From positions 11,486 through 75,485 of IMG/VR virus record IMGVR_UViG_3300046533_000687: 64,000 bases of DNA; one strand, 5' to 3'. Both the position numbers and the translations under genes were made by a program. This document shows, in pieces, positions 1-64,000 of this stretch (the first letter of the stretch is position 1; the number at the start of each line of letters is the position of its first letter). The notes below the pieces were generated by a model. That model ran no database searches and had not been told where the DNA came from. It saw only the letters and a list, made by a program, of their open reading frames with translations. Source of the DNA: a virus.

Positions 1-141
1 AAGGTCCTGTTCGGCGACGTGCTGGCGAAGATCGCCGCGCAGCCGAAGGGCATCGAGACGTGGCAGCAGAATCGTGACAAGGAGATGCGCGAGCGGATCA
101 GCAAGCTGGAACTCTGGCGTCTGCATCAGGACGCGCGATGA
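1..141 (+). CDS. 3' end of a hypothetical protein (truncated by window edge)
   Basis: Open frame from base 1 (KVLFGDVLAKIAAQPKG...) to TGA at 139-141, with GC3-rich codons. Confidence 0.6.
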   Translation, partial: KVLFGDVLAKIAAQPKGIETWQQNRDKEMRERISKLELWRLHQDAR

Positions 142-473
142 CATGTCTCTCGATCGCGGACAGGGCGACAAGAAAAAGTTTCCGGCCAAGGACCTTGAGC
201 GGCTCTACAAGAAGGGTATCGAGCAGCAGAGGATTCGAGGCGATCAGTTGAACGCGATTATCGGCGGGAAGGTCTACGACCCGGACGCCTGGTACGACGT
301 CACCGAGAAGGGTGTCGAGAAGTTGTGACATGGGCATACCTGGCCGTGGCGTTCGTGGCAGGATATTGTGCAGGGCTGAGCAGGGCACGGCGGCTCATTC
401 GTCAGTTGACAGAAGACTTGAACCGTAGCGCAACGAACTTACAGGGCGCGGTTGACGCGCAGAAGGATACCAG

Positions 474-695
474 ATGATTCTCGATGATCTCAAGGTGCAG
501 GTGACGGCGACGACGGATGTGGAAGCCTCTGCCGTGGTGGCGCTCAACGGTGTAGCAGCTCGCATTCAAGCGGCCGTGGACGCGGCGATCGCGGGCGGCG
601 CGACGGCGGAGCAACTGGCTCCGGTGCAGGCCGAGGTCGACGCACTGAAGGCATCGTCAGACGCGCTGGCGGCTGCGGTCGTGGCGAATACGTAG
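474..695 (+). CDS. Small Ala-rich helical hypothetical phage protein
   Basis: 73-aa ORF with AAGGA RBS and ATGA overlap with an upstream short ORF (325-477). Confidence 0.7.
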   Translation: MILDDLKVQVTATTDVEASAVVALNGVAARIQAAVDAAIAGGATAEQLAPVQAEVDALKASSDALAAAVVANT

Positions 696-889
696 ATGAG
701 TCATGGGCCGGAGGCAGCGCTATTCGACTCCGGATCAGGATGCCTTCATCTATACGCTGCAGGTAGAACTGGTGGCGCTTGAAGACGCTCTTACCATATT
801 GGAGCGCAGAATCATGCTACTACGAGACCGAGTGCAAGAGGAACTGGCCAAGAGGTGGGGCAAGGAATGCCCCGTGAAGAAGGCTTGAT

Positions 890-3139
890 ATGCCAAATCG
901 TCCTGAGCATACCGACAAGATGAAGGCCTGCGTGGCGAAGCTTCAGGACACGCATGATGATTCGTCTGCCTACGCCATCTGTACGGCGTCGTTGCAGAAG
1001 GCTGGCGAGCCGGTCTTCGTGGGGGCTACGGCCGGTGGTGCGGAGGAGATGAGGCTGCTGGGCGATGTTCCTGGACATGAGTTCCATGGGAATCAATACA
1101 CTGGTGAAGGCGGGGCTGCAGCACGTCAAGAACGCATCAAAGAAATTGACAAGCAGATCACAAAGATAGCCGTGGGTCCCAATACGCCCCGCGCAATCAA
1201 AGAACGCATGCAGAAGATCGCCCCTTTGGTTCAAGAGCAAGAACTGCATAAAAATGTTCTTGACCCTACGCGGCCACAAGCCATCTTAGCTTCCTCAAAA
1301 TTGACAAAGCGCTCGGATGGCGGATATGACGTACAGCATGAAGGCGCGAAGATTGGAGCGCTGGAGCCGGTAAGTTTCACTGGATTCAAGGCCGTTAACA
1401 GTGCGCAGCAGATGACCAGCCGCGAGGGGTTCAAGGCGCTATACGGCGACAAGATCGTCAACTCGCAAGGTACTCGTAAGGAAGGGCACGAAGCGATCGC
1501 GAGAGCGCACTCAGACGTATTGAGAACCCGACTTACTGGCGCTGAAGGTTATGTATTTGACGACGTCGACATAACTTCTCTGCGTACGCTCCACCTCGTC
1601 GGCGCCACAGGCGTCGTGCGCACCGAGATGTTTGAAGGACGCGAGCACCTCGTCGTCCCGCTCGTCGCGCTGATGGAGGGCGTCATCCACGCCATGAACG
1701 CCGAGACGCCGGAGTTCGTGCCGCTGGCCACGCTGCAGAAGGCGGCGGCAACGTGGAACGGCCGTCCTGTCACCATCGGCCACCCGTCGCGTGGCGGGGT
1801 TCAGTGCTCGGCCAACGACCCCGGCATCCGTGAGTCGCATGGCATCGGCACGATCTTCAACTCGCGCGTCGTGGGCACGAAGCTGCTACAAGAGGCGTGG
1901 ATCGACAAGGCGAAGGCGAAGAGGCTTGACCCGGCGATGCTCGCGCGCCTCGTGACAGGCGAACGCGAGGAGGTCAGCGTCGGGGCGTTCGTCATCACGG
2001 ACGGCACGACGGGCAGCTACAGGGGCAAGCCGTATCGCGCGCAGTGGCTGGAGACGATCGGCGATCACCTCGCGTTCCTCCCCGGAGGGCGCGGCGCCTG
2101 CTCCGTGGAGATGGGATGCGGGACGCACCGGGCCGCGATGCGGATGTTAGGAGGATCGATGGAACTGCTGGGATCGATGCCGGACAAGGCGCAGGTCGAG
2201 ATCAACAAGCCTGGTCATCCTGCGCACGGCAAGAAGGGCAAGATCACGTCGTCGAAGGGCGACATGCATACTGTCGGCGATTATGGCACGTTCAAGCAGT
2301 CGGAGTTGAAGGCTGCAGCGGATGGCGAGGAGGCCGCCGAGCTTGTCGGCTACAACCTGCTGCGCACGCACCTCGACACGATGGGCAAGGCGTGGGACGA
2401 AGCCTCCGGCATCGTGAACGAGCTGATCGCCGACGAGACCGAGAACCCAACCGAGACGGCTGCGGAGGAAGATGCCGAAGAGGAGGTCGAGTCGGTACGG
2501 CTTGACTCTGTCATGTCTCTGATGTCTGTCATCATGGCGATCGCGTCGCAGGCCATGTCGTGCTGTGCGGTCATGAATGCGCCGGAGGCGACAGACGTCA
2601 TGCCGCGCTACGGGGCGATGCCGATGATGCCCTGCCCGACATGCGACGGCACTGGTCAGGTGAAAGATGGCAAGCAGTCGGACTGCCCAACGTGCGACGG
2701 CACGGGCGAGGTCGCCAAGTTCAAGGCGGCAGCTGGTTCACGTCACAACAAGAACGACCAGCAGATGGTTCAGGCAATTCACGATCAAGCTCAGGCGCTG
2801 GGTGCGCAGTGCGACCGGGCGAACTACAAGATGCTCCGCGACATCTCGCAGAAACAACGCGAAAGACTTCCGGATGCAGATTTCGCTGGCAAGGGCACGT
2901 CCTTTCCCATCAAGAAGCCGGAGGACGTGTCGGCGGCAGCGAGTTCAATCGGTCGGGCGGGCGCGGGCAACTATTCGACGGACGAGTTGAAGGCGAACAT
3001 CATCAGGATTGCCTACCGGAAGGGTGCATCGTTCGTCGCGCAGCTCCCGGAGGCATGGAAGAAGAAAGCGGATCACAAAGCAGCAGCAAACGATCCAAAC
3101 CGATTCTACATCGAGTCGGTTCTCAAGGGTGTACGATGA
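890..3139 (+). CDS. Prohead (capsid maturation) protease, DUF2213-like, with multiple fused accessory modules
   Basis: Core motifs WNGRPVTIGHP, EVSVG and DHLAFLP..RGACS...GCG. Located directly upstream of the scaffold, decoration and capsid genes. Extra modules include GHEFHGNQY and two CxxCxGxG repeats. Confidence 0.8.
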   Translation: MPNRPEHTDKMKACVAKLQDTHDDSSAYAICTASLQKAGEPVFVGATAGGAEEMRLLGDVPGHEFHGNQYTGEGGAAARQERIKEIDKQITKIAVGPNTPRAIKERMQKIAPLVQEQELHKNVLDPTRPQAILASSKLTKRSDGGYDVQHEGAKIGALEPVSFTGFKAVNSAQQMTSREGFKALYGDKIVNSQGTRKEGHEAIARAHSDVLRTRLTGAEGYVFDDVDITSLRTLHLVGATGVVRTEMFEGREHLVVPLVALMEGVIHAMNAETPEFVPLATLQKAAATWNGRPVTIGHPSRGGVQCSANDPGIRESHGIGTIFNSRVVGTKLLQEAWIDKAKAKRLDPAMLARLVTGEREEVSVGAFVITDGTTGSYRGKPYRAQWLETIGDHLAFLPGGRGACSVEMGCGTHRAAMRMLGGSMELLGSMPDKAQVEINKPGHPAHGKKGKITSSKGDMHTVGDYGTFKQSELKAAADGEEAAELVGYNLLRTHLDTMGKAWDEASGIVNELIADETENPTETAAEEDAEEEVESVRLDSVMSLMSVIMAIASQAMSCCAVMNAPEATDVMPRYGAMPMMPCPTCDGTGQVKDGKQSDCPTCDGTGEVAKFKAAAGSRHNKNDQQMVQAIHDQAQALGAQCDRANYKMLRDISQKQRERLPDADFAGKGTSFPIKKPEDVSAAASSIGRAGAGNYSTDELKANIIRIAYRKGASFVAQLPEAWKKKADHKAAANDPNRFYIESVLKGVR

Positions 3140-3186
3140 GTTGCGGATGTCCGACGGCGACATGTCGCTGTCATACAGGAGAGGTT

Positions 3187-3741
3187 ATGGAGAATACGAC
3201 ACGCGAGGAATTGATTGCAGCGCTCGTCACGGATCGGTACAGCGGGTACAAGGACGGCGACGAGACGATGCTCCAGACAGCATCGGACGCGCGTCTGGGC
3301 GAGTTCAGGGCGTCGGCGGAGGCCAACCGGACGGCGGTGAACCGCATCAGCTCGCTGGAGACAGAGCAGCGCAACCTGCAGGCTCGCTTGAAGGTTGCTG
3401 AGGATCGCGTCAAGGCGTCCGAGCAGCCCCTGACGGAGGCCGAGTTCCTGCAGCGCGCGCCGGAGTCGTTCAAGCGCGTGCTTGAGGGACACAAGGCCGA
3501 AGAGGACCAGACGCGCGACGCGCTCGTGTCGATGCTGAAGGATCTCGGCGCCAACAGCGAGGCCGAGCTGAAGACGAAGAGCATCGCCGAGCTGCAGACG
3601 CTAGCCAAGTACGCCCGCGTTCAGGTTCCTGATTTCAGCGGCAAGGGCGTGCCGGTCCTGCGCGACGCGGAACGCACGAGCTACGCGGCACCCGATCCTT
3701 ACGCGGCCGGCCTCAAGTCGCTGCGCGAGCAGACTCACTAA
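3187..3741 (+). CDS. Capsid scaffolding protein (probable)
   Basis: Coiled-coil-rich, between protease and capsid genes. GGAGAGG RBS before ATG 3187; alternative coupled start at 3136. Confidence 0.65.
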   Translation: MENTTREELIAALVTDRYSGYKDGDETMLQTASDARLGEFRASAEANRTAVNRISSLETEQRNLQARLKVAEDRVKASEQPLTEAEFLQRAPESFKRVLEGHKAEEDQTRDALVSMLKDLGANSEAELKTKSIAELQTLAKYARVQVPDFSGKGVPVLRDAERTSYAAPDPYAAGLKSLREQTH

Positions 3742-3777
3742 GATTTCGGCGGCTGAAGTCGCCAAGGAGATAGAGAG

Positions 3778-4212
3778 ATGTCAATCACGAGAACGAATCC
3801 GAACACGATCTTTCTGGGAGGCTCGCGTACCGAGGTCGGCGACCTGGCCGCGGCAGCATCCATCACGCCCGGCATGCTTGTCGAGCGCGATGATGTCGGC
3901 AGCGTCATTCGCTGGAAGCTCGCCACGGCCGACATTGCGGGACCGCCCGCGGTGGCGACCGAGCAGGCGTCCGTCAACAAGGGTGTCGACGACGTCTACG
4001 CGACGGGTGACCTGATGGAAGTCTCCATCGGGCACAAGGGCGCTGCGTTCTGGATGCTGATCGCATCAGGACAGAACATCGCGGCAGGCGACCTGCTCGG
4101 CTCTGCTGGTAATGGCACGCTGAAGTCAGGTGCGACCGTCGCGCGCTTCTCGGCACTCGAAACCAAGGCCACCGTCACCGTGACGACGCGCATCCGCGTC
4201 GAGGCACTGTAG
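3778..4212 (+). CDS. Capsid cement/head decoration protein
   Basis: 144 aa with ITPGMLVE...GDLL.SAGNGTLK pattern; immediately upstream of the major capsid gene. Confidence 0.7.
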   Translation: MSITRTNPNTIFLGGSRTEVGDLAAAASITPGMLVERDDVGSVIRWKLATADIAGPPAVATEQASVNKGVDDVYATGDLMEVSIGHKGAAFWMLIASGQNIAAGDLLGSAGNGTLKSGATVARFSALETKATVTVTTRIRVEAL

Positions 4213-4250
4213 TCAGCTTAGGGCTCCAGAGCCCGACAAGGAGAGATGAG

Positions 4251-5357
4251 ATGGAACAGGAAATGAGATTCACGGCGGCAGCGGCAAACAGCCCGCTGGC
4301 CAGCGTCATCATGAACGCGTTGAAGGGTAGCGGCGGGTGGTCGGTCGACGCGATGCGCCAGCCGGGCATCGACCTGCTCAACGCGGCAGAGTACGAGAAC
4401 GGCTACCGGTTCCGTGCGGCAGGTCCTCTGCAGGACAAGGCGCAGGTCGTCATCGACAAGGCGGTCGTCGAGGTCGGACTGCAGCGCCTGACGATCGCGG
4501 CCGACATCATGGCGGCGGGGCTCACCTACACGCTGTCGGATCCGCTCAGCATCGCGCAGCTGGAGTGGAACTCGATGAGCAAGTCGGGAGCTGCACAGCG
4601 CACGATGTCACCATCGGCGAGGGGTGAGAACTCGATGCCCATCATCACGGTGAATCGCCTGCCGATCTACCTGACGACGGACAAGTTCGAGATCGACATC
4701 CGGACGCTCAAGACGTCGCAGCGGATCGGCACGCCGCTCGATACGTCGATGGTCAAGCAGAAGGTGCGGTCGGTGAACGAGGCACTCGAGGACGCGATCA
4801 TCAACGGCGCCACGACGCTGGACGGCCAGGCGCTTGCCGTCTCCGGCTACTCGGCGCCCGGCCTCCTGAACGAGTCGCATGTCAACACGCAGAACCTGAC
4901 GGCTGCTGCGTGGACGACGACCCCGAACGGCCTGACGATCCTGACCGAAGTGCAGGCGATGATCACGAAGCTGCAGGCCGACAAGAAGTTCGGTCCATAT
5001 CGGCTGTACGTCGGCACGCAGATCTCGAACGTGCTTGACACCGACTATAGCACGGCGACCAACACGGTGACGACGATCCGTGAGCGCCTGCTGATGCTCG
5101 ACTCGCTGCAGGCGATCCGCACGGCGGACCTCCTAACCTCGGGCAACGGTGCGACCCCGTCCATCGGCAATAAGGTCATCCTGCTGCAGATGACCTCGGA
5201 CGTGGTCGACATGGTCGTCGGACAGCCGCCGACGGTCATTCCGTGGACGTCGCTTGACGGGTTCACGATTCACAACCTGATCATGGCGATCATGATCCCG
5301 CGCGTGAAGAGTGACTATGAGGGCAACTCCGGCGTGTGCGTCGGGACGACGGCGTAG
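4251..5357 (+). CDS. Major capsid protein (HK97 fold, linocin/encapsulin-like phage MCP group)
   Basis: 368 aa with strong AAGGAG RBS. Motifs LPI..DKFEIDIRTL, PLDTS, FGPYRLYV and MAIMIPRVKSD; synteny fits. Confidence 0.85.
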   Translation: MEQEMRFTAAAANSPLASVIMNALKGSGGWSVDAMRQPGIDLLNAAEYENGYRFRAAGPLQDKAQVVIDKAVVEVGLQRLTIAADIMAAGLTYTLSDPLSIAQLEWNSMSKSGAAQRTMSPSARGENSMPIITVNRLPIYLTTDKFEIDIRTLKTSQRIGTPLDTSMVKQKVRSVNEALEDAIINGATTLDGQALAVSGYSAPGLLNESHVNTQNLTAAAWTTTPNGLTILTEVQAMITKLQADKKFGPYRLYVGTQISNVLDTDYSTATNTVTTIRERLLMLDSLQAIRTADLLTSGNGATPSIGNKVILLQMTSDVVDMVVGQPPTVIPWTSLDGFTIHNLIMAIMIPRVKSDYEGNSGVCVGTTA

Positions 5358-5843
5358 TTAAACCGATTCGACGGAGGCGGATTCATATGGACACACCAAC
5401 TGAGAAGCCATCCCTGGATCTCCTCCGTCGAGTATTTGTACCAATTGAGCGACGCACGGTGAAAGGCACGCTCGTCTTCAAGACGCAGGATGGCGACATG
5501 TACGCGCGGCTGGCGGACGGCTCGATTCGACGGACGCACCCGAAGGTTAATGGCAAAGACGCGCGTCGAGCGCGCCAGCAAGCTCGGATGCTTCAAAGAG
5601 CATCATGATGAAAATTCGCGCAGCGATTGTTATGCTGGCACTCCTCTCCGCAGCGGTCGTGAGGTACCGATGACGCAGCGTGACGCTGTTTGCCGCTGCG
5701 CGGCACGTAGTCGACAACGAGACGTCGCTCACGACCGCCGTCGCGTCCGGCGTCTGAGAATAGCGCTCGCATGACTGGACGTAGCGCGGAGGGAAGCGAT
5801 CGCGGTCCGCGCCGTTGCCGGAACTTATCAGGAGGTCGGTAGC

Positions 5844-6164
5844 ATGAATACGAATCCGCAGGCCATCGCGTTCGCGAATGGCCGCATCCGCCCCGCCGCA
5901 GATCGTCTCGCCCAAGCCTATTACATGGCGAAGGCGCTGGTAGCGGATTGGAACGCGCAGAACGTGGCGGCGGTGATCATCCCTGGCGATACGGTCAACA
6001 TCATCAGTGATGGCTCAGCCACGGACGGGCGGAAACCCATTACCAACGACAACGCCTACGCGATCATCCTGCAGGCCCAAGCCTTGATCACGTTGTATGA
6101 GGCGAGCGGTGGAGCGCCCCTGACCTCCATCCTGCTCGTTGCGCCGAATCCTGCCGTGAAATAG
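5844..6164 (+). CDS. Hypothetical virion-associated protein
   Basis: AGGAGG RBS; 106 aa; in the structural operon. Confidence 0.65.
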   Translation: MNTNPQAIAFANGRIRPAADRLAQAYYMAKALVADWNAQNVAAVIIPGDTVNIISDGSATDGRKPITNDNAYAIILQAQALITLYEASGGAPLTSILLVAPNPAVK

Positions 6165-6167
6165 CCG

Positions 6168-7529
6168 ATGGCCGTTCCAACCATTCTGGTCAACTCCTCT
6201 ACGGGCAGCGACTCCGCTGCCAGTGGCGCTGGGCCAGCGACGGCCAAGACCGGGAGTGCGGGTGTCTCGACAGGCACGACGGTGGTCCTTGACGGGTCTC
6301 CCGACTTGTCTGGTGTCGCCACCGACGGGAGCCATGTCCTGTTCTTCAACGACACCACGAGTGGAAATCGGAACTTTGCCGCCATCACAGGGAAAGCCAA
6401 TAGCGGCACACCGACCGCCCAAGTGACCGTCGCGCTGGCTTTCGCTGTGACCACGAAGGCATGGGCTATCGGCGGGAAGCGGGCCAGCGTCTATGGGTCA
6501 CTGCGGCTGGTAGATAACAACGGGACTGACGCGGACGCGCAGGCGGGCTGGACCGTGCAGATGGAATCGGGCCACACCGAAACCTTCGGCGGGCGGCTGG
6601 ATGTCCGTGTCTCCGGCACGACGGTCGGCGCGTTTACGCTGCAGGGCGATCCCGCCGCTAGCGTGACGCCCGTGATCACGACGCCGAATGACATCGTGCC
6701 GCGGCAAAACTTCCAAGCCTACAAATACTTCAGCATCGTCGGCAGTGGTGGTCCCGCGAACGGCTTCATCGAGCTGGCTGGGTATATTCGGTATGAATCG
6801 CTGACGTTTTCTAGCTTTTCAGGGGGCATTAGCCTTGACCTGAGCGGCGGTGGAAACGATCAGGTGATCAACTGCACCTTCACCGCGAATGCCCACGCCA
6901 TCAGCGTGTCGCAGGATACGCAGATCATCGGGAACTACTGCGTCAGTCAAACGGGATCCGCGATCAAGTGCAATACCCAGCCGCTGACGGGATTGCTGAT
7001 CTATGACAATTTGATTACTGGCGCTGGGGCGGAAGGCATTCAACTCGATCAGTCCCGTTCGGATCTATACGCCGGTGTCCACATCATTGCCAACACCATC
7101 GACAGTTGCACGGCGGATGGCATCAAGTATGTCTCGACGGCGAACGGGGCAGGCAACAGCGAAGGAGCGCTCTGCGTCATCAACAACATTCTCAGCAACA
7201 ATGGAGGCTATGGCCTCAATGTGGACTCGACGCTGGCGGCGGCAAACTCCAGAGGGATTGTGGTCCGCAGTAATGATACCTACAACAATTCCTCTGGGGC
7301 CTATAGTCCGACGGGTCTCGGGGTGGGGGATCCGGCGACGAATCCGGCGTATGTCGGGAGCGGCAACTACACCCCCACGGCGAGTGCCCTGAAGGGGGCC
7401 GCGATCCCACTCTCCTTGAACGGGGCGACGAACTACCAGTGGATCGGCGCGATTCAGGCGCTCGCCCTGATCCTAGCAATACTCGGAGTCACGATTCAAG
7501 AACCGGTCATCGGCAGCAATACCTTCTAA
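6168..7529 (+). CDS. Right-handed parallel beta-helix (pectin-lyase-like) protein, probable virion appendage
   Basis: PbH1-like repeats (IINCTF, IIGNYC, IYDNLI, IIANTI, INNILSNNGGYG); rich in G/S/T/N. Confidence 0.7.
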   Translation: MAVPTILVNSSTGSDSAASGAGPATAKTGSAGVSTGTTVVLDGSPDLSGVATDGSHVLFFNDTTSGNRNFAAITGKANSGTPTAQVTVALAFAVTTKAWAIGGKRASVYGSLRLVDNNGTDADAQAGWTVQMESGHTETFGGRLDVRVSGTTVGAFTLQGDPAASVTPVITTPNDIVPRQNFQAYKYFSIVGSGGPANGFIELAGYIRYESLTFSSFSGGISLDLSGGGNDQVINCTFTANAHAISVSQDTQIIGNYCVSQTGSAIKCNTQPLTGLLIYDNLITGAGAEGIQLDQSRSDLYAGVHIIANTIDSCTADGIKYVSTANGAGNSEGALCVINNILSNNGGYGLNVDSTLAAANSRGIVVRSNDTYNNSSGAYSPTGLGVGDPATNPAYVGSGNYTPTASALKGAAIPLSLNGATNYQWIGAIQALALILAILGVTIQEPVIGSNTF

Positions 7530-7539
7530 AGGAGATAGC

Positions 7540-8169
7540 ATGAGTTTCAAACAGGGCGAGAAGATTCACACGCACGATGGCAAGGTCCACCGTGTCGGAA
7601 AGGGCGGCAAGCTGCCGAAGATGCGCGTGCCCGGAGAGCGGCACGCGATTCGGGGCTTCATCCGAGGGGCGCTGGTCGATTGCCTCTCCGGCGAGGAGCA
7701 GGTCGGCGACTGGCACGAGAACGTCATCACGACATACGGCTTCGGCATCGTGGTTCGCAACTATGCGGGCCTCGCGTCGTCGGCCTCGTCGGTCGCCGCC
7801 ACCGTCACATCAGACATGGGCTTTGCCAGGTTCTGGGGCCTGGGCTACCAGACGGAGGCGCAATCCAGCAACTTCAGCACGATGTCGAAGATCGACTCGA
7901 CGGAGTGGCCGCTTGCCTCGACAGGTGGCGTCAGCCGCGCGACGGTCTCGGTCGGTTCGCAGCTGCTGAGCGGCACGTACTCGCTCTCGCAGAGCTTCCA
8001 GTACGCGAGCAGCCAGATCAGCCACGCTCAGACCGTGAACTGCATCGCGCAGTACCACCACTCGTCGGTCGGCTCGGGCACGGCGCACTCGCTGGCGACG
8101 TTCGCGTCGAGCACGAAAGGGACGACGCAGGCGCTCAACGTGACGTACAACTGGGTATTTTCAACTTAG
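7540..8169 (+). CDS. Ser/Thr-rich structural protein (collar/fibre-base-like)
   Basis: AAGGAG RBS; HENVITTYG motif; ends in a beta-strand (LNVTYNWVF). Confidence 0.55.
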   Translation: MSFKQGEKIHTHDGKVHRVGKGGKLPKMRVPGERHAIRGFIRGALVDCLSGEEQVGDWHENVITTYGFGIVVRNYAGLASSASSVAATVTSDMGFARFWGLGYQTEAQSSNFSTMSKIDSTEWPLASTGGVSRATVSVGSQLLSGTYSLSQSFQYASSQISHAQTVNCIAQYHHSSVGSGTAHSLATFASSTKGTTQALNVTYNWVFST

Positions 8170-8218
8170 TAGGGATGCGCCTAGTAGGGAGGCCGAACGG
8201 CGCAACCTTCTTTTAAGG

Positions 8219-8452
8219 ATGGTCATGGCGAAGCAGAAGCAGACAGGACCAGATCCGAAGTTCACCGTTCCTATCGGCACCGAGGGCGCCCCTCTGGAGA
8301 TCATCTACGGGCATAACACGGCGGTCAAGAAGGTGCTGATGCAGTTCAATTTGCTCACCAGCAGTTTGATTTTGACGCCAGAGGATGCCCGCGACGTGGC
8401 GCGCAAATTGCTCCATTATGCCGACATGGCCGACGGAAAGAAGGCCATGTGA
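8219..8452 (+). CDS. Hypothetical protein
   Basis: 77-aa ORF coupled (GTGA) to the next gene. Confidence 0.6.
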   Translation: MVMAKQKQTGPDPKFTVPIGTEGAPLEIIYGHNTAVKKVLMQFNLLTSSLILTPEDARDVARKLLHYADMADGKKAM

Positions 8453-8949
8453 CGCCCAAACTGCGCAAGAAGATCGAGGCCAAGAAGGGGATCCTGCTTG
8501 ACATCTCCTTCGGCGGGGCTACTCAACCTCGTAGTATCACCCTCGGTCCGAAGGGCGACATCCGTCAGCCTCCAACCGATACATTTCAACTACGTTCCGC
8601 GTGCGTTCATACGGCGATCGTGACGCACGTCCTGGAGTTCATTGAACCGCAGAAATACTTTGCGTGGTGGAATAATTTGCACCGCGTGATGTTGAAGGAT
8701 GGCATCGTCTACATCAGCGGACCCTACGGCGGCGACGAGAGTCAGGGCTGGCTCTCAGACCCGACGCATCGGATTCGGATCGTCGAGCAGAGCTTCGCGT
8801 GGCTCGACCCGCAGACACCGTTCTACGCGCTGCACGAAGCAAGGGGGCGCAAGACGCCGCTGCCGTGGAAGACGTTGACAGTTGCGCGCGTACCCGGCGC
8901 GCATGGCACGGTGACGTACAACGTGACGATGCAGGCGGTGAAGAAATGA
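8449..8949 (+). CDS. Class I SAM-dependent methyltransferase-like protein
   Basis: LLDISFGG (degenerate motif I), HVLEFI, HRVMLKDG and SDPTH, typical of small phage methyltransferase-domain proteins. Confidence 0.65.
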   Translation: MTPKLRKKIEAKKGILLDISFGGATQPRSITLGPKGDIRQPPTDTFQLRSACVHTAIVTHVLEFIEPQKYFAWWNNLHRVMLKDGIVYISGPYGGDESQGWLSDPTHRIRIVEQSFAWLDPQTPFYALHEARGRKTPLPWKTLTVARVPGAHGTVTYNVTMQAVKK

Positions 8950-9281
8950 GCGACAAATCTATTCGCGCTGTCGCAATCGACGATCCGATCTGCCCGATGT
9001 GCCGGACACCGACACTCGGCGTTGATGAGGGCATTGGTCGCTCGGCATATGAATCCGATGTAAGCGAAGAAGGTGAAGATGAGATGCTCATCACGACTAC
9101 GATGTGGTGGAAGACGCGCTGCCACACGTGCAAGACGTCCGTTGAGCGGCATTTACTTGGCGTGGTCGGTTGCCAAGAGGGAGGCTTTGAGCCTAACGTG
9201 TCCGAGGAAGTTGAACCGACACCTCACGGTCTCATCATCAAGGAACTGCGCGAGCTGAAGGAAAGTTTGGCGGTGAAGTGA
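8946..9281 (+). CDS. Hypothetical Zn-ribbon protein
   Basis: CPMC...CHTC; ATGA-coupled to the upstream gene. Confidence 0.55.
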   Translation: MSDKSIRAVAIDDPICPMCRTPTLGVDEGIGRSAYESDVSEEGEDEMLITTTMWWKTRCHTCKTSVERHLLGVVGCQEGGFEPNVSEEVEPTPHGLIIKELRELKESLAVK

Positions 9282-10642
9282 TGGACATCCGCACAATCAC
9301 CGAACTCTCCAAGCTACTCGGCTCTCGACGCCCGAAGAGCGTCTACGAGATTGGCAGCCTGAACATCAACGGCAGCGTCCGGACCCTCTTCCGCGACGCG
9401 AAGGAGTATCACGGCATCGACATCGTCGAAGGCCGGGATGTCGATACAGTCGGCTACGGCTCGACATATGAACCTCCGTTTCGCCCCGACTGCGTCGTAT
9501 GCTGTGAGGTCTTCGAGCATACGCCTGACACTGAGGCGATTGTCAATCAGATGGCGAAGCTCGTCGTCCCTGGTGGCATCGTCCTGATCTCCTGTGCCGG
9601 GACACAGCGTCCGCCGCACAGCGCGGTAGATGGAAAGGATCTGCCGGATGACGAGTACTACGCTGGCATCGACCATCTGGTGCTGACCGAATGGCTGAAG
9701 GCAGCAGGCCTCGTCAACCTCCGGCTGATCATCGGCTGTCTGCCGGATACGACAGACCCGGATACCCAGGGCGTGCACGACATCTACATGATCGGGCAGA
9801 AGCCGATTGGCGCTTTGGCCAATCCGTACGACCCCGTCACGATGGGATCGTCGGCCGCGAATGCACCGCCGGCAGACATCGCCACGCCGAAGCAGCTGAC
9901 GGTCGTCGAGCAAGGCAAGACGACTCTCGAAGAGCTCGCGCAGTCCGTGCTCGATACGCGGGAGAAGTACGGCGAGGTTCTCCAGGCTTACCACGAAGTC
10001 TGGTACAACGCGCCGCATACGTGGAGCTACACGCAGTTCCTGAATATCGGGGTCATGAAGTCGCCTAACGACATGTGGATCTATCAGGACATCATGGTGA
10101 ACCACAAACCGCAGACGGTCATCGAGACCGGGACGTATCAGGGAGGTTCGGCGCTGTGGCTTGCCTCGCTTGCCGACCTGATGGGGATCGACACGAAGAT
10201 CTTCACCATCGACATCAAGGACTTCCGGCGCTGTGCGCATCCACGCATCACGTTCATCCGCGGCGACTCGACAGATCCAGGATTGGCGGCGGACTTGGCC
10301 AAGCAGGTTGAAGGATCGCTGCTGGTGATCCTCGACGCGGATCATTCTGCCGAGCACGTGCGAAAGGAGCTCGAGCTGTACGCGCCGCTCTGCAAGGTCG
10401 GCGACTGGCTCGTCGTCGAAGATACGAACATCGCGTGGCCTGGCGAGCAGGGCGACCGCGGTGCAGCAGGAGGGCTGGCCGACTACCTCGCGCAGCATCC
10501 TGGCGAGTGGCAGCAGGACATCTTGTCCGAGCGGTTCCTGTTGACGATGAATCCCGGCGGGTGGATGCGCCGCGTCGGCGTGTACAGGGAGTTTTACTAC
10601 GAAGGCGAACTACAGAAGCAGCAGCTGGAGAGTGTGAAGTGA
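9278..10642 (+). CDS. Two-domain methyltransferase: N-terminal class I MTase fused to a CmcI / rhamnosyl O-methyltransferase-like domain
   Basis: N-terminal VYEIGSLNINGS, GIDI and CCEVFEH. C-terminal K.P.DMWIYQ, KPQTVIETGTYQGGSA, ILDADHS..HV..ELE.Y and LVVEDT. Confidence 0.85.
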   Translation: MMDIRTITELSKLLGSRRPKSVYEIGSLNINGSVRTLFRDAKEYHGIDIVEGRDVDTVGYGSTYEPPFRPDCVVCCEVFEHTPDTEAIVNQMAKLVVPGGIVLISCAGTQRPPHSAVDGKDLPDDEYYAGIDHLVLTEWLKAAGLVNLRLIIGCLPDTTDPDTQGVHDIYMIGQKPIGALANPYDPVTMGSSAANAPPADIATPKQLTVVEQGKTTLEELAQSVLDTREKYGEVLQAYHEVWYNAPHTWSYTQFLNIGVMKSPNDMWIYQDIMVNHKPQTVIETGTYQGGSALWLASLADLMGIDTKIFTIDIKDFRRCAHPRITFIRGDSTDPGLAADLAKQVEGSLLVILDADHSAEHVRKELELYAPLCKVGDWLVVEDTNIAWPGEQGDRGAAGGLADYLAQHPGEWQQDILSERFLLTMNPGGWMRRVGVYREFYYEGELQKQQLESVK

Positions 10643-11598
10643 AGTGGACAAAAGAAGCGGCCATCGCTCATCGAGAGCGCGTAGACGAACGCGCCAACCG
10701 CAAGGCTGACGTCGAGAAGCGAGATTGGGCGGAACACAAGCACGCGCGAAAGCTGAAACGAACGAAGTCCATGCTCGGCGAAGTCTCGAAGGGCATCTTC
10801 GTCAACCCGGTCAACCCGAAGACTGCCGAGAATCAGGTCCAGGTCCTCCTCGGTACGCCGACACTCGGAACGGTGCGCATCGAATGGCACAACATGATGA
10901 AGGGCATGGTCAGCCCGCCGAACTGGTCGCTGATCACCAGCACGCCGACAGGCTATACGGTGCCAGACGCGCAGAACATGCTGGTCGACACGATGCTGCG
11001 TGGCAACCTGCGGGCCTTGCTGCTCATCGAGGATGATACCTGTCCACCTCCGCACGCCATCCTGACATTCGACCGCTGGTTCTGGAAGATGGAGCGTCGA
11101 CTGGCGCCGCCGGTCGTCAGCGGCCTGTATCACATCAAGGGTAGCGCGGAGGTGCGGAATGGCAAGAAGGGCGGAGTCGAACTGCTTGGTCCTGAACCAC
11201 TTGCATACAGGGGGAGTGGGCAGCGTGCCTATCGTGACTGGAAGATGGGCGATGTCATCTGGGTGTCCGGCGTGCCGACTGGTGCACTCCTTCTCCATCG
11301 CTCGATCCTTGAGGCATGGGCGAAAGAGCCGGACGTCGAAGAGTACGCTGTGCCGGGCTACCCGCACGTCATGAAGCGCATCTTTCAGCAGCCGTCGCAC
11401 GTCTGGGTAGATCCCGAGACGAAGGGCGTGCATGTTGCAAGTGGCACCTCGGACTTGTGGTGGTCGGAGCAGACGATCAAGAGGGGCCTGCTCGAGAAGG
11501 CTGGCTGGAAGAAGTACGCGAAGAAGGAGTTCCCATACATCATCGATACGGGCATGCACTTCAAGCACATCGATCGTGCGACGGGGATGATGTACTGA
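10639..11598 (+). CDS. GT-A fold glycosyltransferase-like protein
   Basis: VLLGTPT, AQN.LV, LLIEDD (DxD-like), VVSGLY, GVPTGALLLHRSI and IIDTG..FKHID. Confidence 0.7.
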   Translation: MKWTKEAAIAHRERVDERANRKADVEKRDWAEHKHARKLKRTKSMLGEVSKGIFVNPVNPKTAENQVQVLLGTPTLGTVRIEWHNMMKGMVSPPNWSLITSTPTGYTVPDAQNMLVDTMLRGNLRALLLIEDDTCPPPHAILTFDRWFWKMERRLAPPVVSGLYHIKGSAEVRNGKKGGVELLGPEPLAYRGSGQRAYRDWKMGDVIWVSGVPTGALLLHRSILEAWAKEPDVEEYAVPGYPHVMKRIFQQPSHVWVDPETKGVHVASGTSDLWWSEQTIKRGLLEKAGWKKYAKKEFPYIIDTGMHFKHIDRATGMMY

Positions 11599-11888
11599 TG
11601 GTCACGACAGTTGCATGCCCTGTCTGTACCAAACCACGCGAGGAAGATTCGCCATGTTGGTGGTGTGAGGATGGCCTTTCGAAGACGAAGCACTCGTGGA
11701 GTTGGAAGGGTTGTGGCGTGTGCCACGGATCTTGCCATGGCGGACATTGCGGAAATGGATGTGAGGCATTCGGTGGATGCCGGAAAACTAGATGCATCTG
11801 CAGTCTGATCGGTCCATGTCGCCCGTGGTGGAAGCCGAGATGGCTAGGTAACTGGATGTTTGGAAGGCGAATTCGGAATGTCTACTGA
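11598..11888 (+). CDS. Cys/Trp-rich small protein
   Basis: TGATG coupling to the GT gene; 13 Cys in 96 aa. Confidence 0.5.
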   Translation: MVTTVACPVCTKPREEDSPCWWCEDGLSKTKHSWSWKGCGVCHGSCHGGHCGNGCEAFGGCRKTRCICSLIGPCRPWWKPRWLGNWMFGRRIRNVY

Positions 11889-12138
11889 CAACATCGGCAT
11901 CGCTGACCTTGTCTTCGTCGAGATGCAAGAATGCGCACCACTCGATACCGTTATTGAAGAACAGGTGCATTCAGTAGACGCCGTGCACCCAAGCAACGTG
12001 CTCGCCGGCACGACGCACCGTGACTGTGGTGGAATCGTGCGCTGGGAATATGAGTCGGACAAGCCTGTCGAGTTCGGGCAGGCGCGGTGTAAGAAGTGCG
12101 GACAGGTGGTGACCGTGCGAGGCGCGCTAGTTGGCTGA
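11878..12138 (+). CDS. Hypothetical Zn-binding protein
   Basis: HRDCGG...CKKC; overlaps both neighbours. Confidence 0.5.
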   Translation: MSTDNIGIADLVFVEMQECAPLDTVIEEQVHSVDAVHPSNVLAGTTHRDCGGIVRWEYESDKPVEFGQARCKKCGQVVTVRGALVG

Positions 12139-14908
12139 TCTCTCAGTAGTCGTCGTCGCCGCGACGCTGGCCCTCTCGGAGACTGTCTCCCCGAGCGGCC
12201 TTGGCAGTCGCACCCGGTTCTACTTCCCGAACAGTGGGACCGCGGCCGTTTCGCCGTCCGCAGGGACAGGCTGGAACGACACGACGCAATTCGATCGAGT
12301 CGCCCTCGCTCGCTCGCACAAGAACGAAACGGCGGTTACGAAGACTGAGATCTTCAACGGGTCAGTCCCGGCGAAGGTGCTCATGCGGCAGTTCGTCTCC
12401 GAGCCTATCTCTGCGCAGGTCATTTCCGGCTCAGTCAAAGGCCAGCTGCAAGGGCTTACGAGTCAGGTCGCGAAGCTGGGCAACGTAGCCGTTGCCATCC
12501 GCATCGTCAAGAACGACGGGACGGATTATAACCCCGTCAAAGACCTGATTCAGACGCCAGCAGCCGGCGATCTGGTCGCCGCTCCTCCGCAGTTTAGCAC
12601 GACGCTCACGAACCGCTCCCTGAACAACATCAGCGAGCAGGTCGGCATCGGTCTGACTCCGCAGACGGCAGTTGCTGGAGACCGGATTGTCATTGAGCTG
12701 GGCGTGCTGGACACGGTTGCCAACGCGTCGAGAACGCTCGGACTCTCGTTCGGCGGGACGACGATCACCGACCTCGCCGAGGACAACACCACCACCACCG
12801 TCAACTATCCGTGGATCGAGTTCAATACTCCGATCCTGATGGATCCGATTGAGCTGCTCAAGCTCTCGGAAACCGTCACGGCAAAGAGGTATGGCGATGC
12901 CACGCCTGCGAATGAAGTCCTCCGACTCTCGGATACGGTCACCGTCACGCGCGATCTTGAGACGGGAGGGTTCGACGAGACCCTGCGGTTATCGGACGTA
13001 GTTTCGTCAGCGCTACAGCTGGCCGTCTCAGTCGGGTCAGAAACCTTACGCATAACTGATACCTCAACTCCTGCGATAGAACTATCGACGTCCCTGACGG
13101 AGACGTTCCACCTTGGTGATGGTGGTGCGGTCAACCAACAAGGTATCGTCCGACTTGAAGGCGTCCTTCGCGTCATAGATGGTCCGCCCGTCGCGGAGCT
13201 AGGCTTCTTCGTCGGTCCGGAGGTTCTTGTCCTCTCGGATACGGTCGCTGCCGCGTTAACGAGCGGCGCTAGTGATCTTAATGCCTCCGGATTTGATGAG
13301 ACGCTCAAGCTCTCCGAAAGCGTTCAGACAACACTCGATCCGCTGCAGGCAAGCCCCTCAGAGATCATTCACGTTTCGGATTCCGTCCAGACGCTGCTAA
13401 ATCCGCTGCAGGCGTCGCAGACGGAAACGCTGAAGCTGACGGATACCGTTCAGGCGCAGCTTGATACGCTACTCGTATCGCTCTCCGAGACGCTCAAACT
13501 TTCTGATGCAGTTTTTGCGTCGACCGACGCACTGAGCGCGTTACTTCAGGAGACGCTGAAGCTCTCAGAAGCGCCACAAGAGACGCTTGACCCGCTGCAG
13601 GCATCGCCGCAGGAGATGCTGAAGCTCTCCGACGTGCTGCAGGCGCAGACGAACCAGCTGAACGCGTCACAAACCGAGACGCTCAAGCTCTCCGAAGCAC
13701 TACAGGCGCAACTCGATACGCTGCTGGCCTCTCTCAGCGAGATGCTGCGTCTATCGGACAGCATCCTGGCGTCACGTGACCTATCAGTTAGCGGCATCGA
13801 CGAGACGCTCAAGCTGACGGATGCAGTCTTCGAGACGCTCGATCCACTACAGGCGTCGCCAAGTGAGACGCTCAAGCTGACAGATACCGTCTTCACCACG
13901 CTTGACCCGCTTCAGACGACGCCAAGCGAGATCGTTCACGTCACCGATACGGTCACGCCTGCACTTGAACTGTCCACGTCGCTTCAAGAGACGCTCAAGC
14001 TTTCCGAGAGCGCCTCGGGTATTACGGATCTCCTTGCGACGCTGAGCGAACTGGTTCACGTCTCAGATGCAGTTACGGCGAAGCGTTACGGCGATGCGAC
14101 TCCGAGTGCGGAAACGGTTCGGATTGCAGATACCGTCACCGCGTCGATGGGCGAGCTTGCCCTGCCTCAAGGTGAGCAGCTCAAGCTCTCGGAAGAGCTG
14201 ATCGTTGTGATGGGGACGGGCGTCTTCCAGGTAGAGACGCTCAGGCTCACGGACACGATTGCCGCTTCCATCGATCCTGAATTCGGCACGGTATCTGAAC
14301 AGCTGAAGCTCTCTGACAGCGTGAACGTCGCGCTAGAACTGTCAGCGTCCCTCACGGAAGCGCTTCGGCTCTCTGAGGCGCCAAGTGAGACGCTCAATCC
14401 AGAGCAGGTCAGCCTTTCAGAGACGCTCAGGATAACTGACACCGTCACAGCGGGCCTGGGTGACATCGCCTCGTCACCGACAGAGCAGCTGAAGCTCAGC
14501 GACGCGCTGACCGTCAGTGTTGACCTTTCGGCGAGTACGTCCGAGACGCTGCGGATCGCCGATGCCATATCTGCTTCGCGTGATCTTGATGTTGCGCTTG
14601 ATGAGGTCTTACACGTCGCGGATACGCTGGATATCATCGAAGACCCAATCGTCATCGAACTTGCAGAAACCCTTCACCTTGACGATCAGGTCGCGGCTGC
14701 ACTCGATCTTTCAGCCGCGCTGCAAGAGAGTCTCAGAATTCATGATACGGCGTCGGGACTCGTCTTTGTCCCACAGATCGTCCGCATCCATGTCGTCGGC
14801 AACTATCGCCCGACGGTCGATGTGGTTGGCAATGTGCGCAAGACGGTGAGCGTGGTCGGTAATGTGCGCAAGACGGTCTCAGTAACCGGAAGCTGGAGTG
14901 ATGCCTGA
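12131..14908 (+). CDS. Long repetitive virion fibre-like protein (about 30 ExLxL[ST][DE] repeats)
   Basis: Globular N-terminal ~235 aa, then repeats about every 20-23 aa (ETLKLSD etc.), then C-terminal VVGNVRKTVS tandem repeats. Confidence 0.75.
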   Translation: MADLSVVVVAATLALSETVSPSGLGSRTRFYFPNSGTAAVSPSAGTGWNDTTQFDRVALARSHKNETAVTKTEIFNGSVPAKVLMRQFVSEPISAQVISGSVKGQLQGLTSQVAKLGNVAVAIRIVKNDGTDYNPVKDLIQTPAAGDLVAAPPQFSTTLTNRSLNNISEQVGIGLTPQTAVAGDRIVIELGVLDTVANASRTLGLSFGGTTITDLAEDNTTTTVNYPWIEFNTPILMDPIELLKLSETVTAKRYGDATPANEVLRLSDTVTVTRDLETGGFDETLRLSDVVSSALQLAVSVGSETLRITDTSTPAIELSTSLTETFHLGDGGAVNQQGIVRLEGVLRVIDGPPVAELGFFVGPEVLVLSDTVAAALTSGASDLNASGFDETLKLSESVQTTLDPLQASPSEIIHVSDSVQTLLNPLQASQTETLKLTDTVQAQLDTLLVSLSETLKLSDAVFASTDALSALLQETLKLSEAPQETLDPLQASPQEMLKLSDVLQAQTNQLNASQTETLKLSEALQAQLDTLLASLSEMLRLSDSILASRDLSVSGIDETLKLTDAVFETLDPLQASPSETLKLTDTVFTTLDPLQTTPSEIVHVTDTVTPALELSTSLQETLKLSESASGITDLLATLSELVHVSDAVTAKRYGDATPSAETVRIADTVTASMGELALPQGEQLKLSEELIVVMGTGVFQVETLRLTDTIAASIDPEFGTVSEQLKLSDSVNVALELSASLTEALRLSEAPSETLNPEQVSLSETLRITDTVTAGLGDIASSPTEQLKLSDALTVSVDLSASTSETLRIADAISASRDLDVALDEVLHVADTLDIIEDPIVIELAETLHLDDQVAAALDLSAALQESLRIHDTASGLVFVPQIVRIHVVGNYRPTVDVVGNVRKTVSVVGNVRKTVSVTGSWSDA

Positions 14909-15282
14909 TGGCCATTGATGGAGCACTTGACGGCCTGTTTATCGGTGGTGACAGTGAGGTCGTCTATACGGATAGCGACCCCGTCCCGCCAGACATGGCC
15001 GCGTGGAACATCGTTCTCGATATCAGAAAGAAGGACACGTCGAATTCTCCTGCGCTCTTGTCGAAGATCGGCGTGGTAAGCGGCGTGTATGCCAACACGC
15101 AGGCGGCGAATCAGCAGAAGGTAACATTCACACTGACGGCGGCAGAGTTAGGATCGACGATCTTCAAGGGTGACGATCCACGGATGCGATATTCGATCAA
15201 GAGGACGAACGCGGGTGCCGAGCAGCCGTTGCGCTACGGTGACTGTACCATCATTCGTGTGACGCAGATCGAGGGAGAGTGA
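14908..15282 (+). CDS. Small beta-rich structural/adaptor protein (BppU-N-like)
   Basis: Pattern FIGGD..., VTFTLTAAE, YSIKRT, L.YG...I; coupled to the fibre gene. Confidence 0.45.
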   Translation: MAIDGALDGLFIGGDSEVVYTDSDPVPPDMAAWNIVLDIRKKDTSNSPALLSKIGVVSGVYANTQAANQQKVTFTLTAAELGSTIFKGDDPRMRYSIKRTNAGAEQPLRYGDCTIIRVTQIEGE

Positions 15283-15283
15283 C

Positions 15284-15892
15284 ATGCCGTTAGTCATCGA
15301 TGCAACTGTTGGGGGAGTCGCTTCAAACAGCTACGAGACGCTGGCAGAAGCGCAGGCGTATTACGAGTCGCGCCTGCCGCTATCCGGGTGGGAAGACGCG
15401 GACAGCCAGGACGTGCTGCTGGTCATGGCCACGCGGCTGCTCGAGAACTTCGCGAACTCGCTGAAGGTCCTCGTGCCGGCACAGAACGGCATCGCGGCCT
15501 ACTACCTCATCGAGCGTCGATGGACCGGGATGCCTGCTACCGCGACGCAGAAGCTCTCGTGGCCGCGCATCGGGATGTACGACGTTAACGGGAACCCGAT
15601 TCCAGAGACCGTCATCCCTCAGGAGCTGAAGGATGCCGAGTCCGAGTTCGCCGGGCAGCTTGGCATAGCAGACCGCACGCTGGACAACGACGTGATCGTG
15701 CAGGGACTGACATCCGTCAAGGCGGGCAGCGTGGCGCTGACGTTCAAGAATCAATTTCAGCCACAGGTCGTGCCTGACGCGGTGCTGAACCTGTTGCTGC
15801 CAGGGTGGCTGACCGACGTGGTCGTCGAACCGGCCGTGCCCGCGCTGTTCGACGTCGTATCTGGTCCACGTCATCATGGAGGCTGGTGGTGA
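15284..15892 (+). CDS. Head-tail adaptor (DnaT-like phage family)
   Basis: SNSYETLAEAQAYY, ATRLLE, TQKLSWPR and IPQELKDAESE. Confidence 0.8.
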   Translation: MPLVIDATVGGVASNSYETLAEAQAYYESRLPLSGWEDADSQDVLLVMATRLLENFANSLKVLVPAQNGIAAYYLIERRWTGMPATATQKLSWPRIGMYDVNGNPIPETVIPQELKDAESEFAGQLGIADRTLDNDVIVQGLTSVKAGSVALTFKNQFQPQVVPDAVLNLLLPGWLTDVVVEPAVPALFDVVSGPRHHGGWW

Positions 15893-16272
15893 GCATCCTT
15901 GATGCGCTGCGCGCAGGCGTGAAGGTCGCAGACAAGGTGACGAAGCCTCTGCAGCCGTCGGTCTCCTTCGAGCGCTACCTGAGCGAGGATGGATTCGGTA
16001 CGCGCACCTATGCATCTGCCGTTCCGCTGAAGGCGATCGTCGAGCATAAGCAGCGAAACGTGAGCACGATGACAGGTGAGCTGGCCGTCAGCCGCGCGTA
16101 TGTCATGTTCCTGGACATCGCCGCGTTGGTGATCGCGACGGCAGGGGACGGCGTGGACGTGAATGATAAGATCACGCTGCCGAATGGCGTGACAGGGCCG
16201 ATCTTGAACTTCGACGGCTTCGTGGATGCCGGAACTGGACAACCACTTGCGACGGAGATATACCTCGGATGA
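15889..16272 (+). CDS. Head closure / head-tail joining protein
   Basis: DGFGTRTY, G.LAVSRA and DKITLPNG; follows the adaptor with GTGA overlap. Confidence 0.7.
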   Translation: MSILDALRAGVKVADKVTKPLQPSVSFERYLSEDGFGTRTYASAVPLKAIVEHKQRNVSTMTGELAVSRAYVMFLDIAALVIATAGDGVDVNDKITLPNGVTGPILNFDGFVDAGTGQPLATEIYLG

Positions 16273-17342
16273 CCTTCATCGATTCCCGTCATAAGCTCTT
16301 CGGCCATCTCGACCGCCTCGTCGGCTGGCAGCACGGAGAGCATCCAGCACCGGTGACGGTCGAGTGGGACCTCTCGAACCGCTGCGCGCTCGGGTGCATG
16401 GACTGTCACTTCGCGCACACGCACACACGCGGACCGTGGGCGAGCAAGCCGCGCACCTTACCGATGGCATACGACTCAGGTGGTGACCTGGCTGACATCG
16501 ACGTCGTGCGACGCGGTCTGGACCAGATGGCGCGCATCGGTGTCAAGGGTATCGTGTGGAGCGGAGGTGGAGAGCCGACGACGCATCCGCGATGGCAGGA
16601 CGTCATCGACTACGCCTCGTCGCTCGGTCTGCAGCAAGGCATGTATACGTTCGGCGGACTGTTTGATGAGAAGTCGGCGACACACCTCGCGAGGCATGCT
16701 GAATGGGTCGTCGTCTCGCTTGACGCACCTGACGAGCATACCTACGCGCACGAGAAGGGCGTGCAGTCGTCACGGTTCTTTGCCGCCTGCGACGGTATCG
16801 GGTGGTTGGCGCAGGTGAAGAAGGCGACCGTCGGCGTCTCGTTCCTCTTGCATGCGGACAACTGGACGCGTGCTGGTGAGATGCTGTCGCTGGCACGAGC
16901 GCTTGGTGCGACCTACATCACCTTCCGCCCAGCCGTTCGTACAACGCCGGATGCACCATCAACGTGTACTGACGACCGCTCGTGGATCACCGCCGCGCTG
17001 CCGAACCTGAAGGACTACGAGAGCGAGCCCGATGTCGAGTGTGACGTCGATCGGTTCCTGCAGTATCGAGATTGGACGACGCGGTCCTATTCGACGTGCC
17101 ACGGCGTGAAGTTGACGACGACGATCACACCCGACGGTCGTCTATGGATGTGTCCGCAGCACCGTGGCGTGCCTGGAAGCTGTCTTGGCGACCTCAAGAC
17201 CGAGTCGTTCAAGGACATCTGGTATAGGCATGGTGGTACCTATACACAGTTTGACAACTGCCGCGTCATGTGCCGCTTGCATCTGATGAACGAGACGCTT
17301 GCACAAGTCTACGCGCAGCACGAGCATGGAGCATTTCTGTGA
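16269..17342 (+). CDS. Radical SAM enzyme with SPASM/twitch domain
   Basis: CALGCMDC (CxxxCxxC), SGGGEPT and VSLDA; C-terminal C...ITPDGRLWMC...LGDLKTESFKDIW...CRVMC. Confidence 0.9.
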   Translation: MTFIDSRHKLFGHLDRLVGWQHGEHPAPVTVEWDLSNRCALGCMDCHFAHTHTRGPWASKPRTLPMAYDSGGDLADIDVVRRGLDQMARIGVKGIVWSGGGEPTTHPRWQDVIDYASSLGLQQGMYTFGGLFDEKSATHLARHAEWVVVSLDAPDEHTYAHEKGVQSSRFFAACDGIGWLAQVKKATVGVSFLLHADNWTRAGEMLSLARALGATYITFRPAVRTTPDAPSTCTDDRSWITAALPNLKDYESEPDVECDVDRFLQYRDWTTRSYSTCHGVKLTTTITPDGRLWMCPQHRGVPGSCLGDLKTESFKDIWYRHGGTYTQFDNCRVMCRLHLMNETLAQVYAQHEHGAFL

Positions 17343-17968
17343 TCAACGTCTGTATCACCGTGTTCAACCGTTACGACCTGCTTGCCCGTCTCTTCGCGTC
17401 GCTTGGTGCTAGCACGGTGCAGCCTGACGAGGTCTACGTCATCGATCGCGGAAATGATCCCGTCCGACTGAAGCATGCCGCCAACGGACGCCCGTTCATC
17501 ACGGTGCCGCTCGAAGGGCAGAGCCTCCCGGCAGCGTGGAATTGGTTCATGTCGAACGTCGAGGAGGAGCGCGTCATCGTAAGCGATGACATCGAGTTCT
17601 TCCCTGAGACGTTGGAAACCTTCTTGAAGACGCCAGGTGACCTTGTCGGACTGGAGGATGGCAAGTCGAGTCACTTTGCCTGCTTCGCGCCGCGCAACAG
17701 CTGTATCAAGAAGGTCGGGTTCTTCGACGAGTCGCTGTCACCCGACTACATGTATTTTGAGGATAGCGACTATGGCCGACGCATGCTCCTGTTAGGCATA
17801 CCGATCGTCGGCATCTCGTGCATGCATCACGGCTTGGCGCAGTCGTGGGAGAAGAAGACGGAAGCGCAACGCAGCGATCACCATCGGCGGTTCATGATCG
17901 CGCAGGACAACTATATCAAGAAGTGGGGCGGCATCCCTGGGAAAGAGAAGAAGCATGCAGATCGGTAA
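17339..17968 (+). CDS. Glycosyltransferase family 2
   Basis: VCITVFNRYDLL, VYVIDRG, IVSDDI and VGFFDE....YFEDSDY. Confidence 0.88.
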   Translation: MINVCITVFNRYDLLARLFASLGASTVQPDEVYVIDRGNDPVRLKHAANGRPFITVPLEGQSLPAAWNWFMSNVEEERVIVSDDIEFFPETLETFLKTPGDLVGLEDGKSSHFACFAPRNSCIKKVGFFDESLSPDYMYFEDSDYGRRMLLLGIPIVGISCMHHGLAQSWEKKTEAQRSDHHRRFMIAQDNYIKKWGGIPGKEKKHADR

Positions 17969-18470
17969 CCTCTATCATCATCGCGTACTTGGAATGCTGG
18001 CGACGCGGACGCAGAGCTACCTGGAGATCGGCGTACAGGAGGGTGATTCGCTAGCAGCTGTCGTCGCGGCGAACAGGGAGATCGACGTCACACTCTGCGA
18101 TCCATGGGATGCTAATCACGGCGGCACGAACCGTGGCTCACACCACCACATTCAGGAGCGCTTGAACACGCTCGCGCATCGGGGTAAGCGCTGCTACCTC
18201 GACGGGTTCTCGTCTGTGGAGATCCCGAAGATCGACTGTCAGCACTTTGACCTCATTCACGTTGACGGCGATCACTCCTATGAGGGCTGTAAGAATGACC
18301 TCAAGATGTGCTGGCCGATGACGTTACGCTACCTCGTGGTTCACGACGTGTTCTTCCAGGAAGTACGTGACGCGGCGTTTCAGTTTCTCGAGTGGCACCA
18401 CGCGGAGTTCGGTGAGGTATCATTCTCTGCATCAGACCACGGGACTCTGGTGATCGAGAGGGAGCGATGA
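17955..18470 (+). CDS. Class I SAM-dependent (O-)methyltransferase, Methyltransf_24-like
   Basis: YLEIGVQEGDS, FDLIHVDGDHSYE and LVVHD. Confidence 0.85.
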   Translation: MQIGNLYHHRVLGMLATRTQSYLEIGVQEGDSLAAVVAANREIDVTLCDPWDANHGGTNRGSHHHIQERLNTLAHRGKRCYLDGFSSVEIPKIDCQHFDLIHVDGDHSYEGCKNDLKMCWPMTLRYLVVHDVFFQEVRDAAFQFLEWHHAEFGEVSFSASDHGTLVIERER

Positions 18471-19711
18471 AAAAGCTCCTCTGGGTCGGCGATGCCTGCG
18501 TGAGCTCGGGGTTCGCCCGAGCGACGCATAACATCCTCGACACGTTGCGCTACGTCTTCGACGTCCAGGTGCTCGGACTGTGTTACAGCGGTGACCCGCA
18601 CGACTATCCGTACAAGGTCTATCCCGCGTACAGTGGTGGAGATGCGTTCGGCGTCGGGCGTGTCAAGGACATCGCGGAGTCATTCAAGCCGGACGTTATC
18701 GTCATCCAGCAGGACCCGTGGAACTTTCCACCATACCTCGAGCAGCTCAAGGGGATCGACGCGCCTATCGTCGGACATGTGGCCGTTGACGGTAAGAACT
18801 GCGCCGGAGAGAAGTTGCAGGGGCTGGCGGCCTGCGTCTTCTGGACGATGTTCGGGGAGGCGGAAGCGAAGGTTGGAGGCTATGTCGGGCCGACAGAAGT
18901 CATCCCGCTGGGCGTCGATCGTAACATCTACAAGCCTCTGGACAAGATAGAGCTGAAGGCGAATATCATAGGCCCCGTCCTGGCCGTGCAGCATCTCCCT
19001 GCCGACTCATTCGTCGTGGGCGTGGTCGGGCGTAATCAGGAACGCAAGCGCCTCGACCTGACGATCCGGTACTTCGCCGAGTGGGTGCGGTCGCACAAGG
19101 TTGAAGATGCCTGCCTGTGGTGCCACGTTGCGCCGACCGGCGATCAGGCGTATGACATGCACCAGCTCGTGAAGTATTACGGGATGGGCGGTCGCGTGTT
19201 CGCGCCTTCTATCAATCCGGTCTACGGGCTGCCTGAAGCGTCGATGGCAAAGGTGATCAACCTGTTCGACGTGTTCTTCTCGACCACGCAGGGTGAGGGA
19301 TTCGGTCTGCCGGCACTCGAGGCGATGGCGTGCGGCGTGCCGCCACTCCTGCCAGACTGGTCGGCGTATGGCGACTGGGCGCGTCGAGGCGCGACGCTCG
19401 TGCCCTGCTCCTCGACCGCCGTGACGCCGCACATCGGCGGCGCGGTACTCGGCGGCATCATGGACGAGGAGAAGGCCATCGAGAAGCTGCACTGCCTCTA
19501 TGCCGAGAACGGTCTGCGTGCGCGGCTGTCACGCCAGGCGCTGGACCTTGCCTCGCAGCCCGAGTTCCAGTGGCCGGTCATCGGGGATGCCTGGCTGAAA
19601 GTGCTCTCAGATGTGCTCCAGAACTGGCCAGGATTGGCTGTGGAAGCTGAAAAGGACGCGGCCGTGGCTAACCCCTTCCAGAGCCAGGCTGTGGCAGAGG
19701 TGGCATCATGA
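18467..19711 (+). CDS. Glycosyltransferase family 4 (GT-B)
   Basis: SGFAR, IPLGVD, VGRNQERKR and GEGFGLPALEAMACGVP (EX7E motif). Confidence 0.92.
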   Translation: MKKLLWVGDACVSSGFARATHNILDTLRYVFDVQVLGLCYSGDPHDYPYKVYPAYSGGDAFGVGRVKDIAESFKPDVIVIQQDPWNFPPYLEQLKGIDAPIVGHVAVDGKNCAGEKLQGLAACVFWTMFGEAEAKVGGYVGPTEVIPLGVDRNIYKPLDKIELKANIIGPVLAVQHLPADSFVVGVVGRNQERKRLDLTIRYFAEWVRSHKVEDACLWCHVAPTGDQAYDMHQLVKYYGMGGRVFAPSINPVYGLPEASMAKVINLFDVFFSTTQGEGFGLPALEAMACGVPPLLPDWSAYGDWARRGATLVPCSSTAVTPHIGGAVLGGIMDEEKAIEKLHCLYAENGLRARLSRQALDLASQPEFQWPVIGDAWLKVLSDVLQNWPGLAVEAEKDAAVANPFQSQAVAEVAS

Positions 19712-20127
19712 AAGGTGCCAGCGAGATGATCGCGAAGGTGAGACTTGTCGCGAAGGCGCAGCCCAACCGCGTAGGCGCGGCACTCTACCTTGAAGGGCAG
19801 ATCGAGATGACCGAGTCGAAGCGGCGCTGCCCCGTGTCGCCGACCGCCGCGCAGTTCAAGGCGATGGGCCGGACGATGCCGAAGGGCCTGGTGCCTGGCA
19901 CGCTGCGGGCGAGCGGACAGGTGGCCGAGCCGGAATATCAGGGCAACAACATCTCCGTCACGCTATCTTACGGCGGCGCGGCGATCGACTATGCTATCGT
20001 GCAGCACGAGCGTCTCGACTATCACCACACGACGGGCCAGGCAAAATACCTCGAGAGTGTGATCAACGAGTCGCGGCCGTTCATGGCCGCGCGCCTTGCT
20101 GCGCGGCTGCAGTTAAAGGAAGGCTGA
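19708..20127 (+). CDS. Neck/tail completion protein (HK97 gp10-like)
   Basis: SKRRCPV...GTLRASG, YAIVQHE and GQAKYLE. Confidence 0.8.
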   Translation: MKGASEMIAKVRLVAKAQPNRVGAALYLEGQIEMTESKRRCPVSPTAAQFKAMGRTMPKGLVPGTLRASGQVAEPEYQGNNISVTLSYGGAAIDYAIVQHERLDYHHTTGQAKYLESVINESRPFMAARLAARLQLKEG

Positions 20128-20227
20128 TGTTCATCTGGATTCTTTGCAGCCGTTGTCGCTGCTGGTTCTCGCGGATTGACCCGGCGATCGAAGTTAAGAA
20201 TGCCGCTTACTGCCTGGAGTGTCAGTG

Positions 20228-20632
20228 ATGCCCTTCCTCGATGAGATCGCCGCGAAGCTCGTGACGGCCAGCGTCGGCACGGTCGGCTCGAACATCTTTC
20301 TCGGCTCGAAGGCGATCATCCCGGTAGGCAACGGACCGTATCTCTCGCTGGTCGAGACGGGCGGTAGCGCGCCGACGCGGATTCAGAATGTCGCGACGGC
20401 ACACACGCAGCGCCCGACGGCACAGGTATCGGTACGCGCAAAGTCGTATCAAGCGGCCAGGACGATGCTCCAGGCGGCATACGAGGCGCTTGACGGGACG
20501 TTCAACACGACTCTGAGCGGGACGTTCTATCAGAGCATCACCGCGCGGCAGGAACCGACGGACGTCGGCCTCGATGACGCGGGCCGCGCGATGATCGTGT
20601 TTAACATAGAAGTTGAGAAGCAGCCATCATGA
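20228..20632 (+). CDS. Tail terminator (minor capsid-like) protein
   Basis: ETGG..P, RPTAQVSVRA..Y and QEP..VG.DD.GR..IVFN; upstream of the tail tube gene. Confidence 0.8.
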   Translation: MPFLDEIAAKLVTASVGTVGSNIFLGSKAIIPVGNGPYLSLVETGGSAPTRIQNVATAHTQRPTAQVSVRAKSYQAARTMLQAAYEALDGTFNTTLSGTFYQSITARQEPTDVGLDDAGRAMIVFNIEVEKQPS

Positions 20633-20713
20633 AGCAGGAGTGCGGGACATTAGGGCAGCCATCCTGAAGCATTCCCGCTTCTTGAGGCCTGTCTCTTATA
20701 CAGGAGACGAGCG

Positions 20714-21163
20714 ATGACGTTACCTCTCAGTGGACATGGTGCTAAGATCGAACGGGCACTAGCAGCGACACCGACAGTCTTTGCCGAGATTGCCGAGATC
20801 AAGGACATCACGCTGCCGGGTCTGGATCACAACGAGTTCGATGCGACCTCGCACAACCGGAACATTGATGCCTACGTCATGGGCGTCCTGCGCCGGGACC
20901 TGTTCACCATCAAGATGAACTTCCTGCCGAGCGACGGCTCGCAGGACCATCTGACGGGTCTGATCAAGGCGGCCATCACGAATCCCGTACCGACGGACGG
21001 GTTCAAGATCACGTTTCCCGACAACACGAACGTGTGGGTCGCCAGCGGTCAGGTGAAGGCCGTAAAGAACATCGTGCTGCCAGTCGACGGGCTGTCGACG
21101 GCGGACGTTGAAGTCAGGTTCAGCGGATTGATGCTCATCAACGGCGTGGTGATCGGCACGTAG
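20714..21163 (+). CDS. Tail tube (major tail) protein
   Basis: IAEIKDI..PG...EFDATSH, NFLP and FKITFPD; AGGAG RBS; synteny. Confidence 0.8.
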   Translation: MTLPLSGHGAKIERALAATPTVFAEIAEIKDITLPGLDHNEFDATSHNRNIDAYVMGVLRRDLFTIKMNFLPSDGSQDHLTGLIKAAITNPVPTDGFKITFPDNTNVWVASGQVKAVKNIVLPVDGLSTADVEVRFSGLMLINGVVIGT

Positions 21164-21253
21164 TCTGCAACGCAGCGTCACTACCTCTCTGCCGGTCTTA
21201 GAGAGGTGGCGTAACTGGAGACCGGCATACTAAGGGCAGAAGCAGGAGCAATT

Positions 21254-21448
21254 ATGCTAACGATCAAGCACATCCTCCCTAACGGCAACGAGCGCGTCTT
21301 TCCGGTAACGTCTGTCGAGAGGACGGAGGAGGGCTTGTCGTTCGGCTCTCAAGAGCTCATCACCTCTGGGAAAGTCTACCTCATGAACGACGCGGGCAAG
21401 ACGGTGGCACTCTATGATTTCGAGAAGAAGGAGCAGAACAATGGATGA
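21254..21448 (+). CDS. Small hypothetical protein inserted between tail tube and chaperone genes
   Basis: AGGAG RBS; GKVYLMNDAGKTV motif. Confidence 0.7.
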   Translation: MLTIKHILPNGNERVFPVTSVERTEEGLSFGSQELITSGKVYLMNDAGKTVALYDFEKKEQNNG

Positions 21449-21803
21449 AACAAAGAAGGTTTACGAGACGCTCGAAGAGATGTTTGCAAGCGGTGCAAGT
21501 GACGTCGAGTACGCCTATGTTGATGGCTTCAAGCCAGGCGAAAGCGTTCGCATCGGTTCTGTGACGGCCGGCGATATGATCGAGTGGAGTGAGGCGAGCG
21601 AGGGCGAGGCGAAGCGCACGGCTGGTCTACGGCTCATCTGCAAGAGCATCGTGAACTCGAAGGGTGAGCGCATGGCTGATAACAAGAAGAACATCGAGAA
21701 GTTCCGTGGCATGCGTCACAAGGAGACCGAGCGCATCGTGAAGGAGATCCTGAAGCTGAACGGGATGACCGTCAAGGCGGAAGCCGAAGCAAAAAAAGAC
21801 TGA
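21441..21803 (+). CDS. Tail assembly chaperone (gpG-like)
   Basis: Lies before the tape measure gene and ends in the slippery run GCA AAA AAA GAC TGA. Confidence 0.8.
   Translation: MDETKKVYETLEEMFASGASDVEYAYVDGFKPGESVRIGSVTAGDMIEWSEASEGEAKRTAGLRLICKSIVNSKGERMADNKKNIEKFRGMRHKETERIVKEILKLNGMTVKAEAEAKKD
21791..21797 (+). promoter_or_regulatory. Programmed -1 ribosomal frameshift site (A AAA AAA)
   Basis: X XXY YYZ heptamer in the correct phase. The -1 frame stays open (KRLKRSPHRRFAYQLAVKLG...) to 22219. Confidence 0.85.
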
Positions 21804-22219
21804 AGCGGAGTCCGCATCGACGATTCGCGTATCAATTGGCTGTGAAGCTGGGGCGAGTCAACGTCGAGGTGATGCTCCGCAGCTTCACAGCCAAGCAGCT
21901 CATGTGGTGGGAGGTCTACGCCAGGATGGAACCGTTCAACGAGCTGAGGGCCGATCATCGAGCGGCGATGATCGCGGCGATGGTCTTCAACATGGCGGTC
22001 GATCCGAAGTATCGGAAGTCGGCGAACGACAGGATGTTTCAACTCCTTTATGATGAAGAGCCGGAACCGGAGCAGAAGGTCGACCTGTTGAAGACGATCG
22101 AGGTGCTCTCGGTGATCGAGAACGCGAACCCGCAGAAGCCCGAGCTGGTGAACGATGGATCGGGACGCAAGGATCTCGCGGAACAGTTGGCGCGGGCCCG
22201 TGCCGCGATGGGGACGTAG
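21797..22219 (+). CDS. Tail assembly chaperone frameshift extension (gpGT-like)
   Basis: -1 frame with LAVKLG..VEVML...QL..W..Y...EPF...RAD; abuts the tape measure start. Confidence 0.75.
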   Translation, partial: RLKRSPHRRFAYQLAVKLGRVNVEVMLRSFTAKQLMWWEVYARMEPFNELRADHRAAMIAAMVFNMAVDPKYRKSANDRMFQLLYDEEPEPEQKVDLLKTIEVLSVIENANPQKPELVNDGSGRKDLAEQLARARAAMGT

Positions 22220-25200
22220 ATGGACATTGGATCGCTCACGGGCAAGATTGAGATTGAGGACCTCGCTACGTCTACCCTTGAGAAGTTCGCCGACCGCGTA
22301 AAGGATTTCGCGGAACACTTCGAGGGCATGGCCAGGGTCGTGGTCGAGGGGTCTGCAGTGGCAGTGGCCGCGATCGCCTCGATAACAGGAGCGGTCATCA
22401 CACTCGGCGAAAAGGGCTCGACGATCATCGGTGTGACGGATGCGTTCGATAGGCTTGCGATCAAGGCCGGCACGACCGGAGAGGCGCTACGTTCAGGACT
22501 GTCAGAAGGCGTTAAGGGCACGGTCGATGACCTGAAGTTGATGGAGACGACCTCGCGTCTCCTGACGACCGGCATGAAGCTGACCGAAGACCAGACGCGC
22601 CTCATGGGCCAGGCAGCTCGCGAGATGGGCAAGGCGACGGGCACGGACGCGGCCTCTGGACTGCAGACGCTCAGCACGGCGCTGACCACCGGGAGAACCC
22701 GTACGCTGGCGATGACGGGCATCGTGGTAGACCTGAAGAAGGCGGAGACAGAATTTGCAGCATCCCTCGGCACGACGGCCGATCAGCTCAACAAGGAAGG
22801 TAAGCTGGAGGCCGACCGCATCGGCATCCTTCAGGCGACGCAGACATACGTCGACAGGCTCGGCGTCTCGCAGCTGACCTTTAAGGAACGCGTTCAGCAG
22901 GCACAGGTTGCGGTCGAGGAGTGGGGCGACAAGCTGGCCGTCTCGGTCGCGTCGTCGCCACACGTGATGGCGGCGCTGGATGCCATCGGCAAGGCGATTA
23001 CAGATAACTTCGGCGGTACGGGACAGTCAGCACTTGAGGTGATTACTGGGTGGGTGAACAAGTTTGCTGATGCCGTTGCCGAGAATGGACCGCGTATCAT
23101 TCAGACGCTCGGAGAGATCGCCAGCAAGATTCAAGACGTATACCGCGCAGTAAATGAACACCTTGATGATATTGAAACGGCGATCAAAGTTATCGCGGCA
23201 TATGCAGCGGCCTGGGCCGTGCTGGAAGTCGGCGGAGTTCTTGTTACTGGCGTGATTGCTGGGATCGATGCTATGACGGCAGCTGCGGTCAGTGCGGGAG
23301 CTGCCGGAGGCGGTAGTGGCCTCATCTCTACGATCCTGTTTGGAAGTGCCGGCGCCGCTGGAGCAGCGGCTGCTGCAGCTCCGGTCGCACTCTTCGTGTC
23401 GATCACGGCCGGCTTGCTTCTGATCGAAAATTCTCTCAAGAGCCTCTACGCCGAATGGACCAGGGGAAGGTCCATGTGGGATATCCTTTTCAAAGCCGAG
23501 CCTGGAACCGCTCTGGGAAACCTGTTCGGAAGGACAGCACCGCTTCCCTCAACGTCGATCGGAATAGCAGGTGCAACTCCACAAGGTGGAAGTGGAGTAT
23601 TGTCGATCGCTCCTCCAATAGCTGCGCCAAGCTACATCAAGCCGCCCGATACGAAGGCCGTCGAAGCAGCGACGCAGGCGAGCATCGCCAAGACCTCGGA
23701 GCTGTGGGACCAGTACTTCTCGCTCATCGAGTCGAGGAATGGCAAGACGTTCGAGTCGATGGCCGCCGACGTGGAGAGATGGTACACCGAGCAGCGTGCG
23801 ACGCTCGACAAGTCCATTAAGACGAACAAGGACTACCAGAACCAGCTCGAAGCGCTTAATGCGGTAGCAGATGAGAAGCGACGCGCGGTCTCACCGAAGA
23901 CGTACATGGAAGCTGCGACACGTGCAACGCAACTGCTCGACGCGCAGATCCACGAGCATCTCATTCCGACGTTCGTCACGCTGGAGAAGAACATCAACGG
24001 GATGTTCAACGGGTTGAACGAGAAGGTTCCGCTTGTCAGCCACGCCCTGCAAGGCGTCTCACAGGTGACGGGACTCGTCGGCACGGAGTTCACGAGCGTC
24101 CAGAAGGTCATCGCGGATACGATGGACAAAAACACGAAGGCGTTCTTTCCGTTGTCTGAGGTCGAGAAGGCGCAGGTGCAGCAGTTGCACGAGCTTGGGT
24201 TCGCGGCGGAAGAGATCGCTCCGATGTTCGGCCGAAGCCTTAGCGTGATCACTCCCATCGTGCAGCACTTCGGAGAGGACCTGAAGAAGGCATTCTCGAA
24301 CACCATCAAGGGATTCCCGGACCTGCTGGTGCAAGCGTTCACGGGCGGTGGCGGATTGTCCGGCGCGTTGTCCGCGATCGGCGCGCAGCTTGGCAACGAT
24401 CTTGGCGCGGGCATCGTTAAGAATTTCGGCAAGTCCATCACGAACGTGCTAGGTGACACGCTGGGCGGCGCCATCAATACCTTCTTGCCAGGCATCGGAT
24501 CTCTGATCGGTACTGGCATCTCTGCACTGTTGAGCATCGGGAAGCCGAGTAAAGAGGAGCTTGACGCTCGATCGAAGCAACTCGATCTCGTGAAGCAGCT
24601 GGCGGCTGGCGCCACGGCGGCAGAAAAGGCCGAGATCGCCCTCAACCAGGCAACGTTCAAGACGGGACCGATCTACTCCACGCTGGCCGTCGTCGGACGT
24701 GACGCGATGCTCGCGATCGGCAAGAGCGCGGCGGAGGCTGGAGAGGTCGTCAAGGGACTCCTGAACACGCACGATCCGGCCGTGTTCGCGGCGGCGATGC
24801 AGCAGGTGCAAGACGCGCTGACGCTGCAGAAGACGGCGACGAACGCGCTCAACGACGCGCTGTCCCGTTACAAGTTCACGACAGAACAGCTCGGCCCTGC
24901 CCTTCGTGCTCAGAAGCTCGACGAGCAGTCGCAGCAGCTCTACAAGGATTGGCAGGTGCTCACGCAGGCAGGCATCGACGTGTCCGCCGTGACGCAGCAG
25001 ATGAGTACGGACATTGAGGACTACATCACGACGGCGATAAAGACTGGGACCGAAGTGCCAGAAGCGATGAAGCCGATGCTCCAGTCGATGATCGATCAGG
25101 GGCTGTTGACCGACCTTGCGGGTAACAAGATCACGGACCTCGCGTCTTCCGGCATCTCGTTCGCGACGACCATGACGCAAGGCTTCAAGGATATCGTGAC

Positions 25201-25669
25201 GAGCGTGAAGGAGCTGACGGACGTCTTGCGACGAGGATTGGGTCTGGCGATCGACGAGACGGTCACGAAGATCGGTACCATCCCACGCAGCATCAATGTC
25301 GACGTGAACCTGAACGGGCCCTCGCTACCGGAGGCACCGATTCAGTTCGATAATAGCTACGGTTCGACCGGCGGTACGATCTACGCCGCGATGGGCCGCG
25401 TCCTTCCGTTCCAACCGCGTGGCACCGACGTCGTCCCGGCCATGCTCACGCCAGGCGAGACCGTCAGGACGACGAGTCAGGAGGCGCAGGTCCAGCACGA
25501 CCTACAGAGGGGGACCGGCACGGTCATCGACATGCGCGGCTCGATGGTCCTCGACGGTCCGTCGCTCCAGCGCTTTATCGACACGCACGTGTGGAAGAAG
25601 ATGGGCGACGCGGTGAACGTAAGGGACGTGGGCGGAGCGACGAACGTCATCAAGAAGGCGGCATCATAA
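22220..25669 (+). CDS. Tape measure protein
   Basis: 1149 aa, Ala/Gly-rich helical with hydrophobic segments; C-terminal GTDVVPAMLTPGE. Confidence 0.9.
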   Translation: MDIGSLTGKIEIEDLATSTLEKFADRVKDFAEHFEGMARVVVEGSAVAVAAIASITGAVITLGEKGSTIIGVTDAFDRLAIKAGTTGEALRSGLSEGVKGTVDDLKLMETTSRLLTTGMKLTEDQTRLMGQAAREMGKATGTDAASGLQTLSTALTTGRTRTLAMTGIVVDLKKAETEFAASLGTTADQLNKEGKLEADRIGILQATQTYVDRLGVSQLTFKERVQQAQVAVEEWGDKLAVSVASSPHVMAALDAIGKAITDNFGGTGQSALEVITGWVNKFADAVAENGPRIIQTLGEIASKIQDVYRAVNEHLDDIETAIKVIAAYAAAWAVLEVGGVLVTGVIAGIDAMTAAAVSAGAAGGGSGLISTILFGSAGAAGAAAAAAPVALFVSITAGLLLIENSLKSLYAEWTRGRSMWDILFKAEPGTALGNLFGRTAPLPSTSIGIAGATPQGGSGVLSIAPPIAAPSYIKPPDTKAVEAATQASIAKTSELWDQYFSLIESRNGKTFESMAADVERWYTEQRATLDKSIKTNKDYQNQLEALNAVADEKRRAVSPKTYMEAATRATQLLDAQIHEHLIPTFVTLEKNINGMFNGLNEKVPLVSHALQGVSQVTGLVGTEFTSVQKVIADTMDKNTKAFFPLSEVEKAQVQQLHELGFAAEEIAPMFGRSLSVITPIVQHFGEDLKKAFSNTIKGFPDLLVQAFTGGGGLSGALSAIGAQLGNDLGAGIVKNFGKSITNVLGDTLGGAINTFLPGIGSLIGTGISALLSIGKPSKEELDARSKQLDLVKQLAAGATAAEKAEIALNQATFKTGPIYSTLAVVGRDAMLAIGKSAAEAGEVVKGLLNTHDPAVFAAAMQQVQDALTLQKTATNALNDALSRYKFTTEQLGPALRAQKLDEQSQQLYKDWQVLTQAGIDVSAVTQQMSTDIEDYITTAIKTGTEVPEAMKPMLQSMIDQGLLTDLAGNKITDLASSGISFATTMTQGFKDIVTSVKELTDVLRRGLGLAIDETVTKIGTIPRSINVDVNLNGPSLPEAPIQFDNSYGSTGGTIYAAMGRVLPFQPRGTDVVPAMLTPGETVRTTSQEAQVQHDLQRGTGTVIDMRGSMVLDGPSLQRFIDTHVWKKMGDAVNVRDVGGATNVIKKAAS

Positions 25670-26496
25670 TGGGCAGCTTCTACTACGCAACAGCAGCAGA
25701 CCGTTTGGCGGTGACGTGGGCGCTTGACACGGGCACTGCGCGCACGGGCTACGAGGTCGCCAACCTCAACGCGCTGCCTGGCCTCAACGACCCGAGCTTG
25801 CCGCTCTGGATCCTGGAGAACTCGATTCGCATCACGGCCGACCTCGGATCTGACAAGGTTCTCGTCGGTGCGTTTATCTTCGCGCACACGTTCGACGCGG
25901 CGCTCAACGTGCGCTTCCAAGCCAACGCGTCGAACAGCTGGGGCGCACCGACGCTCAGTCAGCCGCTGACGATCAACAGTCCATATAACAAGTTCACCTG
26001 CCACGCAGGCGTCGACCTGCGCACGGCGCTGCCGAACGCCATCGACCGGACCTTCCGCTACATCTCCATCGCCAACCTCTCGGCGAACAGCAAGACGGTG
26101 GCGATCGGCGAGGTGTGGATCGTCACGGCCTACGCGCCGCTCGGCATCACGCGGGAATTCAGCCTGCCGAAGGATGAGATCACGGTCAGTCAGGATAGCA
26201 GGCGCGGTGTGCAGACGGTCTACGGACTCGGCAGCCGCCGTCGCGACATCGCGGCGAAGATCCGCCTGCCCATCGCTGACGCCAGCCCGGTACTCGACTG
26301 GCAGGATACGCAGCAGGGCAACCTGAACCTGACGGTCGTGCAGCTCGACGCGACGAGCAGCGAGCGCAGGCTGTCCGAGCCGAGATTGTGTCGCTTCACG
26401 GGGATGCAGGATCCGACGGCGGTGAACGAGATGTCGCAGTACGAGGTGTCCGTGAACCTGCAGGAAGTTGGGCAGGGGGAGCCGGTGAACGCATGA
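25669..26496 (+). CDS. Minor tail (distal tail-like) protein
   Basis: TAATG-coupled to the tape measure gene; beta-rich. Confidence 0.6.
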   Translation: MGSFYYATAADRLAVTWALDTGTARTGYEVANLNALPGLNDPSLPLWILENSIRITADLGSDKVLVGAFIFAHTFDAALNVRFQANASNSWGAPTLSQPLTINSPYNKFTCHAGVDLRTALPNAIDRTFRYISIANLSANSKTVAIGEVWIVTAYAPLGITREFSLPKDEITVSQDSRRGVQTVYGLGSRRRDIAAKIRLPIADASPVLDWQDTQQGNLNLTVVQLDATSSERRLSEPRLCRFTGMQDPTAVNEMSQYEVSVNLQEVGQGEPVNA

Positions 26497-26660
26497 TTCC
26501 CATCACCGGTGACTCAGTGGCGTACATGGCATTCTGGCTTCGCACCATTATGCTGATATTCGGTATCTTGATAGGCATGCTTGCGGTATTTTTCTTGATG
26601 CTGCGCTTCTGGATCGTTCCGGCGATCGTGAACCCTATTGTTGCAGCACTTGGAAGATAA
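26493..26660 (+). CDS. Small membrane protein
   Basis: 55 aa with one long hydrophobic stretch; ATGA overlap. Confidence 0.5.
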   Translation: MIPITGDSVAYMAFWLRTIMLIFGILIGMLAVFFLMLRFWIVPAIVNPIVAALGR

Positions 26661-27467
26661 ATGGCTGTTCGCGCTATTGCGCCAACGAATCTTCAACGAA
26701 ATGGATCGTTCCTTAATCTTCAGTGGTCGTGGACCATTATGAAGTGGGTAAGGCCTGATACATCCACGCCTGGAGGTGGAGATTATCGGCTGTATTTCTT
26801 TCAGGGTCTTCCAGCCTATGTGCAGTTGGCCTCGGATAACGGGATGGACAACGTCATCCTGTCAGCATGGGATGGAGCTACCTATCACGATACTTCGGTC
26901 GCATTGCCTTTGAACGCGTGGACCCATCTGGCGATTACGCATAATGCTTGCACGCACGTCCTTTCGCTGTATGTGAACTCTGTTTTGGCTGGCAGTTTTG
27001 TCTTCGACATCACGACGGCGAGCTTTACTACAACGACGCAATATGGACTCGGCGGTAACCCGGCATCGCTGAATGACTACAATGAAGCGATAGCTTACGA
27101 CCGGATCTTCCAGCGTTGTTTCCCCGCGACGCTGATCGCTGATGAGATGAACAGCGCAACGCCTGTTCATCTCACGGGTCTGCTTGCTGATAATCCACTG
27201 AATGATATCACGGATCTGACCGACGCTAGCGGGCACGGGCATACATATACAGCTCCGAGTCCGATCTTTACGAGTGCTAGTCCAACCTTGCCGGGCGTTA
27301 CGGCACCGAGTACGGATAATCCAGATCCTTGCATCATGGATGGTAGCGTTTCATCATGCTCTGGTGGTGGAGAAGTTAATGTTGTCGCCGATCCGCCTGA
27401 CGGCCAGCCGTTCACTGGGCGCGACCTGAAGCCGGAATCGTGGATTGAGATTACATTTGATGTGTAA
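26661..27467 (+). CDS. LamG/concanavalin-A-like lectin-domain tail protein
   Basis: WTIMKWVRP, WTHLAITHN..LSLYVN and DASGHGH. Confidence 0.7.
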   Translation: MAVRAIAPTNLQRNGSFLNLQWSWTIMKWVRPDTSTPGGGDYRLYFFQGLPAYVQLASDNGMDNVILSAWDGATYHDTSVALPLNAWTHLAITHNACTHVLSLYVNSVLAGSFVFDITTASFTTTTQYGLGGNPASLNDYNEAIAYDRIFQRCFPATLIADEMNSATPVHLTGLLADNPLNDITDLTDASGHGHTYTAPSPIFTSASPTLPGVTAPSTDNPDPCIMDGSVSSCSGGGEVNVVADPPDGQPFTGRDLKPESWIEITFDV

Positions 27468-27479
27468 CTGGAAGGCTAG

Positions 27480-28538
27480 GTGATGGCAAGACGCCTCCTC
27501 TTTTTTGACGGCTTCGCACTTGGTCCAGGAGTCGGTGGCGCTCCGAAGATCAGCACGAAGTACGGAGCCGGTGCTATCTTTTCTATCGTGCAAGGGCGCA
27601 CGGCCTCGACCTATGCCGCAGCGATCGTCACGCTGTCTGGCATCGGGACGCGCGACCTCGGGGTCACGCCCGGCAAGGTCTGCTTCCTGCAGCTCGCGGG
27701 GATGTATCCGCGAGGCGAGGAAGGACACTTCCAAGGGCAGATGTGTTCGGTTGACGAGACGCTCGGCATCCAGCATGTCTATGTCAGGGGAGTGGATACG
27801 TCTGGTCACCTTGCCGCCTACAATGGCAACGGCACGCTGCTGGCCACGTCGACCGCCGTCATGATTCCGGACCGCTGGTACGTCATTCAGCTGAAGGCGT
27901 TCATCCATGACACGCTGGGCACGCTAGAACTCAAGCTCGATGGCACGACGTTCATCTCGCTGACCAACGTCGACACCCGCAACGGTCTGACGGGCAACTG
28001 GGATCGTGTGTCGATTCAGCCGTTGCTCTTCGGCAGCACGAGCTGGTTCGTTGCAGACCTGAACGTCTGGGAAGGAGACGCCGGCGATCCGTATCCGAGT
28101 CGCACGCTCCGCGTACTCACCAGTCACCCGAAGAGCGGCAACGGGACGCACGTCGACTTCGTTCCGAACACCGGTACAGACCACGGAGCGTTGGTCAAAG
28201 AGGTGACGGCCGACGATGATACGACGTACGTCGACAGCCAGACGTCCGGCGCCCGAGACTCATACTTCTACGATCCGTTTGACATCGGGATCTCGTCCGT
28301 CGTCGCCGTGCAGTTGAACCCGTACCTCAAGCAGACGGACGCCGGCGCGCGCAGCGCGAAGTCGTTCTTTCGTCTTGGCGGCGCGGACTACGATCATCCG
28401 GATACGATCAATCCGATTCCAACAGGATATGAGTATCGACCGCAACTCTGGGAGCTGAATCCGGCGACCGGCCTTGCGTGGACGGAAGCCGAGGTCAACG
28501 CGTTGACCGCCGAACTTGGGCTGAAGGTGGAGACATAG
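27480..28538 (+). CDS. Minor tail protein (beta-sandwich domains)
   Basis: LLFFDGF N-terminus, WYVIQLK..IHDT.G.LEL and NPATGLAWT.AEVN.L..GLK C-terminus. Confidence 0.6.
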   Translation: MMARRLLFFDGFALGPGVGGAPKISTKYGAGAIFSIVQGRTASTYAAAIVTLSGIGTRDLGVTPGKVCFLQLAGMYPRGEEGHFQGQMCSVDETLGIQHVYVRGVDTSGHLAAYNGNGTLLATSTAVMIPDRWYVIQLKAFIHDTLGTLELKLDGTTFISLTNVDTRNGLTGNWDRVSIQPLLFGSTSWFVADLNVWEGDAGDPYPSRTLRVLTSHPKSGNGTHVDFVPNTGTDHGALVKEVTADDDTTYVDSQTSGARDSYFYDPFDIGISSVVAVQLNPYLKQTDAGARSAKSFFRLGGADYDHPDTINPIPTGYEYRPQLWELNPATGLAWTEAEVNALTAELGLKVET

Positions 28539-28540
28539 GC

Positions 28541-31168
28541 ATGAAAAGAGTCCTGCTCGTTTTGTTGACGCTGCTCGCGTTGTGTGGACGCGTTGAGGCG
28601 GCGGTCTTCGTCGCGGCCGGGAATATCAACCTGTCCGGCAACTGGCTGACGACCGACGCAACAGGGAATAATTACGTCGTCCCAACGACGACGCCAGCTC
28701 TATCAACAGGCAACACCGACTCGTCGACATTCGTCCTCGGAGCTAGTCAAGTCGAGGGCATGGCGGTCTGGCTCGCCTCAAGGGCTAACGGTTCTCCGTC
28801 GAATACCATCACGGTTATCCTTCGGAACAGCACGACGTCTACGAATACCTGCTCAGTCACTGCCAACGTCAGCGATCTGCCGACTGCTAACACGACCGAA
28901 GGCAACGGCGGCTGGTTTCATCTGAAGTGCGCGTCTGCGTTCACACCGAACGGAACCGACTCATATCTGATACGCGCGACGCTGTCATCGACCTCAACTG
29001 CCGTGTCGCTATACGCGAGCAGCGGGAACAACTTCGAGCGGCTGGTTGTGCGAACCGCGACTGGAACGCCCAGTACCGGCGACGACATGTTCGTTCAGGG
29101 CGTCTTCGACGGCGCATCTAATCCAGCCACGACGGCGACGGTCACGCTGACGAACGACAACACCGCGACGACGGACTTCGGGTCGGCGAGTACTAATCAA
29201 GCCGTGGCTGCTCTGGTCATCAGTAACCGTGGGACGTTCGCCTACGGGACGGCTACGTCAACGAATTACTATCTGAAGCTGAGCGGCTGGATTCGCATCG
29301 CGAACGGCGGCGTGTTCTCAATGGGAGCGAGCGGGGCAGAGATTCCGCGTAGCTCAACGGCGGTACTGGAGTTCGACTGCTCAGCCGACGGAGACTTCGG
29401 CGTGCTCGTCAACGACGGCGGCACATTCTATTCGTTCGGCCTGTCGCGAACGAGTGGGAAGAACGTCATCTGGACGCTGCTCACGGCGAACCTCGCAGCC
29501 TCTGGCACGTCAGCCACGGTCGCCGATGACACCGGCTGGTTGAACGGAGACGTCCTCGCGATTGCCCCAACAGCCAGAACCTTCTCTCAAGGCGAGACGG
29601 TCACGCTAAACGCCGACGCGACATCGAGCGGGCTGGCGTGGACGACCGGCACGACGAACGCGCATCTCGGACAGGCGACCGATAAGGCGCAGGCCGAGGT
29701 CATCCTCCTCACGCGGAATGTGATGATCCGGTCGGCCTCGACGACAGGCATGTCGAGGATCACTGAGGACAACGGCGCGACTATCGACATCGAGTGGACC
29801 GACATCCGGTACCTCGGCTACGGCGGGCTGTCAGCGCTCGGAGCAGTCAACAGCAACCTGACAACCTCAGGCTCTATAGCGCTGGCCTACGACACCATCC
29901 GAGACGCTGACGGGACGGCGCTGTCGTTCGGCGATCTAGCGACGACCGGAGTTTATAGCGTCCAGCATGTGACGATGTGGAACATCGACACGCAGAACGT
30001 CAGCAACGCTTCGATCTTCTCTCCGCAGGTTGGTACTGGGCCGGGACCGGGAACCCTCAGCGACATCGTCGTCATCGTCAACCATGCCTGCGGTGGGTCG
30101 ACTGGTTGCTTCGGCACCATCAATACGCCGTGGCTGTCGGCCACGATCACTAACATCCGTATCAGCGGCGGCAGCGTCGCCTTCGGCTTCACTTGCAACA
30201 ACGCGAGCGTCAACTGTTCCGGCGCGACCATCGACGGACTCGTCGCCCACAGTAATAGCGGCAGCGGCCTCAACTTGTTCTCCGGGCAGAACAATGTGAC
30301 CTACCGCAACGTGACGATGTGGCGGAACGGCGGCGCTGGGTTCGATACGCAAAGCACGCAGGCGTCGAACTTCTCCATTGAGCACGGCCTGTTCTTCGGC
30401 AATACGACGAGCAACATCAACATCGGCAACGGCTCGAACCTCATCGGGTTTCACGCGGTCGACCTGAAGATGTACGGCGACACGTCGTTCGCCACGACGA
30501 ACGGTCTCAACATTCCCGGCGGCGGCGTCGGCATCACGCTCGTCGGACGGATCGATGGGTGCGACTTTGGCACATCGAACGGCTCGCTCTACACGACACA
30601 CACGAACGACATCGTCCTGAACGGGTTCGACCAGATCCAGCTCACGCTGAGTAATTGCAAGCTGGCATCGACGACCGAGGTCAGCGGGACAATGAACCCC
30701 GGCGCGACTGGGTTCATCGCCTACCAGAACCACGACCTGACGGCTGGCGATAACTTCGTCCAGTACCCGCACGGTCGCGTCTCCCAGAACGTCGCCACTG
30801 TTCATAGCCCGGCGACGACGTCCGAGAAAATGACGCCGACGGCGGCGTTCTCGTACCTCAAGCTGGTCTCTGGCACGAAGCTGACGGCCGTCAACAACAC
30901 GCACGGCGCGACACCGTGCGTCTGGATGCAGAAAGACGGCAGCTACAACGGGAACGCGCCGAGGCTGATGCAGGCGGCGAACCCGGCTGTCGGCGTCAAC
31001 TCAGACACGGTCCTCGCGACCTCTGTCCTCTCATCGTCTGGTAGCTGGTTTCAGGTCTGCGGCGCGTCGGCGGCGTTCACAGACAACGGCGTCGGGACGT
31101 GGTTCGTCGATGTCGACGGGACCGCCGGGAACGTGTACATCGGCGACTGGTCAGTGACGATCAACTGA
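28541..31168 (+). CDS. Large G8-like / parallel beta-helix protein with an N-terminal signal peptide (putative depolymerase or adhesin)
   Basis: MKRVLLVLLTLLALCGRVEA leader; AEVILLTRNV motif; PbH1-like repeats; T/S/G/N-rich. Confidence 0.65.
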   Translation: MKRVLLVLLTLLALCGRVEAAVFVAAGNINLSGNWLTTDATGNNYVVPTTTPALSTGNTDSSTFVLGASQVEGMAVWLASRANGSPSNTITVILRNSTTSTNTCSVTANVSDLPTANTTEGNGGWFHLKCASAFTPNGTDSYLIRATLSSTSTAVSLYASSGNNFERLVVRTATGTPSTGDDMFVQGVFDGASNPATTATVTLTNDNTATTDFGSASTNQAVAALVISNRGTFAYGTATSTNYYLKLSGWIRIANGGVFSMGASGAEIPRSSTAVLEFDCSADGDFGVLVNDGGTFYSFGLSRTSGKNVIWTLLTANLAASGTSATVADDTGWLNGDVLAIAPTARTFSQGETVTLNADATSSGLAWTTGTTNAHLGQATDKAQAEVILLTRNVMIRSASTTGMSRITEDNGATIDIEWTDIRYLGYGGLSALGAVNSNLTTSGSIALAYDTIRDADGTALSFGDLATTGVYSVQHVTMWNIDTQNVSNASIFSPQVGTGPGPGTLSDIVVIVNHACGGSTGCFGTINTPWLSATITNIRISGGSVAFGFTCNNASVNCSGATIDGLVAHSNSGSGLNLFSGQNNVTYRNVTMWRNGGAGFDTQSTQASNFSIEHGLFFGNTTSNINIGNGSNLIGFHAVDLKMYGDTSFATTNGLNIPGGGVGITLVGRIDGCDFGTSNGSLYTTHTNDIVLNGFDQIQLTLSNCKLASTTEVSGTMNPGATGFIAYQNHDLTAGDNFVQYPHGRVSQNVATVHSPATTSEKMTPTAAFSYLKLVSGTKLTAVNNTHGATPCVWMQKDGSYNGNAPRLMQAANPAVGVNSDTVLATSVLSSSGSWFQVCGASAAFTDNGVGTWFVDVDGTAGNVYIGDWSVTIN

Positions 31169-31812
31169 TGGCTGATGATTGGATCGATGGCAAACCAGAC
31201 CCCGGCCTTGGGCCGAACAGCGGCGACAATTGGATTGATGGGAAGCCGGATCCAATTCTGGAACCGACGGGCGGGGATCTGTCTGCTAGCCTCCAGGAGA
31301 CCCTCCGGGTCACGGAGTTCGCGTCAGGCCCGCTGCTCGCCGCGCTCCTCACGGAGCACCTTCGCGTCTCGGACACAGCGCTCGTCGTTCAGCCGGTCGA
31401 GCTGTTCGCGTTCATCGCGTCGGAACACGTTACGGTTTCCGACGCGCTGGTTGTGCAGCCGATCTTTCTCTCTGTATCTCTTACGGAGACAATTCGGATT
31501 CGTGATACTCCGACCACGCACATCTTTCAAGGAAAGATCCACCTCTCGCAGGAGCCCATCGAGGTCCTGGATGACGATGGTGAGACGCCGTTCATTCACC
31601 TGTCTCAAGAGCCACTCGAATCGCTGGTCGATGACGGCATTGAGCCTGTCGTTCACCTCTCGCAGATACCGATCGAGGTGCTTGTGGAAGTTGTTACGCA
31701 ATGCATCTCCGGCGGGCAAGTGCCCGTCCTTGACGATCCACCAGACGGGCAGCCGTTCGTCGGACGTAACCTCAATCCGCGCTTGTGGTTGGAGATAGAC
31801 TTTGACGATTAG
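31168..31812 (+). CDS. Repeat-containing tail adaptor protein
   Basis: WIDGKPDP x2, ExLxVxD/E x4, HLSQxPxE x3 and C-terminal DPPDGQPF motif. Confidence 0.6.
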   Translation: MADDWIDGKPDPGLGPNSGDNWIDGKPDPILEPTGGDLSASLQETLRVTEFASGPLLAALLTEHLRVSDTALVVQPVELFAFIASEHVTVSDALVVQPIFLSVSLTETIRIRDTPTTHIFQGKIHLSQEPIEVLDDDGETPFIHLSQEPLESLVDDGIEPVVHLSQIPIEVLVEVVTQCISGGQVPVLDDPPDGQPFVGRNLNPRLWLEIDFDD

Positions 31813-34525
31813 ATCCTTTTCGATCGACACGCTGAACCATCCGCCGACCTACGAAGGCGGACGGAAGATCGGTAAGGTGCAGTCGATGGGTACCATCAAC
31901 CGCGAGCTGTCCGACCGCAGCAGCAGCTACAAGCCAGGCTCGGGACAGTGCACGGTGGATGACACGGACCGCCTGCTCAGTACACTTGAAGCTGACGCGG
32001 CGTCGAAGAATTGGTTCAACCGTGAGATGCGCATCTGCCTCGCGTCGAACGAGTCTATCATCGCCAATCAGACGCCATGGACGCGGTTCCGCGGCATCCT
32101 GACGGCGAATCAGCAGACCGGGCTGCAGCGGACGCTTACGTACCTCTCGGCGCTCGGCTCGGAGTTTTCTCCCCTCGATCTTGATCGTACGCTTCCGAGC
32201 AGACAGGTGAAGGATGACTTCGCCGCGACTGCTCCGTCCGAGTCGCTTGACAAGTTCGTCCCGATCTGCATGGGCATCTTTCCGGATCGAACGTTCGGCG
32301 TAACACCACCACCAACAGTTCCAGTAGCGAATGTGCAGTGGGCTCTTGACGCCCGTGCAGCCGCGCCTACTGGATTTACGGCTATCTACTCTAATGCTGG
32401 CGTTGTGTATTATCCTGACCATCCATCCTGGGGCTTTTATGATGGCGTCACTATCTGGTATGCACTCGCGGCAGTTATTGATAACGGTACGAGTGAGGGC
32501 ATCGAATCGGAACCTGCCCTTATCAGTGTCGCCGTAGGGTCGCAAGGACAGGTCGATCTGACATGGGACGCGTACAGCGGCCCGCCAATCTTGGGGTGGC
32601 GGATGTGGGCTGCGCTTGGCAGTAGTTTTGCGCAGCACTCTGTACTCTGCGAAACAACCGGTTCACGACCAGCCGTCACCCTTCCATCTGGTACGCTTGC
32701 ATATACCGATTACTCCGGAGGAACCCGAAACGATCCCGATACCGATCCGCCCAATTGGCGGCTTGCACTCCGAATCAATCAGTACTATCTCGTGTACGCT
32801 CAGCTTACATCGATCGCTGACGGGTCCATAACGTTCAGCCCACGAGCGCAAAGCGGAGAAACCTTCATCGCACCCGCGTTCCTGTCAACGGTAGGTCCAA
32901 TAGGACGTCTATATAACGCGACGGTCACGTGGGACCCGTATACAGCACCCTCCGGTTGGACGCTGACGGGTTATCGCATCATTCGTCACCGCTCATTCTA
33001 TAGCTCTTGGGCCCCACTTTTTGACGTACAGTTCGACGTCGGACCAGGGGTAACATCGGTTGATGACGTTGGGCATGGCGCGGCCTACTGGGATAGTTAC
33101 TCGGACAATCCGTCCGTCGTGATTCCTGGACTGGCTTCGGCTGGCGCGAACGACGGAGTGATCGTCGGTATTCCGGTCGGAAAGGCGACGGTTAACGGCA
33201 TCGTCGTCAATCAGCTGATGCTTTGCGGGCATGCAATTCGAGAGGTGGATGACGGCTATACGAGTCGCGACATTTCTGGAACGGGGCAGCCAACAACAAC
33301 GGTTCCGGTCTTCGACTTTATTCCGGATAGCGATTGGGGTGTTAAGTGGTGGGCACCGGGAAAGCTGGGTTGGTCGAGCATGTCCGCGACTAACTATGTG
33401 GTGGTGAACAGCAACTGGTACACGATCGTCTACACGACCGTCGACCCACTTCCGACGACGGTGCTCTTCCGCGCCTGCACGATGGAAGATGTCAGCGACG
33501 GTTCTGGCAGTACGATCGACGGCGCCACGCGTCAGCTGTTTCACCTCTGTCAGAACTTCATCTTGCCGCCATCCGGTCAAGCGTGGAAGAGCGGCGCATG
33601 GCTGGCACCGCGTACGTTCGTCGACGGGACGCCGGTCGTCAACTCCGCCGACGTCGCCGCGAACGAGGCCGTCGAGATTGCACGCATCGGACGCTACTAT
33701 CGCGGGCAGATATATCTTGATCAGCCGACCTCGGTCCGCGACCTGCTTGGAAGAGCCTTTGAGTCGTTCGGCTATCGCTTCGGCGAGAATCACCACGGGC
33801 AGTTCTTCTGGACGTTGCTCGATGAGTTCACGGATCTTGATACCGTCACGCTCTTGACGGACGTACGCGAGATCGTCGCGGACACGGTTCTCGACCCGCG
33901 CCTCTCGGATATGGCGAATACCGAGGTGTACTCTTATGGGTACCGGCCTGCTGACAGCACAGGGTTCGTGAAGAACAATCAGCAGGTGCAAGACGATTAT
34001 GCTATCGGTACAGATACGCCGCCAACCGGTAATCGCGGTCGTGCTAAGCGACATACGCGGAGCATGTTCTATGTCGACGATCCTGAGACGGTGACGAGCG
34101 TCATCGGCCAGGACCTGCTGTTCTACGCGTATCCGCCGCGCTACGTCACGGTCGTCTGTAGCCTGCAGGCTGTGCCGGTGAAGCTCGGGTCGATCGTGCA
34201 GGTGAACGACTATCAGGGCATCGGCGCAACTGGCTGGCTCAATCGCCCGCTTTGGGTACTCGGGATCCAGGATACGTACAACGACCTGCAGAGTGCGCCG
34301 ACGATTCAGCTCTCGTGCGTAGACGTGTATCCCATCCTCGTGTCACCTCCGAAGATCAGCGCGCAGATCATCGAGCACGTGACGATGTCCGACGTGCTGA
34401 TCCCGAACACGCTGACGGCTGGGCCTTCGGAGCATGTCAGAGTTTCCGAGAGCACGTCGCGTACTCTGAATCCGCTCGGCGCGTTCCTCACAGAAACTAT
34501 CAAGTCGTCGGAGGTGAAACTGTAA
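31802..34525 (+). CDS. Large tail tip/hub protein
   Basis: 907 aa; TTG start 7 nt after GGAG; last structural gene before the lysis genes. Confidence 0.65.
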   Translation: MTIRSFSIDTLNHPPTYEGGRKIGKVQSMGTINRELSDRSSSYKPGSGQCTVDDTDRLLSTLEADAASKNWFNREMRICLASNESIIANQTPWTRFRGILTANQQTGLQRTLTYLSALGSEFSPLDLDRTLPSRQVKDDFAATAPSESLDKFVPICMGIFPDRTFGVTPPPTVPVANVQWALDARAAAPTGFTAIYSNAGVVYYPDHPSWGFYDGVTIWYALAAVIDNGTSEGIESEPALISVAVGSQGQVDLTWDAYSGPPILGWRMWAALGSSFAQHSVLCETTGSRPAVTLPSGTLAYTDYSGGTRNDPDTDPPNWRLALRINQYYLVYAQLTSIADGSITFSPRAQSGETFIAPAFLSTVGPIGRLYNATVTWDPYTAPSGWTLTGYRIIRHRSFYSSWAPLFDVQFDVGPGVTSVDDVGHGAAYWDSYSDNPSVVIPGLASAGANDGVIVGIPVGKATVNGIVVNQLMLCGHAIREVDDGYTSRDISGTGQPTTTVPVFDFIPDSDWGVKWWAPGKLGWSSMSATNYVVVNSNWYTIVYTTVDPLPTTVLFRACTMEDVSDGSGSTIDGATRQLFHLCQNFILPPSGQAWKSGAWLAPRTFVDGTPVVNSADVAANEAVEIARIGRYYRGQIYLDQPTSVRDLLGRAFESFGYRFGENHHGQFFWTLLDEFTDLDTVTLLTDVREIVADTVLDPRLSDMANTEVYSYGYRPADSTGFVKNNQQVQDDYAIGTDTPPTGNRGRAKRHTRSMFYVDDPETVTSVIGQDLLFYAYPPRYVTVVCSLQAVPVKLGSIVQVNDYQGIGATGWLNRPLWVLGIQDTYNDLQSAPTIQLSCVDVYPILVSPPKISAQIIEHVTMSDVLIPNTLTAGPSEHVRVSESTSRTLNPLGAFLTETIKSSEVKL

Positions 34526-34962
34526 TGGAGATCACGGCATACACGCTGGCGCAGCGATTCGTCGGACTCGCCGAGGTGGCCGGCGCTGTAGACAACGCGC
34601 AGATCGACGCCTTCCTGCACCTCGACCAGCCTGAGTCCGGGCTTAAGGACGAGACGCCCTGGTGCTCGGCGTTCGTCAACTGGATCTCGTGGCTCCTGCG
34701 CCTGCCTAGGTCGAAGAGCCTGGCGGCCCGTAGCAGCTTGAGTATCGGCATCCCCGTCAACCTCGACGACGCCGAGGCGGGATTCGACATCGTGATCCTG
34801 TGGCGGGATAGCCCGACGGCCGCGACCGGGCACGTCGGCTTCTACGCGGGGCGCGAGGGTGAGAACGTGCTCGTGCTAGGCGGAAACCAGAACAATCGGG
34901 TTAGCATCCAGAGCTTCTCGGCTGATCGGGTGCTCGGCGTGAGGCGTCTTGCGAGTCAGTAA
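34525..34962 (+). CDS. Endolysin, NlpC/P60-like peptidase (TIGR02594-type)
   Basis: DETPWCSAFVNW, GHVGFY and VLGGNQ. Confidence 0.85.
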   Translation: MEITAYTLAQRFVGLAEVAGAVDNAQIDAFLHLDQPESGLKDETPWCSAFVNWISWLLRLPRSKSLAARSSLSIGIPVNLDDAEAGFDIVILWRDSPTAATGHVGFYAGREGENVLVLGGNQNNRVSIQSFSADRVLGVRRLASQ

Positions 34963-34993
34963 CTGGACATTGGCAACAGAACAGAAGGGACAT

Positions 34994-35335
34994 ATGATTA
35001 TTGCATTCAGCTCAGCACCGTTCGGGCGACCCGGCAGCGATGACTTTCGACAGGTCGGCACGGTAATGCCGGCCGAAAGGGCAGGCTACGTCATCATAGC
35101 CTGGGCGCCGACAGGTGCTGACGGTCGCGTACCGGCGAATCCGTCGACCATTCTCGGCCTGTCGCCCGACGGCAACTACAGCACGTCGCCGGCCAACGAG
35201 GTCGGTAACGGTCAGCAGTTCAAGATCGATAACGGGAGCCTCGTCGTCAGGCCTAACATCAGCCTCAATGATGGATCCGTCTTGGGGCCGGGTCCGACCG
35301 TCGCCTATGTCATCGCCATGCGGGTGATAGGATGA
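34994..35335 (+). CDS. Hypothetical protein
   Basis: AAGGGA RBS; coupled to the next gene. Confidence 0.55.
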   Translation: MIIAFSSAPFGRPGSDDFRQVGTVMPAERAGYVIIAWAPTGADGRVPANPSTILGLSPDGNYSTSPANEVGNGQQFKIDNGSLVVRPNISLNDGSVLGPGPTVAYVIAMRVIG

Positions 35336-36594
35336 GCGCCTCGCTGATCTTGCTGGGTGGTGGCACAGCTGCACGCCCACCTCGCCGAGGAGTGGTTCGA
35401 GCAGATGGCAAGGCGGTCCGTGACGATGCGGGCTTCTTCCATCCGCTCGGCATGACGTTCTTCTGGGCCCCGCAAGGATGGAAGTTTGATAACGCGAGGT
35501 TCCTGAAGAATCTCGACTGGGCCGCAGCACTTCCCGCGCCTCCGGACTACCTGCGCGTTCTTGGACAGGTCGACTGGCCAGGGTGGGAGATCGATCCCAA
35601 CTGGCTCGACTACGACGAGGTGATGTATAACGTCTTCAACGCCATCCATGAACGCGGCATGCGCACCGAACTCACGATGTGCGGCTCTCCATATAACGAC
35701 CCCTGGAGCCTCGCGCATCGACTTTCGATGATCATGCGCGACCACACAGACTGGTTCATGGACGTCGAGACGTGGAACGAGTGGACACAGAACGGTGGAT
35801 CGATAGGCGCCATGAAGGATGCCGCAGAAATCTTCCTTAACGAGTCAGGCGTGCCGCTCGTCGCCCTGTCGTCGAATATCGTCAACCCAGACCGCGTGAT
35901 CGCCGACGCATCCGCCGAGTGCGGCGCGACGCTCGGTACTGATCACACGGATCGCGATGACGGCGACTTCGGCTGGCGCATGGTGCGGCAGGGGAACGGG
36001 TCGAAGGACACGCGGCTCGTCTATTCGGCCAACGAGCCTCCCGGACCGAACTCGAGCATCAACGTGCTGGAGAACCCGTTGCAGCTGGCGATGCTCCGGC
36101 AGACCTCGGTACAGTCAGGCGGCGCGCTGTTCGTGCTGCACGTCGGCGACATGGTGATGGGCAAGGAGGATCCTGCGCACGGCCGGCATCCAAATCTCTG
36201 GGAGGTCGACAACCTTCCGGCGCTCTTCGCCGCGGTGCGTGGCGTCGATCGCTTCCTGCCGGATGGCATCGAGAACTGGACGCCGACGAATCAGCACGGC
36301 ACGACCGAGCGCGTCGGGCCGCACCCGCTACTTGCCGATGGCATATGGTCGGACGGCGACGACCACGGCGTGAACAGGGCCTATGGCGCGGTCAGCGGCA
36401 ATCAGTTCGTCGAGTCCTTGCTCGGTGTAAAAGGCTATGTCACGCTGACAGCAGATAGGCCGATGACGGCAAGCGCGTTCGACCCGGTGACTGGCGACGT
36501 AGTTTCCGCCGTCACGCTCGCGCCCGGACAGTCGTGGACGCTACAGGGCCGGGACGACACGATGGTCGGATACGTGGTGAAAGGACAGTGGTGA
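35332..36594 (+). CDS. Putative glycoside hydrolase-like (TIM barrel) protein
   Basis: DGKAVRDDAG.F.PLG..FFWA, YLRVLG, ETWNE and ANEP patterns resemble clan GH-A. Confidence 0.4.
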   Translation: MSASLILLGGGTAARPPRRGVVRADGKAVRDDAGFFHPLGMTFFWAPQGWKFDNARFLKNLDWAAALPAPPDYLRVLGQVDWPGWEIDPNWLDYDEVMYNVFNAIHERGMRTELTMCGSPYNDPWSLAHRLSMIMRDHTDWFMDVETWNEWTQNGGSIGAMKDAAEIFLNESGVPLVALSSNIVNPDRVIADASAECGATLGTDHTDRDDGDFGWRMVRQGNGSKDTRLVYSANEPPGPNSSINVLENPLQLAMLRQTSVQSGGALFVLHVGDMVMGKEDPAHGRHPNLWEVDNLPALFAAVRGVDRFLPDGIENWTPTNQHGTTERVGPHPLLADGIWSDGDDHGVNRAYGAVSGNQFVESLLGVKGYVTLTADRPMTASAFDPVTGDVVSAVTLAPGQSWTLQGRDDTMVGYVVKGQW

Positions 36595-36756
36595 TGTGGA
36601 TCACCGTGCGCATGGAGATCGTCGAGATCGCGGGGAAGCCTCAGGTCGAGGATGACGTGAAACGTATCCTGCAGAAGCTGCCATATCGACACGAGCTTCC
36701 TGACGCGATCATCGAGTGGAACCCGGCATCTATTCACGTAGAAGTGGAGGACTAGC

Positions 36757-36915
36757 ATGTTGACAACACAAGTCTCGACCGGACTGCGCGTTATCTTTAT
36801 CGTCTTCGGCCTCGGCTGCGAGCTGATCGCCGGATTTAAGGTCGTCAATCCTGAGGGCAGGATCAACTTCACCGCGATGGGCCTGGCATTCTGGTTCGCC
36901 GCGACCCTACTCTGA
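36757..36915 (+). CDS. Small two-TM membrane protein (holin candidate)
   Basis: GGAGG RBS; MLTTQVSTGLRVIFIVFGLGCELIAG...FTAMGLAFWFAATLL. Confidence 0.5.
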   Translation: MLTTQVSTGLRVIFIVFGLGCELIAGFKVVNPEGRINFTAMGLAFWFAATLL

Positions 36916-37496
36916 TGGGGAAGATCTCCGTCGCAGGCGTGAGCTTGGAGGATGTACCGGGCTGGGCAGTGAGCCTCGTCGCGGTGATCATCGTCAGCGT
37001 CGTGGCGTTCGGGCTGTGGTGGAAGACGGTGCGAGACCCATCGCGGCAGCTCGTCACGCTCCGCGAGGCGAACAACGCGCTACACGCGGAGGTGGAAGAG
37101 TACAACAAGCACATCGGCGAGGTGGCCGAGACGACATCCGTCCTGATGAACGACGTACGTGGCAAGCTGACCGCAGGCCGGTACAATGATGGCTGCATCC
37201 TCTTGACACGCACGATTCCAGGCGGGCTGAAGTCGAAGCTCATCGCGGATCTTGCCCTTGACCTGCATGGTGCAGAACCGAAGGCGTTCAACTGGCCTGC
37301 GATGCCGGTCGTCGAAGCTCAAGGGCGCTGCCTGAATCCTCATCCAGGCGTCTTTACCTGGTCATATGGTCAGAAGAATGGCTGCTGGGTCGAAGTCTGG
37401 CGGCGGTTTCAGGACGGCTGCACGCACGTTCAGATGCTCGACGCATGCGACGGAAGCTGGAATCCGAACATCAGGTGGACATACTGCGTCCACTAA
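36915..37496 (+). CDS. Membrane-anchored coiled-coil protein with a Cys-rich C-terminus
   Basis: N-terminal TM segment, short coiled coil, Cys/Trp-rich tail. Confidence 0.55.
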   Translation: MGKISVAGVSLEDVPGWAVSLVAVIIVSVVAFGLWWKTVRDPSRQLVTLREANNALHAEVEEYNKHIGEVAETTSVLMNDVRGKLTAGRYNDGCILLTRTIPGGLKSKLIADLALDLHGAEPKAFNWPAMPVVEAQGRCLNPHPGVFTWSYGQKNGCWVEVWRRFQDGCTHVQMLDACDGSWNPNIRWTYCVH

Positions 37497-37507
37497 AGGA
37501 GAAGCAG

Positions 37508-37693
37508 ATGGCGAATCGTCGTGACTTGACAGAACGTAATCTCGACGCGCAGAAGAAGCGGAATCTTGAGATGAAGGATGCGCTCATCAACCGAGCGGGC
37601 TCGCTCGATCATCGCATGTCGAACCTCAGCGACCTGGTAGACAACCTGATCAGGCGCGTCACGGCACTCGAAATAAAGGTCGGGAGGGGCTAG
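37508..37693 (+). CDS. Small coiled-coil protein
   Basis: AAGGAG RBS; heptad pattern. Confidence 0.55.
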   Translation: MANRRDLTERNLDAQKKRNLEMKDALINRAGSLDHRMSNLSDLVDNLIRRVTALEIKVGRG

Positions 37694-38067
37694 TGGAAGA
37701 AAAGGCCATCGAAAACTTGCCGGTCACGGTGATCGGCGTCAGGACAGATAACACCGGCTCGCCGATCACGAACGGGCAGGTGATTCAGACACCCGACCAC
37801 CAACCGAACCTTGTGTTCCAGGTCATCGGACCGCTGACGGCAATCCTCGTGCGAACGCTGAACGCGTTCGTGACGACGTACATCGGCATCGCGACGGCGG
37901 CAGGACTTGGAGGGGCCTCGCTGGTCCCTTACACGGACCTGAAGGACCTGCTTATCAAGTCGGCTGTACTCTCGCTATCCGGCGCCGCGCTGGTGTTTCT
38001 CAAGAGCGTGGCGACGATCCTCGGCGATCTTGAAAAGAATCACCCACTATTGACAGGGAGTGTGTAA
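37693..38067 (+). CDS. Membrane protein (holin-like)
   Basis: Two hydrophobic segments; within the lysis cassette. Confidence 0.5.
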   Translation: MEEKAIENLPVTVIGVRTDNTGSPITNGQVIQTPDHQPNLVFQVIGPLTAILVRTLNAFVTTYIGIATAAGLGGASLVPYTDLKDLLIKSAVLSLSGAALVFLKSVATILGDLEKNHPLLTGSV

Positions 38068-38068
38068 C

Positions 38069-38530
38069 GTGAAACGAATTCTTCTATGCGTTATCATCGT
38101 TCAACTCGGCTGCATGCACACGTCGCTCAAGCAGCAGGCGGTGATCGGCGTCCAGGCCTCGGAGACGGCGCTGGAAGCTGCTCACGACATCGAGCGCAGC
38201 CTGTGCTTCGTCAACCCGACGACCGAGCAGGGCGGACACTGCACGAACGCCATCGCTGCCACGGTCGGACTGACCGACGCCAAGCATCAGCAGCTGGCGA
38301 CGCTCTTCGCCAAGGCGTTCGCGACGGAGATCAAGGCGTCCATCGCGCTGCAGGCGTGGAACTCAGGCGACCCGGCACCGACGAACCTCGTTGAGTACAA
38401 GGCAGATGTGGACGCGGTACTCAACCTCGCGCGTCAGCTGGTCACCGGTCAGGCGCAGTCGTTCATCGACAAGGCGCAGGCGGCTGTCGACGAGGCCGCG
38501 AAGATCATCACCATCTTTGGAGGCAAGTAA
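38069..38530 (+). CDS. Putative lipoprotein (spanin-like position)
   Basis: MKRILLCVIIVQLG-C lipobox-like leader and helical body. Confidence 0.55.
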   Translation: MKRILLCVIIVQLGCMHTSLKQQAVIGVQASETALEAAHDIERSLCFVNPTTEQGGHCTNAIAATVGLTDAKHQQLATLFAKAFATEIKASIALQAWNSGDPAPTNLVEYKADVDAVLNLARQLVTGQAQSFIDKAQAAVDEAAKIITIFGGK

Positions 38531-38722
38531 ATGTCAATCGCATTCATCATGCTCCTGCCACAGCTGATCGCAGCCGGCATCGCGACGGAGCAGCAGATCG
38601 TCGGACTCGTCAAGTCGTTCAATCCTGGGATGACAGACGCGGAGATGAACGCCGTACTCGAGATCGTCAAGGCCGGGGCCGCGAAGCACCTTGCGCAGGC
38701 GCAGGCGGACGCTGGGAAGTAG
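38531..38722 (+). CDS. Small hydrophobic protein, last gene of the late operon
   Basis: GGAGG RBS; 63 aa. Confidence 0.6.
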   Translation: MSIAFIMLLPQLIAAGIATEQQIVGLVKSFNPGMTDAEMNAVLEIVKAGAAKHLAQAQADAGK

Positions 38723-38737
38723 GAATCCCATCTAGAA

Positions 38738-38916
38738 CCGTCCAGGATTGATTAGGAGCCATTTTCTTTCAGTCAGGCTAGTTACCCCTTACCTGACCGG
38801 TGAAAGACGGTCCTGAGCCATCCTGGACGGGAAAAGTTCGCCGCCCGACGACGGAATGCCCCGTCGCTCCGATAATTAGACACCCCACGTTGGGACGGGA
38901 GGGTGCGGGCGGCGAA
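38738..38916. terminator. Two large stem-loop structures at the convergence of the late and early arms (probable bidirectional terminator region)
   Basis: Inverted repeats CCGTCCAGGAT/ATCCTGGACGG (38738-38830) and TTCGCCGCCCG/CGGGCGGCGAA (38837-38916). Confidence 0.55.
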
Positions 38917-38921
38917 TCTCG

Positions 38922-39725
38922 TTACATCTCTGCTCGCGCTTCAATCTTCTCCGCATCGAACGCGTCGGGGTCGACGAACTGATCGTCATCGACCACAACC
39001 TTCCGATCCTTCCACGCATCGAACATGTCGATGGCCAACTTCTCGATCGAGCTGTCCGGCGTCAGCCAGCCGGCATTCTCGATCTTGTAGATGGCATACA
39101 CGCCCTGCGTCTTCTTGTCAGTGGCGCTCCCTGTCGTCAGCTTGTAGACGCCCTTGCAGATCAGCTTCTGTCCGCGCATCTCGATCAGCAGGTTGAGGTG
39201 CTTGGCCGCCTTGAGGCCTGACGACTTCAGCGACAGCGCGACGACGTTCTGCATCGGGTCCGTCGGATCGAAGTCGTTCAACAGCAGGCAGATGAAATCG
39301 TGGAACTCGGTCGCGACCGGCTTCTCGCCGTTCGGTCCGAACTTCGTCCGTGGATCGCCAGACCGCACGTTCCGGTCCTTGATGCCGCCACCCTGGCTGA
39401 GCGGGTTGAACTCGATCCAGCGCGGATCGTCGCGACGGAGGATGACGAAGAACACCGGCCCCTTGCCGAAGTTCTTCTTCGAGAGGCTGTGATAGAGGTC
39501 GGTGAACTGAAGCCCCTCGATATAGCGCTCGACGGTCGGGTCGATCTCGGGCGACATCTTCTGCGCGATGGCGAGACGCGGCATCAGCACGTCGTCGCGT
39601 CCGATGCCCTCGCTGCCGAGGGTGCCTTCGTCCTTGCCTGCCGGACGCTCCTGCGTGATCATGCCTTCGAGGCCCTTCGGAACTTCTAGCGTTGCTGCTG
39701 ACTGCTTTGCGATCTTGTCGGTCAT
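38922..39725 (-). CDS. Putative single-stranded DNA-binding / replication accessory protein
   Basis: DVLMPRLAIAQKMSPE motif and acidic C-terminus, as in genes accompanying phage PolA. Confidence 0.5.
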   Translation of the reverse strand: MTDKIAKQSAATLEVPKGLEGMITQERPAGKDEGTLGSEGIGRDDVLMPRLAIAQKMSPEIDPTVERYIEGLQFTDLYHSLSKKNFGKGPVFFVILRRDDPRWIEFNPLSQGGGIKDRNVRSGDPRTKFGPNGEKPVATEFHDFICLLLNDFDPTDPMQNVVALSLKSSGLKAAKHLNLLIEMRGQKLICKGVYKLTTGSATDKKTQGVYAIYKIENAGWLTPDSSIEKLAIDMFDAWKDRKVVVDDDQFVDPDAFDAEKIEARAEM

Positions 39726-40176
39726 TATGCTTTTCCTTTTGTGTGTTGAATGTTACTCGCTCGCCGTGTTGATGTGCACCTCCATCCCCATGATCCGGCT
39801 CAGGTAGGCTTCCGTCTCCCGGATCTTGTCGGTCAGGTCGCCGATCGTGATCGATTTATACGGCACCTCGCAGCCCGTGATGGTCTGCTTCTTGACGAGA
39901 ATGCCGTCCGGTATGTGGAAGTCGATGGCGACCTTGATGGTGCTCACTTGTGCTCCCTATAGGCAGTGAAACAAGCGGGGCACAGCCAACCAAATTCCGC
40001 CGTACATCTCCATCCATCCGCTCTCTTGAGCTTGATCATTTCAGAAACCGAACCGGCATGTTGATAGTGTTGTTCACAGTCATATGCGCGCCACGATGGA
40101 GATTCTGACATCCTAGCTCCAGCGCACCACAGCGTGTGCTCATGTGTGACGCGGCCGCGTTCCCACTTCTCCATAC

Positions 40177-40779
40177 CTATGCCTTGTTGAGACGTACCAT
40201 GACCTTCGCGAACACCTCGACCCCGTCAGGCGGCGCCTCGCCCGCCAGCGTCCTCTCCTTTGCGATCGCGTTCATGCTCGACGGCCACAGCTGCAACTGG
40301 TTTTCATAGCCGTTCGCCACGCACCACTGCCGGAACGCCTCCTTGTCCCTCACCTGTCCGAACGGCTCGCTGTAGGTGCTGACCGACGCGCCGCTATCGA
40401 GCCGCAGTGACGCCAGCTTTTCGGCTTCCATCTGCTCGATCATCAACTGCTCATAGGCGTCAAGGAGCAGCTGAGCCGACGACTTCCAGCTGGCGATAAC
40501 GTCCATCGCGTGGCGTACCTCGGCGTAGGCGTTGGCGAAGGCCGCGGCGTGGAGCTTGCCGGCCACAGCGCGCTTCAGCAGGATGAAGGCGTCTTCGACC
40601 GCCGTGTCCGCGGCGCGCATGGAACTGCGGGCTTGCGCGCAGACGTTATAGTCGTCGTCCGGCGCCTCGCGGATCTCCGCCTTCACCCGGTCGACGAGGT
40701 CCCTGCGCTCGGGCTCGACGCTATTGAACTTCGGCAGCGAGCCGACGACGTGGGCGTACTTGGTGGGACGGGAGGCCAT
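40177..40779 (-). CDS. Conserved phage replication-region hypothetical protein
   Basis: Coiled coil followed by VRDKEAFRQW...KERTLAGEAPPDGVEVF. Confidence 0.6.
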   Translation of the reverse strand: MASRPTKYAHVVGSLPKFNSVEPERRDLVDRVKAEIREAPDDDYNVCAQARSSMRAADTAVEDAFILLKRAVAGKLHAAAFANAYAEVRHAMDVIASWKSSAQLLLDAYEQLMIEQMEAEKLASLRLDSGASVSTYSEPFGQVRDKEAFRQWCVANGYENQLQLWPSSMNAIAKERTLAGEAPPDGVEVFAKVMVRLNKA

Positions 40780-41080
40780 TTAGACTTCTCCTATTTGATC
40801 GCCGAAAGAATCCGTTGATTCATCAGCAAGGCGCCGGTCGTCGACAGTAACGATCGCCGCATTACCTGTCTTCTCATCAACCCGAAGTTTCATCTTAACT
40901 TCGTAGCAGGCGTACATGAACTTATCTAGTGCGGCTCCCGTCAATCCTGCTCGCTCACCCTGGTCTCGCATGGATTCTTTGCTACCGTGGAGCCAAACAG
41001 TGATTAATTGCATGACTTCTCCTTACCCGACATCGGACAGCTCCACCTTCACGCGAGTACCGACTCGCCACTGTGGTTCG

Positions 41081-41632
41081 TCATCTCCAGCCTTGAAGAC
41101 GAGCGTCATGCGGTCGTCGTGCAGCGGGCGATCCGAGATGGCGATTGACGCCGACGACGCCGGTGCCCTGCCCCCGCCGCACTTCGCGGTAGCGTTCGAT
41201 CGTGTCGGTCACGATGTCCGTGAGGCGCCAGGCGCCGAACGCCACGCTGCCGCCGGTCGGACGCGGGAGCACCGTCCCGCAGATCGTCGTGAGCGCCAAG
41301 GTGAAGGCGCCCGCCGTCGCCGCGCGCTCGACCTTCACATAGCGGTCGAGATACGTGTCGGCGAGCTGACGCAGCGTCATCTCCTCGCGCGCCTGGGGCT
41401 GGCCGAACTTGCCCGCCTTGATCGCGATCCGGATCTTCGCGGCTTCGTCCTCCGCGCCCCCCTCTCCGTTCTTCGAGTCCACATGGCGACCGAGATGCCG
41501 ATCGAGGCTGAAGCGGTGATGCACGCCGGCCCATTTGAACGAAAAATGCCATCCGTGCGGGCACTTCGCCCACGCGCGGCGGGGGCAGCCGCAGACTTTC
41601 CGGAGCCCGTGGTTCGTGTGTCGTGCCTTCAT
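41081..41632 (-). pseudogene. Truncated tyrosine integrase (arm- and core-binding regions only)
   Basis: MKARHTNHGLRKVCGC...WHFSF, TLRQLADTYL and IERYR...VNRHL, then abrupt loss of homology with no catalytic R/H-x-x-R/Y domain. Very high GC. Confidence 0.65.
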
Positions 41633-42304
41633 CGCGTCGTGCCTTTCGGCGGTGCGGCCTGGTTCTCGATTTCGAACGCCCGCGGCGTCGCGCGTCCGCT
41701 CCGCTCGCCGCGGGTGGTCTTGGTGAGCAGCCCCAGCCGGCGGGCCGTCGCGACGGCGGAGCGGGCCGCCGCCGCGCTGAGGCGCAGGCGCCGCGCGACG
41801 GCGGCGGTCGGCCGCGAGTTCAGCGCCGCGCAGGCCTCCGCATAGACGATCGCGACGCGGGCGTAGCGGCGCAGGTCCCGCTTGCGCCCCCGTGCGCCGC
41901 GTGTCGGGGCGGGCGCCCGGAAGCGGGCGAAGGGGACGTGTTTCAGGAACGCCGACAGCTCGCGCTCGAAGGCCCGCAGGCGAATCTTGCGCAAGACCGT
42001 CCGGGCCTGGATGCCGCCGGCCGGCACGGCCGCGTGGCTGCCGAGCACGTCCGCCGACCACCGCCCGGTCTGGGGTGTCCGCGGCTCCGCGGACGGGAAC
42101 ACGCGGATTTCGGCGACGACGATTTGCGTGTCCTGCTGCTGCAGCCCGAGCCGATAGGCCGCGACCCAGTGCGCGTCGATCGCGTGCTCGAACCAGATGT
42201 CCGAGACGGACACGGCCCGCGGCGGCCGCTGCTCGTCGTGCGACGGTGCGGTGAGCGGCAGCCCCCCATAGAGCGCCTGCTCGGCGTCGTTGAGGAAGAC
42301 GGTC
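41629..42304 (-). pseudogene. 5'-truncated HTH-containing protein of the same high-GC foreign fragment
   Basis: C-terminal PTAAVARRLRLS..AARSAVATARRLGLL HTH; no RBS-supported start; ATGA-coupled to the integrase remnant. Confidence 0.5.
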
Positions 42305-45210
42305 CTATTTCGCCTCAATGATCGGCTCACGCGCCGCGAACGCCGCGCGGTGTGTTTGATATGTAGATTGATAGTGCTCGGCCAGCGGCTCGCGGCCGAA
42401 GCCCGAGACGACCTCGTGCCCGCAGGCTGGACACTTGTATTTGTCGGCGTCCCACAGCTTGTAGGGCGAGCCGTCTTCCATCTGCTCTTCGACCGTGACG
42501 CCGTTCTTCGCGACGCGCATGAAGGTGCCGCATGGGACGCAGACGAGGTTGCTGGTGGTGGGCATTAGACCACCTCCTTCGTCGCACGATCCTCTTCGCT
42601 TGTCGACCACGCTCCGCCGTGTTCCTCACGCTGAGAGTTGAAGAAGGCGATGCACGCGTCGACACCCTGCTCGGCGAGGGCACTGTAATCTTGACGATAG
42701 TCGCCGATGAGGATGCGAAAGCGATGCGCCTCGTCTTCGGTGACCAAGGCCGTTTCAGGCAATTCCTTGGTCAAGTCTTCATCGCCACCTAGCAGCTGCG
42801 CGAGGGAGCCTAGCACCTGATTCAGCTCGCCAAACCGTTTCCGGTAGGAGATGTAGAACGTACCGCAGTCGAGCAGTTCGTTTCCGTGTTCGGTAAGTGT
42901 GAAGGCCATCAATCATTCTCCGCGCTGATCGCGCACTGAACAGAGCAATATGGATGGTTGGTCTGGGCCTCGAACGGCAGTCCGCACCAGAGGCAACGCT
43001 CAACCTCGGGCAGTGCCTCGCGCGCCTCGTCGTCAAGCCTGCGGCGCTCGGCGATGGCGATGACCGATCTGGCGAACGCCTGGTCGCGGCGGTCCTGGCC
43101 GGTGCGGCCTCGGCGGAGGGGGTCGAAGGTCATCGCGCCACCTCGTTTCCATCCCTATCAATTCCAAGCAGGTCAAGTACTGACTGCGTCGCGTTCTGCC
43201 TGGCAGTCCACGCATCGAGGTTGACCTTGGACTTCAGAACGACGGCAGGCGCGGAGAATCCGCAGATCGTGCAGGAAATGCGCGTCGGAAATTTTGGGTG
43301 AATGTCGAAGGTATGCTTGTGAGCAGTCATCGCACACCTTCGATCGCCTTGGTAATTTCCGCAGAGCCCTCATCAGCGCGAAGATACGCAAGGTGGTAGA
43401 GGCGCAACGTTCCGTCGTCCTCGATGACCACGTATGATCCTTGTCGGATCGCGTCCTTGTCGGCTTTGTCAGGAGTGCGCTTGTCGAGCGCACGAACGTC
43501 TGCAAGAACTGCGAGACGCTTGATTGTGACTGGGTTTCCGAAGCGGCCGTAAATCATGATGTCTCCCTTCGTGGCGGCGCCCGGTTCGTCGGGTCGCGGC
43601 TGACATGGACAATATACTACGGATCAGACCGCCTGTACACAACTATTTTAAATAGTTGCTAAGTCTTTATAGATGAGCCACTTAGTGCCTCGTCGACCCG
43701 CGCGTTCCAGGCATCAGCGCCGCAATGGCAAACACCGGTAAACACTATCCTCTGATTCGCGCACATCTCCTCGTGCTCTCGCTTCGATTCCTGCAGTAAG
43801 GAGATCAGCGGCTCGGCATATGTCGCGATGATGGCCGCGATGTGCTCGACACGTGGCCTGTTACGTATGCGCGGTAGCTCGTTATAGATGTGCTGCGCGG
43901 CCTTGGACGCCCAGTCATGCAACATGATCCCACCTCGTCACGGTAATCCTTATCGGCCCGATGTAGAGTGACGTGATACGGCCCCTTGGAGCTTCTTGCA
44001 GCGTGCTCAGTATGCCGAACAAGAACGTGAACTCGTGAACGTTGACGCTGAATTGCCAGGTACCACTGACGCATGCATAGAGCTTCACTTCAATATCCTA
44101 TCATCGGCCGCGTCACCACGCTCGAATCCCCCTTCTCATATGCCAGCCTCACCAGCCGCTCCGCCTCCGCCTCGCCTTGCGCGTCGATGACCTGCGAGAT
44201 GCACGCTGGCAGCTCGATAAACCAGCCGCTTCCATAGCCAGAGTTGATGCCCGGCGGATTCCTTCCGAGGTCCCGTGCGACGCGATCCATCAGCTTGAAC
44301 GCGGCATTGGACGGGCGGCTATAGCCGTTGCTGCCCATGAGGATGCGTCGCTTGCAGATGTCGCACGTCGAGACCAGCCACTGCTGACCTGAGTAGGGCG
44401 TGAACTGCCGCTCGTACTCCTGCGACTCCTTGAAAAGGTGCGGGCAGTCGATCTGCTTGCAGCGCAGGCAGAAGCGGATGCAGCGGCGGTCGCTGAACAG
44501 GTCGAAGGCCCACATGGTGCCAGCGGAAGGGTTATCAATCTGCTCAGATCGTGGTCGGCGGTCATTATGCCAGGCATCGTATTCTTGGTTCCGCCATTCC
44601 AGCGACGCGTTGACCCACTTGTGCTCGCGGTAGAGGAAGTTGTGCGCCTTGCGGTTGTTGATGCTATGCAGCTCGGCGGTGTTCTTCTCGTCGTAGAGGC
44701 CGTCGATGGAGGTGATGATGATCATTTTACTCTCCGCGTGCCACGAGATAGGATGCCCGCATACACCGCAGTGCCTGTCGGAGCTTAGGTTTCGAGGGGC
44801 TGACGCCTGCGTATGACCACAGACCGCGCCACCGCCACGCCAATTAGGATCGTCTGATATCATTTCGCCTCCCACCTGACGCATCCGAAGTCGTGCTGCG
44901 TTCGCATCCGGAAGTTGATCTTTTCACCTCCGTCATACATGACCCGAGCGACCATCGTCGGCAGCGTGCACTCGGCCGTATTGACGGACGTCACGGTGTC
45001 GAGGTCCCAGTGCTTGCACGTCTCGCACCGTGGCACTGGCATGTAGGCTGTGTCGGGGAGCATGGGGCAGTGCTTGAGGATGATCGTCCTATAACTATCT
45101 GCAACACGCTGTCGCTGTTCGTCGGTCACATACGAGTCGCGTCCAGGCCCGAAGGAAAAATAGCTAGCAAGTTCCTTTGCGGCTTCCTGCGCCCAGTCCT
45201 TCACGATCAT
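42305..45210 (-). other. Cluster of small, tightly coupled hypothetical early genes, several with Zn ribbons
   Basis: ORFs 42305-42565, 42565-42912, 42909-43133, 43130-43330, 43327-43557, 43659-43925, 44090-44863 and 44860-45210, many with ATGA/TGATG overlaps. Confidence 0.6.
43611..43658 (-). promoter_or_regulatory. Sigma70-type promoter with adjacent 19-bp palindrome (operator candidate)
   Basis: -35 TGTACA (43639-43634), 17-nt spacer, -10 TATATT (43616-43611). Palindrome CAACTATTT-T-AAATAGTTG at 43640-43658. Confidence 0.65.
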
Positions 45211-46919
45211 TCTTCCTCCAGCGTCCGCACCCACCCGCTCACCGTCAGGTCGTTGATGTTCATCTTCCCGAGGCGGTGCAGGATGACGTGATGATCGATC
45301 GTCTTTTGCCCGCGCGGCCCGACCGCCACCAGATAGAAGAAGCTGACCGGCCCCGTCTGTCCCGTGCGGTTCACTCGCGCGTCGCCCTGGCGCTTCTTCC
45401 ATGGCGAGAAGTCGTACGAGATGTCGAGTACCGTGCGGCACGCCGTGAAGTTCAGGCCCATCGCGCCGGTGCCCTGCGTCGCGCCGACCGTTGCCGGACC
45501 GACGGGTGCGGTCTTCGGATGGAGCAGTCGCAGCGCGAAGTCGCGCTCGGCCTTCTGATTCATCTCGCCGTCGAGGACCTTCTGGCCGCAGGCCGCGCCG
45601 ACCGGGATGCTTGGATGTGCCAGCTGCTCTTCCTTCAGGTACCGTTTCAGCTCGGGCACGAACCGGCACCAGGTCAATAATTTGAGGTTCGGATACCGCT
45701 TCAGCAGCTCAGCATGCCACTCGAGCGTGAAGTCGAGCTTCTCGCGGCCTATCTCTTGGACCGTTAGCTGCGGATTCCACAGCCGATGCTCCTGCCTGTC
45801 CACTTCACCCTTGCTGATCGGCTCGGACAATCCATCGAACCAGAGATCCGGGACATTGGTGCTGACTTCATCTATCCCCGCATCCTCCACCCCTCCCAAG
45901 AATCCGCTCGTGATCTGCGCCAGCCGGATCGTCTTCACCGCCGCCGTCCGCGCTGTCGCCACGCCCGACTTCAGCCACACGACCATCTCGTTCCGCATCG
46001 CGACGTAGTGCTTCCACGTCTCCTTCGTCAGCGTCACCTCCAGGCACACGGGCGGCAGGGCGAAGTCGACGCCGAAGTCCTTCGCCTCGCGGCGCAGCAC
46101 GTAGGGCGCCAGCCGCTGCTGGAGGTCCTTGACCCCTTCTTCCGACCACCCGGCGATGTTCTGCACGACGCTGCCGTAGCGGACCATCGGCTTGCCGCGC
46201 TCGAGTACCGGCTCCTGGACCGCATAGCGCGCCTTGAAGTGCGTGACATACTTGCAGTCGAGGATCGACGGGTGCAGCAGGTTCGCCTGGCTGAACAGGT
46301 CCAGCGGACTCTCGGCCACGGGCGTGCCGTTGAGCTCGAGGATGCGGCCGCAGCGCGGCACGCCGAGCACCGGCCGCTTCCTGACGTTTGCCTGCCAGCG
46401 CAGGAGCATGCAGGCTTCGGTCTGCGCCGAGGCATGGCCGCGCACGGCGGAGGATTCGTCGAGGATGAGCATGGTCTTCGGGCCGCAGTAGGCCAGGAGC
46501 ACCTCGAGATTCTGTCGGCTGCGGATATATTCGTAGTTGGTGACGATGATGCGCAGCGGGCTAGCATCCTTCGGTCCGTGCTCCCACTGCCGGATCTTGC
46601 TGTGATACTCGCTGACGATGACGCGCTTGTCTTCGAACGCCTGCTCGTAGATCTGACCGAGATCCTTGTCGAACCAGACCTTCGGCCGCACGGCAGCTGG
46701 CGCGACGATGATGACGCGGTCGATGAGGTCGGCGTCGTGCAGGAACTGCGCGGCGATCAGCGCCTGAGCAGATTTCATCCCGCCCATATCGTCAGCGAGC
46801 AGCGCGTAGGGATGGTCGAGCAGGAACTGCACGCCAATCTTCACGTGCTCAGGTGGCGGACTCCAGAAGCCTGGCTCACCTGGCACCCACACGGAGCGGC
46901 AGCGGGAGAAGTCGATCAT
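45207..46919 (-). CDS. SNF2-family (SF2) helicase
   Basis: LLADDMGGMKS (Walker A variant), ILDESS, LNGTP, GLNFT and RVNRTGQ. Confidence 0.88.
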   Translation of the reverse strand: MIDFSRCRSVWVPGEPGFWSPPPEHVKIGVQFLLDHPYALLADDMGGMKSAQALIAAQFLHDADLIDRVIIVAPAAVRPKVWFDKDLGQIYEQAFEDKRVIVSEYHSKIRQWEHGPKDASPLRIIVTNYEYIRSRQNLEVLLAYCGPKTMLILDESSAVRGHASAQTEACMLLRWQANVRKRPVLGVPRCGRILELNGTPVAESPLDLFSQANLLHPSILDCKYVTHFKARYAVQEPVLERGKPMVRYGSVVQNIAGWSEEGVKDLQQRLAPYVLRREAKDFGVDFALPPVCLEVTLTKETWKHYVAMRNEMVVWLKSGVATARTAAVKTIRLAQITSGFLGGVEDAGIDEVSTNVPDLWFDGLSEPISKGEVDRQEHRLWNPQLTVQEIGREKLDFTLEWHAELLKRYPNLKLLTWCRFVPELKRYLKEEQLAHPSIPVGAACGQKVLDGEMNQKAERDFALRLLHPKTAPVGPATVGATQGTGAMGLNFTACRTVLDISYDFSPWKKRQGDARVNRTGQTGPVSFFYLVAVGPRGQKTIDHHVILHRLGKMNINDLTVSGWVRTLEEE

Positions 46920-47088
46920 CGACTCTCCAGCTGCGCCTGAAAGTGCCTGATATTCTCCGCCTGGATCTCGAGCCGCTGCTGCTGCTGATCGATGATGTGC
47001 TCGAGGTGGCAGATGCTACGCTTCAGCTGCGCGTTGTCCTGCTTGAGCTGCGCGTTCTCTGCTCGCAACTTCGATATGGTGATGTCGT

Positions 47089-48233
47089 TCATGTGTTCTT
47101 CAACTCGTCTTCCAGTTCTCGGATGTGCGCGGCCATGGACTCGTTGTTCACCTCGCGGTCGTCGATGATCTGCTGAATATCTGCCTTGAGCGCGGCGTTC
47201 TCCTGCTGGAGACGGGAGACGTCGGCCTCGGCTAACTCGCAGCGTTCAAGGACGTTATGGTCGCACCACTTCATCCATTTGTCTGGACTATGGAGTAATT
47301 CAAGTGCTTGATGGAGCGCCTCGCGGAGACGGGAGACTTCGGCCAACAGAAAATGAATATCATCGGTATGTTTGAACGTGCCGATGTAGTAATCAGTCGC
47401 CAGATTCTCAGCAATTCGCTGGAGGCGTGTGGGGGTGTCGTCAGGCTCACTCATGGGTCCAAGCCTCCGCAAGTTCTGCGAGGTGTGCGAGTCGGGCATC
47501 CTGCACCGCTATTCGGTTCTGCGCCTCTTGGAGCGCCTCGCGGAGACGGGTGACTTCGGCCAGCAGGAATTGCACGTCGGTATTGATGTCGGCCTGATCT
47601 TGCCACCGCTTCTCTATCTCATCGAGACGTGTGGGGGTGTCGTCAGGGGCGACGGGCGCGGGGCGATGAACAGGGCAATCCTTCGCATCGCTAAACGGTC
47701 CTGTGCAGCGCGGGGTGTCGTCAGGGGCGACGGAAGGCGACTCGATGGGCGCTTTACACGCGGTCGGCTCGTGAGCCAACCGGACTGCCTTATTCGGATA
47801 TTCGGCAGACGCCATCGAATCACCATCACTCGCTCGCGGGGTGTCGTCAGGGGCGACGGGCGGCTTAGTCATGCGTTCCTCGTGGTGGATTTTGATGTGG
47901 CGGAATCAATCCCTCGTCCTCACAGCGGAGGCAGGAATCGTCTCCGTTGTTGATCCATGCCTCGTCGTCGTCGCTCACCGAGACCCAGCCGGGACAGCCG
48001 CAAATTAAGGGCTGCCCATCATAGAACCAGTTGAAACGGTCGGCTTCAGCGCCTACATCGCCGCAACAAGGACACTCAAGTGTGTCCGGTTTTCGCGTGG
48101 TGTCGTCAGGGGGGCGGGACGCGGCGGTCATCGGCTGCACCTCAGCTCTCGTTAAGGGCTTGCTGCACGTCGGACAGATATTCCAGCGCGTCGGCGCTTG
48201 CAGACCATGTTCTGAACAATGCCAGATGCTCAT
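47089..48233 (-). other. Three modular small genes (47089-47454, 47447-47872, 47865-48233) with Ead/Ea22-like LLAEVxRL coiled-coil modules and PDDT repeats
   Basis: FLLAEVSRLREAL and FLLAEVTRLREAL; PDDT[PT] occurs five times. Confidence 0.55.
47434..48110. repeat. Dispersed direct repeat GGTGTCGTCAGG x5 (22-bp GGGGTGTCGTCAGGGGCGACGG x3)
   Basis: 22-mers at 47634, 47712 and 47838; 12-bp cores also at 47434 and 48099. Confidence 0.9.
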
Positions 48234-48373
48234 GGGTCGGTCCTCTCAGTGCCCGCCGCCAACTCGATAGATCGCAGTCAGAACATGCCGGAAGGTCGGT
48301 TCCGGGGCAAGTCCCCACCACAACTCGACCGCAACCAAAAGAACAATCCATACTCGGCTCATGGCTGCTCCTT

Positions 48374-48982
48374 GGGGCCGTCGGCGGCGTCGGTAATCGC
48401 CACATCCAGAGCCACGCGCACATCGAGTGATTCCGGTTGATGTGGGTGGCCCTCCCACTCCACGGTATGGAGAAACGCTAACGCCTGCCGCGCAGCCACA
48501 AGTAGGGCATCGCGTTGCTTGATCAATTGTGACCGCTGGACGGAGAGGTCGTGAATCGCCATGTCCTGAAAGTCGTATTGCGGTTCCATCTACTTCTCCT
48601 CCTTGGGGGCGGGGCCGTCGGCCTGCGCCCAATGCACGACCACGAAGTCCTCGATGCAATTCTCGTGATTGATCATCGCGTCCTTGCCAACCTTCCGCAT
48701 CTGTTCACACCAATACGGCCAGTAGTCGCGGAGGATGTCGGCCTCGGTCACGACATACTCACCGCTCGGATCTTGGTAGCGCCAGCGACTTTCGGGCATA
48801 GGGGCTTCCTGAACTTTCTCGGCTTCGGCCGCATCGACAGCAGCATCAGCACAACTGCTCGGTGAAACCGCTCGTGACGTTCGCGACCTGTCCCCTGCGA
48901 GGGATTTGTCGCCAACATCCACAGTTCGTGAGCGATCCAGTCAGCTTCCATCGTCTGCTTTCAAGGGGCCGTCGGCCTGCGC
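48374..48982. repeat. Dispersed direct repeat GGGGCCGTCGGC x3 near gene 3' ends
   Basis: Copies at 48374, 48611 and 48965; the last two share 18 bp. Confidence 0.85.
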
Positions 48983-50008
48983 GAGGGCGGCGCGAATGGC
49001 GGTGTGCCACTGATAGGCAGACTTGTCCGCAAGAATGGCCCGCAACAGATCCTCCAGCGCGGGCAGCGCCACGAAGGCGCGGGCGTCGGCTTCCTCACAG
49101 ACCACGGCCACGATACGACCACCGCCCAGCACGAGCCATCCGCCCATGAGGTCGCTGTATTCCACGGTGAGCGGGGCGGGTGTCCTCGGCATCATATCTC
49201 CAATCCTTGAAATATACAGTTCGTGATCAGCGCGTCTGGAGGTGAAGTAAACAGGAAGCGTCCGAAGAATGAATAATGGCGCATGTCGACCGCGTATTCA
49301 TCGGGTCCGGTCAGGAAGACGCAGCGCGTCACGATCAGATCCTCAGCCAGTGGATGCTGCTGGATGACCAGTCCGCCGCGTCTCAGTTCGTCGTGGATGA
49401 TCATTTATCTCCTCTTTTCACATACGACCGCATCTGCCGCCGCACGAGCGGCGTCTTGCAGATCGGGCACAGCCCCCACGGATGATCCTCTTCTGAATGA
49501 TACGTGCGCTCGCCAATGTACTCACAGTTCGGGCAGCGGATGGGCTGACGGGGTAGGGAACCGACGCCGATGCCGCTCATATTCTCCTCAACCACTTAAA
49601 CCGCCAACCGAACAGCACGTAGGTCCGCGTATAGCCGTAGCGTTCCGAAAAGATCAATGGCGCGTCTGCCTGCTTCCATGCGAGGCCAGGACCGTTGCGC
49701 CAGAAGCGGAACCAGGTCATCTCATCCACCTCAGCAGCGCCCAGGCCGCTATCGGCCACAGGATGATGACGACGATCGACCCCCACTCCGTCTTACGCTC
49801 GTCCTTCTTCACGCTGATCGTCTTCATCGTGTCGAGCAGCAGGAGCAGCGCCGCGAAGTGCCAGAAGTTGATGCTCGGCGCGCCGAGCGGCACGATGAAC
49901 CACGCCCAGGCCGGGTAGAGCCACCATGCACGCCAGGTGATACCAGCCAGGATGATGCCCATGATGATCGGCGTGCCGATGACGAGCGCGCCGATGGAGG
50001 TGAGGATT

Positions 50009-50203
50009 TCAGACATAGATGTCCTCGGCCCTCGGCCCCTTATCCGCCATCACGTCCTCGAACGTCACCTCCTGGCCCCTGGCCAGCTCCTCCAGGCTGC
50101 AGTTCTTGAGCGCCGAGCGGTGCGCGAAGTACTGCTTGTTATCGGTGCCGAGGATGAACATGAAGCCCTTGTCCTTGTGGATGCTTTGAATGGTGCCGGT
50201 CAT
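50009..50203 (-). CDS. Cold-shock domain protein
   Basis: GTI...KGFMFI (RNP1-like), YFAHRSAL (RNP2-like) and KGPRAE. Confidence 0.88.
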   Translation of the reverse strand: MTGTIQSIHKDKGFMFILGTDNKQYFAHRSALKNCSLEELARGQEVTFEDVMADKGPRAEDIYV

Positions 50204-50381
50204 GCTGATTTCCTCAATTCCTCAATCTTACGTTGTTGGATATGCCCACACTTGACGCACTCGCGTCGCTGCACTTCGTCGAACGTCTGGCCGAACATGG
50301 GCGTATAGAGCGACCGCGTGGCGACGTGCCACTTGGTAAACTCGAGATGAAGGCATGTAAATCGACGAAACCACGCGAACA

Positions 50382-51227
50382 TTATTTTCCCTCCGGAAAC
50401 TTTCCCAACTTCGCCTCTCCCGCCAGCCGCTTCACGTCGTCCGGAAAATCGCTCTTCAGCAGCCAATCCCAGTAGTCGTTCGGAATATCACGCATCGCTT
50501 TGCCGCGATACTTGCCAAATGTCACGCACGGCACGCCGTCGATAAACATGAACTTACCATCCGAATCGATCGTATCTCCCCACTGCGCCTTGTGCAGCGT
50601 CTCGACGTCCCTTGGCAGTGTCGTATGCACCTCCAGCTGCTTCGCGATGACCGCGGCCGCTGCCCGCACGTCGGACAACGCGCCGTGCGCGCCGTCGTGC
50701 TTCAGGCCGACATACTTCTCATGCAGGTGTGACAAGGAGCGCGGCACGGCCAGGCGCTCCAGCTGCCCGCTGTCGACGATCCGTGCTCCGGCGTAGGACC
50801 ATGGAACACCTGCACGGCGAAACTCGGCGGACAAGATGCGAAGATCGAATCTAACATTTTGGCCTGCTGCATCAAAGTCGGTGAAGCCTTTTGCGAGATT
50901 CGCGGCGAGCTGCTTGAAGGTTGGAACGGGCTTAAACACATGCCCCTCGTGTCCCGTGATCTCACGATCCGACAAGCCGCACTCGCGACAGAGTTTCATC
51001 GAGTCGTCTGTGATGCCGTGAATCTTCCTCGCCCCCTCCGGAATCGGCACACCCGGATTAACCAGCGAGCACCACTCCTTCGTCATGCGAGCTGTTCGTT
51101 TTCCTGTCAGGTCGTCAGGCTCCCACACCTGAAATGCGATCTCCACGATGCGGTCCTGGTCGACGTTGATGCCGGTCGTCTCGGTGTCGAGGACGATCAG
51201 CTTGCGGGTGAGGTGGATGGGGATCAT
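50382..51227 (-). CDS. DEDDh 3'-5' exonuclease (DnaQ/epsilon-like)
   Basis: VLDTETTG, IHGIT, GQNVRFD and HGALSDV; C-terminal FGKYRGK module. Confidence 0.9.
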   Translation of the reverse strand: MIPIHLTRKLIVLDTETTGINVDQDRIVEIAFQVWEPDDLTGKRTARMTKEWCSLVNPGVPIPEGARKIHGITDDSMKLCRECGLSDREITGHEGHVFKPVPTFKQLAANLAKGFTDFDAAGQNVRFDLRILSAEFRRAGVPWSYAGARIVDSGQLERLAVPRSLSHLHEKYVGLKHDGAHGALSDVRAAAAVIAKQLEVHTTLPRDVETLHKAQWGDTIDSDGKFMFIDGVPCVTFGKYRGKAMRDIPNDYWDWLLKSDFPDDVKRLAGEAKLGKFPEGK

Positions 51228-52209
51228 TTGAGACCCGCCAAGATTTCAAGCGCCTTCGCCATCCGCCCAAAATAGTAGGTCAGAAAGGCGAGTTGCGTGA
51301 CCGAGAACGCTATCGCAAAGACCAGCGCGTTTTCTTTTTTCACAAGCACCCCAACTCCTTCAATCTCCTCACGAACGCCACCGTCAGCCGGTACGCGGCA
51401 TCGGGTTCGCGGTACACCATGGCGCAGTGCACGACAGCGAACCACGAGTCGCGGATGGTTATCTGGAAACGGGTCATGCCTTCGGCTCGTTCCTCTTCTG
51501 CCACGCCTCGACCAGGTCCATGCAACACTCGACGCGGCGCAGGATAGTATCTTTGAACTTCCCTTCAGGCATACCCGAAGCGACCTTCATGAACTCGTCA
51601 CAGTAATGCTGAATCCAGCGCTGGTCGATGGGAGAACGGTCGCGTTCGGTCATCATACGCCCCACTTCGTCCCGCGAAAATAAATATAGCGGCTCAACGC
51701 AGACACGGCGTTGTAGAGCAGCACGGATCCGGAGCTGCCGCTCCCGCACAGGTAGCGCCAGCAGGCTTCCCTTGCTTCGTGCAGGGCTGGGTTCATCGGG
51801 TCGTCAGGCATGCTCGCACCTCTGCGTCAGCCGCTCCCACAGCGCCATCGTCAGCTTCGGCAGCCAGCGCTTCCAGCGGCTCGGACTGCCGCCGTACTTT
51901 ACGACGTGTCCGCGATGCATCTCGGGTGGATCAGGTCTCGCCAGCAGGTCGGAGAACGCCTCCCACCTCACGATGTCGACGACGCCGGCCATGCGGGGGA
52001 CGGTGACGTACTCCGGCCGCTTGAACATGGCGTTAGGGTCCCAGGTGGTGAGGTTCATGGTTTCACAGCCTTTTCTACGATTGCTCGGGTCAGCTCGAGA
52101 AGCCTTTCTTGAGGAACTGCTACGATCATCACACGTATGAAATGCGCAGCCGTCTCGTCGCTCCAGCGGATCTGCCTGAGCTGATAGTCGAGTTCATCCC
52201 AGAAGCTGC

Positions 52210-52512
52210 TCATTTCACCATCTCGTCGATCTGGTCGCTCACCATCCGCGAGATGGAGATGCCGGCCTCGTCAGCCTTCTTCTTGAGCGCATCCTTCGTC
52301 TCCTCGGAGACGTTCACGCCGACGAACTTCGTCCTATCGCCCTTGACATACGGGCGCCAGGCGCCGGACTCTTTCAAGATCTGCAGGATGCGCTGCCGCC
52401 CGAGCTGAAACTTCCGCTCGCAGTCGGCCATCTTGCGGTGTCCATCGAGGTAGTATGCACAGATCGCCGCGTTGCGCTCTTCCATCTGCTTTGCCTTTTC
52501 TTCCGGGGTCAT
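52210..52512 (-). CDS. Transcriptional regulator, HTH fused to ribbon-helix-helix
   Basis: RNAAI...KMADCERKFQLGRQRILQIL (HTH) and FVGVNVSEETKDALKKKADEAGISISRMV (RHH). Confidence 0.65.
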   Translation of the reverse strand: MTPEEKAKQMEERNAAICAYYLDGHRKMADCERKFQLGRQRILQILKESGAWRPYVKGDRTKFVGVNVSEETKDALKKKADEAGISISRMVSDQIDEMVK

Positions 52513-52654
52513 AGTAGCAACCACTCCCTCACATGCCGTTCGCCTGGATATGTCTGCATGTACTCGACGGCCGCCTGCCTGTCGGTACAGCCGGTCGGCA
52601 CCCACCTGCCGTAGTCCGTGTGATCGCTGACGCGTGCCCACCATCTTTTCATTG

Positions 52655-53713
52655 TTAGGTTCCTCTCATCAACATTATCACCCCGACGTGGTCGTCGCCA
52701 TCCGTCAGCAGCATCGCGCTGCGCTCATCTTTCAGCGAGATGGTGACGTCACCCGCCGCGTCCAAAAAGTCAAGGACGTAGCCGCCGTTCACGCAGACCT
52801 TGAGCGGTACGCCCTCGTAGCCGATCGCGACCGCCTCGTCTGCCGACCCGACCTCCGCCGACCGTGACGACAGCTCCATCGTCCCAGGCGCGATGCTCAG
52901 GTAGGTGGCTAGATTGTCCTCTGAGACGAGGATGACGCGCTTCAGTGCCGAGGTGAGCGCGGCCCGGTCGACCGTGAACGCCTTGTCATTGTCGCGCGGG
53001 ATGATCCGCTCATACTTCGGGAACTCCCCGTCGATCGTGCGCGATGTCATCGTCATGGTACCATGCGTGACGTGCAGCTGCCTGCCGACGGTCAGCGCAA
53101 CCTCACCATCCGGCAGGCTGGCGAGCAGGTCCAGAGCCTTCGCCGGGATGATGATGCTCGCGTCCGGTCCCTGCCAGCCGGCCGTGGCCATCGACAGCCG
53201 CTTGCCGTCCGTCGCCACCATCGCCGCGCCGCCGCCGACGAACTTCAGCAGTGCGCCCTTCAGGATGAACTTCGACGCCGTGGCGTCGACCGCGTACCGC
53301 GTCCTGGTGATCAGCTGCTTGAGCGCCGCCGCGTCGATCGTACCGGGCTCACCTTCGACCGTCGGCTGCGTCGGGAAGTCGTTCACCGGCATCGACTGCA
53401 GCTTGGACGTGAAGCCGCTGCACTTGACGACGACCTGCTGCCCGTTCGCCGTGATGCTGACGTCGGCATCGGGGAACTGCTCGACGAGCGCCAGGAACCG
53501 TGCCACCGGTAGCGCGACGCGGCCGGGCTCGACGACGTTGGCCTGACAGGCTGTCGAGATGCTGACCTCAAGATCCGTCGCGTAGGAACGAAGCTGGTCG
53601 TCGGCGGTCAGGAGGGCGTGGCCGAGGATGGCGATCGACGGCTTCGTCGGGACGACGCGGTTGAGGAGGCGGAGTTCGACGGCAAGGACTTGCGAGTTGA
53701 CTATGATGTTCAT
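52655..53713 (-). CDS. dnaN: DNA polymerase III beta sliding clamp homologue
   Basis: ATDLEV, MVATDGKRL, IIIPAKAL, IDGEFPKYERIIP, N..YVLDFL and VIMLMR. Confidence 0.93.
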   Translation of the reverse strand: MNIIVNSQVLAVELRLLNRVVPTKPSIAILGHALLTADDQLRSYATDLEVSISTACQANVVEPGRVALPVARFLALVEQFPDADVSITANGQQVVVKCSGFTSKLQSMPVNDFPTQPTVEGEPGTIDAAALKQLITRTRYAVDATASKFILKGALLKFVGGGAAMVATDGKRLSMATAGWQGPDASIIIPAKALDLLASLPDGEVALTVGRQLHVTHGTMTMTSRTIDGEFPKYERIIPRDNDKAFTVDRAALTSALKRVILVSEDNLATYLSIAPGTMELSSRSAEVGSADEAVAIGYEGVPLKVCVNGGYVLDFLDAAGDVTISLKDERSAMLLTDGDDHVGVIMLMRGT

Positions 53714-53843
53714 TCGCCTTCCTCTTCACGCCTAGCATCGAGCGCAATCTGTGCACGATCGATCATCTCTTCCAGCAGTTCAACGTAGAGGTGATCCGGA
53801 AACTCGTCGATTAGATCTTGAATCTTTTTCGCCCATTCTTCGT

Positions 53844-54419
53844 TCATACTGCTCCTACTTCGTTCCCGATCGTCGTCCATCCCGTCCGCTCGCGGCGTGC
53901 GAACAGCTCGAGGTATGGACCGGCGACCAGCGACTCGACGATCGAATAGAACTCGTCAGGCTTGGCCGAGTGCCTGGTGTTGATGGCCGACAGCCCGGCG
54001 AGGTCGAGGTCGGTGACGAACGTGCTCCGCGTAGAGTGGTTCAGCAACTCGGGTCTACCGCGCGTACAGACGAGGCACGTCTCGTGCTCGGCGCGCAGCG
54101 TCCGTCCCATCCCGAACCACCGCTGTCCAGTACTGGTCTTCTTCAGCCAGACGAGATCCGTCTTGACGACGAAGCCCCACGCCTGCGCGACGTCGAGTGC
54201 TGATTGTTGTTGGGATGCAACACGCCACAAAAACAAGACCGCGTCGTTGGCGATCGGCTGGTCCATGATCGTCACGCTGCCATGCCCCTTCACCGCCAGC
54301 TGGCAGATATCGTACGTCGTCATCAGCGGATAGTGCTTCGCCGCGCCACGTCCCTCTCCGGGCAGCTTGTCGTTGAAGGGCCACGGCGGGTCCGCACAAA
54401 TAACCTTGAATGGAGTCAT
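53844..54419 (-). CDS. MT-A70 family N6-adenine methyltransferase
   Basis: ADPPW, LFLW, HSAKPDEFY and YLELFARR..GW..GNE. Confidence 0.9.
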   Translation of the reverse strand: MTPFKVICADPPWPFNDKLPGEGRGAAKHYPLMTTYDICQLAVKGHGSVTIMDQPIANDAVLFLWRVASQQQSALDVAQAWGFVVKTDLVWLKKTSTGQRWFGMGRTLRAEHETCLVCTRGRPELLNHSTRSTFVTDLDLAGLSAINTRHSAKPDEFYSIVESLVAGPYLELFARRERTGWTTIGNEVGAV

Positions 54420-54856
54420 AGCGTCGTCATCAATCGCTGCATGAAGTCGTCCATGCGCCTCTTGTTGTCAGGATCGTTCCACCATCTCGAGGCTCCCGAC
54501 GGATGCGGCACGACGGTCACCTTGGCGTGGTTCAGCGCGAACGTCTCGAAGTACGCGACGCTCGTCAGCCTGAACGCCGAGGCGACGCGCTTGCCGAGCA
54601 ACAGCACGACCTGCCCGACGCCGAACCGCTGCTCCATCACGCGGGCGACCCGCGCGGCCTGCTTCATGTTGAACGTCATGCCGCCGGCAGCATCCTGCGG
54701 CTGTTCGTCAAGCAGGTTCACACGGTCGAAGGTCGTCAGGAACTCCTCGAAGCTGATGCCTGCACATGCCGCCAGCCGCGCTCCCGTCCGCCCCTCGAGC
54801 GGCCTGCTCGGGTCCCAGCTCTTGCCGGGCGCCTCGCCGATGATGAGCGGTTTCAA
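54416..54856 (-). CDS. Uracil-DNA glycosylase superfamily protein
   Basis: IIGEAPG (motif A), GRTGARL, LLLGK and VPHPSG (motif B). TTG start overlaps the upstream stop, with GGAGAGG RBS. Confidence 0.8.
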   Translation of the reverse strand: MKPLIIGEAPGKSWDPSRPLEGRTGARLAACAGISFEEFLTTFDRVNLLDEQPQDAAGGMTFNMKQAARVARVMEQRFGVGQVVLLLGKRVASAFRLTSVAYFETFALNHAKVTVVPHPSGASRWWNDPDNKRRMDDFMQRLMTTL

Positions 54857-55623
54857 AATAGGTACCTCTCCCCTTCTTCTCCATGCCTCAGAGGCCGCTG
54901 CGGAAACGTCCTCCAGATGTTCGACGGGAGGATCGTCTGCTTTCCATACCGCAGTCCCTGCTGAAAGACGCCCGGCCACCGCTTCAGCAGCCCGGCATTG
55001 CGTGCTTCACGTCCTCCGGAGAGGTACATCTCCGTGTTGCCTCCGCTCATCTTGCACGACGGCGCCTTGTCCATCAGCAGTCGGTTGAAGATGATCGTGC
55101 ACCATCCGGCGTCGAGAACTTGCAAGCTGTAGTCTGTATCTTCACACAGCTCGTCACGCCACGTACACGGCACGTCGTTACGCACCCAGACGCAGCTGTA
55201 CGCCTGCCTGTTGATCGAATATGGTTTGTCATGCGTCCAGGCGAACGTCGTCTGACAGAGTGAGGCGATGGCGACGTTCACGTAGGGCTCGAGCTCCACC
55301 TCTGCGGCATGAAGGACGAGATGCGCGAGCTCCTTGCGGTTCTTGTCATCACGGATGCCGAACCACCTGATGTTGTCGTCGACCTGCCAGTGCGACGCAT
55401 GACCGGCGGCCTTCGAGTGCTCCTTGATCGATCTCCGCGCGTAGGCGATGCCCTTGTTCGACTCTGGCAGCACGACCAGCTCGACGCCTGGATGCTGCTT
55501 CGCGTAGTCTTCGGCTTCATGCGGCTCGACGACGAGCGTGAAGGGGACGTCCAACTGCCTGGCCGTCAGGCAGGACGCGGCGCGGCCGCGCGAGGGGACG
55601 TAGATGGGGGATCTAGGCTGCAT
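54853..55623 (-). CDS. TAGT/GREB1-like (TET-associated) glycosyltransferase, stand-alone
   Basis: PIYVPSRGR, LVVEPHEAEDY, HWQVDDNI, EDTDYSLQVL..GWCTIIFN and MSGGNT. Confidence 0.8.
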   Translation of the reverse strand: MQPRSPIYVPSRGRAASCLTARQLDVPFTLVVEPHEAEDYAKQHPGVELVVLPESNKGIAYARRSIKEHSKAAGHASHWQVDDNIRWFGIRDDKNRKELAHLVLHAAEVELEPYVNVAIASLCQTTFAWTHDKPYSINRQAYSCVWVRNDVPCTWRDELCEDTDYSLQVLDAGWCTIIFNRLLMDKAPSCKMSGGNTEMYLSGGREARNAGLLKRWPGVFQQGLRYGKQTILPSNIWRTFPQRPLRHGEEGERYLF

Positions 55624-55990
55624 GGGCAAGGCAAATTTGATCCACGAGCCACCGCATGTCAAATCCGACGATGAAGACGTCGGGTTCCATCGTCTTGAGC
55701 CGCTTCGGATGCACGATCAGCGTGCGCTTGATACCGCGCCGCTCTTCCCAGATGATGTAGCGCGCATAGCCGCAGGCGGCGAGCCGCAGCATCGTCAGCT
55801 CTTGGATGCCTTCCGACGTGATGCCTGGCTGCGCATGCTTCGCTTCCCACCAGCTCGTACGCCCGCCCATCGTCACCGAGATGTCAGGGATGCCGGAGGT
55901 GAAGCGGTCCTCATGTCGGAGCGCGACGCACTTGAGCGTGGCACGCAGCTCGCGCATGAGGGAGGACTTGTATTCAGCTTCGCGTTTCAC
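55613..55990 (-). CDS. VRR-NUC-like PD-(D/E)xK nuclease
   Basis: E...K, GIPDI, WWEAK and downstream Q; typical position after PolA. Confidence 0.7.
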   Translation of the reverse strand: MKREAEYKSSLMRELRATLKCVALRHEDRFTSGIPDISVTMGGRTSWWEAKHAQPGITSEGIQELTMLRLAACGYARYIIWEERRGIKRTLIVHPKRLKTMEPDVFIVGFDMRWLVDQICLAHAA

Positions 55991-56199
55991 GAAAAGACCT
56001 TCTGCGCCCTCAGCAACTTGAGCATGGTCTTGCACGCGTCGCACTTACACGGTTCCACGAGCGACATCTTACGCAGCGCGTCAGACTTCTTCTCTTCGAC
56101 GATCGCATGTGTCCGCTCGTCGCTGACGATGAATCCCGGCTTGAGATAGATCCACCATCCATCAACGTCATGCTCGATGTTCTGGATTCGCTTGTCCAT
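55987..56199 (-). CDS. Small hypothetical protein with its own promoter
   Basis: GGAGG RBS; C-terminal CKCDAC. Confidence 0.6.
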   Translation of the reverse strand: MDKRIQNIEHDVDGWWIYLKPGFIVSDERTHAIVEEKKSDALRKMSLVEPCKCDACKTMLKLLRAQKVFS

Positions 56200-56215
56200 C
56201 TCCACCTCCAGATCC

Positions 56216-56244
56216 ATTGTAGCACATCTAAAAAGATTTGTCCA
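56216..56244 (-). promoter_or_regulatory. Sigma70-type promoter
   Basis: -35 TGGACA (56244-56239), 17-nt spacer, -10 TACAAT (56221-56216). Confidence 0.7.
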
Positions 56245-56264
56245 TAGCCTTGTTTTGCTAAGGA

Positions 56265-59200
56265 TTACTTGCATTCCGCCCAGTTCGGCCCGGACTTGGT
56301 CGACCACAGGATGGGAACCTTCAGCGCGTAACTCTGCGCGTTCAGGATCTCGCTCACCCGCGATCGCGTCTCTGGCAGCGTCGCGTCGCCGCCCACCGCG
56401 TCGTGGATGGTCAGCCGCATGACGAAGCCCGTGTGCTTGCGCTCGCGGTGCAGCTCGGCAAGCTTCCGCTTCATGATGTCAGCGCCGGTGCCTTGAAGTA
56501 CGCGATTCAATCCGATGTACGTCTTGCTGTTTCCGGCGAAGCGCGAACGCCTACCGACGAGCGTCTTCACGTAGCCGCGGTGCGGGAGCTGACGGTGGAG
56601 CGCGTCACCGCGCTTGCAGAACTCGTCGCATGCCGGCTTCGCCAGATGCGAGGCGCGGTCGAGCAGCGCGCCGGCCTCCGGCATCATCTTCCGATAGATG
56701 GCCTCGATCTCCTTCGTCGTCTTCAGGCGCGGATCATCCCAGCGCTTCATCCTGCGGATCTCGTCACCCTCGTCGGTGGTGATGAAGCCCATCATGACGG
56801 CGAGCTTGATCGACTTGGCGCCGTACTGGAACGCGAAGTTGTAATTCTTCGTATGCCCGTACAGCATGTCGGGCTTGTACTCCTTCAGCATCTTCCACGT
56901 GACCTTGTGATACGAGACGGGCTCCTCGCCGCGCGCGAGACGGTTCATGTCGTCGGCATACTCCGCGATCAGCTTCCGATTGTCCATGTAGTGCACGAGC
57001 AGACGCTGCTCGATCTGCATGGCGTCAGCCTCGAGGTACTGCACTACCCAGTCGGAACCTGCCGTCGCAGATCCAGGAACGAACAAGGCCCTCGGGAACA
57101 GCTCGTCGCCGAACACCGCGAAGTGATTGTCGTGGTTCGGAACCTGCTGCACGTAGCCGATCGAGAACCGGCCGCTCACCGTCCCGCCGTCGTCACCCTT
57201 CAGCTGATTGATGTCGAAGCGCATGATGCCGTCCGCGCCGACCGCGTCACGATATGCCTTGAACGTCTTGCTGTCGAGCGACGCGTACTGCGCCGCGAGG
57301 TGCGCCTTCCTGACGATCGGATGATCGATGCCGGCGATGATGGCCTCGGCGTTGCCGTCCGTCGGCGGCAGGCCGAGCCGCTCGAAGAGCGCCTGCCAGC
57401 CCTTCGCCGTGTGGTCGAACGGGAACCCGCACTCGGCATGGACCTCGCTCAGGAGCTTGTCATGCCTCTCGTTGCACTCAGCGTGGTACTGTTCAAGTAA
57501 TGCCAGATCAAGAGGCGACCCATTCTTCTCCATCTCGACGACCGCCGGGATGACGTCATCCTCCAGCTGCTGCACGTCGAGCAGCTCCTGCTTCTCAAGC
57601 TCCGGGTACATGACGTCACGCAGCCGGCCGACGACCTGCGCCGTGTAGCGCTCGCGCGACGCGACCTCGGAGGCATGATGCTCGTGGTGCCGCGACTCGT
57701 CGACGCGACCGACCTCCACGTTGCCCGGCAGGTAGTCGAGGGCCAGCGTGTCGAGGGCGAACGGCTTGCGGCCATCCTTGCGATACTTGCCACGCTGATC
57801 GTCAAGCAGTGCCGCCGTGTGCTGAATGTCGCTGAACGTGCAGCCATGCGCCTCCAGGTCGACGCCCCACTCGCGTGCCATGTGCATGTCGAAGCGCGTG
57901 TTGGCGTTGATGATCTTTTTGCCGCGCAGCTGCTCGCAGGCCCACCGCTTGACGGCGGCCTCGTCGAGGTTGCCGCCGTACTGGAAGCGAAATGGCAGGA
58001 AGCGCGTCAGCTGGCCGTCAAGCGTGCTGACAGTGACGCCGACCGGTCTGGCGCCCTTCGTCCAGTCAGCCCCGTCGGTGGCGAAGTTCAGCACGACCGC
58101 GTCGATGCCAGTCAGCTCGGGCGGCTCGTCGGCTATGTATGAGGCGTCGACGCGCGGCGGCTCGCTGCCGAGGAACTGGGCGAGGGTCTGCGTCGGCTCT
58201 TCAAATAAGGTTGCTGATGCTGACCTTTCGGCATCATGAACTGATGGGCGGCTAACCCCCGCCGCAGCACCAGCAACCTGCTCCGAATCTCCACCGTTCG
58301 GAACCGACGGCTCTTGACGACGGGAGCTGTCAATCCATTCTTCGGCGAGCGCGATCAGCGCGTCGCGGTGCTTCTTGATCACGGCGCGCTCGACATCCGT
58401 CAACGTTGACGCATCAGAGACGAAGAATTTGCCGTCGCGTGTCAACAGACGATGTCCCTTTACGGCCAGGTAGTCCTTGAAGAATTGCGGGTCGAACGGA
58501 ATCTGCTCTGGCTCTTGTCCAGATGGTCTGTCAGGCTCCTGAGGATTGGCTGTGGCCGTCTTTTCCTCAGGCTGGCTAGGCTTATCTATCCCGGCCGGTT
58601 CGATGGCTGCCACCGGCTGGAGGAAGGAGCTCCACGATGGCCCCTTTGTGGCCGACGGCCCCGCCGGTCTTGCCTTCGGTGAGAAGCTCCTTGGCGCTGA
58701 GAAGCTCCTCGCCGGTGATGGGCGCGGCGCTCGCTCGGGCTCATCCACCTCGACCAGCTCCAGCCCGTACTCGTCCACGCCCTCCGGCACGACGCCCGGC
58801 CGCGGAATCAGCGCGTTCCGGCGAAACTGCCGATAGTCCACGTAGTGCTGCCAGCGATGGAACCGCCTGCCGACAGTCGTCACGTCGGGATGCTGGCGCT
58901 TCAGCGACGCGGCCATCCGCCACCGGCCGTCCTTCTCAAGGATGGCGATCCCCTCCGGGCACGTCGGGCTGACGTCGACCTCGCAATCCGGGCACGTCGC
59001 GGCATGCGCCTCCCACGCCTTGGCGATCGCCTCCGCGCCGAGATAGATCGGCGTGTTGCCGCCCTTGACCTGCATGGTCGGCATCTTGTAGGCGTTGAAG
59101 TTGTTGAACTGCACCGTGCACCATCCGTCCTTCAGCGCGCGGAGGCAGATGTCGGTGTCGTCGTTGTAGACGTCACGGTGCCGATACGGAATCTTGTTGT

Positions 59201-60089
59201 TGATCAGCGAGTTCGAGTAGACGCGCGTGTTCAGGACGTACGGCGGGAACGACCCGACCTTCCGCGAGATGAACATGAAGTATTGGAAGCCGGCCACGGC
59301 GACGTTCTCGTACCTGTCGACGAAGTCCTCCGCGATCCGCATGCACGTCCCGTCGGCCGTGCGGATCTGCCGGTTCTCGTGGTAGCGATAGAACTCCTTG
59401 ATGTTGTCGTCGAGCTGCCAGTGTCGCTCCGCGCCAAGCGCGATCGCGTGCTCCATGATCCAGATCCGCGCCGGGACGAGGCCGTCCAGGCCGGCCGGCA
59501 GCTCGAGGAACGTGCCGGACTTGACGACACCCTCGTACCGCTGACGCTCCTGCGGCTGGACGACGGCGTAGTACGGGACGCCGATGCGCTCGAGGCACTT
59601 GATGGTGTATGCCGAGTCCCACCTGCCCTTCGTCGGAACGTAGACCGGATACCGCGGATTCAGCGGCCGCGTACTCTTCCACCGCACGCCGTTCACCTTG
59701 TCGATGGCGGCTGGTGGGAACCACGCCGACTTCGTGTCGTCGGTGACCTGGATGCCGACCTCTCGCGCGAACGTCTGCCGGCCTGCCTGGTCCTTGAAGC
59801 GCATGTCAACCGTCTGCCACGGCGTCAGATCCTGATGGTGATATGCCGGCATACCCTGCCACGTGTCGTGCCAGTTTGATGGAATGTCAAGCAGGTCGGG
59901 CTGCGCGACGTCTGTCGTCTCGAGCCACATGAAGTCTGGCGGCAGGCGACTGACAAAGGGATAGTAGAGCGTGTCGCTGAACGGCTGGCGGGTCAGCACG
60001 AAGAACGCGTGCCTATCCTCTTGCGTCGCGAAGTGGACGAGCAGGTTCAGCTCGTCGGCGACCTCGTCGTCTTCAAGCTCAAACAGCAT
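56265..60089 (-). CDS. polA: Family A DNA polymerase fused to an N-terminal TAGT/GREB1-like glycosyltransferase
   Basis: Polymerase motifs GTVSGRFS, ADAMQIE (A), KNYNFAFQYG (B), GYVKTLVGRR, NRVLQGTGADIMK and IHDA (C). GT motifs YPVYVPTKGR, HWQLDDNI, YNDDTDICLRAL..GWCT and KGGNT. Confidence 0.9.
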   Translation of the reverse strand: MLFELEDDEVADELNLLVHFATQEDRHAFFVLTRQPFSDTLYYPFVSRLPPDFMWLETTDVAQPDLLDIPSNWHDTWQGMPAYHHQDLTPWQTVDMRFKDQAGRQTFAREVGIQVTDDTKSAWFPPAAIDKVNGVRWKSTRPLNPRYPVYVPTKGRWDSAYTIKCLERIGVPYYAVVQPQERQRYEGVVKSGTFLELPAGLDGLVPARIWIMEHAIALGAERHWQLDDNIKEFYRYHENRQIRTADGTCMRIAEDFVDRYENVAVAGFQYFMFISRKVGSFPPYVLNTRVYSNSLINNKIPYRHRDVYNDDTDICLRALKDGWCTVQFNNFNAYKMPTMQVKGGNTPIYLGAEAIAKAWEAHAATCPDCEVDVSPTCPEGIAILEKDGRWRMAASLKRQHPDVTTVGRRFHRWQHYVDYRQFRRNALIPRPGVVPEGVDEYGLELVEVDEPERAPRPSPARSFSAPRSFSPKARPAGPSATKGPSWSSFLQPVAAIEPAGIDKPSQPEEKTATANPQEPDRPSGQEPEQIPFDPQFFKDYLAVKGHRLLTRDGKFFVSDASTLTDVERAVIKKHRDALIALAEEWIDSSRRQEPSVPNGGDSEQVAGAAAGVSRPSVHDAERSASATLFEEPTQTLAQFLGSEPPRVDASYIADEPPELTGIDAVVLNFATDGADWTKGARPVGVTVSTLDGQLTRFLPFRFQYGGNLDEAAVKRWACEQLRGKKIINANTRFDMHMAREWGVDLEAHGCTFSDIQHTAALLDDQRGKYRKDGRKPFALDTLALDYLPGNVEVGRVDESRHHEHHASEVASRERYTAQVVGRLRDVMYPELEKQELLDVQQLEDDVIPAVVEMEKNGSPLDLALLEQYHAECNERHDKLLSEVHAECGFPFDHTAKGWQALFERLGLPPTDGNAEAIIAGIDHPIVRKAHLAAQYASLDSKTFKAYRDAVGADGIMRFDINQLKGDDGGTVSGRFSIGYVQQVPNHDNHFAVFGDELFPRALFVPGSATAGSDWVVQYLEADAMQIEQRLLVHYMDNRKLIAEYADDMNRLARGEEPVSYHKVTWKMLKEYKPDMLYGHTKNYNFAFQYGAKSIKLAVMMGFITTDEGDEIRRMKRWDDPRLKTTKEIEAIYRKMMPEAGALLDRASHLAKPACDEFCKRGDALHRQLPHRGYVKTLVGRRSRFAGNSKTYIGLNRVLQGTGADIMKRKLAELHRERKHTGFVMRLTIHDAVGGDATLPETRSRVSEILNAQSYALKVPILWSTKSGPNWAECK

Positions 60090-62281
60090 TCCGGTTCCTC
60101 AAATACTCTTCCTGCTCCCACCTGCCGAGCGCCTTGCTGGCCTTCGCCACCCGCTCCGCCTCGCCGTCAAACACGTTGCGCTTCATGCTGTAGATGACGC
60201 CGAACTTCAGCGCGATCTTCGAGGCGACCTCGATGAGGCCGGGACGGCCGTGCTTCTCAAATCCCACGCTGAATCTCGTCGTCGATGATGCTGCGCACGA
60301 GTTCGTTCGGAATGAGCAGGTGCTGAAGTCGGCGGTCTGGGATGCGCGTCACGGCACGGCGTGCGACGGCGTCCGCCTGGTTGCTGTCGAGCCCGGCAAC
60401 CTGCGCGCGCTCGTAGGCCCAGACCCTCAGCTGTTCGCGTGTCATAAGCTGTCTACGTACGTCTCGGCGCGACCAAGGTAAAAATGGCGCCACCAGTCGT
60501 TCTCAGCATGCTCCGCACTGTCGCGATCGCGTGCCGCGCAGTAGGACCGCTGCATGGCGGGTGACCAGGAGAGGAATAGGGCTTGAGGGACTTCGTTCCA
60601 TTGCCCACCGCTCGGGGCCACACGGTTGTCGGGATGGTCGACATGTGGAAGCACGTCGGCATCCGGAGCTTCAAAATCAAACTCGTCTTGGTTCACAGCA
60701 GCCTCTTGACGCGACTCGGCGACAGCCTCAACGCCCGTCCGGCTGCCGCTCGCGCGCAGCGCACGGCGTGCTCGAGGTCGAGGTCCCACGGTACCAGCTT
60801 CGGCGGCCGCTCGACGGCCACCTTGATCGCGAGCACCGTCTCGGTCGCCCAGTAGTCGAGCCACGCGACGTGATCGCGAGGGTTGCTTGGGATGCTAGAC
60901 GCCATGGCCGTATCCGTCCTCTCGACGATAGTCCTCTTCGAACTCCACCAGCCGCGGGCTGCGGCAGTCGGGGCAATACTCCCGCTCGGAGACTTCAAGA
61001 GTATTGACGTTAACGAAGCCATCGAGAAAGACGTCGTATCGCTTCCCCTGCCAGCCGCAGAGGCAGGGGCCCATCAATAGTCTCCATTCGTCAAGATGTG
61101 TACCGTTCCGGGCTCGACGCTCAGAAGCGTGGCTGTTACCGGCTCAGGATCACAATTCGGATATTTGCTGCGCCATTCGAGTCGGAAGTGATCGCACGCC
61201 TCGCTTTCGGTTTCGCTATCGCGTGTCGTAGAGATGGCAGCGGAGCCCACAGGATAGATGCCTGTAAATGTAATGCTCCAGATCTTCACGCCGCCTCCTT
61301 CGCTCGATATGGTCCGCGCCGTCCGTTCCCGTGACGCGCCGACCGCAGCCGCGCCTTGTCGAAGTGCTCGCGGCAGTGGATCGAGTGCTTCACCTCGCCT
61401 GTCGAGATGACGTAGCGGTAGCGGGGCTGCGTGCACTCGCGGCAGAGGCCCTTACTCAGCTGGCGGTCGGCCCAGTACGTGTGGCGGGAGGTCACGCCGC
61501 CAACCTCAGGATCAGCTGCGCCTGCTTGAGGACCTCGTCGCGCACGAGGCCGGGGTACTTGAGGGCGAGTGAAATCAACGCCTTGGCTTCGATGGTGCTC
61601 ATGACTGACCTTTCTGGTTGACTGAATTCCCAGCGAGCGTTACGGAGGGCGAAGGTGAAGAGGTCGATCACAACCCCTCCGTCGGCGACAGCGGCGACTT
61701 GGTCGAGCTGAGCACGCCGGCCATTCTGAGCTCGAGGTAGATCTTGTCGAAGAGCTTCGCGTCGGCGGAGATGGCCGCCAGGACGCCAGTCGGCGACGTC
61801 GGGTTGGCGTGGTAGATTGTCACGTAGCCGCCAGAGCCGAACGGGCGGAACCGCGTGTGCGTGCACCTCGGATCGAGCAGCGCCGCGCGGACCTTTCCGG
61901 GGTGCTCATAGTGCTGGCACTCTTCGCGACAGGCCGGGCATTCGGCGTCCGTCGGGGTCGCCGTCTCCATCAGCAGGCCGTAGATATGCTGGGCCTGGGC
62001 GTCGAGGTGACACGCGCAGGTGACCAGCTTGGCGCCGTACTTGTTCAGGATGAGGGTATTCATTACCGCACCGCCTGGTTGAGTTCATCGCGGAGCGTGA
62101 TGGCCAGCGTGTCGCGCTTCATGGAAGACTGCACGATCTTACCGGTCTGCGTATCGCGAACGCGGAATCGCTCGTTCTGTCCGGTGTGGCAGTGCCGTGT
62201 GTAGGATTCGACGATGTAGCGTTCCATCTTTTCCTCCGTGACGGCGCCCGTTGCTTTCGGGTCGCGGTTGACGTTGTTCAT
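60079..62281 (-). other. Cluster of small hypothetical early genes
   Basis: Overlapping short ORFs with phage-like codon usage, e.g. 60079-60267, 60895-61077, 61286-61495, 61668-62063 and 62063-62281. Confidence 0.55.
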
Positions 62282-62287
62282 GAAGAC

Positions 62288-62325
62288 ACTATAGCAAATC
62301 TAAAAATGTCTGTCTACAACTATTT
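62288..62325 (-). promoter_or_regulatory. Sigma70-type promoter, probably producing a leaderless mRNA
   Basis: -35 TAGACA (62316-62311), 17-nt spacer, -10 TATAGT (62293-62288). ATG at 62281 lies 6 nt downstream with no RBS. Confidence 0.75.
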
Positions 62326-62363
62326 GAAGGTGCTTTTGTTGGAGTTTTGGTGGGGATCGTAGA

Positions 62364-62398
62364 AATCGGGCCCTCAGCTGGTGGGTGAGGGCCCGATT
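62364..62398 (-). terminator. Probable intrinsic terminator hairpin
   Basis: Perfect 13-bp stem AATCGGGCCCTCA/TGAGGGCCCGATT with a 9-nt loop, downstream of the stop at 62442; T-tract is short. Confidence 0.65.
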
Positions 62399-62441
62399 CG
62401 TCAATGAGCTAAGATGCCAGGCGCGACCTGAAGGTCCCGCC

Positions 62442-62993
62442 CTACATCGTCGCGACGGCCGCCAGCTTCGCCTTGCGCTTGGCCAGGTTGGCCTCGGCGC
62501 GGGCGATGCGCTCGGCCTCGGTCGGCTTCGGCTTGGAGGCGCGGAGGGCGGCGCGCTCTTCCTTCGTGAGCTTCGGCTTTGCCTGCTTCACGGCCTTGGC
62601 CTTGAACGGACCCTCCAGCGTCGCGGGCGGGTATCCGTCGAAGGCGCCAACTGGAAGGTGGATGCTGATCGCGGCGCCGTCATAGATGGCGCGCTTGCCG
62701 TTCTTGCTGAGACCCTTGAGTGTCAGTGTCATGTTCTGCTCCTGCTGCGCTGCAGCTGGTTGGTCTGGCTGAATTGCCTCGACCCCGATAGGTGATTCTA
62801 CATCTTTTTCATTCGGCGTGTCTACAACTTTCTCCATCGGCTGCGCGGCGAGGAACGCGACGTACTCGAGCTTCTCGGCCTGAGACATAAACTGTGTTGG
62901 ATCTGGTTCCTTTCCTTTCTTCGGCTTCTTGGTCCCGAGCGGCCTCGCCTCGTTCTTCGGCATCTTCTTCCCGTACGTCTTGATCTTGCTCAT
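62442..62993 (-). CDS. Basic Lys/Ala-rich protein with two in-frame starts (62993 and 62732)
   Basis: AGGAG RBS before both ATGs; histone-like basic C-terminus. Confidence 0.6.
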   Translation of the reverse strand: MSKIKTYGKKMPKNEARPLGTKKPKKGKEPDPTQFMSQAEKLEYVAFLAAQPMEKVVDTPNEKDVESPIGVEAIQPDQPAAAQQEQNMTLTLKGLSKNGKRAIYDGAAISIHLPVGAFDGYPPATLEGPFKAKAVKQAKPKLTKEERAALRASKPKPTEAERIARAEANLAKRKAKLAAVATM

Positions 62994-63162
62994 CTCTCCT
63001 CCTTTGAAGCTCGCATCTTGATCGCGAGGTGAATCCACCACGGCCACGGTTGGCGCATCGGTCCAGCAATCCGCGTGATGCGTCCGGGCTGTTCGTTGAT
63101 GAACGCGGCGCACAGCATTCCTTTGCGGAACTGACGCGTTCGACGCTTCTGGGCAGTACGGC

Positions 63163-63817
63163 TCATTGCTTCTCCTTTGTCTCAAACTGCTTGATGTTAT
63201 TCGAGGTGATGAGGCTAGCGTTCTTCCCCTGCTGATTGACGATGAACTCCCATCCCTGCTCATCTCTCGTCAGAAAGCCGCTGACCGTCTTCTTCCCGAC
63301 GTAGACGCACGCCGGGATGGTGAAGAACGTGTCGGCCTCGGCTGTGGCGAACGCGTTCCGCGCCCTGCCATCTTCGCACGGACAGCGCTCGACGCGTGCC
63401 ACGCTGCCGAACGCGTCCGGCGTGAGGAAGCTGCGCGAGCCGTTCGGGTGCTCGGTACACGTCTCGGCGGCGACAGAGAATTTCAGGCCCATAACACCTT
63501 CCACGCCACCAGCAGGGCCGCGGCCATCAGGATCCAGAGCCATCCGTATCGCGTCCGTCGGCTGCGCTCGTCGCCTGTCCAGACTATTGGCATCACTTCA
63601 CCTCTTCTGGCTTTGTTACTACAACCTGGATGGGATACTGACCATCAATGTCAATATCCGTGTTCGACCAATCGGCGCCACCTGGAACGCGAAAGAACAT
63701 CCGCACATCATCCTCTACATCGATCAGCCCAGGGTATCTCGCTACCAGCATCTGGCGTAAGTCGATACCGTCGACCTTCATCTCGATACACTGCTTGATT
63801 CTCGTCGTCGCCTTCAT
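63163..63817 (-). other. Small hypothetical early genes (about 63163-63492 and 63593-63817)
   Basis: ORF track 63163..63543 and 63593..63868, with RBS-preceded internal ATGs. Confidence 0.5.
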
Positions 63818-64000
63818 CACTTCACCTTCACGATCACGCCGTCCCTGACGGTCGCCTCGGCGTACCACCGATGGGGCTGCGGATAGTGCGGGCCCTCGAG
63901 CGTGACGCGGTGCTCGCCTGCCTGCACCTTCGCGGTATTGCCGAACATGTCGTTCGGCTGGTAGACGCCGACGCGCCTGCCGGCTGTCACGGCGTCCTTG

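Follow-up and report, generated by a model that had tools for sequence, protein, structure and literature searches.

A TAGT-family glycosyltransferase fused to a phage family-A DNA polymerase, a candidate for replisome-tethered DNA modification

The fusion gene and its surroundings

The window analysed here is a 64,000-nucleotide stretch of a viral contig (IMG/VR record IMGVR_UViG_3300046533_000687, positions 11,486 to 75,485). In its replication module, a single gene encodes both a TAGT-family glycosyltransferase (GT) head and a family-A DNA polymerase (PolA), with the following features:

56265..60089 (-), whole fusion gene, 1274 aa (P0001): modules, TAGT head, linker and family-A polymerase
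59904..60089 (-), module A, first beta-alpha-beta copy, aa 1-62 (strand 14-20, helix 23-33, strand 40-43)
59652..59903 (-), W-x-GMP motif and module B, aa 63-146 (strand 92-98, helix 101-111, strand 121-124)
59055..59651 (-), TAGT (PF20691) GT-A catalytic core, aa 147-345
58740..59054 (-), C-terminal extension of the GT unit (helices and a beta-hairpin), aa 346-450
58503..58739 (-), low-complexity Pro/Ala/Ser linker, aa ~450-529
58290..58502 (-), small 'mid' domain, part of the polymerase, aa 530-600
57510..58142 (-), 3'-5' exonuclease-like domain with degenerate Exo I motif N668-F-A670-T-D, aa 650-860
56265..57509 (-), family-A polymerase domain, aa 861-1274

The ORF check bears out the single uninterrupted frame described in the initial annotation (GC3 0.84), and most of the domains proposed there are confirmed as well. 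The TAGT profile PF20691 matches aa 147-344 over positions 1-205 of its 205 (E 2e-37, 129.4 bits against a cut-off of 27.5), with a six-frame search in agreement, and DNA_pol_A (PF00476) matches aa 864-1272 (E 3e-19, 69.5 bits against a cut-off of 34.3); the PHROGs assignment is consistent with Pfam. The two small alpha/beta modules are real, as AlphaFold2 models beta-alpha-beta units at aa 14-43 and 92-124 and the copies cross-match in BLAST. Module A is restricted to the closest fusion relatives and, as the first copy, to stand-alone GTs of ~500 aa, while module B is a TAGT-specific accessory of no named family that depends on the GT core for folding.

By its motifs and predicted fold, the head is a catalytically intact TAGT-family GT-A enzyme. 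The AlphaFold2 model of aa 1-470 (pLDDT 89, pTM 0.86) retrieves GT-A enzymes in Foldseek (E ~1e-6, probability 1.00) and aligns with GT2, GT27 and GT13 enzymes at VIA Z 13-14 over 190-240 residues; its top viral structure matches are TAGT-annotated proteins. The initial annotation had considered that the N-terminal domain might not be GT-A, which is refuted by these fold comparisons. Invariant residues of the core are D227-D228-N229, D311-T312-D313, K335 and G343-G344-N345, the two acidic motifs being conserved in 37 fusions and, as the GT catalytic residues, throughout 68 fused and free homologues; from general knowledge of GT-A enzymes, they would bind the metal and the nucleotide-sugar. The Cys-rich insert noted earlier is present in the C-terminal extension as C366-x-x-C369...C377, together with invariant H400, R412, H415 and Y419.

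The proposed Pro/Ser linker is likewise found, with a Pro/Ala/Ser composition (17 P, 11 A and 11 S in the 80 residues of aa 450-529) and low pLDDT where modelled, the model stopping at aa 470. Across homologues, the distance from the end of the GT to the start of the exonuclease varies between 81 and 375 residues (median ~200). The fusion is not an assembly artefact: contigs from four further metagenome runs, representing independent soil and rhizosphere assemblies, cover the junction, and one of 797 nt crosses the linker without gaps. None of them contains the stop or frameshift that had been considered for this region, and the natural indels in the linker (-3, -18 and +9 nt) are all multiples of three.

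The exonuclease-like domain is present as annotated, but its Exo I motif is degenerate. With N668-F-A670 in place of D-x-E, the domain probably has no exonuclease activity; the placement of Exo I follows from the Exo II spacing in the 7pbk alignment and is in part deduced. NFATx predominates at this position across the clade regardless of head type. The C-terminal PolA domain, in turn, carries motifs A, B and C, with the invariants D1022 (motif A), K1081/F1085/Y1089-G1090 (motif B) and H1229-D1230 (motif C); with a profile built from the fusions, the closest solved chain is 7pbk_A (E 2e-28). It is the sole DNA polymerase detected in the phage. The 'mid' domain is also found at the N-terminus of PolAs that carry no head.

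The genes downstream of the fusion gene include:

55613..56044 (-), nuclease-like gene, PD...ExK-type motif read from sequence
54853..55662 (-), second, stand-alone TAGT paralogue, 269 aa (PF20691, E 4e-36)
54416..54979 (-), UDG-superfamily gene with GEAPG and HPS motifs
53844..54419 (-), MT-A70-family DNA methyltransferase
52655..53713 (-), DNA polymerase III beta-type sliding clamp, three domains
50382..51227 (-), DnaQ/RNase T-type 3'-5' exonuclease, a candidate trans-acting proofreader

The nuclease, UDG, MT-A70, clamp and DnaQ genes, with an SNF2 gene nearby, place the fusion in a replication module, and the nuclease-like gene is conserved directly downstream of PolA throughout the clade. 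The second TAGT, 600 bp downstream of the fusion gene, is 34% identical to the core of the head and keeps the DDN and EDTD motifs without the module and the C-terminal extension; the true start of the UDG gene probably lies downstream of its overlap with this paralogue. The GTs found in the genome are the GT-A TAGTs, one GT2 and one GT4. Like the second TAGT, a cluster of GT2, GT4, radical-SAM and sugar-O-methyltransferase genes at 9.3-19.7 kb, among the structural genes, is not mentioned in the initial annotation, and with this glycan cluster of its own, the phage has protein or glycan targets.

A conserved and recurrent fusion with a swappable head slot

The initial annotation had allowed for close relatives that always encode two separate genes and had proposed a search for homologues with both domains in one frame. 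This search yielded at least 54 protein clusters (at 90% identity) that unite PF20691 and PF00476 in one protein and are 37-98% identical to the query, and the fusion is found on five independent IMG/VR contigs (L004, L084, L085, L102 and L107). The same GT unit sits N-terminally on two other groups of PolA, making three groups in all, and among the fusions are PolAs whose exonuclease is canonical (PF01612) as well as proteins of the order TAGT-UDG-Exo-PolA (P0125, P0137). Wherever the domain order was checked, the head is N-terminal. PolA fusions account for 43 of the 48 long proteins with this GT unit, and no other replisome protein is a fusion partner among these.

The slot occupied by the head is swappable. 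On related PolAs it holds a TAGT, a PF01555 methylase (a DNA amino-methyltransferase), a ParB_N domain or nothing, the alternative occupants including two kinds of amino-methyltransferase. Well-supported branches of the PolA tree imply at least 15 head changes for TAGT and at least 13 for the PF01555 methylase, and some sister polymerases differ in head type alone. Identities of head and polymerase are discordant, as in P0051 (TAGT core 79%, polymerase 35%) and P0009 (51% and 79%). The TAGT is optional in the clade, being present in 9 of 26 records. Unfused arrangements exist beside headless PolAs, with separate GT genes (L005, L095, L101) or a separate methylase (L103), and free homologues of the GT unit lie among replication or packaging genes, where no protein partner is constant. 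We found no paper that describes a TAGT-PolA fusion, in line with the initial annotation, and the published classification of PolA subfamilies makes no mention of a fusion with a glycosyltransferase or methyltransferase.

The acceptor base

To our knowledge, all characterised DNA-acting members of the TAGT family use a hydroxyl acceptor. The initial annotation had built on hydroxymethylated pyrimidines, while recognising no TET/JBP enzyme or hydroxymethylase in the window. The latter statement holds for the whole 75.5-kb contig, which we searched in full and which corresponds to a genome estimated to be 92% complete. It contains no match to the thymidylate-synthase superfamily (PF00303), for which the search had working controls, none to TET/JBP (PF12851), a profile that matched no control genome, and none to the 2OG-oxygenases PF13640 and PF13532, the C5-methylase PF00145 or ThyX PF02511. 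Pfam scans, covering most ORFs of at least 190 aa and, in the replication module, many shorter ones, gave no acceptor-making enzyme, and the unannotated proteins of this module, read directly, included no plausible dioxygenase. PF00303 and PF12851, the latter again without a positive control, are also absent from two 100%-complete fusion-carrying relatives and from 40 records with a stand-alone GT unit. Between seven genomes with TAGT and six without it, there is no gene whose presence follows that of TAGT. With no such enzyme detected, a hydroxymethyl-pyrimidine formed by one of the known phage routes is an improbable acceptor; the premise of a hydroxymethylated pyrimidine is not borne out in this genome or its relatives, and the O-glycosylation chemistry known for the family is left without an obvious DNA substrate here.

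A hydroxymethyl- or hydroxy-pyrimidine acceptor, with a maker that is too divergent for the profiles, encoded in the missing 8% of the genome or provided by the host, is in our view very unlikely. Such an acceptor would agree with the hydroxyl chemistry of the characterised enzymes, and the PF12851 searches had no positive control, on a contig of the above completeness. Divergent 5mYOX (TET/JBP) enzymes do escape this profile, thousands of contigs having been retrieved with phage 5mYOX profiles without a PF12851 annotation (PMC13229309). Against it stand, however, the controlled absence of PF00303, the failure to find the 2OG-Fe(II) family, C5-methylase or ThyX, the lack of any candidate in the ORF scans and in the proteins read directly, the two complete fusion-carrying genomes without either profile, and the absence of any gene that co-varies with TAGT.

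As a tentative possibility, the TAGT head and the orphan units of module plus TAGT might instead glycosylate a canonical base or another native position of the DNA during synthesis. One candidate acceptor, by analogy with the amino-methyltransferase heads on sister polymerases, would be an exocyclic amino group. If true, this would constitute a DNA glycosylation chemistry without a hydroxymethylase or dioxygenase step, and the PolAs of the clade, with their exchangeable epigenetic heads, would form a modular 'write-as-you-copy' platform.

Proposed replisome-tethered modification and its alternatives

As a rule, the enzymes that modify phage DNA act as free proteins and have to reach their substrate once it has been replicated. 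With a TAGT head tied to PolA in one polypeptide, we think it fairly probable that here the head rides with the replisome and glycosylates new phage DNA. The fusion is conserved and recurrent and its head is swapped with DNA-modification heads, which makes replisome-tethered DNA modification the best reading, with DNA as the acceptor predicted from the fusion partner and the gene context. On its flexible Pro/Ala/Ser linker of ~80 residues, the head would travel with the replisome and would transfer a sugar from a host nucleotide-sugar to newly made phage DNA, tethering raising its local concentration at the fork; the downstream stand-alone TAGT may attach a second sugar or act at sites that the head has missed. 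The likely role would be to shield the DNA against host nucleases, for which the methylase heads would be another means. Of the replication-coupled glycosylation proposed in the initial annotation, the coupling gains support from the methyltransferase heads in the same position on sister PolAs and from the precedent of T4, but not the hydroxymethyl-pyrimidine premise. The accompanying idea that no unprotected interval is left is conjectural. As the linker is long and flexible, the fusion would provide proximity, but not obligatory coupling. The linker appears disordered, which would permit loose coupling to synthesis, and clamp binding was not the main determinant of the glucosylation share in T4 (PMC13216743). 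Further points that weigh against the reading as a whole are the optional presence of TAGT in the clade, the protein-directed family member GREB1, the glycan cluster of the phage and the failure to detect an acceptor-making enzyme.

Two further explanations concern the target of the head and the meaning of the fusion. The head could glycosylate protein, be it its own Ser/Pro-rich linker or a replisome or virion protein, with the fusion serving stability, regulation or co-expression. GREB1, a member of the TAGT family, O-GlcNAcylates protein (PMC7968844), the protein O-glycosyltransferases GalNAc-T2, POMGNT1, COLGALT1 and LH3 are among the nearest solved folds, the linker has many Ser, Pro and Ala residues, further glycan genes lie among the structural genes, and no DNA acceptor pathway was found. 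Yet on sister PolAs the slot is taken by DNA-acting or DNA-binding domains, PF01555 amino-methyltransferases and ParB_N; fusions of the GT unit are nearly confined to PolA, UDG-PolA enzymes included; its free homologues have the neighbourhoods described above and no constant protein partner; and the characterised phage and kinetoplastid TAGTs act on DNA-linked acceptors (PMC13216743, PMC7968844), so that a protein target appears improbable. Alternatively, the head could modify DNA without any mechanistic coupling, an upstream GT gene having been joined to polA by the loss of a stop codon, and the fusion persisting as harmless or as a means of fixing co-expression and stoichiometry. The long, variable, low-complexity linker would fit this, as would the unfused GT genes near headless PolAs and the small contribution of clamp binding to modification in T4. 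However, the fusion recurs on three PolA groups, the linker indels stay in frame, the slot also accommodates two other kinds of DNA-modification head and no other replisome protein has been joined to the GT unit in the long proteins, which renders an uncoupled fusion similarly unlikely.

Replisome-tethered modification has its closest parallel in T4, whose alpha-glucosyltransferase co-purifies with and binds the gp45 sliding clamp, according to Sommer et al. (2004) as cited and re-tested in PMC13216743. There, too, a phage DNA sugar transferase is physically tied to the replication machinery, and a head on the polymerase would be a covalent version of this interaction. In contrast to the fusion, the T4 enzyme is a separate protein of GT-B fold (GT63) whose contact with the clamp is non-covalent and whose substrate is 5-hmC, provided by the phage dCMP hydroxymethylase; no hmC pathway was found here, the fusion phage lacking both the dCMP hydroxymethylase (PF00303) and a GT-B GT of the T-even system. 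In family, fold and conserved acidic motifs, the head resembles the beta-glucosyl-HMC-alpha-glucosyltransferase of T2/T6 and the kinetoplastid base-J glucosyltransferase (PF20691, GT-A), whose acceptors, glucosyl-hmC and 5-hmU, are DNA-linked. Unlike the head, these enzymes stand alone and need an upstream hydroxymethylase or JBP/TET enzyme, whereas the head has extra N-terminal modules, a Cys/His-rich extension, the PolA fusion and no detectable acceptor-making partner. For a comparison with the clusters of 5mYOX and GT genes, the genome gave no match to PF12851, PF13640 or PF13532, but PF12851 matched no control genome and misses divergent 5mYOX enzymes. 'Solitary TAGTs' were described in 288 of 753 phage genomes encoding such glycosyltransferases (PMC13216743); these phages are likewise devoid of a known acceptor-making enzyme, but their TAGT is free and not reported as polymerase-fused, and no pattern of swapped heads on a PolA clade is described for them.

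As no acceptor-making enzyme accompanies them, orphan TAGTs, which occur in hundreds of phages, could reveal a new DNA modification, and the fusion is the strongest contextual clue so far that they act on DNA. Interchangeable modification heads on replicative polymerases would mean that evolution has repeatedly wired 'writing' to 'copying', a point of relevance to phage evasion of restriction and CRISPR within seconds of DNA synthesis, and would represent a natural design for mark-depositing polymerases. A related arrangement is seen in the UDG-PolA fusions of N4-like, SPO1-like and SP15/YerA41-like phages, which have been described as platform polymerases (PMC13697223, PMC10201439). They likewise bear an accessory DNA-processing enzyme N-terminally on a phage family-A polymerase, but theirs is a repair glycosylase that removes a base, whereas the head of TAGT-PolA is a transferase that adds a group. 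In the present phage, the UDG is encoded by a separate gene (54416-54979), and a UDG within the polymerase is found in the distant relatives P0125 and P0137.

The fusion gene and its genome

The window comprises bases 11486-75485 of a 75,485-bp IMG/VR viral contig with an estimated completeness of 92%. The contig belongs to a tailed phage, whose first 11.5 kb encode an AAA_25 primase-helicase-like protein, terminase, portal and MuF, followed by capsid and tail genes. In window coordinates, the features relevant here are:

about 39-64 kb, minus strand: replication module with Pam3 gp33/gp34-like proteins, SNF2, DnaQ-type exonuclease, beta clamp, MT-A70, UDG, TAGT2 (a stand-alone TAGT paralogue), PD...ExK-type nuclease and the fusion gene
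50382-51227, minus strand: separate DnaQ/RNase T exonuclease gene
53844-54979, minus strand: MT-A70 DNA methyltransferase and UDG (GEAPG and HPS motifs), flanked by the free TAGT and the clamp
54853-55662, minus strand: TAGT2
56265-60089, minus strand: fusion gene, one uninterrupted ORF of 1274 aa
57510-58142, minus strand: exonuclease-like domain of the fusion gene
62442-63263, minus strand: annotated 273-aa ORF

The fusion joins a TAGT glycosyltransferase (GT) head to a family-A DNA polymerase (PolA). The Pfam domains are TAGT (PF20691; aa 147-344, E 2e-37) and DNA_pol_A (PF00476; aa 864-1272, E 3e-19), and PHROGs assigns aa 145-369 to a 'beta-glucosyl-HMC-alpha-glucosyltransferase' family and aa 680-1274 to DNA polymerase. 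A GC3 of 0.84 in a genome of 60% GC fits a real coding sequence. That TAGT and PolA share one ORF, as the initial annotation had observed, is confirmed by conserved homologues, independent contigs and in-frame linker variants. In JGI, ENA, NCBI and Logan assemblies, with contigs of up to 80 kb, at least 54 clusters (90% identity) combine the two Pfam domains in a single protein whose identity to the query is 37-98%, and five IMG/VR contigs carry the fusion. Window 57800-59300 is covered by contigs from four runs without a source flag, and one 797-nt contig crosses the linker with a single substitution and zero gaps. Among strain variants from other soil and rhizosphere metagenomes, the linker or its vicinity shows indels of -3, +9 and -18 nt, at window 58143, 58335-58341 and 58630-58651, all of them frame-preserving; selection keeps head and polymerase in frame.

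The phage is present in at least 24 metagenome studies of rhizosphere and soil, with no RNA data among the listed sequencing runs. With 14 kb as the query, megablast gave no match among cultured phages, and none of these has the fusion; the PolA half alone finds matches there, at about 25% identity. Scanning viral contigs with a single sequence returned nothing, and alignment queries gave matches. Gene neighbourhoods of relatives were taken from IMG/VR loci, among which L004 shares the UDG/MT-A70/clamp arrangement and L085 has MT-A70 adjoining the clamp. The true start of the 273-aa ORF is probably an internal Met near residue 91, from which it would read as a Lys/Ala-rich basic protein that matches no family and is kept in some relatives. 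Outside the window, at contig bases 8275-10899 (L003, plus strand), the 874-aa MuF-like protein has its MuF domain C-terminally and, ahead of it at aa 126-181, a weak match (E 0.001) to Tpt1/KptA, an RNA 2'-phosphotransferase of the ADP-ribosyltransferase fold.

Architecture of head and polymerase

The head was examined in an AlphaFold2 model of aa 1-470 (pLDDT 89, pTM 0.86) built on an alignment of 68 fused and free homologues. In the model, two beta-alpha-beta modules (aa 14-43 and 92-124), which bear out the two small module copies seen by the initial annotation, precede a GT-A core (aa 149-335), which helices and a hairpin extend to about aa 447; where the linker begins, at aa 451-470, confidence is low. 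The head matches solved GT-A enzymes with Z of 13-14 and a Foldseek E of about 1e-6, and its best viral matches are TAGT-annotated proteins. As D227-D228-N229, D311-T312-D313, K335, G343-G344-N345, H400 and H415 are invariant in 68 of 68 sequences, the head looks catalytically competent.

A W-x-GMP motif is found in module B; 47 of 54 TAGT heads have it, against 0 of 59 heads of other types. Named relatives of the small module were not found, the protein atlas giving only unnamed viral clusters with scores of at most 0.82. Its pLDDT is 56 when folded alone versus more than 90 in the context of the GT core; as it folds only together with the core, the models suggest that it serves the GT as an accessory subunit and is not a free domain. 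The module seems to be encoded apart from the GT in many phages, since in many loci where it also matches the GT ORF begins near the core. Stand-alone GTs of about 500 aa have it in duplicate, as the fusion head does. In a single case (L009:6105-7649, plus strand; a stand-alone homologue with 515 aa), a ParB-like N-terminus precedes the W-x-GMP module and TAGT, which ties module-plus-TAGT units to the ParB-dependent 5mYOXs, the TET/JBP-type 5-methylpyrimidine dioxygenases (PMC13229309). TAGT units are often paired, in tandem double-TAGT proteins or as neighbouring genes (proteins P0122 and P0123; L023:10081-12336; loci L011, L014, L081 and L102), and in L102 a free 518-aa TAGT ORF lies directly upstream of a TAGT-PolA fusion.

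In the polymerase half, motifs A, B and C are invariant. The small domain of aa 530-600 is part of the polymerase, as headless relatives carry it N-terminally. Exo motif I reads N668-F-A670 (N-F-A-T-D) in place of D-x-E; regardless of head type, NFATx is the form seen most often in the polymerase clade, and the DnaQ/RNase T exonuclease gene is kept nearby. With so degenerate a motif, proofreading would probably be left to this separate gene in trans. The nearest solved chain is 7pbk_A. A Z-genome is nevertheless unlikely, as PurZ (PF00709) was not found.

An exchangeable N-terminus

The N-terminus of this polymerase clade is a slot for exchangeable heads. It is occupied by TAGT (at least 54 clusters), by a PF01555 N6/N4 DNA methylase (34 clusters judged by similarity of the head, of which 20 have a precomputed PF01555 match), by a Dam-like D12 methylase (weak match) or by ParB_N, or it is empty, leaving a headless PolA. 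A maximum-likelihood tree (119 rows) covering the exonuclease-polymerase region, with changes counted on well-supported branches alone, forces at least 15 head-label changes for TAGT and at least 13 for the methylase. Sister pairs such as P0004 (TAGT) and P0073 (methylase) are separated from their common node by 0.12-0.14 substitutions per site. Identities of head and polymerase do not go together (TAGT core 79% and polymerase 35% in the homologue P0051, 51% and 79% in P0009), indicating that heads were shuffled by recombination. Headless polymerases can be followed at 2.5 kb by a module-plus-TAGT gene (L005) or preceded by a separate PF01555-type methylase (L103). One methylase-headed PolA, P0081 (1572 aa), contains a PF14528 (LAGLIDADG/intein-type) domain, suggesting an intein inside a head-bearing polymerase.

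Does the head also seek out polymerases elsewhere? When residues 63-450 alone were searched against proteins of 700-2230 aa, 43 of 48 matches were PolA fusions, including PolAs with a canonical PF01612 exonuclease; the other five comprised tandem TAGTs, a fusion of TAGT with GT4 and a TAGT protein whose C-terminal part is unassigned, and no other replisome protein appeared as a partner among the 48. Three fusions from another PolA lineage (P0125, P0130 and P0137) are TAGT-UDG-Exo-PolA proteins, the order being shown for P0125 and P0137, and at 179-360 bits against PF00476 their polymerases look far more Pol I-like than that of the studied fusion. They unite a known UDG-PolA platform and a sugar transferase in one polypeptide. 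It is chiefly this recurrence of PolA fusions that argues for a tie between the GT's work and DNA synthesis.

Neither the 2023 reclassification of family-A polymerases, which mentions no glycosyltransferase, methyltransferase or ParB fusion, nor a preprint on polymerase exchange among phages refers to such proteins. A targeted full-text literature search, whose coverage did not extend to Iyer et al. 2013, the paper that reportedly defined TAGT, gave no description of a GT-PolA or methyltransferase-PolA fusion. The precedents are PolA fusions with accessory domains and DNA glycosyltransferases associated with the replisome: fusions of UDG to PolA are established and have been called platforms recruiting extra activities (PMC13697223), and T4 alpha-GT binds the gp45 clamp, from which glucosylation was proposed to accompany replication; a 2026 re-test confirmed clamp binding and found that expression strength weighs more for the modification share (PMC13216743).

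Acceptor and function of the head

What would the sugar be attached to? Characterised DNA-acting TAGTs all use a hydroxyl made by another enzyme, as in T2/T6 glucosyl-hmC and base-J 5-hmU (PMC13216743, PMC7968844), and the thymidylate-synthase superfamily includes hmC/hmU synthases and a 5-hydroxy-dCMP synthase (PMC13390438). A hidden hydroxymethyl route would follow this pattern, yet it is the least probable of the explanations considered here, and a very doubtful one. The whole contig holds no thymidylate-synthase-superfamily gene, in a search whose controls worked, and no match to the TET/JBP profile PF12851, whose negatives are weak since it matched no control genome. Other 2OG-Fe(II) families, C5-methylase and ThyX were likewise missing from the contig, a Pfam scan of most ORFs of at least 190 aa and many smaller replication-module ORFs gave no acceptor-making enzyme, and no dioxygenase-like protein was recognised on reading the unannotated ORFs of that module. 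Both the thymidylate-synthase and TET/JBP families were also absent from the five fusion-carrying records (two 100% complete) and from 40 records with a free GT unit (seven at least 90% complete), PF12851 again being without positive control. As no enzyme known to make it was detected in the contig or the fusion-carrying records, the hydroxymethyl-pyrimidine acceptor assumed by the initial annotation is not supported.

Comparing the whole gene content of seven genomes with TAGT and six without gave no co-varying gene, only antisense shadow ORFs, and the clustered neighbours of 80 free GT homologues were generic phage genes (terminase, SbcCD-like, clamp loader, portal). Within the clade, TAGT is an optional component (9 of 26 records), and none of four methylase-headed genomes checked contains one. 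With no partner gene tracking it, the head behaves like a self-sufficient exchangeable accessory, as the methylase does. Either, then, the acceptor is native to ordinary DNA, or it is made by an undetected or host enzyme, or the target is not DNA. The first, if true, would mean new chemistry; that the fusion hides a new DNA modification chemistry is unlikely, though the chance is real.

Replication coupling fares better than the acceptor once attached to it: strengthened by the swappable-head pattern, replisome-tethered DNA glycosylation is our best reading of these sequences and a reasonably probable one. A protein target for the head would dispense with a DNA acceptor, for which no maker was detected, but sits poorly with the repeated choice of PolA as partner, and we regard it as improbable. 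To the same degree we doubt a fusion without mechanistic coupling, with which the free-standing units beside headless polymerases would be compatible and against which the same recurrence speaks.

Apart from the replication module, sugar-related genes also lie amid the head-tail connector and structural genes:

9278-19711, plus strand: glyco-cluster with a 454-aa double methyltransferase (Methyltransf_23 and a RMNT/CmcI rhamnosyl-O-methyltransferase domain, E 4e-41), a DnaT_2-like ssDNA-binding protein, a radical-SAM/SPASM enzyme, GT2 and GT4

Virion protein glycosylation occurs in mycobacteriophages, and this cluster may glycosylate virion proteins or elaborate a DNA-linked sugar.
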